This document shows positions 1-64,000 of a DNA stretch of 64,000 nt, piece by piece. Numbering within the stretch: position 1 is the stretch's first letter; each line of letters opens with the position of its first letter. Where the stretch lies: the NCBI GenBank assembly GCA_963737065.1, contig CAVTRC010000001.1:992001-1056000 (forward strand), read 5' to 3'. A program made the translations under genes and the position numbers. This DNA is from Candidatus Eremiobacteria bacterium (lineage in GTDB: Bacteria; Vulcanimicrobiota; Vulcanimicrobiia; Vulcanimicrobiales; Vulcanimicrobiaceae). The notes under the pieces are model-generated. The model did no database searches and had not been told where the DNA came from. It saw nothing but the letters and a program-made list of their open reading frames with translations.

Positions 1-9
1 GGAGCAAAT

Positions 10-159
10 CTAGCTCGCGGCGCCGATTTTGAACATTTTGGTTCCGCACTCCGGGCACTTGCCTTCGGTTGCGGGACGGCCGTTCTTCATCGTGATTTGA
101 ACGGCGTCTTTGATTTGTCGCTTTGTCTTGCACTTGACGCAATAGGCTTCTGCTGCCAC
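10..159 (-). CDS. DUF5679-family small zinc-ribbon protein (49 aa)
   Basis: AYCVKCK...GRPATEGKCPECGTKMFKIG with two CxxC pairs; GTG at 159 preceded by GGGAGG. Confidence 0.8.
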   Translation of the reverse strand: MAAEAYCVKCKTKRQIKDAVQITMKNGRPATEGKCPECGTKMFKIGAAS

Positions 160-288
160 CTGAGGATCCTCCCGAAGAGCTGGGCTGTTGCGGCTGGCCG
201 TATTCGGGTACGCGGGCGTGCCTCCTTGGTGCGCGCGACGCAGGCCGTCCTGCTTGCTTTGCCTCAGCCGGCGCGTGAATGCACGAGC

Positions 289-1140
289 GTGGATGGCGCA
301 TGTTACGTCGAGCGCGAACGCTTCGAAGAGCTTCGCGGGGATCGCGGCTTTCCGTGGCAAGGAGCGGGCCTCTGGTCTCGCGGCTGCCTGGACGGCCTGC
401 GTCGTCCGTGCGTCGCGATCGTCGGCACCCGGGCACCCAGCGGCTACGGGCGTCGCCTGGCACGGACGTTCGCGCGCGAACTCGGCGCGGCGGCATGCTG
501 CATCATTTCGGGGCTTGCGCTCGGCATCGATGCCGCCGCGCATGAGGGCGCGCTCGACGCGGGCGCACCGACGATTGGGATCCTCGGCAGCGGCCATGCG
601 GCGTTCTTCCCCCGGCGCAATGAGGACGTCGCGCATCGCATGGTCGACGCGGGCGGAGCGGTGCTTTCACTGTGGCCGCCCGGCCATCGCGCGTTCCCAA
701 GCCAATTCCTCGAGCGTAACGCCGTCGTCGCGGCCCTCGCCGACGCCGTCGTCGTCATCGAGGCACCCGCGCGCAGCGGCGCGTTGAACACGGCCAACTG
801 GGCAGCCGGACACATTCCGGTCCTCGCGGTCCCGGGCGATGTCGATCGCAAGCACGTTGAGGGATGTCATGCACTCATACGCGACGGCGCGATCCTGGCT
901 CGCACGGCGGCTGACGTTCTTGAGGTGCTCAACGTCTCGTTTGCGCAATGTGCGCCCGCGCTGCCGCAGCACACCGGACTCGAGGGCGCAATCCTCACCG
1001 CACTGGCACAGGGAGAGTGCGGCCTCGACGAGCTCGCGGAGGCGAGTGACCGGACTGCCGCAGAGATTCTCGCCGCGCTTGCGATGCTCGAATTCGAAGG
1101 ACGCGTCGAGCGACGCGACGGCCGCTATGCGCTATGCTGA
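289..1140 (+). CDS. dprA: DNA-processing protein DprA
   Basis: VAIVGTR, IISGLALGIDAAAH, FLERN, VVIEAPARSGALNTA motifs and a C-terminal winged helix; start approximate (GTG 289). Confidence 0.9.
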   Translation: MDGACYVERERFEELRGDRGFPWQGAGLWSRGCLDGLRRPCVAIVGTRAPSGYGRRLARTFARELGAAACCIISGLALGIDAAAHEGALDAGAPTIGILGSGHAAFFPRRNEDVAHRMVDAGGAVLSLWPPGHRAFPSQFLERNAVVAALADAVVVIEAPARSGALNTANWAAGHIPVLAVPGDVDRKHVEGCHALIRDGAILARTAADVLEVLNVSFAQCAPALPQHTGLEGAILTALAQGECGLDELAEASDRTAAEILAALAMLEFEGRVERRDGRYALC

Positions 1141-1144
1141 GGCC

Positions 1145-1606
1145 ATGCAGCTTCGGCTTATTGCCGTGGACAAACTTCGCGTACCGTACGTCGCGGACGC
1201 GTGCGCGGAATTCCGTAAACGCTTGCGTCCGTATGCGGCGTACGAAGAAATCGAAGTACGCGCCGCGCCGGGCAGCAATCCGGGCGAGGCGATTCGCGAC
1301 GAGACCGAGCGCATTTTGCGGCTGCTCCGTCGCGACGAAACGGTCTGGCTCCTGGAACGCACCGGAAACGAACTCTCGAGCGACGTGCTCTCACGGAAGA
1401 TCGACATGTTAGCGCATGCCGGAACGTCGCGACTTACCTTGATCGTCGCCGGAACATACGGTGCCGGCGACGCGCTCGTCGAACGAGCAGACTTCAAATG
1501 GTCGCTCTCGCAACTGACGTTTCTTCACGAGTGGGCACGCATGATCGTGCTGGAACAGCTCTATCGCGCGGCGAAGATTTCGCGCAATGAACCCTATCAT
1601 CACTAG
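1145..1606 (+). CDS. rlmH: 23S rRNA pseudouridine-1915 N3-methyltransferase
   Basis: SLSQLTFLHEWARMIVLEQLYRA...NEPYHH C-terminal signature. Confidence 0.92.
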   Translation: MQLRLIAVDKLRVPYVADACAEFRKRLRPYAAYEEIEVRAAPGSNPGEAIRDETERILRLLRRDETVWLLERTGNELSSDVLSRKIDMLAHAGTSRLTLIVAGTYGAGDALVERADFKWSLSQLTFLHEWARMIVLEQLYRAAKISRNEPYHH

Positions 1607-1616
1607 GACCTCCGCC

Positions 1617-3281
1617 ATGCTGCCCGATGATGCGCTCAATGCGTTTGCCGCAGCGCTGAACGATGCGATCGTCGCGCGTTATCCGGAGGCAAACGCGGCA
1701 AAGGTGGGCTTCGAAGCGCCGCGCCGGCCCGAGTTCGGCGATTTCGCGACGAACGTCGCGTTTTCGCTGGCGAAGATTGCGCGCCGTTCTCCGAACGATG
1801 TCGCGTCGACGATCATTGCCGATCTGCGCGAAGCTGCGCCGAACGTTGCGGCGCTGTTCTCCAGTATCGAAGCCGTCGCCGGGTTCATCAATCTGCGCGT
1901 CGCGCCGGTAGTCTGGCAAACGCTGATTGCGACGATCTTGCGCGACGGTTCGTCGTACGGCAAACATCCGCCGAACGGGACAAAGATCTCGCTCGAATTC
2001 GGCAGCGCGAACCCGACGGGTCCACTCGTCGTCGTCCAAGGACGTACGCTATCGATCGGCGATACGCTCGTGCGCGCGTTCCGCTTCTGCGGCTACGACG
2101 TGTTCGTCGAGTGGATCATCAACGATGCCGGCAGCCAGATCGAAACGCTCGGCCGCTCGTTGCACGCGCGCTACATGCAACGCTTCGACGCAACGTATCA
2201 GTTGCCGGAGGAAGCCTACCCAGGCGACTATTTGATTCCGATCGCGCAAGCGATCGCGCAGCGTGACGGCGAGAAGTGGCGGTCTTCACCCGAAACGGAG
2301 TGGCTGCCGTACTTTGCAAGACTCGGCCGCGATGCGATTGTGGCGCAGCAACGGGCGACGGCCGAGCGTTTCGGCGTTCATTACGATCTTTGGCAAAGCG
2401 AAAAAGAGCTGCGCGAAAGCGGGCGCATGAGCGAAGATTTAGAGAAGCTGCGTGCCATGGGATTGATCTATGAGTCCGAAGGAGCACAATACTTTCGCAC
2501 GTCGGAATTCGGCGACGATAAAGATCGCGTGATCGTTCGAAGCGACGGGTCACCGACGTACTTTGCGCCCGACATTGCGTACCATTTCGAAAAACTCAAT
2601 CGCGCGGACCGCGTCATCGACATTTTGGGGCCCGACCATCACGGCTACATCGGACGCTTGAAAGCGGCCGCTGCGGCGATGGGCTTCGACGGCCATCTCG
2701 ACGTGCTGATTTCCCAACAAGTCACGCTGCTGCGCGGCGGCGAGCAGGTCAGCATGAGCAAACGCGCGGGCGATATCATCGAACTCGATGATATTCTCGA
2801 CGAAGTCGGGGTCGACGCTGCGCGATTCTTTTTTGCGATGCTTGCCGTCGACTCGCCGCTCACGTTCGACCTCGAGCTCGCCGTCGAACAGAGCAACGAG
2901 AACCCGGTGTACTACGTCCAATACGGACACGCGCGGATCGCGTCCGTGCTGAAGCATGCCGACCCGCAAGACGTTGAAGCGGCACGCGACCGCCGAACGT
3001 CGCTTGCTGCATTGCGAGAGCGGTCGGAGATCGCCCTCGCGCGGCGGTTGTGGGAGTTTCCGAACGTTGTGCGCGGCGTGGTCGAGCACGAAGCGCCGCA
3101 CCGGCTCGCGAAGTACGCGCGCGACGTTGCATCGGACTTCCATCAGTTTTACACGGAGTGCCGAATTTTGGTCGACGACCGGGACACCCGGCTGGCACGG
3201 CTCGCACTCTGTATCGCAGCCAAAACGGTCCTTGCGGAAGTTTTGGATCTGATCGGCGTCTCCGCGCCGGAAAGCATGTAG
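1617..3281 (+). CDS. argS: Arginine--tRNA ligase
   Basis: FGDFATN, EFGSANPTGPL, GPDHHGY, MSKRAG, YYVQYGHARI; ends APESM. Confidence 0.96.
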   Translation: MLPDDALNAFAAALNDAIVARYPEANAAKVGFEAPRRPEFGDFATNVAFSLAKIARRSPNDVASTIIADLREAAPNVAALFSSIEAVAGFINLRVAPVVWQTLIATILRDGSSYGKHPPNGTKISLEFGSANPTGPLVVVQGRTLSIGDTLVRAFRFCGYDVFVEWIINDAGSQIETLGRSLHARYMQRFDATYQLPEEAYPGDYLIPIAQAIAQRDGEKWRSSPETEWLPYFARLGRDAIVAQQRATAERFGVHYDLWQSEKELRESGRMSEDLEKLRAMGLIYESEGAQYFRTSEFGDDKDRVIVRSDGSPTYFAPDIAYHFEKLNRADRVIDILGPDHHGYIGRLKAAAAAMGFDGHLDVLISQQVTLLRGGEQVSMSKRAGDIIELDDILDEVGVDAARFFFAMLAVDSPLTFDLELAVEQSNENPVYYVQYGHARIASVLKHADPQDVEAARDRRTSLAALRERSEIALARRLWEFPNVVRGVVEHEAPHRLAKYARDVASDFHQFYTECRILVDDRDTRLARLALCIAAKTVLAEVLDLIGVSAPESM

Positions 3282-3283
3282 AA

Positions 3284-4027
3284 ATGGGCGAGTACAAGAA
3301 GCAGCTTCGCGAGCTGCAGATCCGGCTCGTGGATTTCGAACGCCGCGTCATCACGCACGGCTGGAAGGTGCTGCTGATCTTCGAAGGGCGCGACGGCAGC
3401 GGGAAAGACGGCACGATCAAACGCGTTACCGAACACTTGAGTCCGCGCGAAACGCGCATCGTCGCGCTCGGCAAGCCGACTGAACGCGAGACGACGCAGT
3501 GGTACTTCGAACGGTGGACGCCCCATCTTCCCGCCGCGCAAGAAGTCGTGTGTTTCAACCGCAGCTGGTACAATCGCGCGGGCGTCGAGCACGTCATGGG
3601 CTTTTGCACCGGCGATGAGTACGAAGCGTTCATGGAGACCGTCCCAACGTTCGAAACGATGCTCATTCGCTCGGGCATCTCGTTGATCAAATACTACTTG
3701 GACATCAGCAAAGACGAGCAGAAAAAACGTCTCGAAGACCGTAAGACCGATCCGCTCAAACAGTGGAAGATCAGCCCGATCGACGAAACGGCGCTCAAGC
3801 ACTGGGATGCATATACCGAAGCGCGCGACGCAATGCTCCAACGCACGTCGTTTCACGACTCGCCGTGGGTCGTCGTCAGATCGAACGACAAGAAAGCCGC
3901 GCGTTGCAACGTGATTCGCGACATTTTGACGCGCATCGACCCCGATCACGCAGGCGAACACCCCGATCCATCGGTCGTCTTTCAATTCGAACCATCGGCG
4001 CTGCACGATGGCCGCCTCTCACGCTAG
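3284..4027 (+). CDS. ppk2: Polyphosphate kinase 2
   Basis: FEGRDGSGKDGTIKR, FNRSWYNRAGVEHVMGFC, DPLKQWKISP. Confidence 0.93.
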   Translation: MGEYKKQLRELQIRLVDFERRVITHGWKVLLIFEGRDGSGKDGTIKRVTEHLSPRETRIVALGKPTERETTQWYFERWTPHLPAAQEVVCFNRSWYNRAGVEHVMGFCTGDEYEAFMETVPTFETMLIRSGISLIKYYLDISKDEQKKRLEDRKTDPLKQWKISPIDETALKHWDAYTEARDAMLQRTSFHDSPWVVVRSNDKKAARCNVIRDILTRIDPDHAGEHPDPSVVFQFEPSALHDGRLSR

Positions 4028-4030
4028 CCG

Positions 4031-4546
4031 TTACGAAAGTACGGCGTCATTCCAAAATCGCAGCGTATCCGACGAAACACTTCGCCGTCCTGCGAGGCGT
4101 TCCGTATCGGCGATCTGTACGAGGCAGCCGTGCAGCGCACGCGCATCCGCATCAAGACCCAGGAGGCGCAGGCTCTTGAGGATGCGCGTCAGCCGCAGAT
4201 GATTGTGATTTCCCGCGGTGAGCCATTGGCGGTGCGACTCAAAGTCTCTCGCCCGGACGATCGCGTCATCAGAACGTTGCAAGCCGTAAAATGCAAGCAT
4301 TCGCTCCAGCGAACGCCGTAATGCCGCGCGCAGCGACGCATCGTTGCGGAATGCCTCGATCGTTACGTCGTTTGCGGGCGGCGCTTCCGGATTCACGCCG
4401 ATCGTGGTGATCGGAAAGAGCCACTGGATGTAATCGTGCGTCTCTTCCAGCTGTGCGTCGTCCCACGCAAGAATATCGTCGAGATACCGGCCGCGATTAT
4501 CCGGCGCGACCGCTCGATAGAACCGCACGAGCGGATCGCCGTTCAT
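4031..4546 (-). CDS. Opioid growth factor receptor (OGFr)-like domain protein
   Basis: LEETHDYIQWLFP, NPEAP, LAFYG, HNHLRLTRILKSL; ATG 4546 overlaps the upstream stop. Confidence 0.8.
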   Translation of the reverse strand: MNGDPLVRFYRAVAPDNRGRYLDDILAWDDAQLEETHDYIQWLFPITTIGVNPEAPPANDVTIEAFRNDASLRAALRRSLERMLAFYGLQRSDDAIVRARDFESHRQWLTAGNHNHLRLTRILKSLRLLGLDADARALHGCLVQIADTERLAGRRSVSSDTLRFWNDAVLS

Positions 4547-5619
4547 CCTTGATCCAGCTGCGAATGCAGCCACGGTGCGACGAAGTACCGCCACAGAATC
4601 TTGATCAGCGCGGCGGCCGGAATGCCGAGTAACAGTCCGGGAACCCCGAACAGTTCGCCGCCGGCGAAAACGGCAAACATCACGCCGATCGGTGATACGC
4701 CGACGGATTGGCCCATGATCTTCGGCACGAGGATGTTGTCGCTGATGCGCGCCATACCGAACATAATGACCTGCACCCACAGAATCATCCATCCGCCCTG
4801 CGGCGCGCACAAGACGACCGCGATCAATTGTGCGATCAGCATGCCGATTACCGGAATCGCGTAAGCGATCCCGCTGATGATTCCGATGATGAGCGAGAAC
4901 TTGAAACCGATCGCTGCCGTCGCGATCCAAATAACGATGCCGGTAATTGCGCTCACGATAACTTGACCGGAGATGTAGCTCCCGAACGTCTCGGTGATCT
5001 CCGTCGCGAGTTTACGCGCCGTCTCGCGTCGCGCGATGGGGAACATCGCGGCAAACCCCTCGGCGATCTGCGAACCGTTCAGCAAGAAGAAAAACGAAAG
5101 CACGATCGCGGAGAATGCGACGAAGAAAGCGACCGCGGTTCCGGCGACGATTGCAACAAACGAATTGAGCGTGCCTTGCGCGAGCGTTGCGAGAGAGTTG
5201 GTACTGAGCGCGCCTGCATTAAAGGCATTCGCCGGCGCTCGAAAACCCGGAATGTGATGCTGCAACCATAACTGCGCTTGCGAAAGCCAACCTTGCACGG
5301 TCGAGATGTATGCCGGCGTATTCTGAGCGAGGACGGTCAGCTGCGCGACCGTGAGTGGAACGATCACCGCCAGTCCCACCACGATGAGGAGCAGCAGCAC
5401 CGTAAACACGATCGCAATAGCGAGCGGCTTCGGCACGTTGCGCCGTTCCAGCTTCAAGCAGATCGGCTGAACGCCGAACGCGATGAATGCTGCGATCAAA
5501 AAGATCGAAAGCGTCCGCGGAATGTGTTCGGCGAAAATAAAGGCGAGGATAACGACGATCGCGACGGCGGTCGCGATCATGATCCGCCGCCATGCCCGCG
5601 GACTTACAACATTTTGCAC
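4543..5619 (-). CDS. AI-2E (PerM) family transporter
   Basis: Multi-TM protein with YISGQ, IPVIG, DNILVPKIMGQSVGVSP, GELFGVPGLLLGIP; start uncertain. Confidence 0.88.
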   Translation of the reverse strand: MQNVVSPRAWRRIMIATAVAIVVILAFIFAEHIPRTLSIFLIAAFIAFGVQPICLKLERRNVPKPLAIAIVFTVLLLLIVVGLAVIVPLTVAQLTVLAQNTPAYISTVQGWLSQAQLWLQHHIPGFRAPANAFNAGALSTNSLATLAQGTLNSFVAIVAGTAVAFFVAFSAIVLSFFFLLNGSQIAEGFAAMFPIARRETARKLATEITETFGSYISGQVIVSAITGIVIWIATAAIGFKFSLIIGIISGIAYAIPVIGMLIAQLIAVVLCAPQGGWMILWVQVIMFGMARISDNILVPKIMGQSVGVSPIGVMFAVFAGGELFGVPGLLLGIPAAALIKILWRYFVAPWLHSQLDQG

Positions 5620-6065
5620 AGCAGACGCCGCTCCGTGAGGTAGCCCGCACGTTCGTACAGTGCGCGCGCGGCTGCATTTTCTTCCGTCACCATCAGCGCC
5701 ATATACGGGAGGCCGCGCTTGCGCGCTTCATCTTCCGCCGCAGCGAGCAGCGCGGCGCCGATACCGCCGCCGCGCCGGCCCCGCTCGACCGCCATGTACG
5801 CGATGAAGCCTTGCTCTTGACCGGTGACTTCATCGGGAAGCGAATCGAGCATCAGAAGAAAGCCAACAGGTTCGCCCGCGTCGTCGGCAATGAGCGCCGC
5901 GTGCTCGCGACTCTGTACGATTCGGACCAGCCGGTCGAAATTCTGAATGACGTCGACTGGATTGGGACGCCGCATCGCTGCAACGCTATCCATCACCGTC
6001 CGTTTTCCAAGACCCTCGATGAACGCGACGTCGTCCACCGTCGCTGAGCGAATCGAGAGCTGCAT
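5604..6065 (-). CDS. GNAT family N-acetyltransferase
   Basis: AV..RRGGGIGAALL and NAAARALYERAGY motifs. Confidence 0.85.
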   Translation of the reverse strand: MQLSIRSATVDDVAFIEGLGKRTVMDSVAAMRRPNPVDVIQNFDRLVRIVQSREHAALIADDAGEPVGFLLMLDSLPDEVTGQEQGFIAYMAVERGRRGGGIGAALLAAAEDEARKRGLPYMALMVTEENAAARALYERAGYLTERRLLCKML

Positions 6066-6070
6066 CGGCG

Positions 6071-6658
6071 CTACGAGCCTCGCGAAGCTCGGCGCGAGCC
6101 CGGGTCGGTGAGCGGTTCGCCCGCTGTGCATTGCGGGCATTGCTCCGGATCGAACGAATCGATCGGAAGCTTCAGCAACGCGTGCGTCGGGACGCCGAAA
6201 TCTGCTTCACCGCGTTCAACGATCAGGCCGACACCGATGACGTGCGCGCCGTACGATCGAACGACGTCCATGACTTCGCGCACCGACATGCCGGTCGTCA
6301 CGACGTCTTCGACGACGAGTACACGATCGGCCGGCGCAAGTTGAAAACTGCGGCGAAGTTTCGCAACGCCGCCGTCTTTTTCTACGAAGATTCCGTTCGT
6401 GCGCAATTGACGCGCAACTTCATAGCCGAGCACGATGCCGCCGACCGCTGCACTGACGACTACGGTTGGATGCGCGTCGCGGAATGCATCCGCAATCCGG
6501 CGCGCGACGTGCTCGACGAGCGGCGGGCTCTCGAGGATTCGAAATTTCTGGATGAACTTGTTGCTGTGGCGGCCGGAACTCAACCGAAAATGACCTTCCA
6601 GCAACGCACCGCGTTCGTGAAGCGCCGAATTGAGGTCGAAATCAGACGTGATCGGCAT
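6071..6658 (-). CDS. pyrE: Orotate phosphoribosyltransferase
   Basis: GHFRLSSGRHS, PRPP-binding VLVVEDVVTTG; in the pyr cluster. Confidence 0.93.
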   Translation of the reverse strand: MPITSDFDLNSALHERGALLEGHFRLSSGRHSNKFIQKFRILESPPLVEHVARRIADAFRDAHPTVVVSAAVGGIVLGYEVARQLRTNGIFVEKDGGVAKLRRSFQLAPADRVLVVEDVVTTGMSVREVMDVVRSYGAHVIGVGLIVERGEADFGVPTHALLKLPIDSFDPEQCPQCTAGEPLTDPGSRRASRGS

Positions 6659-7361
6659 GCGCGTGCATCTCGTCAAGGATCGCGCGCGCGGCTTCAAGCG
6701 GCGCGGGCGCTTGCGTGATGGGGCGTCCCACAACGAGGTAATCCGCGCCCGCTTCGACCGCCATCGCGGGCGTCATCACGCGCTTTTGGTCGCCGTGCGC
6801 GGCGCCGCTCGGACGAATTCCCGGCGTAAGCGTGAGGAAATCGTCGCCGAAGAAGCTCTTCAAATCGCGCGCTTCGTGCGCGCTGCAAACGACGCCGTCG
6901 CATCCCGAGTCACGCGCGAGCGCGGAAAGTCTCGTAACGTTCTGGCCCGGCCCGCCCTGCAGGCCGAGTTCGCCGAGCTCGACCGCGGCGTGGCTCGTGA
7001 GAATCGTCACGGCGAAGATATGCGGAACCGGCAAACCAAGCTCGCTCGCGCGCTCGTCCGCTGCTTCCACGGCGGCGCGCATCATGTCGATTCCGCCCAG
7101 CGCATGAACGTCGACGATGTGCGCGCCGGGACGGACGAGGCCTTTGATGGCGGCGGCGACGGTGCGGGGAATGTCGTGCAGCTTGGCGTCGGCAAAGTAA
7201 CGCACGTCGCGCGCTTCGCAGTAGGAGAATATGCGCTCGGGATATCCGTAGAGCGACTCCATGCCGATTTTGAAGATGACGTCGAGTTCGTAGAGCTCAT
7301 CGATCAACCGTTCGGCTTCGTCGGCATCCGGAACGTCCAATGCAACGATTAGTTGAGCCAT
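6642..7361 (-). CDS. pyrF: Orotidine-5'-phosphate decarboxylase
   Basis: LIVALD, DAKLHDIPRTV, TPGIRP, DQKRVMTP, VVGRPIT. Confidence 0.95.
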   Translation of the reverse strand: MAQLIVALDVPDADEAERLIDELYELDVIFKIGMESLYGYPERIFSYCEARDVRYFADAKLHDIPRTVAAAIKGLVRPGAHIVDVHALGGIDMMRAAVEAADERASELGLPVPHIFAVTILTSHAAVELGELGLQGGPGQNVTRLSALARDSGCDGVVCSAHEARDLKSFFGDDFLTLTPGIRPSGAAHGDQKRVMTPAMAVEAGADYLVVGRPITQAPAPLEAARAILDEMHAHADHV

Positions 7362-7380
7362 GGAAGCCTTTCTGCTCCAG

Positions 7381-8346
7381 CTAACCTTCGTCTCCTTCGT
7401 ATTGGTACGCATTCGCGAAGCCGACGTTTGCTTTGCCGACGATCTGCTGCAAGCTGCGCAGTCCGCGCTTCGCGAGATACGCGCGCAGTTCGTCGACGAT
7501 ACGAAGCGGCACGCGCGGGTCGGTGAAATTCGCCGTCCCAATCGAGATTGCGGTCGCACCCGCGAGGAAAAACTCGAGCGCATCGCTCGTCGTTTCGATT
7601 CCGCCCTGGCCGATAATCGGAATCGTCACGGCGCGCGCCACTTCATACACTGCAAGAACCGCGATCGGGCGAATCGCCGGACCGGACAAACCGCCGGTCA
7701 CATTCCCGAGACGCGGACGCCACGCGTCGACGTCGATCGCCATGCCGCGTACCGTATTGATCACCGCGAGCGCATCCGCGCCGGCGCGTTCCGCTTCACG
7801 CGCGATCGACGCGATGTCGGTGACGTTCGGCGAAAGCTTGACGATCAGCACCTTATCGGTCGTGGCGCGCGCCGCGCGGACGACCTTCGCGGTGAGTTTC
7901 GGATCGCACGCGAAGGTCTCGCCCTCGCTTGCCACGTTGGGGCACGAGATGTTCAATTCGATTGCTTTGATCTCGCTGCGCGCAGCGAGCTTCTCGCACG
8001 TATACGCGTAGTCATCGACCGAAAAACCGGCCACGCTGCCGATGATCGCGCACGGACGTTGCGCGAACTTCGCAACGTCGCGTTCCAGATACCACTCGAT
8101 CCCCGGATTCTGTAGCCCGATCGCGTTCAGCATCCCCGCAGGCGTATGAACCAGACGAGGCGTCGGGTTACCGAGACGCGGCCGTCGCGTCACGCTCTTC
8201 AAAACCACGGCACCGATTTGCGAAAGATCGACGAACGGTACAAACTCTTCACCGGAACCGTAACATCCGCTTCCCATCAACGTGGGATACGCCAGTTCAA
8301 GCTTTCCGAGCGCAACGGAAACATCGATCGCGTGCGTCGTGATCAT
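7381..8346 (-). CDS. pyrD: Dihydroorotate dehydrogenase (family 1B) catalytic subunit
   Basis: GMLNAIGLQNPG, ELNISCPNV, VKLSPNVTDI, GGLSGPAIRP. Confidence 0.95.
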   Translation of the reverse strand: MITTHAIDVSVALGKLELAYPTLMGSGCYGSGEEFVPFVDLSQIGAVVLKSVTRRPRLGNPTPRLVHTPAGMLNAIGLQNPGIEWYLERDVAKFAQRPCAIIGSVAGFSVDDYAYTCEKLAARSEIKAIELNISCPNVASEGETFACDPKLTAKVVRAARATTDKVLIVKLSPNVTDIASIAREAERAGADALAVINTVRGMAIDVDAWRPRLGNVTGGLSGPAIRPIAVLAVYEVARAVTIPIIGQGGIETTSDALEFFLAGATAISIGTANFTDPRVPLRIVDELRAYLAKRGLRSLQQIVGKANVGFANAYQYEGDEG

Positions 8347-8350
8347 TGCT

Positions 8351-9175
8351 TCACCATCTCAACTCGTGTGCCCAAAAGACCGGGCCTTCTTTACACACGC
8401 GCGCATAAACGACGTCACTGCCGTTGCGCTCCGCGGGCGGAAAACTCGGCGCTTGGGCCGACGTGTTCACGATGGGCACGACACATCCCCAGCACCCGCC
8501 GACGCCACATGCGAATGTTTCTTCCAATGACAACTGCGCCGCAACGTTCATGTCGCTTGCAACGCTTGCAACGGCGCGCAACATCGGCGTCGGCCCGCAC
8601 GCCAGAACGACGTCCGGCGGACGGCGTGTTTGCGCGAGCAACGCGGTGACGTAACCGTTGTATCCCATGCTGCCGTCATCGGTTGCGAGCGACACTTCGC
8701 AGCCTTCTTGCGCGAAGCGATCGCGCTCGGCGAGCAATTCAGCGGTGCGCGCACCGTAGTACAATCGGACGCGCGCTCCGGCCCGAAGATACGCTTGCGC
8801 GGGCAGCAACACTGACGCGATGCCGACGCCGCCGGCTACGATTCCAACGTCGCGCTCGCTTCCGATCGTAAAACCGTTGCCGAGCGGGCCCACGACGGTG
8901 ATGCCGTCGCCTTCAGAAATTCTTGATAATTCCTGAGTACGTTTGCCAACGACGAAAAACAAAATGCTCGCCCGACGCCCGTCCGCTTCGTAGACAGCAA
9001 GTGCGGTTGCCGCGCTTTCGCCGCTCGGCGGAACGACCATAACAAACGACCCGGGACGGGTCACAGCAACGAGATCCGGCGCGTCAAATCCAAATAAGAC
9101 GACGCCGGGCGCAACCTCTCGTCGATCCGTCACTACCGCGTTATGGACGGTAGCGAGCGGCGAAACGATGGGCAT
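8351..9175 (-). CDS. pyrK: Dihydroorotate dehydrogenase electron-transfer subunit
   Basis: GPLGNGF, AGGVGIA, CGPTPML, CGVGGCWGC...VCKEGPVF 2Fe-2S motif. Confidence 0.9.
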   Translation of the reverse strand: MPIVSPLATVHNAVVTDRREVAPGVVLFGFDAPDLVAVTRPGSFVMVVPPSGESAATALAVYEADGRRASILFFVVGKRTQELSRISEGDGITVVGPLGNGFTIGSERDVGIVAGGVGIASVLLPAQAYLRAGARVRLYYGARTAELLAERDRFAQEGCEVSLATDDGSMGYNGYVTALLAQTRRPPDVVLACGPTPMLRAVASVASDMNVAAQLSLEETFACGVGGCWGCVVPIVNTSAQAPSFPPAERNGSDVVYARVCKEGPVFWAHELRW

Positions 9176-9293
9176 AATAGTGAAGACGTTCTCCAAATTT
9201 TTAACAAAGTCCGGGGAATAGCACTGAACCTTCGCGCGACAAAAGCCGTTATACTTACTAGACAATCAAAAACGGGAAAGGAGGGTCCGCAGA

Positions 9294-9434
9294 ATGGCAG
9301 GTCTGATGGTATTCAAAACGTTAGCCGACGCACTGCGCGCCGGGTATCAAGTCTACGACCGAACTGCGGACGGCTATCTCGTGCGAACGAGAACTGCAGC
9401 GGGCTGGGCGATCGCACTCGTCAACTGCAGGTAA
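9294..9434 (+). CDS. Small hypothetical protein (46 aa, MAGLMVFKTLADALRAGYQVYDRTADGYLVRTRTAAGWAIALVNCR)
   Basis: Strong SD AAGGAGG, upstream TATACT at 9250-9255, protein-like sequence, downstream terminator; absent from the ORF track. Confidence 0.7.
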   Translation: MAGLMVFKTLADALRAGYQVYDRTADGYLVRTRTAAGWAIALVNCR

Positions 9435-9504
9435 CCTCTTTCCCCGCGACGTCACACGCGACGAGCTAACCTCCGAGAAGCATCCAAACCTCTAGCAGCA
9501 GCAG

Positions 9505-9532
9505 AAAAGCCGGTTCCAACGAACCGGCTTTT
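9505..9532. terminator. Bidirectional intrinsic terminator
   Basis: AAAAGCCGGTTC-CAAC-GAACCGGCTTTT perfect hairpin between convergent genes. Confidence 0.85.
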
Positions 9533-9570
9533 GTGTTTCTTCTCGTGCTTGAAAAGTCGCAATAGATGCG

Positions 9571-10200
9571 CTAGCGTGCGTCGGGCGGTTGCGCCGGTTT
9601 CTCGATCTCCGGCGTGGGCCCTGGACGCCAGCCGCCGTACGAGGCGGACGATGGCGGCGGCGAATTCGGCGGAACGTCTGCTGCAGGCGGCGGTTGCGCC
9701 GTGAACGGAGACTGCGACGTGGGTCCCGGTGCGCCCATTTGCATCCCGGGAAAACGCGCGCCGTTCAGCAGAGCATTGATAATCTGCGCGATTCCGACAA
9801 ACATCGGAATGAGTCCGCCGAGCAGCCACGGGCCAAAATCCATGCGCCCGTCACCGCGATAGCCGATGAACGAAAGACCGATGAGAAGTGCAAAGCCGAC
9901 CATGGTCACCATGATGCCTTTGCGCATCTGGCTCTGCGCGTAAAAGCGATCGTCATAGTAAGCGCCGGGCGGCGTCGGAACCGGCCCGCGTCCGGGTCCG
10001 GGCGGCGGCGGAATCGGGCCGGTTTGCCAGCCGCGCCGGTTCATGTCGCGATAGAGACGCGAATCCGGCGGCGGCATCATGCCGCGTCGAATCATCTCGA
10101 TCCGCTCCTGATGCGCCAACACGCGCGAAACGATCCACGCGGCGACGGGTGCACCGAAGAGAAACACGATCCCAAAGAGTGGGACCAGTTGATCTGCCAT
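9571..10200 (-). CDS. DUF6249-like membrane protein with Pro-rich linkers
   Basis: TM-HQERIEMIRRG-Pro linker-RKGI..TM..GLIPMFVGIA architecture. Confidence 0.65.
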   Translation of the reverse strand: MADQLVPLFGIVFLFGAPVAAWIVSRVLAHQERIEMIRRGMMPPPDSRLYRDMNRRGWQTGPIPPPPGPGRGPVPTPPGAYYDDRFYAQSQMRKGIMVTMVGFALLIGLSFIGYRGDGRMDFGPWLLGGLIPMFVGIAQIINALLNGARFPGMQMGAPGPTSQSPFTAQPPPAADVPPNSPPPSSASYGGWRPGPTPEIEKPAQPPDAR

Positions 10201-10202
10201 GA

Positions 10203-11120
10203 CTAAAGGGCTCCGTTCGTGGTGATGTGGACCGATCCGTCTTCACTGCGGACGCGCATCGATGCGCTGCCCGCTCCGACGCGAATCGGCTGACCGCTTT
10301 GCTCGCTGCCGTCGACGACGACATGGCCGTCACCGGTTGACGCGTCGACGCTCGCATCCGAGCCTCTGAGCAAGCTCAATTCAATGCGCCCGTCCGCGGT
10401 GGTAAATGCATAACTGCCGGCCGGAAATGTACCGCTGATGTGCATCGATCCGTCGTCGGTATGCAGCGTCGCGCGCGGCGCAGCACCGGTCATTTGAATC
10501 TGCGATGCAAGAATACGGCCGTCTCTCGTGGTCGCGTCGAGGGAATTCGTATCGATATTACTCAACACGACCCGTCCGTCGTCGCTGTGCGCCGTGATCG
10601 CGCCTTTGATATCGCTGAGCGAAATGTGCCCGTCTTGCGACACGACGTCCACGCCGTTTTGCAATCCGCTGACATCATCACCGCCGCTGCGCGCGATTTT
10701 CAATTGCGTCATCGGCGGGATCGAAAGCTCGACGCGATTGGTCGTGTCGCCGATCGTAAAATGCCCCGCGGGACGATAGACGCGAACGCCGTCGAGCGTG
10801 CGCGTCACCTGCAGCACTTGCGCGTGCTGGGAGCCGAAAATCAGTCCGTGCACTTCGGTGCGATCGGTCACGTGTACGAGTCCGTCGCTCGACGGAGTAA
10901 CGACGACGTGTGAATCAACGTCGTCGATGGTCACGACGGGTGCTGGTCCCGCAGCAATCGGAGCGATCGGCGGGGCGCTATAATCCACGGCGTGGAAACC
11001 GCCGGCGGACGCAAAGCCCGCACCGCGAAGCGTGTACAGGGCCAAACCCGCGATCACGATCTCGACGGCGACGAGCAGCGAGATCAATCCCGTGCGCGAT
11101 GGGCGTTCCATCACACGCAT
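10203..11120 (-). CDS. DUF4097 beta-strand repeat (adhesin-like) membrane-anchored protein
   Basis: N-terminal TM; repeated x(S/T)xDGxI units (SQDGHI, SDDGRV, TRDGRI, TDDGSM, TADGRI, SEDGSV). Confidence 0.75.
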   Translation of the reverse strand: MRVMERPSRTGLISLLVAVEIVIAGLALYTLRGAGFASAGGFHAVDYSAPPIAPIAAGPAPVVTIDDVDSHVVVTPSSDGLVHVTDRTEVHGLIFGSQHAQVLQVTRTLDGVRVYRPAGHFTIGDTTNRVELSIPPMTQLKIARSGGDDVSGLQNGVDVVSQDGHISLSDIKGAITAHSDDGRVVLSNIDTNSLDATTRDGRILASQIQMTGAAPRATLHTDDGSMHISGTFPAGSYAFTTADGRIELSLLRGSDASVDASTGDGHVVVDGSEQSGQPIRVGAGSASMRVRSEDGSVHITTNGAL

Positions 11121-11227
11121 CAGATGCGCGGACCCCATCCCTGGAACGTCGGGCGCAGGTCCCGTTCAGTTCCTTCGACGAGTACCGCCTTCGGGAGTGT
11201 TTTGTTCAGCTTGACCGTCGTGAGCAT
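11120..11227 (-). CDS. Putative 35-aa leader ORF (MLTTVKLNKTLPKAVLVEGTERDLRPTFQGWGPRI)
   Basis: GGAGG upstream (long spacing); TGA overlaps the ATG of the DUF4097 gene (TGATG); lies downstream of an ECF promoter. Confidence 0.45.
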   Translation of the reverse strand: MLTTVKLNKTLPKAVLVEGTERDLRPTFQGWGPRI

Positions 11228-11267
11228 CGTGTCTGTTTTCGGCCTCCGTTGTTGTGCCTGTCTCACG

Positions 11268-11293
11268 TACGGTTGGCGACCCCGCTTGTTTCA
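11268..11293 (-). promoter_or_regulatory. SigW-type ECF promoter for the DUF4097/DUF6249 operon
   Basis: Minus strand TGAAAC-N16-CGTA, identical to the B. subtilis SigW consensus. Confidence 0.75.
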
Positions 11294-11303
11294 GGATCAC
11301 GTA

Positions 11304-11330
11304 CGAAACACAGGGCACGTTCGCTCCGTA
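11304..11330 (+). promoter_or_regulatory. SigW-type autoregulatory promoter for the ECF sigma gene
   Basis: CGAAAC-N17-CGTA upstream of the sigma gene. Confidence 0.6.
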
Positions 11331-11377
11331 CATGGAGCGTGTCGGCAGTGCTTGCGGAGGTGCCTCGGATAGAACCG

Positions 11378-11926
11378 ATGCACGCGGGGCCCGAGGACGG
11401 CGAACTCGTTGCGATGACGCTCGGCGGCAACCCCGAGGGCTTCGCCACGCTCGTCGAGCGGTACGACCGGGCGGTGTATCACCTCTGCTACCGGACGCTG
11501 CACAACGTCGAAGAGGCGCGTGACGCGACCCAGGAGGCGTTTTTTAAGGCCTACCGGTCGCTGCGAACGTTCAAGCCGGGTGCCAAATTCTCGACGTGGA
11601 TTTTTGCGATCGCCTACCATGCGTGTTGCGACCGGCTCAACCGGAACAAACGCTACAGCAACGAGGAGATGCCGGAACGCGCCGATCCCGGGCCGGGGCC
11701 CGAACGCGAAGCGATCGCGCTCGACGAAGCGCGTCGGCTGCGCGCCGCCATCGACGCGCTTCCCGAGAAGTACCGGACCGTCATCACGCTCTACCATCTG
11801 CAAGGAAAACAGTACGAAGAGATCGCCGAAGTGCTGGAACTGCCGATGGGAACGGTGAAAACTCATCTATTCCGGGCAAAGGAACAATTGCGCAAGCTCC
11901 TGAGCGCGGCGGAGGTAATGGAATGA
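11378..11926 (+). CDS. ECF sigma-70 factor (SigW-like)
   Basis: Region 2 (ARDATQEAFFKAYRSL, KFSTWIFAIA) and region 4 (YEEIAEVLELPMGTVKTHLFRA). Confidence 0.92.
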   Translation: MHAGPEDGELVAMTLGGNPEGFATLVERYDRAVYHLCYRTLHNVEEARDATQEAFFKAYRSLRTFKPGAKFSTWIFAIAYHACCDRLNRNKRYSNEEMPERADPGPGPEREAIALDEARRLRAAIDALPEKYRTVITLYHLQGKQYEEIAEVLELPMGTVKTHLFRAKEQLRKLLSAAEVME

Positions 11927-12294
11927 AATACGATAGCGACGACATCCTCGACCGCGCGCTTTTTGCGCTGCCGCTGGAAGAGCCGCCCGCCGACCTCCGC
12001 GCGTCGATTCTCACCGCGACGGTCTATCGTCCAGCGCCGCTCTTCAAGCCATGGGAAATCGTGCTGCTCGGTGCCGTTGCCGCGGTTGCGACGTGGCTCG
12101 TCGCGCTCGTCGTCCTCGGCGGCGGAACGCTTTTCGTGCACTCGCTCGAAGCGATCGGTTCGGCGAGCGAAGATCTGCTTTTAAACCATTCGACGCTCGC
12201 GTGGATCGCTGCCGGCGGCGCGGTCGCGATTTGGCTGTCGATTTTCACCGGATTCCAACCTGCGCCAAGGGGCGTTGACGCGCGCCGTCGCTAA
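11923..12294 (+). CDS. Putative membrane anti-sigma factor
   Basis: ATGA overlap with the sigma gene; EPPADLRASIL followed by two TM helices. Confidence 0.65.
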   Translation: MKYDSDDILDRALFALPLEEPPADLRASILTATVYRPAPLFKPWEIVLLGAVAAVATWLVALVVLGGGTLFVHSLEAIGSASEDLLLNHSTLAWIAAGGAVAIWLSIFTGFQPAPRGVDARRR

Positions 12295-12305
12295 CTTCTT
12301 CCGGC

Positions 12306-12986
12306 ATGAACGAGCCGGCGAGCGCATACAAGGTGTTGATCGTTGAAGACGACGCGGCTATCAGCCGCGTGCTTCAACTTGAACTGGAACACGAAGGCTA
12401 CGAGGTCGACGTCGCCCACGACGGTCTGGAAGGGCTCGAAAAAGCGCTCAAAGAGCCGGACCTCGTGATTCTCGATTTGATGTTGCCGCGCATGGATGGC
12501 CTCGAACTCACGAAGCGCTTGCGCGCGAAGAGCAACGTGCCCGTCATCATGCTGACCGCGCGGGATCGCGTGCCGGACCGCGTCGCGGGCCTGGATCTCG
12601 GTGCGGACGATTACCTGACGAAGCCGTTTTCGACCGACGAGTTGCTCGCGCGCGTTCGCGCGCGTCTGCGTCAAAAGCATCCGACGAGCAACAAGATCGA
12701 ATATCGCGACGTCGTGATGGATCGCGACCGTCGCGAAGTGACCCGCGGCGGCAAACCGATCGCGCTGACCGCGAAAGAGTATGCGCTGCTCGAATACTTG
12801 CTGTTACATCGAAATAAAGTGCATACGCGCGACGAACTCTTCAACGGCGTCTGGGGCAGCGATTTCCTCGGTGATTCGAATTTGATCGATGTCTACGTTC
12901 GCTATCTGCGCGGCAAGATCGACGAAGGATTCGACGATAAGCTGATCACTACGGTGCGCGGCGTCGGCTACACGATCAAAGACTAG
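12306..12986 (+). CDS. OmpR-family response regulator
   Basis: VLIVEDD, ILDLMLP, GADDYLTKPF, TVRGVGY. Confidence 0.95.
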   Translation: MNEPASAYKVLIVEDDAAISRVLQLELEHEGYEVDVAHDGLEGLEKALKEPDLVILDLMLPRMDGLELTKRLRAKSNVPVIMLTARDRVPDRVAGLDLGADDYLTKPFSTDELLARVRARLRQKHPTSNKIEYRDVVMDRDRREVTRGGKPIALTAKEYALLEYLLLHRNKVHTRDELFNGVWGSDFLGDSNLIDVYVRYLRGKIDEGFDDKLITTVRGVGYTIKD

Positions 12987-12993
12987 CGCGCGT

Positions 12994-14421
12994 ATGTCGC
13001 GTCTTTCGCTGAAGTGGCGAATTGCGGCGGCTTACGCGCTGCTGCTCATCGTCGTGCTCGCGGGTATGAGCGGCGTCATCGCGTGGCGCTTGCAATCGAT
13101 TCTCTTCGATGAGGCGCGCGCGCGCATCGACACGACGATGTCCGACATCGCGCAGCGCGTCGAAGCGACCAATCCATTTGCGCTCGGCCCGTTCGCGCCG
13201 GAAACGTTCGATCAGCTCTTCAGCAGCGCAAACCTCACGTTGTGGGAATCTCCCACGACGTTCATTCAAGTCGATAACGTTGCGGGCTATCCCATCGCGC
13301 GCACGCCGAATCTCGGCTCAACGAATATTCCGCCCAACCGGGCGATCGTCGCGGGACACGACTCGGAGTTTCGCACGCTGGTATTGAACGGGCGGCCGTT
13401 CTTGGTGGAAGACCGGCTCTTTCACGCCGGAAACGCGGCCGCGATCGTTCACGTCGCTGAGCCGCTCGATGCGCTTTATCGTACATTTCAGCAAGGCCGC
13501 CAGGCGATCGTGTTGATCCTACTTGCCGGCGCGGTCGCGGTCGTGGTCCTTTCCTTTATGCTTGCGGCGCAGGCGATCGGACCGATCACCGCGTTGTCGC
13601 AAGCGATGCGCGAAGTCGGATCCGAGCGGCTCGACGTACGGCTGGCGACGCATCGACACGATGAAATCGGAGAGCTCACGGCGAGCTTCAACGATTTGCT
13701 GGCGCGTCTCGAAGAGGCGTTTGCGCGCGAGCGGCAGTTCATCTCGGATGCATCACACGAATTGAAGACGCCGCTCACATCGATCAACGCAAACGCACAA
13801 TTATTGATGCGCTGGGGCGATCGCGACGAAGCGGTGCGGCGTGAAAGCCTCGAAACGATCGCGCGCGAGAGCGCCGCGCTCGCCGATATGGTGAACGGGA
13901 TGTTGACGCTCGCGAAAGCCGATCGTGGAGATGACGTGCCGAAAGAGCCGCTCTCACTTGCCATGGTGGCCGCAGAAGCAGTCCGCGGCGCGGCGCAGCG
14001 CGCAAGCGAAAACGGGCTGGCGCTCGAATTCGATCGTCCCGAACACTCGCCGCTTGTCGAGGGAAGCGAGCATTTATTGCGCCAGTTGATCGGCAACCTG
14101 ATCGACAATGCGATCAAATTCACGCCGTCCGGCAGCGTGAGCGTTCGCGTCGGCCGTAACGGGCACAACGCTTGGGTCGAAGTCGCAGACACCGGCCCCG
14201 GAATCGTCGACGCCGAAGTGGGCGCGGTCTTCGAGCGCTTTTATCGGTCGGACCGTTCGCATTCACGGAACGTACCGGGCACCGGTCTCGGTCTCGCGAT
14301 CGTCCGCTCGATCGCGCGCGTGCATGGAGGCACGGTCGTCGCGGCGCGTGCGCCGGAAGGCGGCGCGCTGTTTCGCGTGGAGCTCCCGGCTATCGACGAA
14401 TCGCTCACCGAGTCCTCATGA
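12994..14421 (+). CDS. HAMP sensor histidine kinase
   Basis: Two TMs, HAMP, SHELKTPL H-box, NLIDNAIKF, DTGPG, GTGLGLAI. Confidence 0.95.
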   Translation: MSRLSLKWRIAAAYALLLIVVLAGMSGVIAWRLQSILFDEARARIDTTMSDIAQRVEATNPFALGPFAPETFDQLFSSANLTLWESPTTFIQVDNVAGYPIARTPNLGSTNIPPNRAIVAGHDSEFRTLVLNGRPFLVEDRLFHAGNAAAIVHVAEPLDALYRTFQQGRQAIVLILLAGAVAVVVLSFMLAAQAIGPITALSQAMREVGSERLDVRLATHRHDEIGELTASFNDLLARLEEAFARERQFISDASHELKTPLTSINANAQLLMRWGDRDEAVRRESLETIARESAALADMVNGMLTLAKADRGDDVPKEPLSLAMVAAEAVRGAAQRASENGLALEFDRPEHSPLVEGSEHLLRQLIGNLIDNAIKFTPSGSVSVRVGRNGHNAWVEVADTGPGIVDAEVGAVFERFYRSDRSHSRNVPGTGLGLAIVRSIARVHGGTVVAARAPEGGALFRVELPAIDESLTESS

Positions 14422-14453
14422 TGGGCCCGCGCGGGCGAACGTACAATCGCATC

Positions 14454-15401
14454 GTGGGGTTACACCGATGGCGGCGGGAGCTTGCGGGCATCCTGTTCGT
14501 TTTTCTGTTGGCGGCGACGATCGCGGGGCGCGCGGATGCTGATACGCAGAGCATTGCGACGTCGGGTGCACCGGTCGTCTTCGCGCAGCTTCAGGCCGGG
14601 ATCGTCACCGTTCGGACGTGGAACCGCACCGACGTGCAGATCGAAGCCGATCCGACGATCGACGTTCACCATGTCGATCGAGTTCCGGCCAACCGGTCGG
14701 CGGCGTTTACGTTCTTCGCGCAAACCGTCGAGACGCCCGACGGTCCGCTCGTTTTGCCGCCTGAGCCGTTCTTGATTCAGCCGCTCGATGCGTCGCCGCA
14801 CGACGCTGTCGCATTCAGTGGGTACGGGAATTTGACGCTCACGGTTCCGAGCGGATCGCCGTTGCTCGTGATGCACGTCGGACGAGGTGAAGTATTGATC
14901 GACGGCTATCATGGCGGCACGTTCTTTACGACTGTGCGTGCCGGTTTATTGCGGCTGAACGATGTCAGCGGCACGGGAGGTTTCCAAGTGAACAATGGTC
15001 CCGCGATCGTTCGTAATTCCACGTTCGATCGCGTGCGCGCGCGCACGGGACGCGGCAACATGTTTTTCGAGAATTGCACCGCGCGGCAAATTGAAGCGAC
15101 CAGCTTGACCGGGTCGATCGTCTACGACAACGGCAGCTTTCAACCCGGACTTGCGCGCTTCGAAAGCGAGCGCGGGAACATCGCGCTCGGCATCGCGCGC
15201 GGCGGCGCACAGATCGACGCGCACAGCGGCGACGGCCGCGTCCTTTCCGAAGGATCGTTTCAATCCGGTCCCGTCGTTACCGCAACGACCGTGCGCGGCG
15301 CAGTTATCTATTACAACGGGTCGATTCGCTCGCACCCGAAGCTTCGGCGAGCATTTCCGATGCGCATGAAGCCGCCAAAGCCCGTGCGGACGCCGCGCTA
15401 G
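14454..15401 (+). CDS. Secreted DUF4097-like beta-repeat protein
   Basis: Signal peptide ending ADA; repeats TGRGNM, SLTGSI, SERGNI, SGDGRV; GTG 14454 preceded by TACAAT-N6. Confidence 0.6.
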   Translation: MGLHRWRRELAGILFVFLLAATIAGRADADTQSIATSGAPVVFAQLQAGIVTVRTWNRTDVQIEADPTIDVHHVDRVPANRSAAFTFFAQTVETPDGPLVLPPEPFLIQPLDASPHDAVAFSGYGNLTLTVPSGSPLLVMHVGRGEVLIDGYHGGTFFTTVRAGLLRLNDVSGTGGFQVNNGPAIVRNSTFDRVRARTGRGNMFFENCTARQIEATSLTGSIVYDNGSFQPGLARFESERGNIALGIARGGAQIDAHSGDGRVLSEGSFQSGPVVTATTVRGAVIYYNGSIRSHPKLRRAFPMRMKPPKPVRTPR

Positions 15402-16093
15402 GCAGGCGCTTCGAACGTGCCCGGGCTCTTGTCCGTGCCTTTCCACTCCAGCGTGCGCTCCGGGGTCGCATCGGAAAGCGCGCGACGCAGGTGTTCCGCA
15501 TCGTAATCGTTCGTATAGACCGGTGACCCCGGTTGCTGTCGCCATGACTGCGCGAGCGTGCCGGCGTCGACCGCATCGAATCCGATTTCGTTGATGAGCT
15601 GCATCACGACCGCCTTCGCTTTGGGGTCGTCGCCCGCAACGGGAAGCGCGACGCGCCCGGGAGTTCCCGCGGGTTTTCCGTTGTCTTGTAAGTGCTGCGC
15701 ATAGATGTTGTTGAAGGCCTTGACCACGGGGCGGCCGATTTGCGTCGACACCCACTGACTTTCGGTCATACCATTTTCGATCGGTTCGATGCGTCCGTCG
15801 CGTTGGCGTGGATAGTAATTCCCGGTGTCGATCACGACAACGTTGTCTGAAATGCCCGAAAATAAGTCTTTCGGCAGCTCCGGAATGTTTTTTTCCGGAA
15901 TCGTGACGACAACCACGTCGCGTCCGCGTGCTGCCTCGTGTACCGTCACCGCTTTAGCGCCCGTTTCCGAAGCGAGATCGCGCAGCGACTCCCGACCGCG
16001 CGAATTTGAAACCGCAACGTCGTGACCGGCGGCACGAAACCGGCGCGTGAGCGCGCTTCCGATGTTTCCCGCTCCGATGATGCCGATCTTCAT
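15398..16093 (-). CDS. NADP oxidoreductase (F420-dependent NADP reductase family)
   Basis: IGIIGAGNIG, DTGNYYP.RDG, VVKAFNNI, SWRQQPGSP. Confidence 0.88.
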   Translation of the reverse strand: MKIGIIGAGNIGSALTRRFRAAGHDVAVSNSRGRESLRDLASETGAKAVTVHEAARGRDVVVVTIPEKNIPELPKDLFSGISDNVVVIDTGNYYPRQRDGRIEPIENGMTESQWVSTQIGRPVVKAFNNIYAQHLQDNGKPAGTPGRVALPVAGDDPKAKAVVMQLINEIGFDAVDAGTLAQSWRQQPGSPVYTNDYDAEHLRRALSDATPERTLEWKGTDKSPGTFEAPA

Positions 16094-16169
16094 ATTCCGT
16101 TCTCCTCAGCGGGCGTACACTTGCCTTATGACGCCGTCACCGTTCAATTGGTTCGTTCGCTAGTCGACT

Positions 16170-17639
16170 ATGCGTAGTCGCGTGCCCGTCGCTTTCGTGA
16201 TGGCGACAATGCTTACTGCGTGTGGCGGCGGCTCCGGTGCGCCTGTACCGTCGGCGCCTTCGCCTGCTCCGAATACGCCGCCGCCTTCGCAAATCGTTCG
16301 CATCAGCGCCGATTCGTTTACCGATCCGCTCGGGGAACATGACACGGAAGTCGAACCCTCCGCGGCCGTCCACGGTGACACCATCGTCGCCGCATTTCAA
16401 GTCGCGCGACAGTTCGTCGCCGGAGGCTCGGCGATTGGAGTTGCGACGTCGAGTAACGGCGGACGCAGCTGGTTCAGTACAACGTTGCCCGGCATTACGA
16501 AGATCACGGGCGGAAGCGCCGATAGCGCGAGCGATGCGGCGGTCGCGTATGACGCGGCACACGGCGCGTGGTTGGTTTCCACGATTCCGATCGTCAACCG
16601 AGACGTTCCGTACCCCGAGGTAAGCCGATCGGCCGACGGTACGATCTGGAATCAACCGGTGCGCGTCGGCACCGGCGATATCAATGACGATAAGGATTGG
16701 ATCGCATGCGATAACGTTGCGTCGAGCCCCGACTTCGGACATTGCTACGTCAGCTGGGATGATGCGGGCCGAAACGGTCTTCTGGAAGTAAGCACGACGG
16801 TCGACGGCGGCGCGACATGGAGTGCGCCGCGCACGAGCAATGACTCGGCAACCGGGATCGGCGCGCAGGCGGTACCGCTTCCGAGCGGCGATGTCGTCGT
16901 GGTGAGCGACGACTACGATGAAGCAAACGTCGTTGCGGTTACCTCTCACGACGGCGGTAGAACGTTCGGCGCAGCAACGCGGGTAGCCGCAATCATCGAT
17001 CATCTTCAAGCCGGCAATCTGCGCAGTGGTCCGCTCGTCTCGACGGCCGTCGATGAATCAGGAACGATTTATGCCGTTTGGCAAGATTGCCGCTTTGAAA
17101 CGGCGTGCGCGAGCGACGATCTGGTTCTCAGCACTTCGCGCGACGGAACGCAATGGACAACTCCGCAGCGCGTGCCGCTCGATCCGATCGGCAGCGGCGT
17201 CGATCATTTTATCCCGGGACTTGGAGCCGATCCGAACACGGGCGGTTCGAGCGCGCATCTTGGCGTCTCGTACTACTCGTACGCGAGCACGTCGTGCACC
17301 GCATCGTGCTTGCTCTCGATCGATTATGCCGCTTCGCCGGACCGCGGAAGAACCTGGACGGCTGCCGCTTCCGGCGCCGATACAATGACTCCGGCGTGGC
17401 TTGCGACGACCAACGAAGGCCGAATGGTGGCAGACTACGTCGCATCGGTATTCGCCCTCGGTGCACCGCTCGCAATTTACACGCAAGCGTCGATGCCGGG
17501 TACGCTTTTGAATGAGGCGACGTACGCATGGTCCCCGAACGTCGAGCTCGCGCGAGCTTCGAGAACTTCGCTTGCAGATCGCGCCATCCCAGGCGCACAT
17601 TCCGATCGTCCGAAGCGCCGGCTGATTCCGACGCGGTAA
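16170..17639 (+). CDS. Sialidase-like (BNR/Asp-box) lipoprotein
   Basis: Lipobox LTAC; Asp boxes SNGGRSW, TVDGGATW, SHDGGRTF, SRDGTQW, SPDRGRTW. Confidence 0.75.
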   Translation: MRSRVPVAFVMATMLTACGGGSGAPVPSAPSPAPNTPPPSQIVRISADSFTDPLGEHDTEVEPSAAVHGDTIVAAFQVARQFVAGGSAIGVATSSNGGRSWFSTTLPGITKITGGSADSASDAAVAYDAAHGAWLVSTIPIVNRDVPYPEVSRSADGTIWNQPVRVGTGDINDDKDWIACDNVASSPDFGHCYVSWDDAGRNGLLEVSTTVDGGATWSAPRTSNDSATGIGAQAVPLPSGDVVVVSDDYDEANVVAVTSHDGGRTFGAATRVAAIIDHLQAGNLRSGPLVSTAVDESGTIYAVWQDCRFETACASDDLVLSTSRDGTQWTTPQRVPLDPIGSGVDHFIPGLGADPNTGGSSAHLGVSYYSYASTSCTASCLLSIDYAASPDRGRTWTAAASGADTMTPAWLATTNEGRMVADYVASVFALGAPLAIYTQASMPGTLLNEATYAWSPNVELARASRTSLADRAIPGAHSDRPKRRLIPTR

Positions 17640-18065
17640 CTACAGCAAATATTTGCGCATCATCGCCATGTCGATTTTGAACGTGTGCTGTGGAAGCACG
17701 GCTTCGATACCATAGCCGCATGCTTTGAGAAACCGTTGCGCGCCGCGTTCGTGCGGCACGATCGCGGTCATCTTATGACAGTTGTAATACTTTGCAACGT
17801 CGGCCATCTCCGCCACGATCGCGCGCGCAATGCCCTTCCTGCGATGTTCCGGCGTGACGATGAGCCGTTCGATCTGACCAAGCGATGCAGCGACTTTGAG
17901 TGTGCCGGCCGCGATCAAAGCATCGACGCCGTTCACCGCAAACCCGTAGCGCGCTTGGTGCCAGACAACCGGGAACTCGTAGAACGTTCGCAAGCTCTCG
18001 CGTTCGCGCGCACGGTAGAAGTCGTCGAGCGCATCGAGCGGGACGCGCACGACGTCAAACGCCAA
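17640..18065 (-). CDS. GNAT family N-acetyltransferase
   Basis: VTPEHRRKGIA and AQRFLKACGY motifs. Confidence 0.8.
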   Translation of the reverse strand: MAFDVVRVPLDALDDFYRARERESLRTFYEFPVVWHQARYGFAVNGVDALIAAGTLKVAASLGQIERLIVTPEHRRKGIARAIVAEMADVAKYYNCHKMTAIVPHERGAQRFLKACGYGIEAVLPQHTFKIDMAMMRKYLL

Positions 18066-18849
18066 CCGCCGAGACCTCCGTCGTCAGATCGACTTCCAAA
18101 TTATCTCGTGCCGCAATCGTGCGGATGCCGAGATCGTCTTCCAGGCTCTGTGCGAGCGTACGGGGGTCGGCTTCGAGCATTTTCGTCCCGAAGTGCTGAA
18201 GAATCGCAACGCGTGGACGCACGCCTTCGACGACCGCGCGCGCTTGATCCCATGTAAGGTGATCGACGTCCATGCCGTCGCGGAAGCGAAGCACGTTGAC
18301 GATCAACACGTCCGGTTGCACTTGCGCGTACGCTTCCACCAGCTCGTCGAAGTAACGGCCGCACGGCAAGTACGAGACGCGCATCGTGCCGTGCGTGAAG
18401 TGCATGCCGTACGTTTCGACGGCGTGCACGTGCCGTATGGACGCGCGAACATCGACGTCGCCGACACGATACGGACCTCCGCGTTCGGTAACGACATCAA
18501 TGCGCTCGACGAATCGTTGTGCGTACGGCAGCACCGTCGGTTCGTGTTCCAGCGCGTCGTTCGGCGCGAGCAGCACGCCCCGTTTGCGGAATCCGCCCGA
18601 CGTCATTGCTTCGATCATCGCCGTAACGTCGCCGGCATGATCGAGGTGTTTGTGCGAGAGTGCAATCGCATCGAGCTCGCGCGGGTTGAACGGCGGCGCG
18701 TGCGACAGCGCGCGAACGAGCGCTCCCGGACCCGGATCGACGTGAATCTGCGTACCGCCGAAACGGAACCACATACCGCCCGACGCGCGCAACTGACGCG
18801 CGACGACAAATCGCGCTCCGCCGCTTCCGAGAAACGTTACCGAATCCAA
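18055..18849 (-). CDS. Metallo-beta-lactamase fold hydrolase
   Basis: FLGSGG, VDPGPG, SHKHLDH (HxHxDH), QHFG. Confidence 0.85.
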   Translation of the reverse strand: MDSVTFLGSGGARFVVARQLRASGGMWFRFGGTQIHVDPGPGALVRALSHAPPFNPRELDAIALSHKHLDHAGDVTAMIEAMTSGGFRKRGVLLAPNDALEHEPTVLPYAQRFVERIDVVTERGGPYRVGDVDVRASIRHVHAVETYGMHFTHGTMRVSYLPCGRYFDELVEAYAQVQPDVLIVNVLRFRDGMDVDHLTWDQARAVVEGVRPRVAILQHFGTKMLEADPRTLAQSLEDDLGIRTIAARDNLEVDLTTEVSAVGV

Positions 18850-18862
18850 AGCGGGACTCGGA

Positions 18863-19300
18863 TTAGGGCGCGTTACGTCCTGGTGCGGGTGCGCCGTACG
18901 CTAACGCGCGTGCCTTTCCGGATTCGTGCTTGCTCTTATAGAGCACGAAGAATTGTTCGAGATTCGTGCGATACTGCTCGAGCGCCACGCTCCACATGCG
19001 TAACGCCGCGCCGCCTGCTTCCGTAACGGTATAAATGCGGCGCGCGGGTCCTTGCTCTTTCGGATCCCACCACGACGAAATGTATCCGTCGCGTTCAAGT
19101 TGACGAAGCGCTCGATACACCGTACCGGGGTCCGTTACCACGTTGAACTTTTCCTTAAGTTCTTTCATGATTTCGTACCCGTGCAGGTTGTGGTCTTTGA
19201 GCATGACCAGCAGCCATGCCATTAAGTAGTTCTTTGGGGTTCCCCGGGGTGGTAAGCCGCTTTCGCGCGAGCTGGCGGTGGCGAAACCCGAATCGATCAT
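18863..19300 (-). CDS. PadR-family regulator, PhaQ-like
   Basis: PKNYLMAWLLVMLK..NLHGYEI, DPGTVYRALRQLE, SWWD...GPARRIY, YRTNLEQFF resemble PhaQ. Confidence 0.8.
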   Translation of the reverse strand: MIDSGFATASSRESGLPPRGTPKNYLMAWLLVMLKDHNLHGYEIMKELKEKFNVVTDPGTVYRALRQLERDGYISSWWDPKEQGPARRIYTVTEAGGAALRMWSVALEQYRTNLEQFFVLYKSKHESGKARALAYGAPAPGRNAP

Positions 19301-19505
19301 GCGGGTGCCCCGGGTGCGGCTCTGTGCTCCTCCACGAACATGCGAGTGCCGGTCCTTCCGATATGGGCCTTTCGAACTAGACCCTGTGCAACCCGGCGGT
19401 AGTTTTACGCCTGTGAAAGCCTGACCTGCGCTCAAAATCGAAGCGATCGGGGTACGCTCAGTACGAGCTGGCATTCGTTACTTCGGAATAGTGCGCTGAT
19501 TTACG

Positions 19506-20000
19506 ATGAAATACGTCCCCGCGACCGCGTTCATGCAAGATTTATTCGGCGGCTCCGTTTCGCGAACGACGGTCGTGGAGCGGCTGTTCGCCGATTCGGA
19601 TATCGCGGCGATTGCCGCGGAACATGGGGTGGAGCGCGAGAACGTTTTAACCGCGCTCGCACGCGACGAATCGAGCGCCGCCGGCAGCCGGTTGCGCATA
19701 GCAGTGGAAGCAATGCGCCGCGGCTCAACGGAAGTACCGCGTGGAAATGCGTTTCCGAAGGATCTCAGCCGGGTCACGGACGGCGGCCTCGAACTCATCG
19801 GCCTCTTCGTCAACCCGCTCGCGACGACGTCAATGATCCTCAACGCCGCACCGCCCGCACTCGACGAAGCGGCGCGCGCTATCGACCCTCGCCTATCGCT
19901 TGCCGCATTCGCGTCGCGCGTCTTTCGCGTGCTCGCGGTCCAGCATCCGCCGCTCGCGCACGCGCTGACGAACGCGGCTAATGCACTGGAACGTGCTTAG
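19506..20000 (+). CDS. Hypothetical protein
   Basis: 164-aa ORF filling the gap between annotated genes; no recognised motif. Confidence 0.55.
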   Translation: MKYVPATAFMQDLFGGSVSRTTVVERLFADSDIAAIAAEHGVERENVLTALARDESSAAGSRLRIAVEAMRRGSTEVPRGNAFPKDLSRVTDGGLELIGLFVNPLATTSMILNAAPPALDEAARAIDPRLSLAAFASRVFRVLAVQHPPLAHALTNAANALERA

Positions 20001-21217
20001 GCCAGGACGCTCAACTGCGAGAACGTCCCCGCGAGAATTTTTTGCGACGGGCGTCCGAGCCAACGCTCGAGCACGGTCGCATACACACTGCGGAAATCCG
20101 TCGTGAACGCGACGTTACCCATATTCGTCGTTTGCAGGTCGGGAAGCGAGCCGTAGACGCCGGCCTTTACACCGCCTCCGACGAGGAAGAGCGGCGATGC
20201 CTCACCATGATCCGTTCCACGGCTTCCGTTCTCGGCAATGCGACGCCCGAATTCACTGAACGTCATCGTCAGGACCCGATTGTCGTTGCCATGCGCCCGG
20301 AGATCGTCGTAAAACGCGTAGATCGCATCGGAAAACTCGCGTAAGAGGCGGTCTTGCGTACCTTTTTGACTCACGTGCGTATCGAAGGAACCGTGCTGCA
20401 CGTAGAGCACCCGCGTTCCGAGGTTGCTGCCGACGATCTGCGCCGCGAGCGCCAAACTTCTTCCAAGCGGCGTCGCCGGATACGATGCGTCGGTCTTATA
20501 GCCGGCGACGAGTTTCGGCAGCTCTTCGGACCCGCGTTGCGCATCGTCTTCGATTTGCGCGATATGCGCTAGATAGGGCGAGTCGAACGGAAACCTCTTG
20601 TCGCGAACAAGCTCGGCGTACGTCTTTCGCGCAATGTCGTTTCGATCGCTCACCAATCCATAGCCGTTCAGCTGTGCCACGGCGGGTACGTCAACCTTGT
20701 TCGATATTAGAGCTTCGGGAAGAACTTGCGCGAGCGCGAGACCGTTGAAAAGATTTTCTTGCGGAAGATTCGCTTCATCGAGATAGCGGCCGAGCCATCC
20801 GGTATGCTCGTAGCGATCGGGTATCGCCGTCTGCCAAATTTCCGTCGAGCGGAAATGTGAATGATCGGGATTGGGATATCCAACGCCTTGGACGATCGCC
20901 ATATCGCCCCGGTCGAAGAGCGCTTTGAGCGATTTCATCTCGGGATTGAATCCCAATTGCTCGTTGATTGCTAGAACGTCGCCGCGCGGGACCGCAAGCG
21001 TTGGACGCATCTGGTAGTACGCGTCGTTCCCGTGTGGAACGATGCAGTTCAGCCCGTCATTTCCACCTTGCAAATTGACGAGAACGAGAACGCGATTCTC
21101 TGCTCCCGGCAGTCCGGGCAGCGGAGTGTCCGCAAGCGCGCGTGCGAACACATGGTCCATGTTTGCAACAACCGCGAGCCCCGAGAGCGCGCCCAGTACG
21201 AACTTACCGCGTTTCAT
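19997..21217 (-). CDS. DUF1501 domain protein (Tat-like signal)
   Basis: LQGGNDGLN, YPNPDHSHFRS, FDTH, FSEFGRR, GTDHG, DFRSVY. Confidence 0.9.
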   Translation of the reverse strand: MKRGKFVLGALSGLAVVANMDHVFARALADTPLPGLPGAENRVLVLVNLQGGNDGLNCIVPHGNDAYYQMRPTLAVPRGDVLAINEQLGFNPEMKSLKALFDRGDMAIVQGVGYPNPDHSHFRSTEIWQTAIPDRYEHTGWLGRYLDEANLPQENLFNGLALAQVLPEALISNKVDVPAVAQLNGYGLVSDRNDIARKTYAELVRDKRFPFDSPYLAHIAQIEDDAQRGSEELPKLVAGYKTDASYPATPLGRSLALAAQIVGSNLGTRVLYVQHGSFDTHVSQKGTQDRLLREFSDAIYAFYDDLRAHGNDNRVLTMTFSEFGRRIAENGSRGTDHGEASPLFLVGGGVKAGVYGSLPDLQTTNMGNVAFTTDFRSVYATVLERWLGRPSQKILAGTFSQLSVLA

Positions 21218-21248
21218 GAATGTCTTATTTCGTCCTCTGATGTCTGGC

Positions 21249-22688
21249 CTAGGCTAACTGATAGGCGGGCATGGCCATCGCCAAGTATGCCGCACCGCGA
21301 ACGCGTTCTTGAAAGTTTTCGGCGCCGAGAGATTTGAGGGCAGAGGTGGAGACGCCGTTCAAATAGCCGAGCAGTTGCGTGCGCGCGATCTCGGGCGCAT
21401 CACCCTGCAAGAGAACTTCAATGAGCTCCAGGGACGCGCGGTTCGCGTCGACCGGGACCGCTTGCAACCACGACGATTCCGCCATCATCGGCGAATTGCT
21501 CAGTTGCGCGAGAAAGTTCTGTCGAGCGATGATCGTCTGCGATGTGATCCAATTCTGACCTCCGGGCCAACCGGCAACGTTGGGCGGATAAAACAGAATC
21601 TGACCCATTTGGTTGAGCGCACGCGGAGCGGCCGCGTCGATTTGCGAAAGCCCGAACGTCTGATGCGTTCCGACGACGAATTCGACGGGACTCTTTACGA
21701 GCGCGCGATACGCACGCCGCGAGAAAAAGACGTTACTTTGCAAGAGCGTTGACATCACGGGTGCAAGATTGAAATCGTACTTTCGGATCACGGCGGCCAG
21801 TCCATCGACGAGTTGCGGCTCTGGATCGTTGTAGACGAAATAATTAAGCAGCGTGTTGGCCCAAAACTTCGAAGCCGCGGGCTGTTGATAGATTATCGAA
21901 ACGATATCAGCGCCGTCGAAGTTCCCGGAGCGACCGAGGAACGTCTTGATTCCGCTGTCATGAATGCGCGGGTTGCTGACGAATTCGCCTGTTTGGCGGT
22001 TGATCGTCCACCCGGTGAAAGCTCGCGCAGACTGGCGGATGTCTTCTTCCGTGTAATTTCCGTGACCGAGCGTGAACAGTTCCATCAACTCACGCGCGTA
22101 GTTCTCATTCGGATGCGCCTTGTTGTTGCGCGCATTGTCCAAATACAGCAACATCCCGGGATCTTTGCTGACGGCAAGCGTCACGGCACGTAAATTGCCG
22201 AGCGCATTCTCGCGGAAGAGCTGATTTTGACCGTAGACGTACGTGGGCCACACGCCTTTTTGGATCGCGGCTGTTGTAAAGTGACCGTGAAAGAAGAACG
22301 TCATCTTCTCTTGCAGCGGTGCTGGCGTCGTGAGCATGCGATTGAGCCACCACATCTGCAGCGAGACGATCGACTGCCGCGAGTTCTTGCGAATCGTTTT
22401 CAGCGCGTCCATGCGCTGATCTTTAGGCAACCCCACGAGGTTCGCGATGTCGGGCTGGTAGAGGTCGGCGGGCGAAACGAGATTCGACGTGTCGGGGAAG
22501 TGCACGAGCGACTCCACGACGTCGTGCGGGCTGCTGCGTGTCGCGGCGGCGATCGCTTGCGGCGTGCCGCCGAATCCCGCACGGCGTAGCAAGTGCGCCG
22601 CGAGGCGCGAATCCCATTTCCCACCGTACGGAGCAAGCGCGGTTCGCGCATCGAGCGATCCTTCCGGACGATTGAATCCCGAGGCCAT
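21249..22688 (-). CDS. DUF1800 domain protein
   Basis: [48 protein letters not shown]. Confidence 0.9.
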
Positions 22689-22767
22689 ACACTTATTGAA
22701 CGCATCCAGCGACCCGAGCGTCATGAAGGACGGGTTAGGGCCGAGGCTTGCCGAACGAGCGGCCTTC

Positions 22768-24351
22768 GTGAGCCTTCTGGAATCTCGCCTGGACCCGCAA
22801 AGCGAGGCATTTGCGCTGAATGCGCATCGAATGACGACCTTGGTTAGCGAATATCGCGAACGACTCGAAGCCGTTCGCGGGGGTGGTGGCCCGGAAGCAA
22901 CCACAAAGCATCGCAAGCGCGGGAAGCTGACCGCGCGGCAACGGATCGACGAGTTAATTGATCCGGACTCGGATTTCCTCGAGTTCTCGGCGCTCGCCGC
23001 ATACGAGATGTATAAGGGCGACTCGCCTTCTGCGGGAATCGTCACGGGAATCGGTTGCGTCGAAGGCCAGCATTGCGTCATCGTCGCGAACGACGCGACG
23101 GTCAAAGGCGGCACGTACTACCCGATGACCGTCAAAAAGCATTTGCGCGCACAGGAGATCGCAGAGCAAAATCATCTGCCCTGCATCTATCTCGTGGATT
23201 CGGGCGGCGCGTTTCTTCCGTTGCAAGCGGACGTTTTTCCGGATCGCGATCACTTCGGACGCATCTTCTACAATCAAGCGCGCATGTCGGGAAAACGTAT
23301 TCCGCAGATCGCCGCGGTGATGGGATCGTGCACCGCTGGCGGCGCCTACGTGCCGGCTATGAGCGATGAAACCGTCATCGTCAAAGGCACCGGAACGATC
23401 TTTCTCGGCGGTCCGCCGCTCGTGAAAGCAGCGACGGGCGAAGAAGTGACCGCGGAAGAGCTCGGCGGCGCGGACGTTCACACGCGCATTTCAGGTGTTG
23501 CGGATCACTTTGCGAACGACGATCCCCACGCGCTCGGAATTGTTCGCGAAATCGTGCGCAACTTGCATCGCGAGCTGCCGCGCCAGTGGGATCGTGAAGA
23601 ACCACGCCGGCCGAAATACGACCCCCGCGACATCTACGGGATCATTCCAGCAGACAGCCGCACGGGCTACGACGTACGCGAAATCGTCGCGCGTCTCGTG
23701 GACGGTTCGGAATTTCACGAATTCAAAGCGCGTTACGGCACGACGCTCGTGTGCGGGTTCGCGCATATCGAGGGCCATCCGATCGGCATCCTCGCGAACA
23801 ACGGGATTCTTTTTAGCGAAAGCGCGCTCAAGGGCGCGCACTTCATCGAACTGTGTGCGCAGCGCGGCACGCCGCTGCTGTTCTTGCAGAATATCACCGG
23901 CTTCATGGTCGGCAAGCAATATGAGAACGGCGGCATTGCAAAAGACGGAGCAAAACTCGTGACCGCCGTCGCGTGCGCGGAAGTGCCGAAGTTCACGGTC
24001 GTGATCGGCGGCAGTTTCGGTGCGGGCAATTACGGCATGTGCGGACGCGCCTACTCGCCGCGTCAGTTGTGGATGTGGCCGAACGCCCGCATCAGCGTGA
24101 TGGGCGGAGCGCAAGCAGCGAGCGTCTTATCGACCGTGAAGGGGGACATGACGTCCGAAGAAAAGGCCAAATTCGAAGCGCCGATTCTCGAAAAATACGA
24201 GCACGAAGGTAATCCGTACTATTCGACGGCGCGTCTTTGGGACGACGGCATCATCGACCCGCTCGACACGCGCCGGGTCCTCGCAATCGGGCTGGACGCT
24301 GCCGCGCATGCGCCGCAGCCGCCCACGCACTTCGGCATCTTCCGAATGTAG
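22768..24351 (+). CDS. liuB: 3-methylcrotonyl-CoA carboxylase beta (carboxyltransferase) subunit
   Basis: [61 protein letters not shown]. Confidence 0.93.
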
Positions 24352-24365
24352 CGCACAAACGGCGC

Positions 24366-26114
24366 TCATGCCGTGGACGTAGACGCTTTCAACGCCAGCT
24401 CGCGGCGGAGCGATTCCATTTCACGGCGCAGCTGCTCCGCTTCAACATGGTCGAAGGCCGCGCCGGCGGCGTTCACGACGCCTTCGATCGCGCGCATTTC
24501 GTCGCCGTCGAGATCGGCGCCGTTCGTATGTTCGCCGTAGAGCACGATCGCAATGACGCGGCGCCGCGCGAGCACCGGAATCGCGAGAACGGGCCGCGCA
24601 GTACCGCTGGGAAGACTGGAAACCGGCCATCGTATCTCCGAGACTCGCAATGCCGTTTGCTCGGCCTCGACGTGCATGACTAGCGCATCCTGCCGCGAGA
24701 GGATTGAGACGCATTCGGGATCCCAGCCGCACGCGCGTACGCGCGCCCATTCGCCGCTATCGTTCATCTGAAATACCGCCGCCGACCCCAAGCCCAGAAT
24801 AACGAATGGCTCGTCCACCAGGAACTCGTGAATGACGTCCACCCGCTCGGAATGAAGCACCGCACGCGCTGCCTTCTCCAACCGCCGCTGTGCAACGTAC
24901 CGGGCGCGGAACAGCAGACGATCCACGAAGATATCGGCGCGCTTATGCAGATGATCGAGCCAAATTCCGAGCGCAATCGCCGTTACGAATTGCGTGACCG
25001 CTCCAAGTTGCGTTGCCTCGAGCTTCTTGTTGAAGATCCAATCCAACAGTCCAAAAACCAAGATGATAGAGCCGGTGAGGACTGACACGACGACGGCGCG
25101 GCTCAGGACGAACGTGACGTCGACGACGCGGCTTCGCATGATCCCGTAGACGACGAGCACGACGGCGATGCTTTGGACGACATAAAATATTTCGGCGACG
25201 ACGTATGAATCGTAGAACGGTTTCGTACCCAGCCACCACAGAGCGAACGCAGCCGCGCACCAGACGCCGCCGCCAAAAAGCACCCACGCCATCCGGTGCC
25301 GATCTCGCCCGTCGGCAATCACATAGTTGCGAATCAGTGCTGCGAGCGCTGTCGCGACCGCCAGCACTCCGATCGTAAAGCTAACGGCTGTCATGTTCGG
25401 GGCAAGCATACCGAAAAACGCCCACGACCCGACGGTATAGAGCGAAACCGCGATTTGCGCCAGAAACAAGATGAACGCGAAGCGTTGTGCGGGGCGCATC
25501 CATGGTGCGATGCGATTGTTGGGAACGCGGCTCGCAAAGACGATGACGAATATCCACAACGCCTGCAGTGCACTGCAAAACATCTCGCCGCCGACTACCC
25601 ACCAATAGCCGAACGGCGAAAGGTACTCACATATCGGGTTACTGATATTCAGCCCGACGAGCACGGCGAACAAGCTCCACGTCATCGCGCTCGGACGCAC
25701 GATCACGAGCCAGGCTGCGATTGCTAGCGCAATAAGCGCGAAGATCGTGCTGATGAGCTGCTGGATACGATACAGCGATTCCAGACCGATCTCGCGGGTC
25801 GTTACAACTGCCGTCAAATGCCGCGTACCGCGAATCAGCGGTAGCTCCAGCTTCGTACCGGGCGGCGGAAATTTGTACACGACGGGATCGTAGAGCCGGC
25901 GCATGGGCCACAATCGGGCAGCATCGATGCGATCGCCGGGCTTGATGCCGGCGGCTTGCGCTGATCCATTCGGCAAGACGCTCGCAATTCGTAGACGCGA
26001 GTCGGGAGCAATCCCCAGGTGTCCGAGTGGATACCAAATCTCCAGGAGCGGACCGAATCCGAAAAGCGCAATCAGAACCAATGCGACAAACACCGCTATC
26101 GCGCGTCCTGACAT
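24366..26114 (-). CDS. PDZ + multi-pass membrane + C-terminal GAF-like protein with no output domain
   Basis: IASVLPNGSAQAAGIKPGDRI (PDZ), about 9 hydrophobic helices, LAIPV...IAIVLYGEH..GADLD.DE (GAF end), short coil, stop. Confidence 0.65.
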   Translation of the reverse strand: MSGRAIAVFVALVLIALFGFGPLLEIWYPLGHLGIAPDSRLRIASVLPNGSAQAAGIKPGDRIDAARLWPMRRLYDPVVYKFPPPGTKLELPLIRGTRHLTAVVTTREIGLESLYRIQQLISTIFALIALAIAAWLVIVRPSAMTWSLFAVLVGLNISNPICEYLSPFGYWWVVGGEMFCSALQALWIFVIVFASRVPNNRIAPWMRPAQRFAFILFLAQIAVSLYTVGSWAFFGMLAPNMTAVSFTIGVLAVATALAALIRNYVIADGRDRHRMAWVLFGGGVWCAAAFALWWLGTKPFYDSYVVAEIFYVVQSIAVVLVVYGIMRSRVVDVTFVLSRAVVVSVLTGSIILVFGLLDWIFNKKLEATQLGAVTQFVTAIALGIWLDHLHKRADIFVDRLLFRARYVAQRRLEKAARAVLHSERVDVIHEFLVDEPFVILGLGSAAVFQMNDSGEWARVRACGWDPECVSILSRQDALVMHVEAEQTALRVSEIRWPVSSLPSGTARPVLAIPVLARRRVIAIVLYGEHTNGADLDGDEMRAIEGVVNAAGAAFDHVEAEQLRREMESLRRELALKASTSTA

Positions 26115-26225
26115 TACAGGGCCCGGTCTTGAGTCGACGCCGGGATTGTTGTTTCCATCACCCTCGCAGTGCTATCGTTCGAATAGCGCCGCTCTTTCTT
26201 TGCTTGATATTCGGGAGGACAGCTC

Positions 26226-26618
26226 GTGGACAGAAATAACGGTTCGGTCGATGTGGCTCCCGACCCGATTGTACCAACCGCGAGGGCTTTAGTTGACTCA
26301 CCGGTTCTTCGCCTGTGGGGTTATGTCGGTGATTCACTGCGAAGCGGATACATACGGCTCTACGCCGACCTCTCATTCCAGTCATACTACGAGATTCAAA
26401 CGAGCGATGTCCTCGAACGCGTCCGCCTTGGCGACAGAGACGGAGCTTCGGGGTCTCTGTTGACAGTGAAATTCGATGCAATACTGCAAGCGATGGAAAG
26501 CGGACCGGTCGGCGCGGATTGGTTGGCCGGCACAGTGACGGCCGAGAATCTACGCGGGGCAGGCCATGGGCCTCGCGCGTTGGGCCAGCCCCCGACCACG
26601 AAGACGAAATCGCGATAG
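26226..26618 (+). CDS. Putative RiPP precursor with long folded leader and Thr/Ser/Lys tail
   Basis: SD GGAGG + GTG; LWGYVGDS..GYIRLY.DLSF..YYEI...DVL leader; tail GQPPTTKTKSR; first gene before the kinase and HopA1 lyase. Confidence 0.6.
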   Translation: MDRNNGSVDVAPDPIVPTARALVDSPVLRLWGYVGDSLRSGYIRLYADLSFQSYYEIQTSDVLERVRLGDRDGASGSLLTVKFDAILQAMESGPVGADWLAGTVTAENLRGAGHGPRALGQPPTTKTKSR

Positions 26619-26636
26619 ACGGCCGCTCTCTCTCCA

Positions 26637-27695
26637 ATGGACGCCAAGTCGGCGGTTCAATGCCTCACGCGCTTCGGTGTTTTCGACGGTTGCCTTCCAG
26701 ACCACATCACGGTAACGTCCGCGAGCGGGCGCAACGATAACACGCTCGTACGTTGCGATGGGCGCGCCGCGTACCTGATCAAAGCCGCGTATCCGGCCGA
26801 CCCGGCTGCAGAGAGCGCACTCAAACGAGAGGCCGACTTCTGTGCCTTCTGCGCGGAGCATAGCCGCGCGCTCGACCTCGACGACCTCATACCGCGACTT
26901 GCGGCTATGGACGCGAATCGAAGCGTCTATGTCTACGACGTATTCCAGTCGGCTCTTCCACTTTCGTCAAGGTACGACAATCTGCCCGTTTGGTATAAAG
27001 TTGGCGTGAAACTCGCCGTACTTCAGCGCCGCTGCTCCGAGTTGGTGACCGGTGATTGCGCGCTCGGGCTATCGTCGGAACCTCCATCAATTCTGTCGAT
27101 GCACCGTCCGACGCCGCAGGATGTTTCGGAATTGACTGCGGCAACATGGGATCTGCTCTCGATCGTGCAGCGGCGCCCCGAATTTTGCGAACATCTCGAC
27201 GGCATTCGCGATACATGGACGGCGACAACGTTCACTCATGGCGATATTCGGGCCGCAAACGTGCTCATATCCAAGGCGCTCGATGAGCCACGCGTGCATT
27301 TCGTCGATTTCGAAACTGCCGCCTTCGGAGATCCCGCATGGGACGTCGCCGGTGCGCTCCAAGACATCGCCTTTGCCTGGATTCAATCGATGACCGCAAA
27401 TCCGGACCTCGCGCAGATGATCCGCTCCGCAAGGCGGCCCTTCGCTCAGCTTCAGTCGACGGCGCGTGCGCTCGTACGCGGATATCTTCACGCAAACGAC
27501 GCTACGAGTAGCGAGCGCGACGAGTTCATCGAGCGTGCTACGTGTTTCTCCGCGGCACGGCTGCTTCAATCGGCGTACGAATGTACGGCTGAGCTGGACG
27601 GCTTGCCCGCGCACGCAGTGCTTCTGCTCCAGCTCGCGGAAAATATCGCGGCCAATCCGCGACGCGCTGCGGAAGGCCTTTATGGAATCGCCTGA
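26637..27695 (+). CDS. APH-family phosphotransferase (LanK/TvaC-like peptide kinase)
   Basis: YLIK, KRE, HGDIRAAN (Brenner motif), VDFE, GDPAWDVAG. Confidence 0.8.
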   Translation: MDAKSAVQCLTRFGVFDGCLPDHITVTSASGRNDNTLVRCDGRAAYLIKAAYPADPAAESALKREADFCAFCAEHSRALDLDDLIPRLAAMDANRSVYVYDVFQSALPLSSRYDNLPVWYKVGVKLAVLQRRCSELVTGDCALGLSSEPPSILSMHRPTPQDVSELTAATWDLLSIVQRRPEFCEHLDGIRDTWTATTFTHGDIRAANVLISKALDEPRVHFVDFETAAFGDPAWDVAGALQDIAFAWIQSMTANPDLAQMIRSARRPFAQLQSTARALVRGYLHANDATSSERDEFIERATCFSAARLLQSAYECTAELDGLPAHAVLLLQLAENIAANPRRAAEGLYGIA

Positions 27696-28557
27696 CGTGC
27701 GCGCGATCGCCCACGATCGAACGTTGAAGCCGGGCAGCGACGACATCGCTGCGATCCTCTATGAAAGGGCCTACTGCCGCCTGCGGAATCCGTACGCCGC
27801 ACGGTCCTCACCGGACGAAAGGCCGCGCTTCATCGCCGAACTTTCGCTCGCGAATCGCGGAACCGGCCACCGGCAGACGGGTTGGACGCTCCTCGACACG
27901 GATGGCGATCGTTGCGTCGTTGCGAAAAACGGCGTGCGCTTTTATGCGAACCGGGGCGATGTGCGCACAACCGCGCAGAACGCATGTCGTGTTCGCATCG
28001 AAAAGGAGATGCGAGCGCTGATTCCGGGCTTCTATTGCGCCATCGGCGACGCAGACGGCAGCGACGATCCCGACGTCCCAATGTTGCGCCTCTACTGGAA
28101 TTTGCAGGCCGGCGCAGCAACGAAATACATCGCACTAATTACTGGCCAATGTAATCGCCTAGGCCTACCGTTCCGTACGAAAGTTCTCGCCGACCCAACA
28201 GCCTACCGGCGCGCCGATGCCGGTGTACTATACATAGAGCGAACCGACGCAGCAGCGTTCGCTTCAACGGTCCGCGACGTTTACACAGAAATTGCACCGC
28301 TTCTGCACCACGACGTTCCGATGTTTACCAAACGCATCGCTCCCGGTCTCGCATGGGCCGAAGATCCGGGCGGCGCGCGGAGTTTCGGCGAAACACGCTG
28401 TAGCGCAATCGCCGATGGATTGATCGCAGCCGGCGACTCGGCAAATGAAAACGAGCGCTATCGGCTTATGTGCGACGCGCTCGAGAACGCGCGCATCGAC
28501 ATACGCGAACCGTATCTGTGCGGCGGCCGCAGTGCCGCGTACGCGTGCTTTTTCTAG
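27682..28557 (+). CDS. HopA1-family protein (LanY/TvaD-like phospho-Ser/Thr lyase)
   Basis: PGFY, LRLYWNL, PFRTKVL, RADAGVLY, VPMFTK.IAPGLAWAEDP, SFGETRC; overlaps the kinase end. Confidence 0.8.
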   Translation: MESPDVRAIAHDRTLKPGSDDIAAILYERAYCRLRNPYAARSSPDERPRFIAELSLANRGTGHRQTGWTLLDTDGDRCVVAKNGVRFYANRGDVRTTAQNACRVRIEKEMRALIPGFYCAIGDADGSDDPDVPMLRLYWNLQAGAATKYIALITGQCNRLGLPFRTKVLADPTAYRRADAGVLYIERTDAAAFASTVRDVYTEIAPLLHHDVPMFTKRIAPGLAWAEDPGGARSFGETRCSAIADGLIAAGDSANENERYRLMCDALENARIDIREPYLCGGRSAAYACFF

Positions 28558-29267
28558 ATCTGCGGAAACGCCTTGGGATACAGCTTGTAGTAGTTTGGCG
28601 TTTCCAGCCACTTGCCGTTCGCATACTTCAGCGTTGCAGAAGCCTTCGGTTTGGTCGGGCAGCACAACGGCGCGTTTGCGCTGTAGTACGGTCCGCTCAA
28701 CAGTAACGACGCGCCATCACCGTTTTTGACGAGCTTCGCGTCGAGGTCGCAGGCGTTCTGTACGGTGACCGCCGGCACGACCTTATTGCTCTTCGGATCG
28801 AACGTGAAAACGGTCAGGCCGGCCATCCCGCAATCGGCACCGGTTTGATGCGTCTGCACGACGAGCTGCTCGGCGGCATCGCCCATCAGCGGCGCGGCGC
28901 CCACGATACCGGCGGTTTGACGCGGGAACCATATGCTCGCGCCGCTGGCCTTCGAAAGTTTGTCGAGCGGGCCGCCGTCGCGTGGCGATTGATAGCGCAA
29001 GCGATACGTGGTGTTATCGAGTTGATAGATCGAGACGTACCATTGATAGAACGTCTCACCGCTCCCCGTACCAACGGCCTTTTTACTGATGACGCCGCGC
29101 CATTGAGCGTGCATCGCTTCACCGGCCAAGTATGCCAGTTGACTTGCGACGACAGTTCCCGGCGGCGCGGGCGCAAATGTGACGTGCGCCGGCTCTTCCG
29201 CGGCAAGAGGCTGCGAAACGAACAGGGTGAATGCGGCGATCATTATCGCGCGCGTGAATCGATGCAT
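28554..29267 (-). CDS. Secreted hypothetical protein
   Basis: Signal peptide ending PLAA; C-terminal YYSANAPLCCP resembles LppP/LprE-like ends. Confidence 0.65.
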   Translation of the reverse strand: MHRFTRAIMIAAFTLFVSQPLAAEEPAHVTFAPAPPGTVVASQLAYLAGEAMHAQWRGVISKKAVGTGSGETFYQWYVSIYQLDNTTYRLRYQSPRDGGPLDKLSKASGASIWFPRQTAGIVGAAPLMGDAAEQLVVQTHQTGADCGMAGLTVFTFDPKSNKVVPAVTVQNACDLDAKLVKNGDGASLLLSGPYYSANAPLCCPTKPKASATLKYANGKWLETPNYYKLYPKAFPQI

Positions 29268-29346
29268 GTTAGCTTCTCCACTCCCAAGTAACGCGTGTGT
29301 AGAGCGTGGAGGAAACGCATTCCTGCGGATGATTACCGTGGACCGG

Positions 29347-30087
29347 CTAAATTCCGGCGTACCATTCGTATCCCTGATCTTCCCAATACCCGCCGGCTCC
29401 CGAATAAATAGTCGCGAACGAACCGACGAGTTCGATTCGCTCGATCCACTTGGCGCTTTTATACCCGAGTTGCGTCGGGATGCGCAAGCGAACCGGCGCG
29501 CCGTGGTCGGGGTCGAGCGGCGCATCGTTCAATCGTAGTGCCAGCAACGTCTGCGGATGCATCGCTTGATGAAGATCGAGGCTCTCGTAGTAGTGCACAT
29601 TCTGATCGTCTCTATCCATGCAATAAAACACGACGTACCGCGCATCCGCGCGCGGATGAACGGCGGCGAGAAAATCGCGTAAGCGCACGCCGCTCCATTT
29701 ACCGATGACGCTCCATCCCTCGACGCAGTCATGGCGCGTTATTTGCGTCGTCTGCTTCATCGCGTGTAATTCTCCGAGCGAGAACGTCCGTCGCCGTTCC
29801 ACGGCGCCGTCGACGATCAGCCGGTACGGTTCGAACCGGTGCGCGACGAGTTGCTCGTAATGCGAATCGCTCGGCGTAGGCAAGCCATTTACGCGAAAGT
29901 TGCGATCGACGTCTTTGTCAGTGTACTCCCGTGCCATGCCGTGCGTACCGATCAGCGCGTGATTGAGCTTTTCCGCCGAGTCGAGAACGGAGTGGAATTT
30001 CGGGTTGTTATTCAACGCGGTCGCGACCGGCGAACAGGCGGTAAGCGCGGACGAAACCGACGCCGCGATGAAAAGGCGGCGGTTCAC
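29347..30087 (-). CDS. Molybdopterin-dependent oxidoreductase (sulfite oxidase/MsrP-like), Tat-exported
   Basis: NRRLF Tat motif, HDCVEGWS, HPQTLLA, HGAPVRLRIP, GYKSAKW, GGYWEDQGY. Confidence 0.88.
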   Translation of the reverse strand: MNRRLFIAASVSSALTACSPVATALNNNPKFHSVLDSAEKLNHALIGTHGMAREYTDKDVDRNFRVNGLPTPSDSHYEQLVAHRFEPYRLIVDGAVERRRTFSLGELHAMKQTTQITRHDCVEGWSVIGKWSGVRLRDFLAAVHPRADARYVVFYCMDRDDQNVHYYESLDLHQAMHPQTLLALRLNDAPLDPDHGAPVRLRIPTQLGYKSAKWIERIELVGSFATIYSGAGGYWEDQGYEWYAGI

Positions 30088-30881
30088 GGTCCCACCCCGT
30101 CTTCTTTGCCCAAACGATACCATCCGGTGATCATCGAGTTCATTTGATTGGTGACGCCTTGCGTGAGTACTTGAAACATGTGAATCGCAAAAAACGCGAG
30201 TAGCGCCAGCATCCCCGCGAAGTGCCAAAGCCGCGCGAATTGCCGTCCGCCGAAGAACCACGTGAGCGGTTGCGCGACCGCGTCGATGCCGGGTGAGAGC
30301 GCGAGACCCGTAAGGACAACCAGCGGAGCTACAACGAATCCGATCGCCGTATAAGAAGCCTTCTGCAGCGGATTGTACACACCGTGCGGCGGCGCTTCTT
30401 TGCGCAGATGGAAATAATAGGCTTGCATCGGCCAGAGTTTCGGCACGTCGCTCGGGCGCAAGATCATCTCTCGCAAATTCCCTTTGATGGCCGACGAGAT
30501 CAACCATGCTACCCAGCACGCCGCGGCTATCCAAGCGAAGAACAGATGCCACCGCCGGCCGTCGGCGAGAGCCTGATACGATGGAATGGTGATCCAGCCG
30601 GGAAACGCGCGCGCGCCGCGGCTGCCCATGCCGTCGTCGGTGTAGCCGAGCCAGCCGGTCGTCGTGACCGTGTGGCCGAAAATGGTCGCCGTCCCGACGC
30701 CTTGCGCGGGAGAAGCGATGGAGACCACCCGCCGCGCGGGATTCGATTTGTCCGATGCATCGAGATACGGCGCGGCGTTGAAAATCTGCAGTCCGCTCGA
30801 CACCAGCACGCCGAACGCAATCGCCCAAAGCCAGTGGCTTAGCCGCGTCGTAACCGCGTACCGATAAATCGTGCGTCCCAT
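30084..30881 (-). CDS. Cytochrome b/b6 domain membrane protein
   Basis: RLSHW, SGLQIFNA, RRWHLFFAW, YNPLQK, ARLWHF, IHMFQV heme ligands. Confidence 0.85.
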   Translation of the reverse strand: MGRTIYRYAVTTRLSHWLWAIAFGVLVSSGLQIFNAAPYLDASDKSNPARRVVSIASPAQGVGTATIFGHTVTTTGWLGYTDDGMGSRGARAFPGWITIPSYQALADGRRWHLFFAWIAAACWVAWLISSAIKGNLREMILRPSDVPKLWPMQAYYFHLRKEAPPHGVYNPLQKASYTAIGFVVAPLVVLTGLALSPGIDAVAQPLTWFFGGRQFARLWHFAGMLALLAFFAIHMFQVLTQGVTNQMNSMITGWYRLGKEDGVGP

Positions 30882-30943
30882 CTGCATACAAATATAACGC
30901 AGGCCAGGCACGAGCGGATGATAAGCCGAACGACACCGGGCCC

Positions 30944-31720
30944 ATGTCTACAGTGACGGTGTCCATACAAGCGCACGTAGCGCGCGTCACGCTCGCGCGG
31001 CCGGATGTTCGGAACGCATTCAACGCCGAAGTGATTCGCGAACTTCGCGACGGGTTCGCGCAGCTCGCGGACGATCCCGAGGTACGCGCCATCGTCCTTG
31101 CCGGCGAGGGCCCGTCCTTCTGCGGCGGAGCCGACATCAACTGGATGCGCGGTGCGCTCGACTTGAGTTACGACGAGAACCTTGCCGATGCCGAAGCGAT
31201 GAGTTTGATGTTTCGCGCGATCGATCGTTGCGCGAAACCCGTCATTGGGCGCATTCATGGTGCGGCGCTCGGCGGAGGCTCCGGACTCACGGCCGTCTGC
31301 GACATTGCGATTGCAAGCGACGACGCGCTTTTCGGGTTCACCGAAGTGAAACTCGGGATCATTCCGGCGGTGATTTCACCGTTTGTACTGGCGAAGATCG
31401 GTCCGTCGCACGCGCGCGCGTTATTTGTGACCGGCGAACGCTTCGACGCCGAGCGCGCCCGGCACATCGGGCTCGTGCATCGCGTCGTTCCGATCGACCG
31501 CCTTGACGCGGCAATCGACGAAACGCTCGCGCAACTCATGACGAGCGCCCCGCAAGCAGTCGCGGCCGCGAAAGCGCTGATTCCACGCGTGATGACCGCG
31601 TCGTACGATGAGACGCTCGGCATCACGAGCAGCGCGATCGCCCGTCAGCGAACGTTGCCCGAAGGACAAGAAGGCCTGCGCGCATTCCTCGAACGCCGGA
31701 AAGCGGCGTTCGCGCAATGA
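30944..31720 (+). CDS. liuC: Methylglutaconyl-CoA hydratase (enoyl-CoA hydratase family)
   Basis: RPDVRNAF, FCGGADINWM, ALGGG, EVKLGIIPAVISP, EGQEG; liu context. Confidence 0.85.
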   Translation: MSTVTVSIQAHVARVTLARPDVRNAFNAEVIRELRDGFAQLADDPEVRAIVLAGEGPSFCGGADINWMRGALDLSYDENLADAEAMSLMFRAIDRCAKPVIGRIHGAALGGGSGLTAVCDIAIASDDALFGFTEVKLGIIPAVISPFVLAKIGPSHARALFVTGERFDAERARHIGLVHRVVPIDRLDAAIDETLAQLMTSAPQAVAAAKALIPRVMTASYDETLGITSSAIARQRTLPEGQEGLRAFLERRKAAFAQ

Positions 31721-33618
31721 TTCAGCGTCTGCTGATCGCCAACCGCGGCGAGATCGCCGTCCGGGTTGCGCGGGGTGCGCGCGAAATGGGAATCGCGCCG
31801 CTCGGCATCTATTCGGACGCGGACGCAAACGCATATCATCTCACCGTAATGGACGATGCGCGCTGCGTCGGTCCCGCACCGGCGACCCAATCGTATCTCG
31901 ACATCGACGCAATCATTGCCGCAGCAATCAGCATGAACGCCGACGCCGTGCATCCCGGTTACGGCTTTCTTTCCGAACGTGCGGCGTTCGCGAAAGCAGT
32001 GCGCGATGCAGGGATGATTTTCGTCGGACCCTCTGCAGAAGCGATGGCAGCGATGGGCAGCAAGATCGAGGCGAAGCGCCGCGTCCGCGAATTCGACGTG
32101 CCGACGGTTCCCGGATACGACGGTGACGACCAGTCATCGGAACGCTTGCGCACGGAAGCGCAACGTATCGGATTTCCGGTACTCATCAAAGCGAGCGCGG
32201 GCGGCGGCGGACGCGGCATGCGCGTCGTCGACGCGATCGCTCAGTTCGACGAAGCACTCGCAGCCGCGAAACGTGAAGCGCTCGCGGCTTTCGGGGACGA
32301 TGCGGTGCTGCTAGAACGCTATTTGCGCGAACCGCGCCACATCGAGTTTCAAGTGCTCGCGGATTCGTTCGGAACGACGATACATCTCGGCGAGCGGGAA
32401 TGCTCGATCCAGCGCCGCCATCAGAAGATCGTCGAGGAAGCGCCGTCGGTTGCGCTCTCTCCGCAGCTACGCGCGGAAATGGGCGCGGCGGCCGTGCGCG
32501 CCGCACGATCCGTCGGATACGAGAACGCAGGCACGTGCGAGTTTATGCTCGATGGTGACGGCTCGTATTACTTCCTCGAGATGAACACGCGGCTGCAAGT
32601 CGAGCATCCGGTCACGGAATTGGTGTACGGCGTCGATCTCGTACATTGGCAACTGCGAATCGCGAACGGCGAGCGCCTTACGCTCTCGCAAGAAGACGTC
32701 CGCCCGCGCGGCTGGGCAATCGAAACGCGTATTTATGCTGAAGATCCGGCGAACCATATGCTTCCGTCGACGGGAACGATCACCGAATGGAAGCCGCCGG
32801 AAGGGCCCGGTATCCGCGTCGATTCGGGCGTGCAAACGGGAAGCGACGTCAGCGTCTACTACGATCCGATGCTCGCAAAGCTTATCGTGTACGGAACGGA
32901 ACGCGCACACGCAATCGCGCGGCTACAGCAAGCGCTCGAGCATTTCCGCATCGGCGGCGTTCGCGCGAACGTGCCGTTGCTGTCGTGGATCGCGCGCGAC
33001 GAGTGGTTTATCGAAGGACGCACGGCGACGAACTTCTTGGCCGAACGGCTGGATGAATCGATATTCTCGCGCAAGGAGGTCCCGCGCGACGCGGCCGTCG
33101 CCGTTGCAGCCACAATGCTTGCGAACGGCGACATTCCGTGGCGCATGGGCGGGGTCGGCATGCCGATTCGTCTGACGTCGGACGGCGCGACGTTCATCGC
33201 GGCAGCCGATGCAACGAACGATCCGAACGTTTTCCGGTTGAGTGGAGATTTCGACGGTGAGATCGACGTTCGCAAAGTTCAAGGAAACGTCGAGCGAAGC
33301 GCCCGCGAGTGGATCGCACATCTGGAGCACCGCGCGTATCGCTTCGAACGTATAGCGCCCCCCTCGGCGCACGGCGCCAGCGGTGTCGCCGGCGCAGCCG
33401 GCGCGGACGGCAGCGTGACCGCGCCGATGCCCGGCAAGATCGTAAAAATCGCCGTGCAGGAGGGCGACCGTGTCGCGGACCGCGCGCTCTTGCTCGTGCT
33501 CGAAGCGATGAAGATGGAACACCGCATCGAGTCCTCCCTCGATGCGACGGTTCGCGCGGTCCTCGTAAAAGAAGGCGATATCGTTCCGGGTGGCGCGCCG
33601 CTAATGGAACTCGCCTGA
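31717..33618 (+). CDS. liuD: 3-methylcrotonyl-CoA carboxylase alpha (biotin carboxylase/BCCP) subunit
   Basis: IANRGEIA, HPGYGFLSE, GGGGRGMR, EMNTRLQVEHPVTE, EAMKME biotin site. Confidence 0.92.
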   Translation: MIQRLLIANRGEIAVRVARGAREMGIAPLGIYSDADANAYHLTVMDDARCVGPAPATQSYLDIDAIIAAAISMNADAVHPGYGFLSERAAFAKAVRDAGMIFVGPSAEAMAAMGSKIEAKRRVREFDVPTVPGYDGDDQSSERLRTEAQRIGFPVLIKASAGGGGRGMRVVDAIAQFDEALAAAKREALAAFGDDAVLLERYLREPRHIEFQVLADSFGTTIHLGERECSIQRRHQKIVEEAPSVALSPQLRAEMGAAAVRAARSVGYENAGTCEFMLDGDGSYYFLEMNTRLQVEHPVTELVYGVDLVHWQLRIANGERLTLSQEDVRPRGWAIETRIYAEDPANHMLPSTGTITEWKPPEGPGIRVDSGVQTGSDVSVYYDPMLAKLIVYGTERAHAIARLQQALEHFRIGGVRANVPLLSWIARDEWFIEGRTATNFLAERLDESIFSRKEVPRDAAVAVAATMLANGDIPWRMGGVGMPIRLTSDGATFIAAADATNDPNVFRLSGDFDGEIDVRKVQGNVERSAREWIAHLEHRAYRFERIAPPSAHGASGVAGAAGADGSVTAPMPGKIVKIAVQEGDRVADRALLLVLEAMKMEHRIESSLDATVRAVLVKEGDIVPGGAPLMELA

Positions 33619-33642
33619 CTCGCGATGCGGTCATAAGAGCGT

Positions 33643-34575
33643 ATGGCACTGCCGAAATTCGTCAAACTCGTCGAGATGGGACCGCGCGACGGCCTTCAAA
33701 ACGAACACGCCGTGATCTCGACCGACGACAAGGTGCGCTACATCGATCTTCTTTCCGAGACCGGCTTGCAGTGGATTGAAGCGACATCGTTCGTCAGTCC
33801 CAAGGCTATTCCGCAGCTCGCGGATGCGAGCGATGTTTTTTCGCGGATTCGCAAAGCACACGGCGTGCGCTATCCGGTGCTCGTGCCGAACATGAAGGGC
33901 TACGAGCGCGCGAAAGCTGCGGGCGTCGATGCAGTTGCCGTCTTCACCGCAGCGTCGGAGACGTTCACGAAGCGCAATATTAACATGACGATCGACGAGT
34001 CGCTCGAAACGTTTCGCGACGTCGTGCGGGCTGCGAGAAACGACGGCATGTGCGTGCGCGGCTACGTCTCAACGGCATTCGGTTCACCGTTCGGCGACCA
34101 CGTAACGCCCGCTATGGTCGTTGACGTAAGCGTGAAGCTGATGGAAATGGGCTGCGACGAGTTGTCGATAGGCGATACGATTGGTATCGGCGTGCCGAGC
34201 CAGCTCGACGACTTGATTCCCGCGCTTGCGAAGAAAATTTCGCTCGATCAGATAGCATTCCATTTTCATGACACGCGCGGTACTGCGCTCGCGAATATCT
34301 ATGCCTCGCTGCAGCACGGCGTTCATATCTTCGATAGTTCGGCCGGCGGCCTCGGCGGATGTCCGTACGCACCGGGCGCAACGGGAAACGTGGGAACGGA
34401 GGACGTCATCTACTTCCTGCACTCGATGAAGGTCGACACCGGTGTGGACCTGGGCAAAGTACGAGCCGCATCACGCTTCATCCGCGGCGTTCTCGATCAC
34501 GATCTAACGAGCAAAGCGTTCCAAGCGTTCGAGGCAGCCGATGCGCGCCTGGCCGCGACAACGACCGCTCCGTGA
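33643..34575 (+). CDS. liuE: Hydroxymethylglutaryl-CoA lyase
   Basis: GPRDGLQNE, TSFVSPK, HFHDTRG, GLGGCPYAPGATGN. Confidence 0.93.
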   Translation: MALPKFVKLVEMGPRDGLQNEHAVISTDDKVRYIDLLSETGLQWIEATSFVSPKAIPQLADASDVFSRIRKAHGVRYPVLVPNMKGYERAKAAGVDAVAVFTAASETFTKRNINMTIDESLETFRDVVRAARNDGMCVRGYVSTAFGSPFGDHVTPAMVVDVSVKLMEMGCDELSIGDTIGIGVPSQLDDLIPALAKKISLDQIAFHFHDTRGTALANIYASLQHGVHIFDSSAGGLGGCPYAPGATGNVGTEDVIYFLHSMKVDTGVDLGKVRAASRFIRGVLDHDLTSKAFQAFEAADARLAATTTAP

Positions 34576-35732
34576 TCCTTCGCGCCGGCATACTCTACGA
34601 CGGCACTCTGGACGAGCCGCGCCGCAACGTCGATGTCGAGATCGATGAGGGACGCGTCGTCGACGTTCGCAGCGCAGGGGATGGAACGGCGTACGACCGT
34701 TCCGCGCCGTGCGTTACGCCGGGTTTGGTGAACGCGCACGTTCATCTCGAAATGAGTGGTGAGCCCAATACGATGGCCGCAATCGCGTCGATGACGCAAA
34801 ACCAGCGGGTGTTGCACGCTGTCGAAAATGTGGCGAAAACGTTGCGCTCGGGCGTGACGACGGTGCGCGACGTTGGTTCAAGCTACGGAATTGCTGCCGA
34901 TATTCGCGACGCCATCCAGGCGGACCGCATTCCCGGGCCACGGATGCGCGTTTCCGGGTACGTGTTGTGCATGACCGGCGGACACGGGTATTTCGTCGGC
35001 CGCGAAATCGATGGGCCATGGGATGCCCGCAAAGCCGTTCGCGAACAGATGAAGGGCGGCGCCGATTGCATCAAGATGATCGCGACCGGCGGTGTGTTGA
35101 CCAAAGGCGCCGTCCCGGGAATCGCACAATTAATGCCGGAAGAACTCGCCGCCGGAATCGACGAAGCGCATCGCCACGGACTGCGCGTCGCGTCGCACGC
35201 GATCGGAACCGAAGGGATTAAGAACGCACTGCGCGCCGGAATCGATTCGATCGAACATGGGCACTTACTCGACGATGAGGCGATCGAACTCTTCAAAGCA
35301 AACGGCGCCTACCTCGTGCCGACGTTGACTGCACCGACATGTATCCTGGAACAAGCGCATCGCGGTGCGCAGCCGGAGTTCGTCGTACGCAAAGCGCAAG
35401 CGCTGGCAGACGCAATGGCGTCCAACGTTCGCCGCGCATACGAGGCGGGCGTCAAAGTGGCCGGCGGTTCCGACGCGGGCACACCGTACAACTACCACGA
35501 TAGATATGCGTACGAAGTCGAGTTGATGCACGAAATGCTCGGGATGACGCCGCAGGCTGCGCTGCATGCCGCAACCGCCGTCGCAGCTGAGTTGATCGGC
35601 CTACATCGCGGCATCGTAGCGGCCGGCGAACCTGCGGATATTCTGTTATTAAACGACGACGCCGGTTCGAACATCCGCGCGCTCCGCGAACCAGCTGCCG
35701 TTATGAAAGCCGGCGTATTCGTGAGTGCATGA
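34572..35732 (+). CDS. Metal-dependent amidohydrolase (Xaa-Pro dipeptidase-like)
   Basis: PGLVNAHVH, GVTTVRDVG, IKMIATGGV, SHAIG, SIEHG, GSDAGT. Confidence 0.88.
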   Translation: MILRAGILYDGTLDEPRRNVDVEIDEGRVVDVRSAGDGTAYDRSAPCVTPGLVNAHVHLEMSGEPNTMAAIASMTQNQRVLHAVENVAKTLRSGVTTVRDVGSSYGIAADIRDAIQADRIPGPRMRVSGYVLCMTGGHGYFVGREIDGPWDARKAVREQMKGGADCIKMIATGGVLTKGAVPGIAQLMPEELAAGIDEAHRHGLRVASHAIGTEGIKNALRAGIDSIEHGHLLDDEAIELFKANGAYLVPTLTAPTCILEQAHRGAQPEFVVRKAQALADAMASNVRRAYEAGVKVAGGSDAGTPYNYHDRYAYEVELMHEMLGMTPQAALHAATAVAAELIGLHRGIVAAGEPADILLLNDDAGSNIRALREPAAVMKAGVFVSA

Positions 35733-36889
35733 GCGCGGTGACCGATCTCACCGGGCTCAACCTCGCGGTCCTCGCGCCGATTTCGTGGCCGGCGCCGCCT
35801 CCCGGGTATGGGCCGTGGGAGCAAATCGCATTCAATATCGCCGACGGCATGCGAAAACGCGGGGCCAACGTTACGCTCTTCGCGCCCGGTAATTCGCGGT
35901 TCAAAGGCCATGTCGCTTCGGTGATTCCGGTCGGTGTGAATCAAGATCCGGCGCTCAACGCCGACGTGTTTACCGCCCTCCATATCGGTGAACTGATGCG
36001 CCGCGCGCACGAATTCGATCTTATTCACAATAACTTCGACTGGAAGCCGATGACGTACGCGCTTGGATCGAAATCGCCGCCGATATTGACGACGATCCAT
36101 GGATTCTCATCGCCGCAGATTCTGGCGGCGTATTACGCATGCGCCTGGCGCAGTTTTTTCTGTTCGATCAGCAATGCCGATCGCGATCCGGGGCTCTCGT
36201 ATCTCGCCACGACATACAACGGGATCGATCCGTCCGAATTTACGTTCAATCCGAACCCCGGAAACTATCTCGTTTTTCTGGGCCGTTTCCATCCCGAAAA
36301 AGGGACGCATCTGGCGATCGAGATCGCAAAGCGCGCCGGCGTGCGTTTGAAGATTGCCGCGATACACCAAGATGAGGCGTACTATCGCGAACGCGTCGAG
36401 CCGCACATCGACGGCGACCAGATTCAGTATCTCGGCGCCGTCGAACGCGACGCGCGCAATGACCTCTTGAGCAACGCGCTCGCGCTGGTACACATGACGA
36501 CGCGCCCGGAGCGCTTTGGTCTAACGATGATCGAAGCAATGTCGTGCGGCACGCCGGTCCTCGGCGCTAATATGGGTTCCGTACCGGAGATCGTCGTCGA
36601 CGGCGTTACCGGCTATCTCTGCGACAATGTCGTTGAAGCGGTCAAACGGGTTCCGCAACTGTCCGGGTTGGATCGGGAAGCGTGCCGCCGTCGCGTCGAA
36701 ACCACCTTCACCGTCGAGAAGATGATCGACCGTTACGTGAATGCGTATGAAGCCGCGTTGGAACAACGGCTTCCGGTCGAGCCCACGGAAGAACAGTTTC
36801 GCTGGCGCAGTCGCGACTGGTGGGACCGTCCGATGGCGTACACCGATATTCCGGAAAAACCGCGCAGTCTCGTTTTTGATCGCGCGTGA
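35729..36889 (+). CDS. Glycosyltransferase family 4
   Basis: PPPGYGPWE, LGRFHPEKG, ERFGLTMIEAMSCGTPV. Confidence 0.9.
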   Translation: MSAVTDLTGLNLAVLAPISWPAPPPGYGPWEQIAFNIADGMRKRGANVTLFAPGNSRFKGHVASVIPVGVNQDPALNADVFTALHIGELMRRAHEFDLIHNNFDWKPMTYALGSKSPPILTTIHGFSSPQILAAYYACAWRSFFCSISNADRDPGLSYLATTYNGIDPSEFTFNPNPGNYLVFLGRFHPEKGTHLAIEIAKRAGVRLKIAAIHQDEAYYRERVEPHIDGDQIQYLGAVERDARNDLLSNALALVHMTTRPERFGLTMIEAMSCGTPVLGANMGSVPEIVVDGVTGYLCDNVVEAVKRVPQLSGLDREACRRRVETTFTVEKMIDRYVNAYEAALEQRLPVEPTEEQFRWRSRDWWDRPMAYTDIPEKPRSLVFDRA

Positions 36890-36933
36890 GCCGGCCACCA
36901 GCCCGCAACCATTAGCCTGAGCTACACGATGGG

Positions 36934-37134
36934 CTACGTGGTCTTCTCGTCTCCCTGACTCGCGGTCCGTGCCACTCCTCGAACGTTATCCGAATCGTCT
37001 GCGCACGCCGCATGACCGCATTGACAATGCGCATTGTCGTTTGACGCCTTGCACTGCTCGCTGCAATACTGGCCTTGAGTGCCGACCTGGCATTTGCAGC
37101 CGTCGCCACGGCAGTTGTTTGTTGAGCCTTCCAT
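36934..37134 (-). CDS. Bacterial metallothionein-like protein (SmtA/BmtA-type)
   Basis: C-x4-CxC...YCSEQC...HCQCGHAAC; 8 Cys and 2 His in the first 44 aa. Confidence 0.72.
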   Translation of the reverse strand: MEGSTNNCRGDGCKCQVGTQGQYCSEQCKASNDNAHCQCGHAACADDSDNVRGVARTASQGDEKTT

Positions 37135-37197
37135 CGCTCAAAGCTACCCTGTCCGTCACACTTTATAACGTTCGGCAAGCGTGTGCCGTTTGCGACG

Positions 37198-38328
37198 TCA
37201 TTCCCAATACAGCAACGCATGCGCAGCGTGCGCGCGTGCAATGGTGCGCTCGTCGATCGGTCCGTCGACGAGCATCGTGAAATGTCCCATCTTACGGCGC
37301 GCAACCGCGTGGCGCTTTCCGTAGACGTGCAACACGATGGACGGATCGCGCAGTAGCTCGTCGACGCCGTGCAACTGATCGCCCGTGCCCGCGCCGAGAA
37401 CGTTCATCATGATCGCGTTCGAGAACAGGCGCGGCTCCGAAAGCGGCAAATTACAGATCGCGCGTACGTGCTGCTCGTATTGACTGCACTGCGTTACGTC
37501 GATCGTATAGTGCCCGCTGTTGTGCGGACGCGGCGCAATCTCGTTGACGAGCAGTTCGTCGGCGCCGGTCACAAAAAGCTCGACGCAGTAGGTGCCGACG
37601 ATGTCAAGACGCTTCCCGATCGTGGTCGCGATCTCCGCAGCAGTGCGGGCAACGGCGTCGGTAACTCGTGCGCGAACCATCGTTGTGGCAAGGATTCCGG
37701 CATCGTGCACGTTCTCGCCGGGAAAATACGTAACGACTTCATCGCGCGCGTTGCGGGTCGCGACGACGCTAAGCTCGCGGACGAACGGAACGAACCGTTC
37801 CCAAATCAACGGCGCACCGTTTGCGGCCGCAAAACCTTCTTGCGCTTCCTCGATGGACCGCACGCGCCATTGGCCTTTGCCGTCGTAACCGCCGCGCGTC
37901 GTCTTCAAAATCGCGGGAAAACCGATCTCCGCCGCTGCACGCGCGACGTCGCCGGACGTCGAAACTTCTGCAAAATCAGCTGTTGCGATGCCACAGCTGC
38001 GGACGAAGCGTTTTTCAAGCAGACGATCCTGCGTGATGCGAAGCACTTCGCTTGACGGGGTCACGCGGTAGGCGTGCTGCTCCAGATATTGCACCGATTC
38101 GATTGCGATATTTTCGAATTCGTACGTGACGATATCGGTCATCTTCCCCAGACGTTCGATGGCGGAAAGATCGTCGTACGAAGCGACGATCTGCTCGTCG
38201 GCGACTTGCCCGCACGGCGAATGCTCTTGCGGATCGAGCGTGACGACGTGATAGCCCATGCGTTTCGCGTCGAGGGCGAACATGCGGCCGAGTTGACCGC
38301 CGCCGATGACGCCGATCGACGAAATCAC
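37198..38328 (-). CDS. purK: N5-carboxyaminoimidazole ribonucleotide synthase
   Basis: [41 protein letters not shown]. Confidence 0.95.
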
Positions 38329-38813
38329 GGCGTACTCTGCGCAGCAGCATCGTGCATCCGCGAAACGTAACCGGCGAGGCGCTGCGCGATACCGCCGTCC
38401 TGCAGCGCGAGAATGCGCGCCGCAAACAATGCGGCATTTGCGGCGCCGTCGATCGCCATCGTTGCAACGGGGACGCCGGGCGGCATCTGCGCGACCGAGA
38501 GCAACGAATCCATCCCGTTCAACGCACGCGTCTTGACCGGCACGCCGATCACCGGCACGAGCGTCTTAGCAGCGGTCATTCCCGGAAGATGCGCGGCGCC
38601 GCCGGCGCCCGCGATGATGACCGCGATTCCGCGCTCGCGTGCCGTTGCGGCGTACTCGAACATTTCATCGGGCATGCGGTGCGCCGATACGACGCGCACT
38701 TCGCAGGGTATGTCTAATTCAGCGAGCGTTTCACTCGCGGCGGACATCGTTTCCCAATCGGAACGGCTGCCCATAATTATACCGATCCGTGGATTGCCGG
38801 TCGCTTGCGTCAT
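38325..38813 (-). CDS. purE: N5-CAIR mutase
   Basis: [34 protein letters not shown]. Confidence 0.95.
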
Positions 38814-38854
38814 CGTGCAGGCGCTTCTCGCCGGAACGGAGGACAACCTACGAC

Positions 38855-40078
38855 ATGCCGGTCTTTCAGCTTGGTGTCAACTACTGGCCACGACGCAGTG
38901 CGATGTACATGTGGCAGCGCTTTGACATTGGTGAGATTAGCGAAGATCTTGCGCGGATAAAGTCGCTCGGTCTGCATGTCGTTCGCTTCTTTTTGATGTG
39001 GGACGCATTTCAGCCGGCGCCGGACCGCATGGACGAAAAGGTGCTGCGCTGCTTCGACGCGGTGATGCAAGCCATCGCCGATGCCGGCTTGCACGCGATT
39101 CCGACCCTCTACACCGGACACATGAGCGGCGTGAACTGGCTGCCGCACTGGTCGCTCGATCCGGACACGCCGCACGGGCGTTTCCGCACGATTGCGAGCG
39201 GTGAAACGTCCCCGTACGGCATCGGCGATTTCTACGCCGATCCGGAATTGCTCGACGCGCAGGCGTTCTTCGCACAACGCGTCGGCGAACGCGTCCGCGA
39301 ACATCCGGCGTTGCTCGTCTGGGATCTCGGCAATGAATTTTCGAATCTTCGCGAGCCAAACACGCCAACGGATGCCGCAGCGTGGAGTGCGCGCCTCACC
39401 GATGTGCTGCTACACGCGTCCGGACGCGGCGTAACGGGCGGAACGCACGGTGAAGACGTAGAGCGAGACCGCCACTTGCGCCCCTCGTCGCTTGCATCGC
39501 CGTGGGAAATTGCGACGATGCATGGCTATTCAGTCTACGCGACCTTCTCGCGCGGCCGATTAGATTCGAACGTGGTTCCGTTTTATGCACGCCTAATCGA
39601 GTCGTTCACCGGCAAACCCCTCCTCTTCAGCGAATTCGGCAATCCGACATGTCCACCGGGAACCGTCTCGCCATACGATCGCGAACCGTTGCCGGGCGAA
39701 CCGAAACCATCGCATGAAAGTCTGCCGCCCAACGCCGCAGCATACGCGTGCCTCACGGAAGACGAAATGGCGACGTACTGCGAACAGGTCGTCGAGAAGC
39801 TTCACGAGCAAGGCGCAATCGGGGCCCTATGGTGGTGCTGGGCCGATTACGATTCGTCGCTGGCTGATCTTCCGCCGTTCGACCGCGCGAAACACGAGCT
39901 GCACTTCGGGATGATTCGAAACGACGGTTCATACAAACCCGTCGCGACAAAACTTGCCGATATTGCGAAACGTGCGTGGCACGCCGAACCGCAACAAGCG
40001 CCGATTGCGAATGAAACGGAATTCTATGCCTCGCTTCCCGGCAGCATCAATGCGCTCTATCATCATTACCGGGGCTAG
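38855..40078 (+). CDS. Clan GH-A glycoside hydrolase (GH5-like, beta-mannanase-like)
   Basis: GVNYWP, TGHMSG.NW, WDLGNE (acid/base), HGY, FSEFG (nucleophile), WWCW. Confidence 0.8.
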
Positions 40079-41126
40079 TTCCGGTATCGGCGCGGCACTC
40101 GCGCGCTTGTGTCTCGACCGCGGGTGGAACGTTCTCGCGGTCGCGCGCCGCGCGGAGCGGCTCGGTTCGCTCGCGCCGAACGCGCATTGCGCGGTGCTGC
40201 CGCTTGATGTTACGGCAAGCGGTGCCGCGTCGCGCATCGTCAGCGAAGCGATGCAGCGGTTCTCTCGCATCGACGTCGTCGTTAATAATGCCGGCGTTGG
40301 TCATCCGGGTACGCTGCTCGAGCAGACCGACGCGGAGATCGAGGCGCAATGGCAACTGAACGTTGCAGCACCGCTGCGCATTGCACGCGCGGCATTACCG
40401 CATGTGCGCGCGCAGCGCGGCGGATTCGTATTTGTGGGTTCCGGCCTCGCGCGTGTGCCGGCGCCGGGCTACGGCGCGTACGCTTCGGCGAAAGCGGCGA
40501 TTCGTGCGGCGAGCATGCAGTTACGACGCGAGTTGCGCGCGCACGACGTGTTCGTCACATACGTCGATCCCGGCGTGGTCGACACAGAGTTCTCGCTCGC
40601 GTCCGGAATGAAACCGCAGCCGGCATGGTGGCACGCAGCACCGGAATCGGTTGCCGCGGCGATGCTTCGCGGCATCGAGCGCCGCGCGCCCCGCGTAAAC
40701 GGCGTCTGGTGGCAAACGGCCGGCACGGTTGCCGGCGAATGGTTTCCCGCGCTTGCGGACGCAGCCATGACGCAAATCGTGACGCCACCCGCCACCGCTT
40801 CGCTGACCGCGGTTACGGAGAAACCTTCCGCAGCGCAGCCGCAAGAGCCGGACCGCGCAACGACGTCGAACGAATTCGATGCGGCGCTCGAACCGGTGCG
40901 CCGCAGAATGGAGCGAGTGAAACTTCCGGAATCATTCGTACGTTCGCTGCTCGTAACCGGCGAGACGATCGACTTGAATGACGCCGCCATGCGCTGGGCC
41001 GGAATGCCGAACAAAAACGAACGGGCGGCGTTGCACGAAGTGCTGCATGCACTTGCCGGCGCCGGCTATTTGGAAATGGAGTCTGACGATCGATGGAGAG
41101 TCTTGCGCGAACCGCAGCCGGTCTAA
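40050..41126 (+). CDS. Short-chain dehydrogenase with extra C-terminal domain
   Basis: [17 protein letters not shown]; low-complexity linker then about 80 extra aa. Confidence 0.85.
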   Translation: MRSIIITGASSGIGAALARLCLDRGWNVLAVARRAERLGSLAPNAHCAVLPLDVTASGAASRIVSEAMQRFSRIDVVVNNAGVGHPGTLLEQTDAEIEAQWQLNVAAPLRIARAALPHVRAQRGGFVFVGSGLARVPAPGYGAYASAKAAIRAASMQLRRELRAHDVFVTYVDPGVVDTEFSLASGMKPQPAWWHAAPESVAAAMLRGIERRAPRVNGVWWQTAGTVAGEWFPALADAAMTQIVTPPATASLTAVTEKPSAAQPQEPDRATTSNEFDAALEPVRRRMERVKLPESFVRSLLVTGETIDLNDAAMRWAGMPNKNERAALHEVLHALAGAGYLEMESDDRWRVLREPQPV

Positions 41127-41935
41127 TCGTCGCCGCCACGGCGGCGGCGATACCGTTAAACGGCACGTTCGCATTACTGGGAGGCACGCAACACGTTACC
41201 GCGCACGCAACCGTGTCGCATCCGCATCCCAACGACTTCACGGTGGACATCGTTCAATCGACGAGCGAGGGTAGCCCGCCGATTCGCTCCTACACGCTCG
41301 ACATGACGAAGTTCATGCATGTCGTTGCCATCAGCGACGACTTCCGTCAATTCATGCACACGCATCCGACGTTCGATCCCAAGACGGGTGACTTCCATTT
41401 GACAATGTCGCTCGATCCGGCACACGCGTACAACGTATACGCCGATTCGGAGCCGAAAGGCATGGGCGAGCAAGTCTTCCGTTTCACGATTCCCTCCAGC
41501 ACTAACCCGTCGGCTACGACGCAGCCGCTTCCGCCGAGCACGCCGTCACCGGATACGATCGACGCAGGCTCGTACGCCGTCACGCTCGCAAAGACGACGC
41601 TACCCGCACAATCCGCACAGTCGATTGCGCTCGACATTACGAAGAACCGATCTGCAGCAAACGATCTGCAGCCGTACCTCGGCGCCGCGGGTCATGCCGT
41701 GTTCGTCGACACGGCGACGCTCGCGTACGTTCACGTACATCCGATGGTACGCGGTGCGGACGGCTCGATGAACATGCGCGGCATGGATATGAACCAACCG
41801 CCGAGCGGTCCGGCGGCCGGACCACATCTTATGCTTCAGGTGCCCGGGCTGCCGGTCGGAACGTATAAGCTCTGGTTCCAATTCCGAGCCGGCGGATCGT
41901 TGTACGTCGCGCCGTTTACGCTCGCCGTGCGCTAG
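41093..41935 (+). CDS. Secreted His/Met-rich putative heavy-metal-binding protein
   Basis: Signal-like N-terminus; MHVV..FMHTHP, LQPYLGAAGH, YVHVHPM, Met-rich loop, YKLWFQF. Confidence 0.65.
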   Translation: MESLARTAAGLIVAATAAAIPLNGTFALLGGTQHVTAHATVSHPHPNDFTVDIVQSTSEGSPPIRSYTLDMTKFMHVVAISDDFRQFMHTHPTFDPKTGDFHLTMSLDPAHAYNVYADSEPKGMGEQVFRFTIPSSTNPSATTQPLPPSTPSPDTIDAGSYAVTLAKTTLPAQSAQSIALDITKNRSAANDLQPYLGAAGHAVFVDTATLAYVHVHPMVRGADGSMNMRGMDMNQPPSGPAAGPHLMLQVPGLPVGTYKLWFQFRAGGSLYVAPFTLAVR

Positions 41936-42746
41936 CCGAACGCGCTTGTTTGAACGCAACGGCGAGAAAGAAGAGCACCGTCGCAACGAGCACGATCGTC
42001 GCGCCGCTCGAACTTTTCAAGAAGTACGAGAGATACAGTCCGCCGACGGTGCTCAGCACGCCGAGCAGCGCGGAGAGCAGCATCATCGGTGCGAAGCGCG
42101 ACGTCATCTGATACGCCGCCGCAGCCGGGGTGACGAGTAACGCCGCGACGAGCACGATACCGACCGCCTGCAACGCGACGACGATCGTAAGCGCGAGCAT
42201 CACGAGCAGCACGTACTCAATCGCCGGGGAATGCATACCGCTTGCATCGGCTACGACCGGGTCGAACGTCGTATAGAGCAACGGCCGAAAGAGCACGATC
42301 GTCGCAACGGCGACCGCGATACCGAGTGCAAGAATGAGCAGCAGATCCGCGATACCGACGCCCAAGATATCGCCGAATAAAAAACTCTGCAGGTCGACGG
42401 CGTAGTTCTTCTGCTGACTCATCAAGAATACGCCAAGCGCAAATGCGCCGGTGAAAAGCACGCCGATCGTCGTATCGAGCGAGATGCGCCCGCGCCGATG
42501 AACGAACCCGATGCCGAGCGCGGTCACGACCGCAACGACCGCCGCTCCAATGTAGTACTCCAGCCCGCGCAAATACGCGATCACGATGCCGGCGAACGAG
42601 GCGTGCGCGATCCCGTCACCGATAAACGACAGTTTGCGAAGCACCACGTACGTCCCCATGACGGAACACAGCAATCCGACCGCGATCGCTTCGATGAACG
42701 CCCGCTGCATGAACTCGAATTGAAACGGTGCGAGAACGGCGTCCAT
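41916..42746 (-). CDS. znuB: Zn/Mn ABC transporter permease
   Basis: FMQRA, GDGIAHASFAG, LFGDIL, VGIVLVAALLVTPAAAA. Confidence 0.88.
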   Translation of the reverse strand: MDAVLAPFQFEFMQRAFIEAIAVGLLCSVMGTYVVLRKLSFIGDGIAHASFAGIVIAYLRGLEYYIGAAVVAVVTALGIGFVHRRGRISLDTTIGVLFTGAFALGVFLMSQQKNYAVDLQSFLFGDILGVGIADLLLILALGIAVAVATIVLFRPLLYTTFDPVVADASGMHSPAIEYVLLVMLALTIVVALQAVGIVLVAALLVTPAAAAYQMTSRFAPMMLLSALLGVLSTVGGLYLSYFLKSSSGATIVLVATVLFFLAVAFKQARSASARRA

Positions 42747-42749
42747 GCG

Positions 42750-43547
42750 TTACGAACGAATCTCCGGATGCGCAGCATGCTCGGCATGCGCTTCATGGTC
42801 GAGACGCAAATGACCATGCGTGTGTGTATGCTCGCGAATGCCGGCATACGCGCCCGAAGCGACGACCTCATCGGGTGTGCCGATCGCGAGCACCGTACGA
42901 TCGAGCACCATCAAGCGATCGAACCACGCATTGACGTTGTCGAGATCGTGCGTCGTCATAAGGACCGGTAAGCCGTCCGCAACCACGTCGCGCACCACGC
43001 GCAAGAGCGCGCGTTCGGTCTCGGCGTCGACACCGGTCGTTGGTTCATCGAGCAACAGCAGCTTAGGCTGCTGGGCAATTGCGCGCGCAACGAATACGCG
43101 TTGCTGCTGGCCGCCCGAGAGGTTCGCAATGTGCCGATGCGCGAGCGACGTCATGTTCACGACACCGAGTGCGCGGTGCACGACTTCCCTGTCGTACTCG
43201 CTAAAGCGTTGCCAAAATTTCATCCGTGGAAATCGCCCCATGCAGACGACGTCCCACACGGTCGCGGGAAACGACCAGTCAACGGCTTCGACTTGCGGAA
43301 CGTACGCAATGCTGCCGGCGGGCAATCGCTGCGGCGCCGTGCCGAGCACGCGCAGATCGCCGGCCGAGGGCCGAAGCAATCCCGCAATCGTTTTGAGCAG
43401 CGTGGATTTTCCCGATCCGTTCGGCCCGATAATGCCGAGCGCTTCGCCGAACCGTACGTCGAGCGTTACGCCGTCGAGCGCAATAAAGCCGTCGTAGCCT
43501 ACGACAAGGCTCGCCGCGTGAACGGCTTCGCGCCGATGGTCGTTCAC
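42750..43547 (-). CDS. znuC: Zn/Mn ABC transporter ATPase with His-rich tail
   Basis: GPNGSGKS, YVPQ, LSGGQQQR, LDEPT, THDL; tail EHTHTHGH..HEAHAEH. Confidence 0.88.
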   Translation of the reverse strand: MNDHRREAVHAASLVVGYDGFIALDGVTLDVRFGEALGIIGPNGSGKSTLLKTIAGLLRPSAGDLRVLGTAPQRLPAGSIAYVPQVEAVDWSFPATVWDVVCMGRFPRMKFWQRFSEYDREVVHRALGVVNMTSLAHRHIANLSGGQQQRVFVARAIAQQPKLLLLDEPTTGVDAETERALLRVVRDVVADGLPVLMTTHDLDNVNAWFDRLMVLDRTVLAIGTPDEVVASGAYAGIREHTHTHGHLRLDHEAHAEHAAHPEIRS

Positions 43548-44428
43548 CGCAGCGCCCGCACGATGACGTCGGTGTCATAATTGAGCATCCCGATATACGT
43601 CGATACGCGCGGATCGGTACCGATCGAATCGTCGTAGAGGTTATCGACGACCGCAATATTGGCGTTGTGCGCGATCTGCTGCGCAATCTTCGCGCTGTAT
43701 TCCGGCTCCGCGAAGATCGCGCGCACGTGATGCGCGCGCGCGAGGCCGATCAGTTGCGCGATCTGCTGCGGATTCGGATCCTGTCCCGGATTGGCTTCGA
43801 TAAAACCAAGCGAAGTGATGCCGAAGCGATCGTTGTAATACAGCCACGCGTTGTGGAAAACGATCATATAGCGACGCGTCTGCGGAATGGTGGAAATCTT
43901 GCGCGCAATGGTAGTACGGAGTTGGTCGAGCGAGGCCGCATAGCGCCTGGCATTCGTGCGGTACTGCTCGCCGTGTTGCGGGTCGAGCTTGATCAACCCA
44001 TCCCGGATCGCAAACACGTAATGCTTCGCATTTACCGGGTCCATCCACAAGTGCGGATTTTGATCTTTGATCGTGAGACCGCTGGAACAAACGACGGTGC
44101 GCAACGAACGCGAGCCGACATTTGCGATCGTCTTCCCAAGCCACGTCTCCAAGCCCGCGCCGTTCTCCACCAGAAGCGCTGCTTCAGAGAGCATCGCCAC
44201 GTCCTGCGGCGTCGGCTGATACGTCTCGGGCGATGCGCCGATCGGTACGAGGCTCTTGACCTGCACGCGATTTCCGCCAACCGCCTGCACCATCGAGTTG
44301 AACGTGGAGATCGTTGTGACGACCACGATGCGTCCGTTTCCCGTCGATGCAGTTCGCTCCGACGAACACGCCGCGAACAACAGCGCAAGAGCGAATACCG
44401 GCCAGCGCGTTACCGGCACGCTGCGCAC
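43544..44428 (-). CDS. znuA: Zn/Mn ABC transporter substrate-binding lipoprotein
   Basis: Lipobox FAAC, SPETYQPTP, ENGAGLE, NPHLWMDP, FHNAW. Confidence 0.85.
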   Translation of the reverse strand: MRSVPVTRWPVFALALLFAACSSERTASTGNGRIVVVTTISTFNSMVQAVGGNRVQVKSLVPIGASPETYQPTPQDVAMLSEAALLVENGAGLETWLGKTIANVGSRSLRTVVCSSGLTIKDQNPHLWMDPVNAKHYVFAIRDGLIKLDPQHGEQYRTNARRYAASLDQLRTTIARKISTIPQTRRYMIVFHNAWLYYNDRFGITSLGFIEANPGQDPNPQQIAQLIGLARAHHVRAIFAEPEYSAKIAQQIAHNANIAVVDNLYDDSIGTDPRVSTYIGMLNYDTDVIVRALR

Positions 44429-44802
44429 TGTCCGTAGAACTCCATCGTGTGCGCGTCGAGTTCAAAGCCATGTAGCGCGCGCAACGATTGGGCGAAGTGC
44501 TCGATCGCGGAACAGTCGACGTCTTCGACGCGTCCGCAAGCCTTGCAAATGGCATGATGATGATGCTGCGCCGGCTCGCAGAACATGTACGTCGCCTCGC
44601 CGGCGTCGTCGACACGGATCGTTGCCTCGCCCTTTTCGCGAAGATGTTCGAGCGTACGATACACCGTGGAAAGCGCTACGCGAACGTCCTGCGCCTCTAG
44701 CGCGCGATGCACCTCAGCAGCGGAAAAGAACCGCCGCGCGCTGCGAAGCACCGCCGCAATTCGCCCGCGTGGACGCGTCGCGTATTCTGCCCGGGTAGCC
44801 AC
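44410..44802 (-). CDS. zur: Fur-family regulator, probably Zur
   Basis: STVYRTL, HHHHAICKACG, C-terminal CAAC; leads the metal ABC operon. Confidence 0.8.
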   Translation of the reverse strand: MATRAEYATRPRGRIAAVLRSARRFFSAAEVHRALEAQDVRVALSTVYRTLEHLREKGEATIRVDDAGEATYMFCEPAQHHHHAICKACGRVEDVDCSAIEHFAQSLRALHGFELDAHTMEFYGQCAACR

Positions 44803-44812
44803 GTTCGGCTTA

Positions 44813-44831
44813 TTTGCGAATTATTCGCAAA
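44813..44831. promoter_or_regulatory. Fur/Zur-type operator
   Basis: Perfect 9-1-9 palindrome TTTGCGAAT-T-ATTCGCAAA 10 bp upstream of the regulator start. Confidence 0.75.
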
Positions 44832-44832
44832 A

Positions 44833-45393
44833 TCATTGTGGGCAGCCCTTGGCAGCGTCCGTGGCGGCTGCACGGATTCCGTCGAGCCAGTACTGCGTCG
44901 CATCGTACCGCCCGGGGAGCGTCAAGTTGAGAGCTGCTGCGCGGTTTTGAATCTTCGGCAGGACGTTTTGGACCGGCGAGTATTTGCCGGTCGCATCGAG
45001 ATCCGCGCGAGCCAACAAGAGCCAGCCGTTCGCGACATACGCACGCGCGACGGGAATCTCAGCAGCGGGGCACGCTTTCGCGTTCTTCTCGCGGCTCAGA
45101 TCGGATTCCAGTGCGTACGCCCACGCTTGAACCGCATCGAGGTGGGCCGCAAGCGGCGCAAAATCCGCTTCGCTGCACACGCCGTGCAAAATTATCGACT
45201 CGTTATCGGCGCCCGAAATCACGGCTTGCAGGTCACCCAATCGCGTGTCCAGGTCGGCCGCGGACGGCGGACGCTTTTCATAGCCGCGCACCTGATCTTC
45301 GAGGTGCGTTGCGTTGAGGTCGTTACAACGAGCGAGCGCGACAACGGATGGTCCGCCGCTCAACGCGACAGCAAGAACGCCGGCAAAAAGCAT
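44833..45393 (-). CDS. Secreted hypothetical protein (4 Cys)
   Basis: Signal peptide, helical composition, typical codon usage. Confidence 0.6.
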   Translation of the reverse strand: MLFAGVLAVALSGGPSVVALARCNDLNATHLEDQVRGYEKRPPSAADLDTRLGDLQAVISGADNESIILHGVCSEADFAPLAAHLDAVQAWAYALESDLSREKNAKACPAAEIPVARAYVANGWLLLARADLDATGKYSPVQNVLPKIQNRAAALNLTLPGRYDATQYWLDGIRAAATDAAKGCPQ

Positions 45394-45515
45394 ACCGTTC
45401 TATTCCTGCGTCAACACGGGCTTTACCGCTTCGCCGGAACGCAACGACTTAGCGCCGAGCCAAGCGAAGCAACCGGTCCTATGACATTTGCGGGCGGAAT
45501 GTGAGCCGCCCGTCT

Positions 45516-45545
45516 TTGACAGGGAGAGCGGCCGGCACGTATAAT
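45516..45545 (+). promoter_or_regulatory. Sigma-70 promoter of tRNA-Ala
   Basis: TTGACA-N18-TATAAT, both hexamers perfect. Confidence 0.85.
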
Positions 45546-45573
45546 CCCTCGCGTTGCAAAAAGCGTTGGCCCT

Positions 45574-45649
45574 GGGGATGTAGCTCAGCTGGTAGAGCAC
45601 TTGCTTCGCATGTAAGGGGTCAGGAGTTCGAGTCTCCTCATCTCCACCA
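45574..45649 (+). tRNA. tRNA-Ala (anticodon CGC)
   Basis: 76-nt cloverleaf, acceptor GGGGATG/CATCTCC with G3:U70, anticodon arm CTTGC-TTCGCAT-GTAAG, TTCGAGT T-loop, encoded CCA. Confidence 0.97.
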
Positions 45650-45654
45650 ATTGC

Positions 45655-45687
45655 AAACGCCTGATTCTATCGGGCGTTTCTTCTTTT
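45655..45687 (+). terminator. Intrinsic terminator after the tRNA
   Basis: AAACGCCTGA-TTCTA-TCGGGCGTTT followed by CTTCTTTT. Confidence 0.7.
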
Positions 45688-45940
45688 CAGCGAGTCGCGA
45701 TTGGCGCATCCCTGAGCGCGTTAGACCAAAAGCGTAACGTCGAATACGAAAGACGCCATCGATGCCATCTGGCATCAGGACGTTGGGTCCGTCAACGCTG
45801 GGAAATTAGACTATAGTTTACGCTCAAAAACCATCAAGATCCGCTTCAAGTATCCAACTGACTGTTCGCAATCTCAACTCCGACAAAAACAAACGGCTTC
45901 CCGATTGAGAATCTACTGGAAGGTCGAACTCTAATCGGAC

Positions 45941-46354
45941 CTATGCGTTCTTTTTCCTTGGGCTCGAGCGCTTTCGAGCCGGACGTCGTTGCGGCGCATT
46001 AGAAGCCGGCGAAACGGCGATGTTCGAGCGCGATGAGCCGTCGTAACCAAACGTTTGCGCCTCGTTCGCAAGCCAGTCGGGCCAGCGCTCTCGAAACTCA
46101 AGTGGTGAAAGAAGCAACAGTTCCACGAACTGGCGAAAGTCTTGTTGCTCCTCTTTCTGATATTGCTTTACGTAATCGGGAATGCTAATAATGTGCTGCT
46201 TCTCGAGCATCGACAACAGTGCCCGATGCCGAACTCTTGATCGCGCTAGCTCGTTTATGATTGCAGCCATCAGGCGATCAGGAGGGACGTTAATACTTCC
46301 CTCGTCGCCAGTTACAGGCTCAATCGGTGCTGCGCTATCCTTGCGGGAAGCCAT
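45941..46354 (-). CDS. Hypothetical protein, third gene of the TA operon
   Basis: TAATG overlap with the antitoxin stop; helical core and basic C-terminal tail. Confidence 0.7.
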   Translation of the reverse strand: MASRKDSAAPIEPVTGDEGSINVPPDRLMAAIINELARSRVRHRALLSMLEKQHIISIPDYVKQYQKEEQQDFRQFVELLLLSPLEFRERWPDWLANEAQTFGYDGSSRSNIAVSPASNAPQRRPARKRSSPRKKNA

Positions 46355-46794
46355 TACGCCGCCAGGACCGTACCGCTGTCGCGTATCTCCGCATTGCGCT
46401 TATTGATCAGCTCCGCGATCGCGTCAACAGCGACGTCTTCTGACGCGCCTTGCGCGTAATCGCCAACAACGCAAACGTTGACTTGCCCAGCATTTACGGG
46501 GTCAATGATAAATGACAGCTGTATCCGTGCACCAGCCCCGGTTGCGAGACGCGTCAGGGTTCGCCACGCGATCCCCTTATTGTGGCCATTCTCGAGCTCG
46601 GAGACTAGCGTCGCCGGCAGGCCGCCGAACTTGGCCAAGTCTACCTGGCGCAACCCGGCGCGCGCGCGGAGTTGAATGAGAGCTGAAGCGAGTTCCGCCA
46701 AGCCGGCTGTTTCTTCCGCGTGCGCCTTGAGCTCGGGGAATTCTTGCGCGAGTTGATCGGTTAAACTCAGTGTCCTATTCGTTTTATTTTTCAT
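46354..46794 (-). CDS. XRE/HigA-like HTH antitoxin with C-terminal extension
   Basis: LIQLRARAGLRQVDLA..G....VSELENG..TLTRLA..GARIQLSF, then about 50 extra aa ending VLAA. Confidence 0.8.
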   Translation of the reverse strand: MKNKTNRTLSLTDQLAQEFPELKAHAEETAGLAELASALIQLRARAGLRQVDLAKFGGLPATLVSELENGHNKGIAWRTLTRLATGAGARIQLSFIIDPVNAGQVNVCVVGDYAQGASEDVAVDAIAELINKRNAEIRDSGTVLAA

Positions 46795-47195
46795 TTTCTC
46801 GATTGTACGGAAAGCTGTCTCTTGTATGCACTCAGGTTACGAATGCCGTGCTCGGTGTCTTCGGGATCGATCTTGTTTGTTTTCTTTACCACGACATGAA
46901 GAACGACACACTCGACACCCGACGGATAATATGCAATCAGGAGTCTGATCCAATGATCTTTGGGTTTCTTAATTCCCGGGATCTTTTCGACCCGGAGTTC
47001 ATGTACGCCATCACGCAGAAGCGAGAGCGCACCAACAGCCTTTAAGGCCGCTTGGGGCGTAAGTTCCAGCACTTGAAGTGCGGTGTATACGGCGGGGCCG
47101 ACGCCAGGCAAACGCTTCGCGTCCTTGCTGAGAAACTGCCTGATAACATCCTTACTGCCTCCTGAAGAAAAGGCCGTTATCCGAATACTTGCCAC
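46791..47195 (-). CDS. RelE/HigB-like (phage Gp49-type) toxin
   Basis: LRDGVHELRV...IRLL...VVLHVVVKKTNKIDPED pattern; toxin-first order, ATGA overlap with the HTH gene. Confidence 0.78.
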   Translation of the reverse strand: MASIRITAFSSGGSKDVIRQFLSKDAKRLPGVGPAVYTALQVLELTPQAALKAVGALSLLRDGVHELRVEKIPGIKKPKDHWIRLLIAYYPSGVECVVLHVVVKKTNKIDPEDTEHGIRNLSAYKRQLSVQSRK

Positions 47196-47219
47196 TTCGC
47201 TTTTTCCCGAAGTCTACCT

Positions 47220-47248
47220 ACCGTACACTTGCCGCCGGAAAATGTAAA
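47220..47248 (-). promoter_or_regulatory. Putative sigma-70 promoter of the TA operon
   Basis: Minus strand TTTACA-N17-TACGGT, 24 nt upstream of the GTG start. Confidence 0.45.
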
Positions 47249-47633
47249 GGGCGCGAAGTCGAGCCAAGGAGGCTGGAAAATAGAATCGCGACACTACCGA
47301 ACGGAAGTTCGATGTTTCCGCTCGCCTGCCTTGAGCCTTTTAGATTACAAGCCGCCAAAATTCTCCTTGGCGCGGGGCGCCGCGGCTGCAGCCACATCGC
47401 CATCTGCATCCAGTTTTCAGGCTGGCATGCGCAGAGCCGATCGAATCACGCCGCGGTTACTCGAATCACGCGATCTCTCCAGGACGACTCGTGACGCCCA
47501 AAACCGACCAACAACAACACGTAATCCTGCGGTCGTCAGCGCACAGCCTGCGATCAGGGATTCTCATTTTCCCACGGTTTACGCGCGATTTTCGCGCCAA
47601 TCGTCGACCGCGAAACGACGCGCGCCTATGTGC

Positions 47634-47678
47634 CATGTAAGCGGCCACTAGTTCGAGTCTCCCTCATCTCCTCCAATT
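47634..47678 (+). repeat. Degenerate attR: copy of the tRNA-Ala 3' half
   Basis: CATGTAAGcGGcCActAGTTCGAGTCTCCcTCATCTCCtCCAATT versus the tRNA: 39 of 45 aligned columns identical by hand alignment. Confidence 0.85.
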
Positions 47679-47681
47679 TAC

Positions 47682-47713
47682 AACGCTTGCTGTTATTGAA
47701 GCGGGCGTTTTGT
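47682..47713 (+). terminator. Terminator-like hairpin after attR
   Basis: AACGCTTGCT-8nt-AGCGGGCGTT then TTGT; resembles the hairpin after the intact tRNA. Confidence 0.55.
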
Positions 47714-47941
47714 GTTCGCCCGAGACGGAGCGCTCGAAGACCTCGCGACTGGATGCCGTCGCGGCGGCGCAAGAACTACAAACGCTGCTGCGGCTCGACG
47801 CTGCGCGCGCTCTAAATAAATTCCATCGGGCTGCTGATTTGATTCTTATTCGCTCGCTATCGGGCGAATGTCGCGTTAGCGATTGAACGTACATCGCGCA
47901 ATGAACGCGCCGGTTTCAGTCGAGGTTAAACTACACCGTGC

Positions 47942-48256
47942 TCAATCGGGATTTTCGAGCTTTTCTTCGATTACTTTTGCGACCCGCTCCGGCGTTTCGT
48001 GAGCCGCGAAATTGCGAGCTGCGGGCGCACGGTGGAGAGTGCGCGGATCGTCGACAACTACGTGAATCCGCTCGCGTGTAACCACGTAGGGAAATTTGGG
48101 GTGCGCGCTCGGCGGCGCCGAAAAGCAAACCCGGTTCACGTCATTCTGCCAGCACCAGCCCGGCTCGGACTCGAGCCGTGAATAGCCCTTTGAAGCCAGA
48201 ATTTTCGCAGCTGACTTGGCCAGGTCGTCAAACTTTATGCCGGGTCTTCTTAGCAT
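47942..48256 (-). CDS. Hypothetical protein
   Basis: Protein-like ORF (MLRRPGIKFDDLAKSAAKIL...); start uncertain. Confidence 0.5.
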   Translation of the reverse strand: MLRRPGIKFDDLAKSAAKILASKGYSRLESEPGWCWQNDVNRVCFSAPPSAHPKFPYVVTRERIHVVVDDPRTLHRAPAARNFAAHETPERVAKVIEEKLENPD

Positions 48257-48341
48257 CGTCACCGTTGTTGTGTTCTTCCCATACCTTCGGATTCCGTTGA
48301 GGATCGGCCGTATCGACCGCATTGACACATTGCGCTCGTAG

Positions 48342-48491
48342 TCAGGACTCCGTTGAGGAAAAACACTCGCAACTGCACCGAGCCCCGTTTTCCAGCACAG
48401 AAGCGCATGGGCCCCATGGGCCGACGTGGCTCGCTAGTGGGTGGTCGCATGTCTTGCACGGCTCGAACGCAACCATGGTATTCGTGGTCAT
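48342..48491 (-). CDS. Small Cys/His zinc-binding protein (49 aa)
   Basis: CKTCDH-x4-H-x6-C-x9-CSCECF; TACAAT-N6-ATG leaderless signature; absent from the ORF track. Confidence 0.65.
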   Translation of the reverse strand: MTTNTMVAFEPCKTCDHPLASHVGPWGPCASVLENGARCSCECFSSTES

Positions 48492-48595
48492 GGGTCCATT
48501 GTAACTCCCGGACGTACGTTCTGTCCGGTCGGCGCCGGCTGCGGCTGACCCGCAAGCCGCAAGCCAAGCGCCCTCAACGAGCGAGCAACATGATT

Positions 48596-49066
48596 CTAAC
48601 GCGTTTGGGGCGCGCGTGGCATCGCTTCGCCATTGGGGCAGAACGCTCCGTGGGTATCGTGACCGACGTAGTATGCGTGAATATCGTAGTGTTTGATCGG
48701 ATATCCGGCGTGACCGTATGGAACGAAATCAATATCGACGTGATCGATCTTGTAACCCGGTAAGGGCGCGAGCATTTTGTCCCAGCTTTTTCCGGCAGCG
48801 AACGCTTTTTGATCCACCATGATCTCCGTAAAAACCGGCTTGCCGTTATACACGCCGTAAATCGGTCCCAACGGCAAGTTTTTTAAATTCGCCCAGTGTT
48901 CTCCCATGCCGACGACGCATGGGCTCACGAGCACTGCATCAGCCGGAACGCCGGCCGGGTGAACTTTCGGTTGCGGCGGGAGCGGAGGCGGTGCGGCGGC
49001 ACCGACGTTCGGTAGAATCACCGTCGCAAACAACGAGAATGCACAAATAAGGGTCCGCAAGCGCAT
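48596..49066 (-). CDS. Secreted TTHB210-like (DUF5602-like) His-motif protein
   Basis: SD AAGGAG, signal peptide, GMGEHW, DHVDIDF.P.GHAGYPIKHYDIH. Confidence 0.65.
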   Translation of the reverse strand: MRLRTLICAFSLFATVILPNVGAAAPPPLPPQPKVHPAGVPADAVLVSPCVVGMGEHWANLKNLPLGPIYGVYNGKPVFTEIMVDQKAFAAGKSWDKMLAPLPGYKIDHVDIDFVPYGHAGYPIKHYDIHAYYVGHDTHGAFCPNGEAMPRAPQTR

Positions 49067-49164
49067 CAAATTGACTCTCCTTATGTCGCAAATGGCAACG
49101 ATAAGAGCGTTAGTCGACTCGCGGGAATCCGAGTCCTTTTGCACTTCGAATCGCCGCCGCGAAA

Positions 49165-49389
49165 CTACGTTACGTAAGAAAAATCTTCGATTTTGAATAC
49201 GTCTTTCTCAATCAGCAAAACGCACGAGCATTTCATTATCGCGATATGCGTTTTCAGCGAATTCGCGAACGCATTCCCCTGCGAAACTGCGCGAGGTACA
49301 TCAACGGCGAAGTCGTGGCGCGCGACGCGTTCGCGGCGCAGCGCGACAGCCGCGAACATCTTAGTGTTCGTGCTGTCGTATGCCGCCAT
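49165..49389 (-). CDS. Possible small hypothetical protein
   Basis: 74-aa ORF in a gap between minus-strand genes; no motif. Confidence 0.3.
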   Translation of the reverse strand: MAAYDSTNTKMFAAVALRRERVARHDFAVDVPRAVSQGNAFANSLKTHIAIMKCSCVLLIEKDVFKIEDFSYVT

Positions 49390-49446
49390 GTAGTGTTGTC
49401 CGTCATTCGGCGGACGGGTGCGCCGTTTCGGCGGTAAGTTGTGTCG

Positions 49447-49782
49447 CTAACCGTTCGGCGGAGCGGTAGGACGCGCGTTGCCGCTCGTCCCACCGGTATC
49501 CGAACCGCCGTTGCTGCTGCTATCGTTCGAAGCACCGTTCTCAGGCGGAAGCGGTGCCGTCGTTCCCTGCGGGTTCGTCGTGCTGGTCGCACTGGACTTA
49601 TGATGCTTGTGCCCGGTGGACGTGGGCTTCTTCGTCGTTCCTTGCGTGGGCTGCGTTGCCGGCGTGGCTTGAGCCGTTCCGCCTTGGGTATTTTGCGTTT
49701 GAGTCGTCTGCGCAGCCGCGACACCGGTCAAGGCCACGGCCGCAATGATGGCTGCAGTCGCAGAGTGTCTCAGTTTCTTCAT
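49447..49782 (-). CDS. Secreted low-complexity Thr/Gln/Pro-rich protein
   Basis: MKK + hydrophobic + AAA signal peptide, disordered mature part. Confidence 0.6.
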   Translation of the reverse strand: MKKLRHSATAAIIAAVALTGVAAAQTTQTQNTQGGTAQATPATQPTQGTTKKPTSTGHKHHKSSATSTTNPQGTTAPLPPENGASNDSSSNGGSDTGGTSGNARPTAPPNG

Positions 49783-49811
49783 GCCCCCGCTGTTGCCCAC
49801 CAGGAGCTAAC

Positions 49812-50192
49812 GTGAAACGACTACTACTTGTTCTTGCTTTCATGCTTTGCGGCGTATCGACCAGCGGCGTCGTCCGCAACGTACCGTACATCATCGGCTT
49901 TCGTCCGCTCAACAGCCGCACGCAGCCGTACGTCGGGCAGATGTATCTCAACTTCAATAACGGTATCGTCACCGGGCGCTACACCGATATTTCGATCCAG
50001 CCGAACAGTCCGTTTGCAAATCAAATGAACATCCCGGTGAGCGGCGGCGTCAGTAACGGCAACGTCATGCTAAACGTACGGCAAATAAGCTTTCGCGGAT
50101 CGCTCAAAGGCGAATGGATGAGCGGCAACGCGACGATTCGCGGACGCATTTACGTCTTCGAGGCCGAACAGGGAAAAGCGCCGGGAATGTAA
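49812..50192 (+). CDS. Secreted beta-rich hypothetical protein
   Basis: SD AGGAG + GTG; signal peptide. Confidence 0.65.
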   Translation: MKRLLLVLAFMLCGVSTSGVVRNVPYIIGFRPLNSRTQPYVGQMYLNFNNGIVTGRYTDISIQPNSPFANQMNIPVSGGVSNGNVMLNVRQISFRGSLKGEWMSGNATIRGRIYVFEAEQGKAPGM

Positions 50193-50194
50193 CG

Positions 50195-50635
50195 CTATTC
50201 GTAGTTTATCGCGTCGATCGTGTATTCGATCGGACCCGCGGGCCGAACAACGGTCACGCGATCGCCGACATGGTGGTCGGCAAGCGCGCGCGCAATCGGC
50301 GATTCCCAACTGATCGATCCTTTGAACGGATCGGCTTCATCTTCGCCGACGATTCGCACGCGTAAGCGTCCGCCATGCGCATCGTGTGCCTCGACCGTCG
50401 CACCAAATTCGACGACGCCGTTCGCGTGCGATGCGGGCTGAACGACGATCGCGGTTTCGACGCGTTCGCTGTAGTAGCGCAGGTCGCGCTCGTTTCCGTC
50501 GGACTCCGCGCGCGCGAGCGCCTCACGAAGCAGCTGCAAGCCGCGAGGTGTGACGTAATTCGGCGATTCGCTGACGGGTCGGTTGATTAATGGTTCCGGC
50601 CCGCCGTCGTCATCTTTGACAAAGGCTCGGCTCAT
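50195..50635 (-). CDS. GreA/GreB family elongation factor (short form)
   Basis: MSRAFVK, NYVTPRG, VEFGATV, IVGEDEAD..GSISWESPIARAL. Confidence 0.88.
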   Translation of the reverse strand: MSRAFVKDDDGGPEPLINRPVSESPNYVTPRGLQLLREALARAESDGNERDLRYYSERVETAIVVQPASHANGVVEFGATVEAHDAHGGRLRVRIVGEDEADPFKGSISWESPIARALADHHVGDRVTVVRPAGPIEYTIDAINYE

Positions 50636-50645
50636 CGTCACCTTT

Positions 50646-51638
50646 CTACGGAAGAAGCACGGCGGCACCGTCGATGCGGTCGCCGCGGAGCGCGTCGAGC
50701 GCGGCTGGTGCTTCCCGTAGGGAAAACTGCGTCGCGCGCGAGCGGATACCTGCCCTCGCCGCAAGAGAAAGAAAGCCAATTGCATCGTCTCGCGTCATGT
50801 TTGTAACGCTGCGGAGCTGCCGTTCGCCCCACAGCAGACGGTCGTAATCGAACGCCGGCATACGGTCCAAATGGATCGCGTTGATTGCGACGATACCGCC
50901 TTTCCGCAACGCCGCGAGCGCTGCGATGACGACGTCTCCCGACGGCGCAAACGTCACCGCGCGATCGAGCTGCCGTGGCGGCGGCTCATCCTCGCCGCCA
51001 ACCCACGCCGCGCCCATGTCACGCGCGAGTTCCCGGTGCGAAGCGCCACGCGTCGCGACGTAGACCTCGCAGTTCCAGGCGTGCAACACCTGTATCGCGA
51101 GGTGCGCCGACGCACCGAATCCGTAGAGTCCCACGCGTTCGCGAGGCTGAACGCCGGCCACGCGCAACGCGCGATAGCCGATGATGCCGGCGCATAAGAG
51201 CGGCGCAGCCGAAATGTCGTCGAGTTCTTCCGGTAACGCGTACGTAAAATCAGCGCGCGCCGCGGCGAATTGCGCATAGCCGCCGTTGCGGTCGTAACCG
51301 GTGAACGCGATCGAATCGCACAGATTTTCGCGGCCTGCGCGGCACTGCGCGCACGTTCCGTCGGTGTGCGCGACCCATGAAACGCCGCGCCGTGCTCCGA
51401 CGAGCGCGGGATCCACAGCAGCTCCGACGGCCGCAATGCATCCGATGATTTGGTGCCCGGGAACGATGCGATCGCGATGCGGCGGCAGTTCGCCGTCCAC
51501 AACGTGCAAATCGGTACGGCAGATGCCGCACGCTTTCACTTCCAACAGCACGTCGTCCGGCGCCAGGCGCGGCGCGTCGATCTCCTCGACGCGCAACATG
51601 CCCTTTTCGTCCTTTGCATGGCGCACTGCGGCGAGCAC
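50646..51638 (-). CDS. Zinc-dependent alcohol dehydrogenase family protein
   Basis: CGICRTDLHVVDGEL, PGHQ, GRENLC, APLLCAGIIGYRAL, GLYGFGASAH; SD AGGAGG + GTG. Confidence 0.9.
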   Translation of the reverse strand: MLAAVRHAKDEKGMLRVEEIDAPRLAPDDVLLEVKACGICRTDLHVVDGELPPHRDRIVPGHQIIGCIAAVGAAVDPALVGARRGVSWVAHTDGTCAQCRAGRENLCDSIAFTGYDRNGGYAQFAAARADFTYALPEELDDISAAPLLCAGIIGYRALRVAGVQPRERVGLYGFGASAHLAIQVLHAWNCEVYVATRGASHRELARDMGAAWVGGEDEPPPRQLDRAVTFAPSGDVVIAALAALRKGGIVAINAIHLDRMPAFDYDRLLWGERQLRSVTNMTRDDAIGFLSLAARAGIRSRATQFSLREAPAALDALRGDRIDGAAVLLP

Positions 51639-51651
51639 GAACGTCCTCCTC

Positions 51652-52491
51652 ATGGCACAAGCGACGTTGGCGAATTTCGACGCGGCCGCCGCATATGCTC
51701 GCAAGCATACGCTGCACGCGCTCGTCATCGCGAATTCGAAACAGACGCTGTTCGAAACGTACGAATCAGGATACCGCGCCGATGCGCCGCACGCCATTTA
51801 TAGCGGAACCAAGAGCTTCTGGGGAACGACGGCGCTGTGCGCGGTCGGCGATGGTCTCTTCGAGCTCGACGAACCGGTGCTGAGCGTTATACCGGAGTTC
51901 GCGGGCGACATCCGGCGCAACATTACGCCGCGGATGCTGCTCGCGATGACGGCCGGCTACGGATTCGGCGGCCTCGGTGCATCCGTGCCGACATACGAGA
52001 AAGCGCTCGCGATTCCGTTGAAAAACCGTCCGGGCGAAACGTTTACGTACGGCGGAATTCCGCTGCAGGTCTTCGGCGCATTTTTCGCACGTGTGCTGGA
52101 ACCACATGGTGAAACACCGCATACGTATCTGCGGCGGCGCGTGCTCGAGCCGGCGCGCGTGCACGTCGATGAGTGGCGAACGTTGAGCGACGGAACGCAT
52201 CCGCTGCCGACCGGCGTGCAACTGCGCGCGAGCGAGTGGCTCGCGTACGGGCGATACGTGCTGCGCCACGTGCGCGAAAATGCCGAAGCATTGCACGGCT
52301 CGGCCGCGAATGCGCGGTACGGCCTTGCCTGGTGGCTCGCGCCTGCGGGCGTACCGGACGACACGTTTTACGCGAGCGGATCCGCGGGGCAGGGGCTGTA
52401 CGTCATTCCATCGCGCGATCTCATCATCGTCCACTTTGCGAAGAGCGCGTCGTACAAGCACGACGCGCTCCTCAAGAGACTGTTCGTATAA
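51652..52491 (+). CDS. Serine hydrolase, beta-lactamase family
   Basis: SGTK (SxxK), LLAMTAG, PGETFTY, YGLAWW, ASGSAGQ. Confidence 0.82.
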   Translation: MAQATLANFDAAAAYARKHTLHALVIANSKQTLFETYESGYRADAPHAIYSGTKSFWGTTALCAVGDGLFELDEPVLSVIPEFAGDIRRNITPRMLLAMTAGYGFGGLGASVPTYEKALAIPLKNRPGETFTYGGIPLQVFGAFFARVLEPHGETPHTYLRRRVLEPARVHVDEWRTLSDGTHPLPTGVQLRASEWLAYGRYVLRHVRENAEALHGSAANARYGLAWWLAPAGVPDDTFYASGSAGQGLYVIPSRDLIIVHFAKSASYKHDALLKRLFV

Positions 52492-52496
52492 CGAAT

Positions 52497-55400
52497 CTAC
52501 GGCGAGACCGGTGTCGCGCCTTCGATCGATTTCATGCCTTTCGCCTGCAGCTGCTTCGAGAGTCCCTGCAGCGATTGAACGAACGCGTTGTAATCGGCGA
52601 ACGCTTTATCGTACGCGGCGTCGAAACGCGACGCATAGTCGAGCTGTTCCGCCGTCGGCGGAAGTTGCACGCCGAAGCCGGTGCGCGGTACCGATTCACG
52701 CAGCGAACCGGGACGCTGAATCGAGTCTTCGTCGTTGTGATAGTCGGCCGTGAAGCCATAGAACACATCGCTCCACGTCTTCCGTGCATTCGCGATCGCC
52801 GAGCTCAACGACGGGTCGCTGGTCTTTGCAGCAAAGAGCGACTTCTTGATTGCGTCCATGTTGTTGAGCGCCTCGTCGATCTTGCCGTAACGGTCGTTGT
52901 ACTTCACCGCGAAGTCGAAGCCGGCTTGATATTGCGCCTGCGCCCACGAATCGCGCGGATCCGGCTTCACCTCGAAGGTTTGCGTCATCGTGTTCCCGCC
53001 GACCGTCATGCGAACCGAGTAGCTGCCCGGAACAACCATCGGGCCGGTGTTCGGGCCTTGATATTCTTCGCGCGCAGCACCGTGCCACTTTGTCGGGCCA
53101 TCGATATGGAAATCCCACGTGAAGCGGTTGATGCCCGCTTTGTTTGGAATGTACGGCACGTCTTTGCCCGCGATTTTATGCGTGCCCTTGATCGTTCGAA
53201 TCACCTTGCCGCTCGCGTCGAGGATTTCCGCAGAGAGTGTGCCCTTTTGCGGAGCCGATTGGTAGAAATCGACGATGGCACCTTGGGGCGGATTCTGACC
53301 TGCGAAATCGGTATATGCGCTCGAATTTTCGTTCGAGTGGTAATGATACTCATACGAGGTGCGCGGCTTGAAGAGCATCTGGCCGGCGCGTTGCGCCTCG
53401 GGCAGCTGCTGCAGCGACGTTGCATCGTCCAGAATCCAAATATCGCGCCCGTGCGTTGCAATCACGATATCGTTGAAGTCGGGCTGGATGCGAATGTCGC
53501 GAACCGAAACTTGCGGCAAGTTGTTGCGGAAGCTGTCCCAGTGAGCGCCGCCGTCGTACGAGATGTAGAGCGCCGTCTCGGTGCCGGCATAAACCAAGTT
53601 TGGGTTGTGGATGTCCGGCCTCACCGAACGCGCCCACACGTCGCCCGGTAAGCCGTTGACGATCTTCGTCCACGACTTTCCGTAGTCGTGCGTCACGAAA
53701 ATGTAGGGCGCATAATCACCCATGCGGTGATTGTCGGCAACGGCATACGCGGTGCCCGCTTGCGTCGAGGACGGAACGACGGAGGGCATACGCGCGTACT
53801 GCGGCGTTCCCGGCGGCGTTACGTTTTCCCAATGCTCGCCGGCGTCGCGTGTCATTTGCACGAGACCATCGTCGGTACCGACCCAAATCTCGCCTCGATC
53901 GAGCGGCGAACCTTCGATATCGAGCAATGTATCGGAATACTCAGCGCCCGATACGTCTTTTGCGAGCGGTCCGCCCGTCGGCTGTTGATGCGACTTGATG
54001 TTGCGCGTAAGATCCGGCGAGATCACCGTCCAGTGCTCGCCCCGATCCGTCGTCTGAAACACAACGTTCGCACCCATCCAGGCGATGTGTCCGTCCCACG
54101 GAGCGAAATTGATCGGTGAATCCCAGTTGAATCGATACTTCGCGGTGCTGAGATCGAACGGTCCGAGGAAGCTGCCAGGAAACGGATCGTACGGACGAAC
54201 GAAGCGCGCCGTTTCGGTTTTCTTGTTGAACACGAGCAACACGCCGTTCTCGAGATCGCTCCAGATGTACGTCGGATCGATCGGATCGGGAATGCTCCAT
54301 TCACCATCGCCGCCGACGACATTGATCCAGTGGCGGTTCAAAATTCCGTCCGGTGACAGCGAATTCGACGGCCCGCAAAAGCCGTTGTTGTCTTGCAGCG
54401 GCGCGCAGACGGTGTACGGATTTTCGTTCGAAAGTCCGACGTGATAGACTTCGCCGATCGTCAAGTTGCGCGAGAACGACCAATTTTTGCCGCCGTCGAG
54501 CGTGAGCGCGTAGCCGCCGTCTTCGCCCGTCATCATCCGCTTGGAATCGTTCGGCGCGATCCACATCGCGTGGTAGTCGACGTGGACGTCTTTGGCGATC
54601 GACGTAAACTTCTTGCCGCCGTCTTTGCTCTCCGCGAGCATTTCCGAAACGGCGTACACGTGATCGGGATTCGTCGGGTCGACGTTGATGTGCGTGAAGT
54701 AGAACGGGCGCTGATCCACGAGCGTGTCGTCGTTGATCATCTTCCAATCGGCGCCCGCGTCGTCGCTGCGCCACAGAATGCCGCCCTTCGCTTCAATGAG
54801 CGCGTAGACGCGGTTCGGGTTGCTCGGCGCAACGGCTAAACCGATGCGTCCCGTATATCCCGTCGGCAGTCCGTGTCCCGCCAACCGTTTCCAGCTGCGA
54901 CCGCCGTCCGTCGATTTGAAGAGACCGTCGTCCGGACCGCCGCTCGTGAAGTTCCACGGAACGCGGCGGAATTGCCACATCCCGGTGTAGAGCACGTTCG
55001 GATTCTTCGGATCCATCGCAAGATCGCTTGCGCCGCTCGACGGTCCGAGATAGAGCGTTTTCTTGAACGTTTTACCGCCGTCGAACGTCACGTAAATCCC
55101 GCGGTTCTCGGAATCCTTGAACGGATCGCCGAACGCGGCAACGACGACGTGATTCGTGTCCTTCGGATCGATGGCAATGCGAGAAATGCTCCACACGCCG
55201 TCCAGTCCTACACGCGTCCATGTCTTCGCACCATCCGTCGTTTTGTACAGTCCGTTACCGAATGTTACATCGTTGCGGGGATTCGCTTCACCGGTTCCCG
55301 CCCAAACCGTGTCATCGTGTTGCGGATCGATCGCAACCGCGCCGATCGCGGCCACGCCATGATTGTCGAAGACGGGATCCCAGGTGTAGCCGCCGTTCGC

Positions 55401-55625
55401 GGTTTTCCACACGCCGCCGCCCGCCGTCGCGATGTAGTAGATCTTCGGATTTTGCGGGGTTCCCGCCACACCGGCGACACGACCGCCGGCAATCGCCGGT
55501 CCGATCGAGCGCCACTTTAGATCGCTATAAGGAGCATTCGCCGCATGCGCGGGCTGCGCGAGAACAGCCGGCGCGAGCAGCGCAGTTGCTGCGAGACCGG
55601 CAACCGCACGCGTACGTAAATTCAA
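52497..55625 (-). CDS. Secreted VPS10/sortilin-like BNR-repeat protein (putative glycosyl hydrolase)
   Basis: WRSIGP..GGRV, many SxDGGxxW Asp boxes, HVDYHA.WI, LQDN, ATHGR. Confidence 0.85.
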   Translation of the reverse strand: MNLRTRAVAGLAATALLAPAVLAQPAHAANAPYSDLKWRSIGPAIAGGRVAGVAGTPQNPKIYYIATAGGGVWKTANGGYTWDPVFDNHGVAAIGAVAIDPQHDDTVWAGTGEANPRNDVTFGNGLYKTTDGAKTWTRVGLDGVWSISRIAIDPKDTNHVVVAAFGDPFKDSENRGIYVTFDGGKTFKKTLYLGPSSGASDLAMDPKNPNVLYTGMWQFRRVPWNFTSGGPDDGLFKSTDGGRSWKRLAGHGLPTGYTGRIGLAVAPSNPNRVYALIEAKGGILWRSDDAGADWKMINDDTLVDQRPFYFTHINVDPTNPDHVYAVSEMLAESKDGGKKFTSIAKDVHVDYHAMWIAPNDSKRMMTGEDGGYALTLDGGKNWSFSRNLTIGEVYHVGLSNENPYTVCAPLQDNNGFCGPSNSLSPDGILNRHWINVVGGDGEWSIPDPIDPTYIWSDLENGVLLVFNKKTETARFVRPYDPFPGSFLGPFDLSTAKYRFNWDSPINFAPWDGHIAWMGANVVFQTTDRGEHWTVISPDLTRNIKSHQQPTGGPLAKDVSGAEYSDTLLDIEGSPLDRGEIWVGTDDGLVQMTRDAGEHWENVTPPGTPQYARMPSVVPSSTQAGTAYAVADNHRMGDYAPYIFVTHDYGKSWTKIVNGLPGDVWARSVRPDIHNPNLVYAGTETALYISYDGGAHWDSFRNNLPQVSVRDIRIQPDFNDIVIATHGRDIWILDDATSLQQLPEAQRAGQMLFKPRTSYEYHYHSNENSSAYTDFAGQNPPQGAIVDFYQSAPQKGTLSAEILDASGKVIRTIKGTHKIAGKDVPYIPNKAGINRFTWDFHIDGPTKWHGAAREEYQGPNTGPMVVPGSYSVRMTVGGNTMTQTFEVKPDPRDSWAQAQYQAGFDFAVKYNDRYGKIDEALNNMDAIKKSLFAAKTSDPSLSSAIANARKTWSDVFYGFTADYHNDEDSIQRPGSLRESVPRTGFGVQLPPTAEQLDYASRFDAAYDKAFADYNAFVQSLQGLSKQLQAKGMKSIEGATPVSP

Positions 55626-55655
55626 CGTTTTCCCTCATCCTCCACAAAGAGAGAT

Positions 55656-55681
55656 CGGGTTTGCGCAGCGGCGCGAACCCG
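55656..55681 (-). other. Intergenic hairpin between the VPS10 paralogues
   Basis: CGGGTTCGCGC-CGCT-GCGCAAACCCG right after the stop, with only a weak U tract. Confidence 0.45.
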
Positions 55682-55683
55682 GG

Positions 55684-58600
55684 TTAATGGACTTGATTGA
55701 CCGTGATCGTTTTGAGTTTCAGGGTTTGGAGCGTCGCATTGAGTTGCGGCACTTGCTGGGTGACGAATGCATTGTAGCGTGCAGTCGCGGTCTTGAGCTC
55801 GCCGGCGACGCGGTTGAAATACTGCGTCATCGCCGGCGTAACAACGGTTCCTCCGAAGAACTGCAGCGTTTGCAGATCTTCACGGAGCTTGCCCGGCATT
55901 TGAATCGAGTCTTCGTCGTTGTGATAATCGGCGGTCAGCGTCGAGAAGAGATCCTCGCGCGCTTGTGCGATGGACTTCAGCTTTGCCGACGACGCCGTGT
56001 CGTTCGCCTTGGCTGCTGCGGCCGTCGCCGAATCGATGCTCTTCTTCACGGTGTCGAGGTCATTCAGCATCGTATCGACTTGCGAGTACATCGCTTCGCC
56101 GCGTTTGGCGAGTTCATATCCCTCGACGATTTCCTTCTGCGTGTACTTCGTCTTCGGGTCGGTCTTCACGACGAAGCGTTGCATGAACGTCTGACTGCCG
56201 AGCGTCAAGCGTACCGAGTAGTTTCCCGGCGGAACGTTGGGGCCGCCGTTGGGACCCTGATAGCGTTCGCGCGCCGCGCCGTACCATTTTACGGGCCCTT
56301 CGGAGGACCAATCCCATACGAAGCGGTTGAGGCCCACTTTATTAGAAACCCACGGCTGGTCCTTACCGCCGACTTTGTGCGTCCCCTCATACCTGCGCAC
56401 AACGTGACCGTAGGAGTCGAGGATTTCCACCTTCGGCGGATTCTTTTGCTCGGCGCGCTGATAGAACGTAATCACGGTCCCGTTTGGCGGATTGTCGGCC
56501 GCGTAGTTCGTGTACGTCCCTTCGTCGTCTTCTCGCTGATTGTACTGATATGACGTGCGAACCGGAAAAAGATAATTGCCGCGCGCCAGCGCCGTTTGCA
56601 ATTGCTGAACCGGCGTCATATCGTCCATCACATAGATCGAGCGTCCATGCGTCGCGATCACGAGATCATCGAACTGCGGCTGCATGCGGATGTCATGCAC
56701 CGACACTGTCGGCAGATTGTTCATGAACTTCTGCCATGAGTTGCCGGCGTCGAACGAGATCCATATGCCTTCTTCGGTTCCGAGGTAGACGATGTTGCGG
56801 TTGCGGATGTCGGCCGCAATCGCGCGTGCCCACGTATCGTTCGGAATGCCGTTCGTAATCGACGTCCAGTGCTTGCCGAAGTCGTGCGTGACGAACGCGT
56901 ATGGTTTGTTATCGCCGGTGTAGTGTCCGTCATTGGTCGCATACGCGGTGCCGTCCACGAGCGGCGACGGCGAGATCGACGCGTACCGTCCGTATTCGGG
57001 GCCGCCCGGCGGCGTAACGTTCGTCCAGTGCTTTCCGCCGTCGCGCGTGAGTTGAATCAGTCCGTCATCGGTACCGGCCCAGATCTCACCCTTCGCGAGT
57101 CGCGATCCCTCGATGTCGAGAAGCGTATCGCTCGCTTCTGCTCCCGACACATCGTGCGTAATCGGACCACCCGACGGCGCTTGGTGTTCTTTGACGTTGC
57201 GGGTGAGATCGGGGCTAATGATCGTCCAGTGCAATCCGCGATCGGTCGACTGGAACACGCGGTTGCCTCCGATCCAGGCGATGTGTCCGTCCCAGGGCGC
57301 AAACGCAATCGGCGTTTCCCAATTCCAGCGAATCTTCGCTCGGCGGTTGTCGAAGCTCTCGATCGACGTTTGCAGATACGGGATGACGAACCAGCCGTCT
57401 TTCGTGATCTTGTTCGAAACGAGAACGAAACCGTTTTCCGAATCGGACCAAATGTAATTCGGATCGATCGGGTCGGGAACCGCCCATTCGCCGTCGCCTC
57501 CGACGACGTTGATCCATGCCTTGTTTTGAATTCCCGACGGATCTTGCGTGTTGTTCGGCGCGCACCACGCGTTGTTATCTTGTAAGCCGCCGCACACCCA
57601 GTACGGATTCTCGTTCGAAAGACCGACGCGATAGACTTGCGCGATCGGAAGATTTGCCGAGAAGAACCAGTTTGCGCCGTTGTCGACGGTCAACGCGTAG
57701 CCGCCGTCTTCGCCGACCATGATACGCGTCGGGTCGTTCTGCGAAATCCAGATCGCATGATAATCGACGTGAACTTGTTCGGCGATTTCTTTGAACGTTT
57801 TGCCTCCGTCGGTCGATTTCGCGAGTGCTTCGGATACGGCATAGACGACATCGGGATTTTTCGAATCGACGCCGATGTGCGAGAAGTAAAACGGCCGCTG
57901 ATCGACGAGCGTGTCTTTCGACACCATGGTCCAGTTACTGCCGCCGTCGTCGCTGCGCCAAAGAATGCCTTGCTTCGATTCGATCAGCGCATAAACGCGA
58001 TTAGCATTGCTCGGTGCGACCGCGAGGCCGATGCGGCCGAGCGTGTCGGTCGGCAATCCATGTCCCGTAAGTTTCGTCCACGTTTTGCCGCCGTCCGTCG
58101 ATTTGAACAGCCCGTCGTCGGGACCGCCGCTCATAAACGTCCACGGCCTGCGTTGGAACGTCCACATACCGGCGTATACGACGCTCGGGTTCTGCGGGTC
58201 GAGCGCCATGTCGGAAACGCCTGTTTGCGGACCCGTGTAGAGCGTCTTCGTCCACGTTTTGCCGCCGTCGTCGGTCACGTAGACGCCACGATCCGGGCTA
58301 TCGTTGAACAGGTCGCCGAGCGCACCGACGATCACGTGGTTATGATTGCGCGGGTCGACGAGGATACGCGAAATCTGCTTGGTAGCGGCGAGACCCATGT
58401 TCGTCCACTTGTCGCCGGCGTCGGTCGTCTTGTACACGCCATCGCCGTAGCTGACATCATTACGCGGATTCGCTTCGCCGCTACCAACCCATACGGTGTT
58501 GTTGTCGGTCGGATCGATCGTGACCGCGCCGATCGCCGCCACGCTTTCCTTCGTAAACACCGGATCCCAAGTTTGCGCACCGTTGCTGCTCTTCCACACG

Positions 58601-58932
58601 CCGCCGCCGGCGCTGCCGATGTAGTACAGCTTCGGATCGGTGGACGAGCCTGCGACCGCGGCGACGCGACCGCCCGCCGTCGCGGGTCCGATCTCGCGCC
58701 AATTCATGTTGCCGTACGGCGGCCCGGGCGTCGGCGTGGCGGTCGGGGTCGGAGTCGGCTTCGACGGCTTCGGTGGCGGTGTGCCGTGCGGCGCCGGCCC
58801 CACCGGCGGCGTTGCTTGCGCGCTCGGGCTCGCCGACGCAGCGGGCTGCGGCGCTTGCGCGTACACCGGCGCTCCGGAGAGCGCTCCTGCCGTAGCGCAG
58901 CACAACACTCCGACCAACAGTCGTAACTTCAC
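55684..58932 (-). CDS. Secreted VPS10/sortilin-like BNR-repeat protein, paralogue 2
   Basis: Same architecture plus an N-terminal Pro/Thr linker. Confidence 0.85.
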   Translation of the reverse strand: MKLRLLVGVLCCATAGALSGAPVYAQAPQPAASASPSAQATPPVGPAPHGTPPPKPSKPTPTPTATPTPGPPYGNMNWREIGPATAGGRVAAVAGSSTDPKLYYIGSAGGGVWKSSNGAQTWDPVFTKESVAAIGAVTIDPTDNNTVWVGSGEANPRNDVSYGDGVYKTTDAGDKWTNMGLAATKQISRILVDPRNHNHVIVGALGDLFNDSPDRGVYVTDDGGKTWTKTLYTGPQTGVSDMALDPQNPSVVYAGMWTFQRRPWTFMSGGPDDGLFKSTDGGKTWTKLTGHGLPTDTLGRIGLAVAPSNANRVYALIESKQGILWRSDDGGSNWTMVSKDTLVDQRPFYFSHIGVDSKNPDVVYAVSEALAKSTDGGKTFKEIAEQVHVDYHAIWISQNDPTRIMVGEDGGYALTVDNGANWFFSANLPIAQVYRVGLSNENPYWVCGGLQDNNAWCAPNNTQDPSGIQNKAWINVVGGDGEWAVPDPIDPNYIWSDSENGFVLVSNKITKDGWFVIPYLQTSIESFDNRRAKIRWNWETPIAFAPWDGHIAWIGGNRVFQSTDRGLHWTIISPDLTRNVKEHQAPSGGPITHDVSGAEASDTLLDIEGSRLAKGEIWAGTDDGLIQLTRDGGKHWTNVTPPGGPEYGRYASISPSPLVDGTAYATNDGHYTGDNKPYAFVTHDFGKHWTSITNGIPNDTWARAIAADIRNRNIVYLGTEEGIWISFDAGNSWQKFMNNLPTVSVHDIRMQPQFDDLVIATHGRSIYVMDDMTPVQQLQTALARGNYLFPVRTSYQYNQREDDEGTYTNYAADNPPNGTVITFYQRAEQKNPPKVEILDSYGHVVRRYEGTHKVGGKDQPWVSNKVGLNRFVWDWSSEGPVKWYGAARERYQGPNGGPNVPPGNYSVRLTLGSQTFMQRFVVKTDPKTKYTQKEIVEGYELAKRGEAMYSQVDTMLNDLDTVKKSIDSATAAAAKANDTASSAKLKSIAQAREDLFSTLTADYHNDEDSIQMPGKLREDLQTLQFFGGTVVTPAMTQYFNRVAGELKTATARYNAFVTQQVPQLNATLQTLKLKTITVNQVH

Positions 58933-59009
58933 TCTTCCTCCTCGCGTGAACGGAAATGCCGTCCGTTCACAAAGCGTGAATCTCCTGCGCGTGCATCATC
59001 AAAGAAGAA

Positions 59010-59411
59010 TCAGAACTGCAGCGCGCGCACCGCAACGATGCCCGCAAACGCTGCGACGAAGCCCACAATCACGCTTCCCGCGCCGTAAAGAAGCGCAAGC
59101 GACGCCGCACGTTCGCCGGCGAGCGTCACGATGTCGAGCGAAAACGTCGAGAAGGTCGTAAAACCGCCGAGTACTCCAGTCATCAGAAAGACACGAACGA
59201 GCGGCGTTACGCCGAGCGCTCGCGTTTGCGAAAGTTCGAACACAAGCCCGATAATGAAACTTCCCGCAACATTTATGGCAAACGTCGCCCAGGGAAAACC
59301 GGGACCCAAGCGCTGCGTCACGCCGAGCGTTACGGCGTAGCGCAACACCGATCCGATGCCGCCGCCGATGAAGATCGCGGCGAGCGCAGCCCAGTTGAAG
59401 AGCGCGCTCAC
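59010..59411 (-). CDS. crcB: Fluoride efflux channel
   Basis: GGGIGSVLRY, FPWATFAINVAGSF, TGVLGGFTTFSTF. Confidence 0.93.
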   Translation of the reverse strand: MSALFNWAALAAIFIGGGIGSVLRYAVTLGVTQRLGPGFPWATFAINVAGSFIIGLVFELSQTRALGVTPLVRVFLMTGVLGGFTTFSTFSLDIVTLAGERAASLALLYGAGSVIVGFVAAFAGIVAVRALQF

Positions 59412-59752
59412 GCTTTGGGCTCGCCGCTCTTATAACGGATGATCTCAACGGTTTCGAGCGTGATCAGCCCTTCGTGCACCATGTCGTCGAGCACCGGAAT
59501 GAACGCGCCGATCTTCTCCTCGCTATCAACGATTTCGATCAGCACCGGCAAGTCGGTCGAAAGGTCGAAAACGCGCGCGGCGTGCACGACGGAATGACCG
59601 CCATACCCTTCGATGCCTTTGAACACCGTTGCACCGCTAAGCCCGGTTTTGCGCGCACGTTCGACGATCGCGATATACAGCGGCTGACCGCCGTGACGAT
59701 CGCTCTCACCGACGAAGACGCGCAAGAGCTTGCCCGTCGTCTCGGATTTCAT
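59408..59752 (-). CDS. DUF190 (PII-like) protein
   Basis: LRVFVGESD, GATVFKGIEGYG, LSTDLPVLIEIVD; usual crcB partner. Confidence 0.9.
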   Translation of the reverse strand: MKSETTGKLLRVFVGESDRHGGQPLYIAIVERARKTGLSGATVFKGIEGYGGHSVVHAARVFDLSTDLPVLIEIVDSEEKIGAFIPVLDDMVHEGLITLETVEIIRYKSGEPKA

Positions 59753-59886
59753 CGGCGCTGTTCCGACTGATATCGCGGCACGTTGACGTGAATCGCATAC
59801 CACTGCGAGTAAGCGATTGCCCCGCACATCACGACAAAGAAAATGAGAATTCCGATGCCCCACGCACGACGCGCGCGCGGTGACAC
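59749..59886 (-). CDS. Small single-pass membrane protein (45 aa)
   Basis: Basic N-terminus + GIGILIFFVVMCGAIAY TM; stop overlaps the DUF190 ATG (ATGA). Confidence 0.55.
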   Translation of the reverse strand: MSPRARRAWGIGILIFFVVMCGAIAYSQWYAIHVNVPRYQSEQRR

Positions 59887-59976
59887 ATTTCTTGACACAA
59901 TTTTCGCATTCGGTGGCGTAAATAAAAGGACCGCCCTACTAGGATTCCGCGTAGGCCGATTGAACCATCGCGACCC

Positions 59977-60633
59977 ATGAGCCGACGCCGTGCCTCGCTC
60001 CTCGCGGGACTTTGCTTCGCACTCGCGGTGGTTTTCCCAATCGCTGCGCCGGCCGCGACGCATTCGGTCCCGGCGAACCGTATCACGATCGCCGCGTATG
60101 CCTCCGTGCTGCGCAAATGCAACCCGCAACTTCCGGACTGGCAGAGCAAAGATCTCGCGCGCCATCTGATCGTCTCGTCGCATCGGTGGAAGATCGACAC
60201 GAATATGCTCGCAGCGATCGTTACGGTCGAATCGAGTTGGCATACGCACGCGCTCTCGTACGCAGGCGCAATCGGTCTTGGACAGCTCATGCCGGGTACC
60301 GCGGCGACGCTCGGCGTCAATCCGCGCGATCCGGTTCAAAATCTCTCCGGCGCGGCTCGCTATTTGCGCGGGTTGCTCGATCGCTTTCACGCCGATCCGC
60401 GCCGCTACGAATTGACGTTCGCGGCATACAACGCGGGTCCTAAAGCCGTTGAAGAGTTCGGCGGCATTCCGCCATACGGTCAAACCCAAAATTACGTCGT
60501 CAAAGTGTTGCGCGCGTGGCACCACTTGCAAAGCGCCGTCCATCTTCCGGCGACCGCGTTCGCCATCGCAAAAGCAAACGGCATCGGCGCAACCGGAGCC
60601 GACGTCGACTACTGGCTGGGCGGCACGCGCTAA
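59977..60633 (+). CDS. Lytic transglycosylase (SLT domain)
   Basis: VESSW, GAIGLGQLMPGTA, AAYNAGP, GGIPPY.QTQNYV. Confidence 0.9.
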   Translation: MSRRRASLLAGLCFALAVVFPIAAPAATHSVPANRITIAAYASVLRKCNPQLPDWQSKDLARHLIVSSHRWKIDTNMLAAIVTVESSWHTHALSYAGAIGLGQLMPGTAATLGVNPRDPVQNLSGAARYLRGLLDRFHADPRRYELTFAAYNAGPKAVEEFGGIPPYGQTQNYVVKVLRAWHHLQSAVHLPATAFAIAKANGIGATGADVDYWLGGTR

Positions 60634-60634
60634 G

Positions 60635-61096
60635 TCAATCTGAGGCGAAAAGAATCGACGCGATTGCATCCGAGAGCGAATGGTTCGCGTCAACGAGGAT
60701 GCCGAGCGCGTTCGCATTCCGCGCGACCTCCACGTCGCTCGTTTTGTCGCCGATGACAACGATTTCGCCGGCATCGATTTCCCATAGCCTCGCTGCGTCG
60801 TAAACGAGTTTGGGTTTTGGCTTCCGGCATTCGCAATCGTCGCCGGGTGCATGCGGACAGATGAACCAGCCGTCGAATGGACCGAGCAGTTCGTCGATAC
60901 GCGCGTTCACGGCGCGCATTTGCTCGCCGGTGATCGTGCCGCGTCCGACGCCGCTTTGATTCGTCAACACGCCGACTTTGAGTCCGGCACCGCGCAACTG
61001 GTCAAGCAGTTCCTTCGCATGCGGAACCGGCCGGACGAGTTGCGGATCTCCGTTGTACGGTACGTCGACGACGATCGTCCCGTCGCGATCGAACAA
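60635..61096 (-). CDS. HAD-IIIA phosphatase (GmhB-like)
   Basis: FDRDGT, TNQSG, CPH...CECRKPKP, IGDKTSD; start codon unclear. Confidence 0.82.
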   Translation of the reverse strand: MFDRDGTIVVDVPYNGDPQLVRPVPHAKELLDQLRGAGLKVGVLTNQSGVGRGTITGEQMRAVNARIDELLGPFDGWFICPHAPGDDCECRKPKPKLVYDAARLWEIDAGEIVVIGDKTSDVEVARNANALGILVDANHSLSDAIASILFASD

Positions 61097-61109
61097 GACA
61101 CCGCGGACG

Positions 61110-62788
<1,679 letters not shown>

Positions 62789-62885
62789 GCGTACGACGTG
62801 TACTGCCGATATTCTTTTGCAGGGGCAAGTACCAGGCAGCCGAACGTATATACGCACTTTTACACTATCGAGGAGCGCACGCGTT

Positions 62886-63182
62886 ATGAAGGCCCTCTCA
62901 TCTGTCATGCTCGCAATCACCATCGCGGCGCTGCCCGTCGTCGCTTCCACCGCCCCCGCGCCGACGATGTTGAAAGCCTTGGTGCCTGCGCCGTTGCCGC
63001 AACTTGGTACGCCCGCGCCAAGCCCGACCTCGGTTCCGGTTCCGGAGAGCGCACATCCGGCAAACACCGCGCCCCAGGCTAGCCGCGCGAGCGTTCCATC
63101 GCCGTTCGCGGTGCCGGAGTCGATGCACCCGGGCCACCGTCTTCCGAACCCGCTGACGAGGCCAACGCCTGCGGTGAACTAA
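62886..63182 (+). CDS. Secreted Pro-rich small protein
   Basis: SD GAGGAG, signal peptide, internal repeat VPES(A/M)HP. Confidence 0.55.
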   Translation: MKALSSVMLAITIAALPVVASTAPAPTMLKALVPAPLPQLGTPAPSPTSVPVPESAHPANTAPQASRASVPSPFAVPESMHPGHRLPNPLTRPTPAVN

Positions 63183-63195
63183 ACATCGGAAGCGC

Positions 63196-64000
63196 GTGCT
63201 TCCGTACCTGATCCTCGGCGGCGCACAACTCGCAGTTGGCGCCGCTGCCATTTTTGCGCGTTACGCGTTAGCCGGAGCCGGACCGCTGGCGGTTTCCGCC
63301 GCCCGGCTGATCATCGCCGCCGGCGTACTCGGCGCGCTGGCGATTACACGACGTGAAACGCTCGGCGCACCGGCGCGCGGAAGGCAACGCGCGGTCCTTG
63401 CCATCGCGGGTGCCGCCCTCGCGGTGCACTTCGGCTCCTGGATCGCTTCGCTCGACTACACCTCGGTGGCGGTATCGACGCTGCTCGTATCCACGACGCC
63501 GATCTGGACCGCAGCATACGACGCGGTCATTCACGGCCGGATGCTCTCGCGCGGGTCGACCGCGGCGTTCGTGGCCGGGGCAGCCGGCCTCGTGATGGTC
63601 GTCGGCTTCGACCGAACGCCGGCGCCGCATCCCGGCGGCGAGTGGCTCGGCGCCGGCCTCGCCATCGGCGGCGCGATGGCATTGGCGGCGTACTTCTTGC
63701 TCGTGCGCACGGTCCGCGATGCGCTCAGCACGCGGCGCATCGTGACCCACACGTACGGGTGGGCGGCGGTCGCTCTGCTGCTCGCAGCGGTAGTTTCGCG
63801 CCAGCCGCCTCCGGCGCCGTCCGCGACCGCGGCATGGGGCGGGCATCGTCGCAATGGCGCTCATCTCGCAACTGATGGGTCACACGGCGATGAACGCGTC
63901 GCTGCGCTTCTTCTCGCCGAGTGCCGTCTCGTTCGCCAATCTGCTGGAGCCTGTGTTTGCCGCCGCACTGGCGCTTGCGATCTTCCATGAACCCGTACCG
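63196..64000 (+). pseudogene. DMT/EamA transporter with +1 frameshift near 63840 (partial, runs off the window)
   Basis: EamA motifs up to AAWG; the continuation GIVAMALISQLMGHTAMN...LLEPVFAA is in the next frame. Confidence 0.7.

Follow-up and report, generated by a model that had tools for sequence, protein, structure and literature searches.

Class Vb lanthipeptide systems combine LanK, LanY and LanC, and an example is mSmoA, which is produced by SmoK, SmoY and SmoC (PMC12291118, PMC12328550). Class Va and thioamitide pathways are represented by the pairs LxmK/LxmY, CaoK/CaoY and TvaC/TvaD (PMC9486802, PMC8153245, PMC11186320), and a structure of LxmKY is available (9DK1; PMC12141560). In class Va, LanD, LanX and a C-terminal Cys are required for AviMeCys (PMC9486802, PMC8153245, PMC11186320). 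Moreover, 20% of HopA1-like proteins were reported to be encoded near LanC or fused to it, which might represent an uncharacterised lanthionine synthetase (Eyles et al. 2021, PMC8153245).

The window, which here means the whole 64-kb stretch of DNA that was analysed, comes from a soil bacterium whose genome (G000) is 95% complete. At 26226-28557 it holds the genes of a Cys-free protein of 130 aa, a kinase of the APH/LanK type and, overlapping the latter, a lyase of the HopA1/LanY type, all co-oriented on the plus strand. Similar to class Vb, a stand-alone APH-fold kinase and a HopA1-type lyase lie side by side after a precursor gene, and the three-enzyme set of that class is exactly matched by the nearest relatives of the window locus (72 of 79 loci). 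Unlike class Vb, however, the window locus has neither LanC nor Cys, so that no (Me)Lan is possible, and its precursor carries a folded leader domain of ~115 residues. With class Va the locus would share, by analogy, the chemistry of a kinase–lyase heterodimer, and it likewise has a lyase matching LxmY and no LanC; unlike class Va, it has a single kinase-like gene and no Cys, and it descends from LanC-bearing relatives on the HopA1 tree. The locus shows the marks of a class V dehydratase pair, namely the catalytic Lys and motifs of a stand-alone APH-fold kinase (PF01636), the Arg/Lys/Arg/Tyr set of a HopA1-family lyase (PF17914) and adjacent genes downstream of a precursor, together with predicted leader binding, while the core Cys of lanthipeptides is lacking and the LanC (PF05147) of class Vb was not found.

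Linear Dhb-containing peptides without lanthionine are found among the linaridins and other linear dehydrated RiPPs, and linaridins are dehydrated by unrelated enzymes. NHLP and Nif11 precursors also have long conserved leaders, followed by cores that vary and may be multiple; unlike these, the window leader matched none of the Pfam and NCBIfam models, NHLP and Nif11 included.

Organization of the locus

The features of the locus are as follows.

24366-26114, minus strand: membrane protein gene, 582 aa, PDZ/GAF-like, divergently transcribed from the operon (ORF)
26213-26219, plus strand: Shine-Dalgarno-like GGGAGGA, 6 nt 5' of the precursor GTG start (direct sequence reading)
26226-26618, plus strand: precursor gene, GTG start, 130 aa, 0 Cys, product ending GQPPTTKTKSR (ORF list)
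26304-26498, plus strand: leader beta-domain, residues 27-91, six-stranded small barrel-like fold (AF2)
26502-26570, plus strand: leader helix, residues 93-115, GPVGADWLAGTVTAENLRGAGHG, predicted kinase-docking element (complex model, family conservation)
26589-26615, plus strand: putative core PPTTKTKSR, residues 122-130, with T124, T125, T127 and S129 as candidate dehydration sites (modification inferred)
26637-27695, plus strand: LanK-type APH-fold Ser/Thr kinase, 352 aa (Pfam APH 4.9e-9, LxmK HMM)
27682-28557, plus strand: LanY-type HopA1-family phospho-Ser/Thr lyase, 291 aa (Pfam HopA1 1.2e-37), its first 14 nt shared with the kinase gene
28554-29525, minus strand: convergent gene, overlapping the HopA1 stop by 4 nt

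A preliminary description of the window had read the precursor, kinase and HopA1 genes as one co-oriented unit with a strong Shine-Dalgarno site, the kinase motifs HGDIRAAN and DFE, an overlapping HopA1-family protein and a convergent gene directly behind it, and all of these elements were found in place; the HMM searches for APH and HopA1 that it proposed gave the Pfam matches listed above. The precursor gene ends 18 nt before the kinase gene. The longest HopA1 frame opens with GTG at 27466, and the ATG at 27682, preceded 7 nt upstream by GGAAGG, is the start used by the HopA1 orthologue in genome G003 and gives the 291 aa listed.

Genes of leucine catabolism, YedYZ-like genes, two-component genes and a single ABC-3 permease (41916-42746) occupy the flanks, and among the 26 ORFs scanned (11.6-42.7 kb) there was no tailoring enzyme, protease or exporter and no member of the LanX, LanD or YcaO/TfuA families, which agrees with the earlier observation that protease, exporter, flavin decarboxylase and YcaO are missing nearby. 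Double-glycine-type export via an 'RGAG' stretch was considered and dropped, as a search of the G000 genome for a C39 peptidase gave no hit, the search control being detected in 7 of 14 genomes. A sigma-70 promoter scan of the locus gave 0 sites, and terminator-like sites occurred there at no more than chance level. No RNA sequencing runs are listed as containing the locus, and only two soil DNA runs match 0.05-0.06 of its words.

According to hydropathy and Pfam, the membrane protein starts with a TM segment and continues through a weak PDZ-like stretch, ~7-8 TM helices and a long helix to a GAF-like domain at the C-terminus, the matches to PDZ (1.4e-3) and GAF_3 (2.2e-3) being under the cut-off; its AF2 model (pLDDT 62.8) is confident only at residues ~410-570. 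Orthologues adjoin the operon in G003 (92% identical) and in G005, L087 and L091 (about 60%), while the other four genomes of the genus have only ~30% paralogues. Judging from this gene neighbourhood, the PDZ/GAF-like membrane gene is the only gene co-inherited with the operon.

Kinase and lyase

The NCBIfam LxmK model covers the kinase end to end (residues 23-345 against model positions 18-342 of 347), with a score of 63 bits that lies far under the equivalog cut-off of 315, and this is the single LxmK-like match in the G000 genome. The catalytic residues K49, E65, H201, D203, N208, D224 and E226 (HxDxxxxN and DxE) are retained, as are 32 of the 39 family-conserved columns. Replacements at otherwise invariant positions were observed in the window clade (W225F, W280V/L and Y69C), and position 130 is Gln in G000 and G003 and His in all 35 other kinases; the activity of the kinase could therefore be altered or weakened.

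The lyase matches the solved LxmY lyase (9dk1_B, E 2e-9), with R136, K167, R177 and Y184 aligned. These residues have the same spacing as R187, K219, R229 and Y236 of CaoY, of which the first three have been tested by mutation and Y236 has been noted as conserved (PMC9486802). All 23 columns invariant across 33 homologues are kept in the lyase, and the G000 genome has one HopA1 gene. The Pfam name HopA1 merely reflects the founding member of the family, a type III secretion effector; the context here is a kinase–lyase operon.

Precursor and leader domain

The AlphaFold2 model of the precursor (84-row alignment, mean pLDDT 80.7) contains six strands within residues 27-91 (pLDDT mostly >90), a helix spanning 97-110 and a tail lacking structure, in line with the beta-rich folded N-terminal domain and flexible, Cys-free tail described before. 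The precursor ORF is a genuine gene, having an 85% identical orthologue in G003 at a pN/pS of 0.20 and matching the leader-family HMM (3e-31); the orthologue also has 0 Cys. Translation of a 41-aa peptide from an internal start at Met90 was discounted, since the 89 upstream codons are conserved and form part of the family domain. Conserved residues of the family that are kept here include G32, Y33, G35, S37, R44-L45-Y46, Y54 and E56, as well as A97, L100 and G102 in the leader helix. A Foldseek search with the leader model gave no match at E<=1e-3. Kinship to Hfq/SH3-like small barrels was set aside, as the best VIA-align Z of only 3.5 is below kinship level, and a 'pyrophosphatase' assignment from ESM Atlas clusters at 0.90 was treated as chance, with low look-up recognition (1807).

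The leader was modelled together with the kinase, one partner of the kinase–lyase complex that the preliminary description had proposed for modelling. In the model, the helix at precursor residues 93-115 is placed against kinase residues 249-270 and 322-348, with an ipSAE of 0.82 compared with 0.00 for the best of three controls, and docking of the leader helix on the kinase is thus predicted. At least 64% of contacts recur between runs, and neither partner falls below a pLDDT of 71. Among solved complexes 116 of 157 attain this level of score, and among mismatched pairs 2 of 215 do, counts that apply only approximately to the present model, which was built from our own alignments. Precursor residues beyond 115 lie outside the confidently placed contacts.

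The preliminary description had set the folded leader against the normally short precursors of class V lanthipeptides and thioamitides; the large leader is not special to this copy and is the normal leader of a big precursor family. The ~115-residue domain heads at least 142 relatives (phmmer, E<=1e-3), which emerged from an exhaustive HMMER search, while a word-index query with this ORF returned only the ORF itself and one orthologue. The family spans many bacterial phyla and Nitrososphaeraceae archaea, and exactly one member is found in each of the genomes G000, G003 and G005. Cys follows the leader domain in 135 of 143 family proteins (window included), and the cores extend from 9 residues up to >1200 residues of giant, repeated tails built of two-Cys units, in precursors of up to ~1350 residues. 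The window precursor and P0002 are among the eight proteins without Cys in the tail, and the Cys-/Thr/Ser-rich C-terminal core(s) of the family are not found in the window precursor. No description of a ~115-residue folded leader for class V was found in the literature searched, and the leader motifs VRLY, IRLY and YYEI are absent from two text-form supplementary files of Eyles et al. 2021 (PMC8153245). This is apparently a widespread and so far undescribed precursor family for LanK/LanY/LanC systems, which provides a new bait for RiPP genome mining, and the window precursor provides a compact Cys-free substrate for the enzymology of LanK/LanY alone.

Related loci and loss of LanC

Neighbourhoods were scored around 79 related HopA1 loci, five of them cut by contig ends, which were found with a 12-row HopA1 alignment; a single HopA1 protein as query gave none. 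The kinase is present in 78 and a leader-family gene in 53, in 51 cases directly upstream of kinase–HopA1. The LanC of the 72 loci mentioned above comes after HopA1 or is fused to it, in the same frame in 32 and as a separate gene in 40. The parent family is likewise LanC-linked as in the HopA1–LanC clusters of Eyles et al. (PMC8153245); that study, however, sought short peptides, and the window clade is without LanC. Among loci with room to show it, LanC is missing only from the window clade and one Phytohabitans locus.

A LanC query specific to the family gave no hit in either G000 or G003, nor did tblastn with six LanC proteins in the window at E<=0.1. In agreement with the preliminary description, no cyclase was thus found in the 64-kb window or in the 95%-complete genome. 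A Pfam LANC_like null in G000 was dropped as evidence, as its control was detected in 0 of 14 genomes. The preliminary description had also considered a matching LanC elsewhere in the genome with a different precursor; no second precursor was found in the G000 genome either.

In the HopA1 tree, which came from a quick search with SH-aLRT support only and no outgroup, the clade of the window (four rows, with a support of 100) lies on a long stem branch (0.87) inside an 18-row group, whose other rows comprise 13 with LanC and one cut by a contig end. Since the window clade nests among LanC-bearing loci, LanC would have been lost secondarily. The LanC-less operon is common to the window and the G005/L087 lineage at dS >1.5. 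Going by tree and gene content, the loss of LanC is old and secondary, and the parent is a class Vb-type lanthipeptide system. The preliminary description had called the system 'minimal'; the family, however, is not so by design, and the locus is better described as a derivative of a LanC-bearing system. The operon is patchy, occurring in three of seven genomes of the genus, as expected of a dispensable accessory.

Possible function of the cyclase-less operon

On balance, we consider it somewhat more probable than otherwise that LanK and LanY dehydrate Thr/Ser of the tail without ring formation, and that the locus is a working cyclase-less descendant of a class Vb-type system. The 130-aa protein would be the substrate, and its amphipathic helix (residues 93-115) would dock on the kinase at the C-terminal lobe. 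The kinase might then phosphorylate Thr/Ser of the disordered C-terminal PPTTKTKSR, and its partner, the HopA1-type lyase, might eliminate phosphate to yield Dhb/Dha. Thioether rings would not form, because neither cyclase nor Cys remains, and the product would be a short linear, electrophilic dehydro-amino-acid tail. A linear poly-dehydro product, already raised in the preliminary description, is still the best guess, with the chemistry inferred from the enzymes, the selection on the genes and the docking model. The locus would then be a natural experiment on what becomes of a lanthipeptide dehydratase pair after ring formation is gone.

It is unlikely, though worth weighing, that the pair has been repurposed, the kinase and lyase acting mainly on another target or stopping at phosphorylation and the small protein serving through its leader helix as an adaptor, regulator or decoy. 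The clade-specific replacements at otherwise invariant kinase positions, the long HopA1 stem branch and the confident placement of the leader helix alone, and not the tail, would be consistent with this, as would the co-inherited sensor-like membrane gene and the lack of a linked protease or exporter; moreover, proteins are known targets of HopA1 and OspF-type lyases (PMC9486802). However, the catalytic residues of the lyase are kept, which makes a stable phospho-state unlikely, the tail is constrained with a PPTT motif common across the clade, and an evident substrate occupies the same gene position in 51 of 79 relatives.

Quite unlikely is a decaying remnant, useless after LanC loss, in which the Cys-free, shortened tail reflects late erosion and too little time has passed for the genes to be lost. 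A terminal, Cys-less PPTT(K/R) is shared by the four precursors of the clade without LanC, and the window and G003 keep only PPTT(K/R)TKSR, with Lys126 replaced by Arg in G003. The sister LanC-less lineage retains two Cys at fixed spacing (C-x4-PPST), and the ~25-residue segment with both Cys is kept in L087 and P0062 and missing from the G000/G003 tail, which resembles what is left of a longer core with two Cys and fits progressive reduction and a new function equally. This shortening, the LanC and Cys-bearing cores of nearly all relatives, the absence of the operon from four of seven genus genomes and the kinase, which is the least constrained of the three genes and no longer has certain Trp and His residues that are otherwise invariant, might favour decay. 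In contrast, pN/pS is far under 1 at 0.20 for the precursor (Fisher p 2e-12), 0.21 for HopA1 and 0.41 for the kinase, with p from 2e-21 to 4e-10 across the three genes, and 0.26 for tail codons 111-130 (p 0.015); NG86 dN/dS of the precursor, HopA1 and the kinase is 0.15, 0.16 and 0.35, compared with 0.06-0.13 for flanking genes, all estimates coming from the one close pair G000–G003, as the comparison with L087 is saturated. All three frames are also intact in three lineages with saturated synonymous sites (dS 1.5-2.7), the gene overlap and Shine-Dalgarno sites are kept and the terminal PPTT(K/R) is conserved. With pN/pS of 0.20-0.41 and the invariant lyase columns and kinase catalytic residues all retained, relaxed selection is not supported, although the other half of the refuting condition given in the preliminary description, LanC and Cys-rich cores in homologues, was observed. 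On these sequence comparisons, the operon genes are under purifying selection and the locus does not look decayed, which argues that installing dehydro-amino acids might alone be useful.

The PDZ fold typically binds C-terminal tails, and a speculative, rather improbable extension is that the product is a folded small protein with its beta-barrel leader still attached and an electrophilic Dhb/Dha tail, which would be read or captured by the PDZ-like domain of the membrane protein in a four-gene signalling or covalent-capture module derived from a lanthipeptide pathway. In the same speculative vein, the parent family, whose precursors can be very long and lack a linked protease or exporter, may make lanthionine-stapled proteins and not antibiotics.

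Dhb is a poor electrophile in uncatalysed amine addition, Lys126 is not conserved in G003 and none of the 26 neighbouring ORFs encodes an enzyme for Lys addition. A cross-linked product, with Dhb/Dha captured by Lys126/Lys128, by the thiol of a small molecule or by Cys from a different protein, is thus very unlikely, even though two Lys are interleaved with Thr/Ser in TTKTKS, cyclase-independent spontaneous Michael additions are documented for class V pathways (PMC11186320, PMC12291118) and the LanC-less sister lineage still carries its two Cys.

Operon organisation and genomic context

The stretch at 26226-28557 of the window carries three genes, all in the same orientation, which are listed here together with the genes on either side.

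24366-26114, minus strand (divergent): gene for a 582-residue membrane protein with about 7-8 TM helices, a GAF-like domain at the C-terminus and a stretch that weakly resembles PDZ
26226-26618, plus strand: small ORF (putative precursor), GTG start with GGGAGGA 6 nt upstream, 130 residues, 0 Cys, C-terminus GQPPTTKTKSR
26637-27695, plus strand: APH-fold kinase (LanK), Pfam APH 4.9e-9, motifs HGDIRAAN and DFE
From ATG 27682, plus strand: HopA1-family gene (LanY), 291 residues, Pfam HopA1 1.2e-37
28554-29525, opposite to the operon: convergent gene, overlapping the HopA1 stop

Two observations back the HopA1 start at ATG 27682, with which the gene overlaps the kinase gene by 14 nt: GGAAGG lies 7 nt before it, and the orthologue in G003, another genome of the genus, starts there too. 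The kinase matches the NCBIfam model for LxmK, a kinase of class V lanthipeptide synthesis, from end to end at 63 bits, and the equivalog cut-off of 315 lies far above this value. Since ORF, motif, Pfam and NCBIfam scans find the three genes with the expected features, the co-oriented set of Cys-free ORF, APH kinase and overlapping HopA1 gene noticed in the preliminary description is confirmed.

The 26 ORFs scanned between 11.6 and 42.7 kb include leucine-catabolism genes (both methylcrotonyl-CoA carboxylase subunits, enoyl-CoA hydratase and HMG-CoA lyase), a YedYZ-like pair, DUF1800/DUF1501 proteins and a two-component system, among others, and none of them is a RiPP tailoring enzyme, protease or peptide exporter. 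The leucine-catabolism genes (22489-24351 and 29347-34575: carboxyltransferase, enoyl-CoA hydratase, biotin carboxylase and HMG-CoA lyase) are broken up by the membrane gene with the operon, an uncharacterised secreted-looking protein and the YedYZ-like molybdopterin oxidoreductase/cytochrome b pair.

A leader family of putative RiPP precursors

Neither Pfam nor NCBIfam has a model that matches the small protein, and a word-index search with it gave a single orthologue. When 1.84 billion representatives were searched exhaustively with HMMER, 142 proteins came up at E<=1e-3, of 113-1200 residues, in all of which the matched portion is N-terminal; no Pfam family scored above cut-off in the 29 relatives scanned. 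The leader domains are nearly devoid of Cys, while the tails are typically rich in Cys and Thr/Ser: Cys follows the leader domain in 135 of the 143 proteins (window included), with a maximum of 104 in one protein, and some tails contain exact repeats, such as a 33-residue unit present four times in P0069. This pattern marks a family of RiPP precursors in which a large conserved leader heads cores that vary and are often multiple. The AlphaFold2 model (84-row alignment) has a confident six-stranded beta-domain at 27-91, a helix at 97-110 and a disordered tail, in agreement with the beta-rich N-terminal domain and flexible tail described before. Foldseek gave no match to the leader at E<=1e-3, and the best hit of an exhaustive VIA-align search (Z 3.5) was to Hfq/SH3-like small barrels, which we read as a common small-barrel arrangement rather than kinship. 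The open-access literature, queried by enzyme and class terms, yielded no account of the leader domain or of giant multi-core precursors, which does not establish absence from print.

In Thermoanaerobaculia, giant leader-family precursors adjoin LanK/LanY/LanC genes (L010:2453-6508, L016:2457-6629, L018:2994-6536); the open frame of L010 spans 1352 codons and encodes 131 Cys and 182 Thr, with 44 'PT.C' motifs, arranged in dozens of units like C-L-T-V-V-T-A-N-P-T-D-C with Gly runs between them. LanC-adjacent leader-family ORFs at L011:6041-6511 and L025:5888-6313 have either a 20-residue tail that contains 0 Cys or no tail at all, and may be real or ORF-calling artefacts; in L011 a further precursor gene lies 7 kb downstream.

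The cyclase in related loci

From 59 HopA1 homologues the closest 12 were aligned, and 79 loci were fetched from one-genome-per-species contigs, taken from the best 80 of 113 confirmed matches.

Gene content of the 79 loci
Kinase cluster: 78
Leader-family ORF present (HMM built from 143 sequences): 53
Leader-family ORF immediately 5' of the kinase, same strand: 51
Upstream sequence too short to judge (<1700 nt): 5
LanC-like ORF after HopA1, same frame: 32
LanC-like ORF after HopA1, own gene: 40
Downstream sequence too short to judge (<900 nt): 5
LanC absent despite 8 kb of downstream DNA: 2 (L008, L086)

The six downstream ORFs that were scanned all prove to be LANC_like (E 2e-49 to 4e-62), and with 237-278 bits they also fit the cyclase portion at the C-terminal end of the LanM model; the remaining 66 LanC-like ORFs were assigned by BLAST clustering only. 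With a LanC-like ORF beside HopA1 in nearly all loci, the parent system is thus LanK, LanY and LanC. Such sets are named class Vb in recent papers (PMC12291118), and Eyles et al. 2021 flagged HopA1-LanC clusters as possibly a lanthionine synthetase not yet characterised (PMC8153245). The neighbourhood comparison of precursor homologues proposed in the preliminary description is answered in part, LanC (72/79 loci) and Cys-rich tails (135/143) being the rule. Beyond these genes no neighbour is widespread: large Ser/Thr protein kinases that carry TPR or WD40 repeats flank 17/79 loci and STAND/BTAD/LuxR-type regulators 9/79, and no protease or exporter recurs near the 79 loci. Many phyla are intermixed among the rows of the HopA1 tree, which suggests frequent horizontal transfer. 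Three Nitrososphaeraceae records (L041, L060, L067), from ammonia-oxidising archaea, carry the LanK/LanY/LanC family with HopA1-LanC fusions.

Loss of LanC and of the cysteines

The HopA1 gene is present in three of seven genomes of the genus (G000, which holds the window, G003 and G005) and in 0/54 other relatives searched. G003 carries these three genes at the same site, while the G005 lineage has the three genes at a different site, complete on the metagenome contig L087 and over two contigs in G005. The absence of LanC, as already stated from the sequence, is borne out: a family-specific LanC query found nothing in G000 (95% complete) or G003 and only a 15-bit stretch (E 0.0066) in G005, and six LanC proteins matched nothing in the 64-kb window, L006, L008, L086 or L087 at E<=0.1. 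G000 has one HopA1 gene, one LxmK-like kinase gene, one leader-family gene and no C39 peptidase.

On the HopA1 tree (82 rows, quick IQ-TREE search, SH-aLRT support only, midpoint drawing), four LanC-less rows form one clade (support 100, stem length 0.87) nested in an 18-row group (support 86), whose other 14 rows comprise 13 with LanC and one cut by a contig end. Two LanC losses explain the whole tree; of the two LanC-less fetched loci, L008 (Vulcanimicrobiota) comes from the same genus as the window and L086 from Phytohabitans. The precursors of L087 and P0062 end in two C-x4-P-P-S-T-(H/Y) units followed by a Cys-less PPTT(K/R) terminus, while those of G000 and G003 are without the segment of about 25 residues that bears both Cys, so that GQPPTT(K/R)TKSR alone remains; the Cys-less terminal motif PPTT(K/R) is the sole element common to all four. 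Since L087 and P0062 keep Cys without LanC and G000 and G003 keep neither, LanC was lost first in the window's lineage, and the cysteines followed.

Predicted docking of the leader on the kinase

The three proteins were co-folded, each with its own alignment, and the partner scored was the precursor. The complex scored 0.82, against 0.00 for the best of three controls; the score mark is met by 116/157 solved complexes and by 2/215 mismatched pairs, a calibration that is only approximate since own alignments were used. Contact agreement between runs was at least 64% and partner pLDDT at least 71. The confident predicted interface sets precursor residues 93-115, with the family-conserved A97, L100 and G102, against kinase residues 249-270 and 322-348, including the family-conserved L331, Q332, N336 and L348. 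The leader and kinase-lyase modelling proposed earlier places the helix on the kinase, but the tail past residue 115 lies outside the confidently placed contacts. The predicted docking fits the hydrophobic contacts by which the CaoA leader engages CaoK, as reported in PMC9486802.

Proposed function and alternatives

The best-supported reading, held with slightly better than even confidence, is a functional LanK/LanY dehydratase acting on a leader-bearing substrate: the 130-aa protein would be dehydrated in its C-terminal PPTTKTKSR, giving a Dhb/Dha tail without thioether rings. The locus descends from a class Vb lanthipeptide system and would work like one, but without Cys and cyclase; because both are absent, it is by definition not a lanthipeptide system. 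It is unlikely that the kinase-lyase pair has been repurposed, with the small protein as an adaptor or with a different end state.

That the locus is a decaying remnant under relaxed selection, as the preliminary description allowed, is quite unlikely, and the operon does not look decayed: substitution ratios lie in the purifying range, catalytic residues are kept and, against L087, every frame is intact although synonymous sites are saturated (dS 1.5-2.7).

Selection in the single pair G000-G003 (NG86 dN/dS; pN/pS by our own count; Fisher p)
Precursor: 0.15; 0.20; 2e-12
Precursor leader, codons 2-110: 0.14
Precursor tail, codons 111-130: 0.18; 0.26; 0.015
HopA1: 0.16; 0.21; 2e-21
Kinase: 0.35; 0.41; 4e-10
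Three flanking genes: 0.06-0.13

The lyase retains 23/23 columns invariant among 33 homologues, and its R136, K167, R177 and Y184 are matched in the alignment to the solved LxmY (9dk1_B, E 2e-9), with the spacing of CaoY R187, K219, R229 and Y236; for the first three of these, mutagenesis revealed a role in elimination (PMC9486802). The kinase retains K49, E65, H201/D203/N208 and D224/E226 and departs from the family at 7/39 strongly conserved columns. All three LanC-less kinases carry W225F, Y69C and a change at position 280 (Trp to Val in G000 and G003, to Leu in L087), and H130Q is found in G000 and G003 only; among 35 other family kinases W225 is conserved in 35, W280 in 34, Y69 in 29 and H130 in 35. 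Capture of the product's dehydro residues by Lys or an external nucleophile is very unlikely.

A co-inherited membrane-protein gene

The divergent membrane gene and the operon make up a cassette of about 4.2 kb (24366-28557). The PDZ and GAF Pfam matches of the membrane protein are both below cut-off. Its orthologue is 92% identical in G003 and about 60% in the G005 lineage and adjoins the operon in both genomic contexts, while G001, G002, G004 and G006 have only paralogues of about 30% identity; therefore, the unit of inheritance comprises the four genes, and this co-inheritance suggests a functional link. No homologue of the membrane protein was found near the other 79 loci. The paralogous family of which it is a member gives up to seven matches per genome in the genus, at about 30% identity. 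In the operon-less G001 and G006 (L099, L100), one multi-TM ORF of about 295 residues takes the place of the cassette, with the carboxyltransferase gene on one side and the convergent gene on the other. The enoyl-CoA hydratase gene of G001 (L099:5910-6684) is matched in two adjoining pieces, 5910-6293 and 6295-6684, with coordinates in different frames, which could reflect a frameshift or an assembly error.
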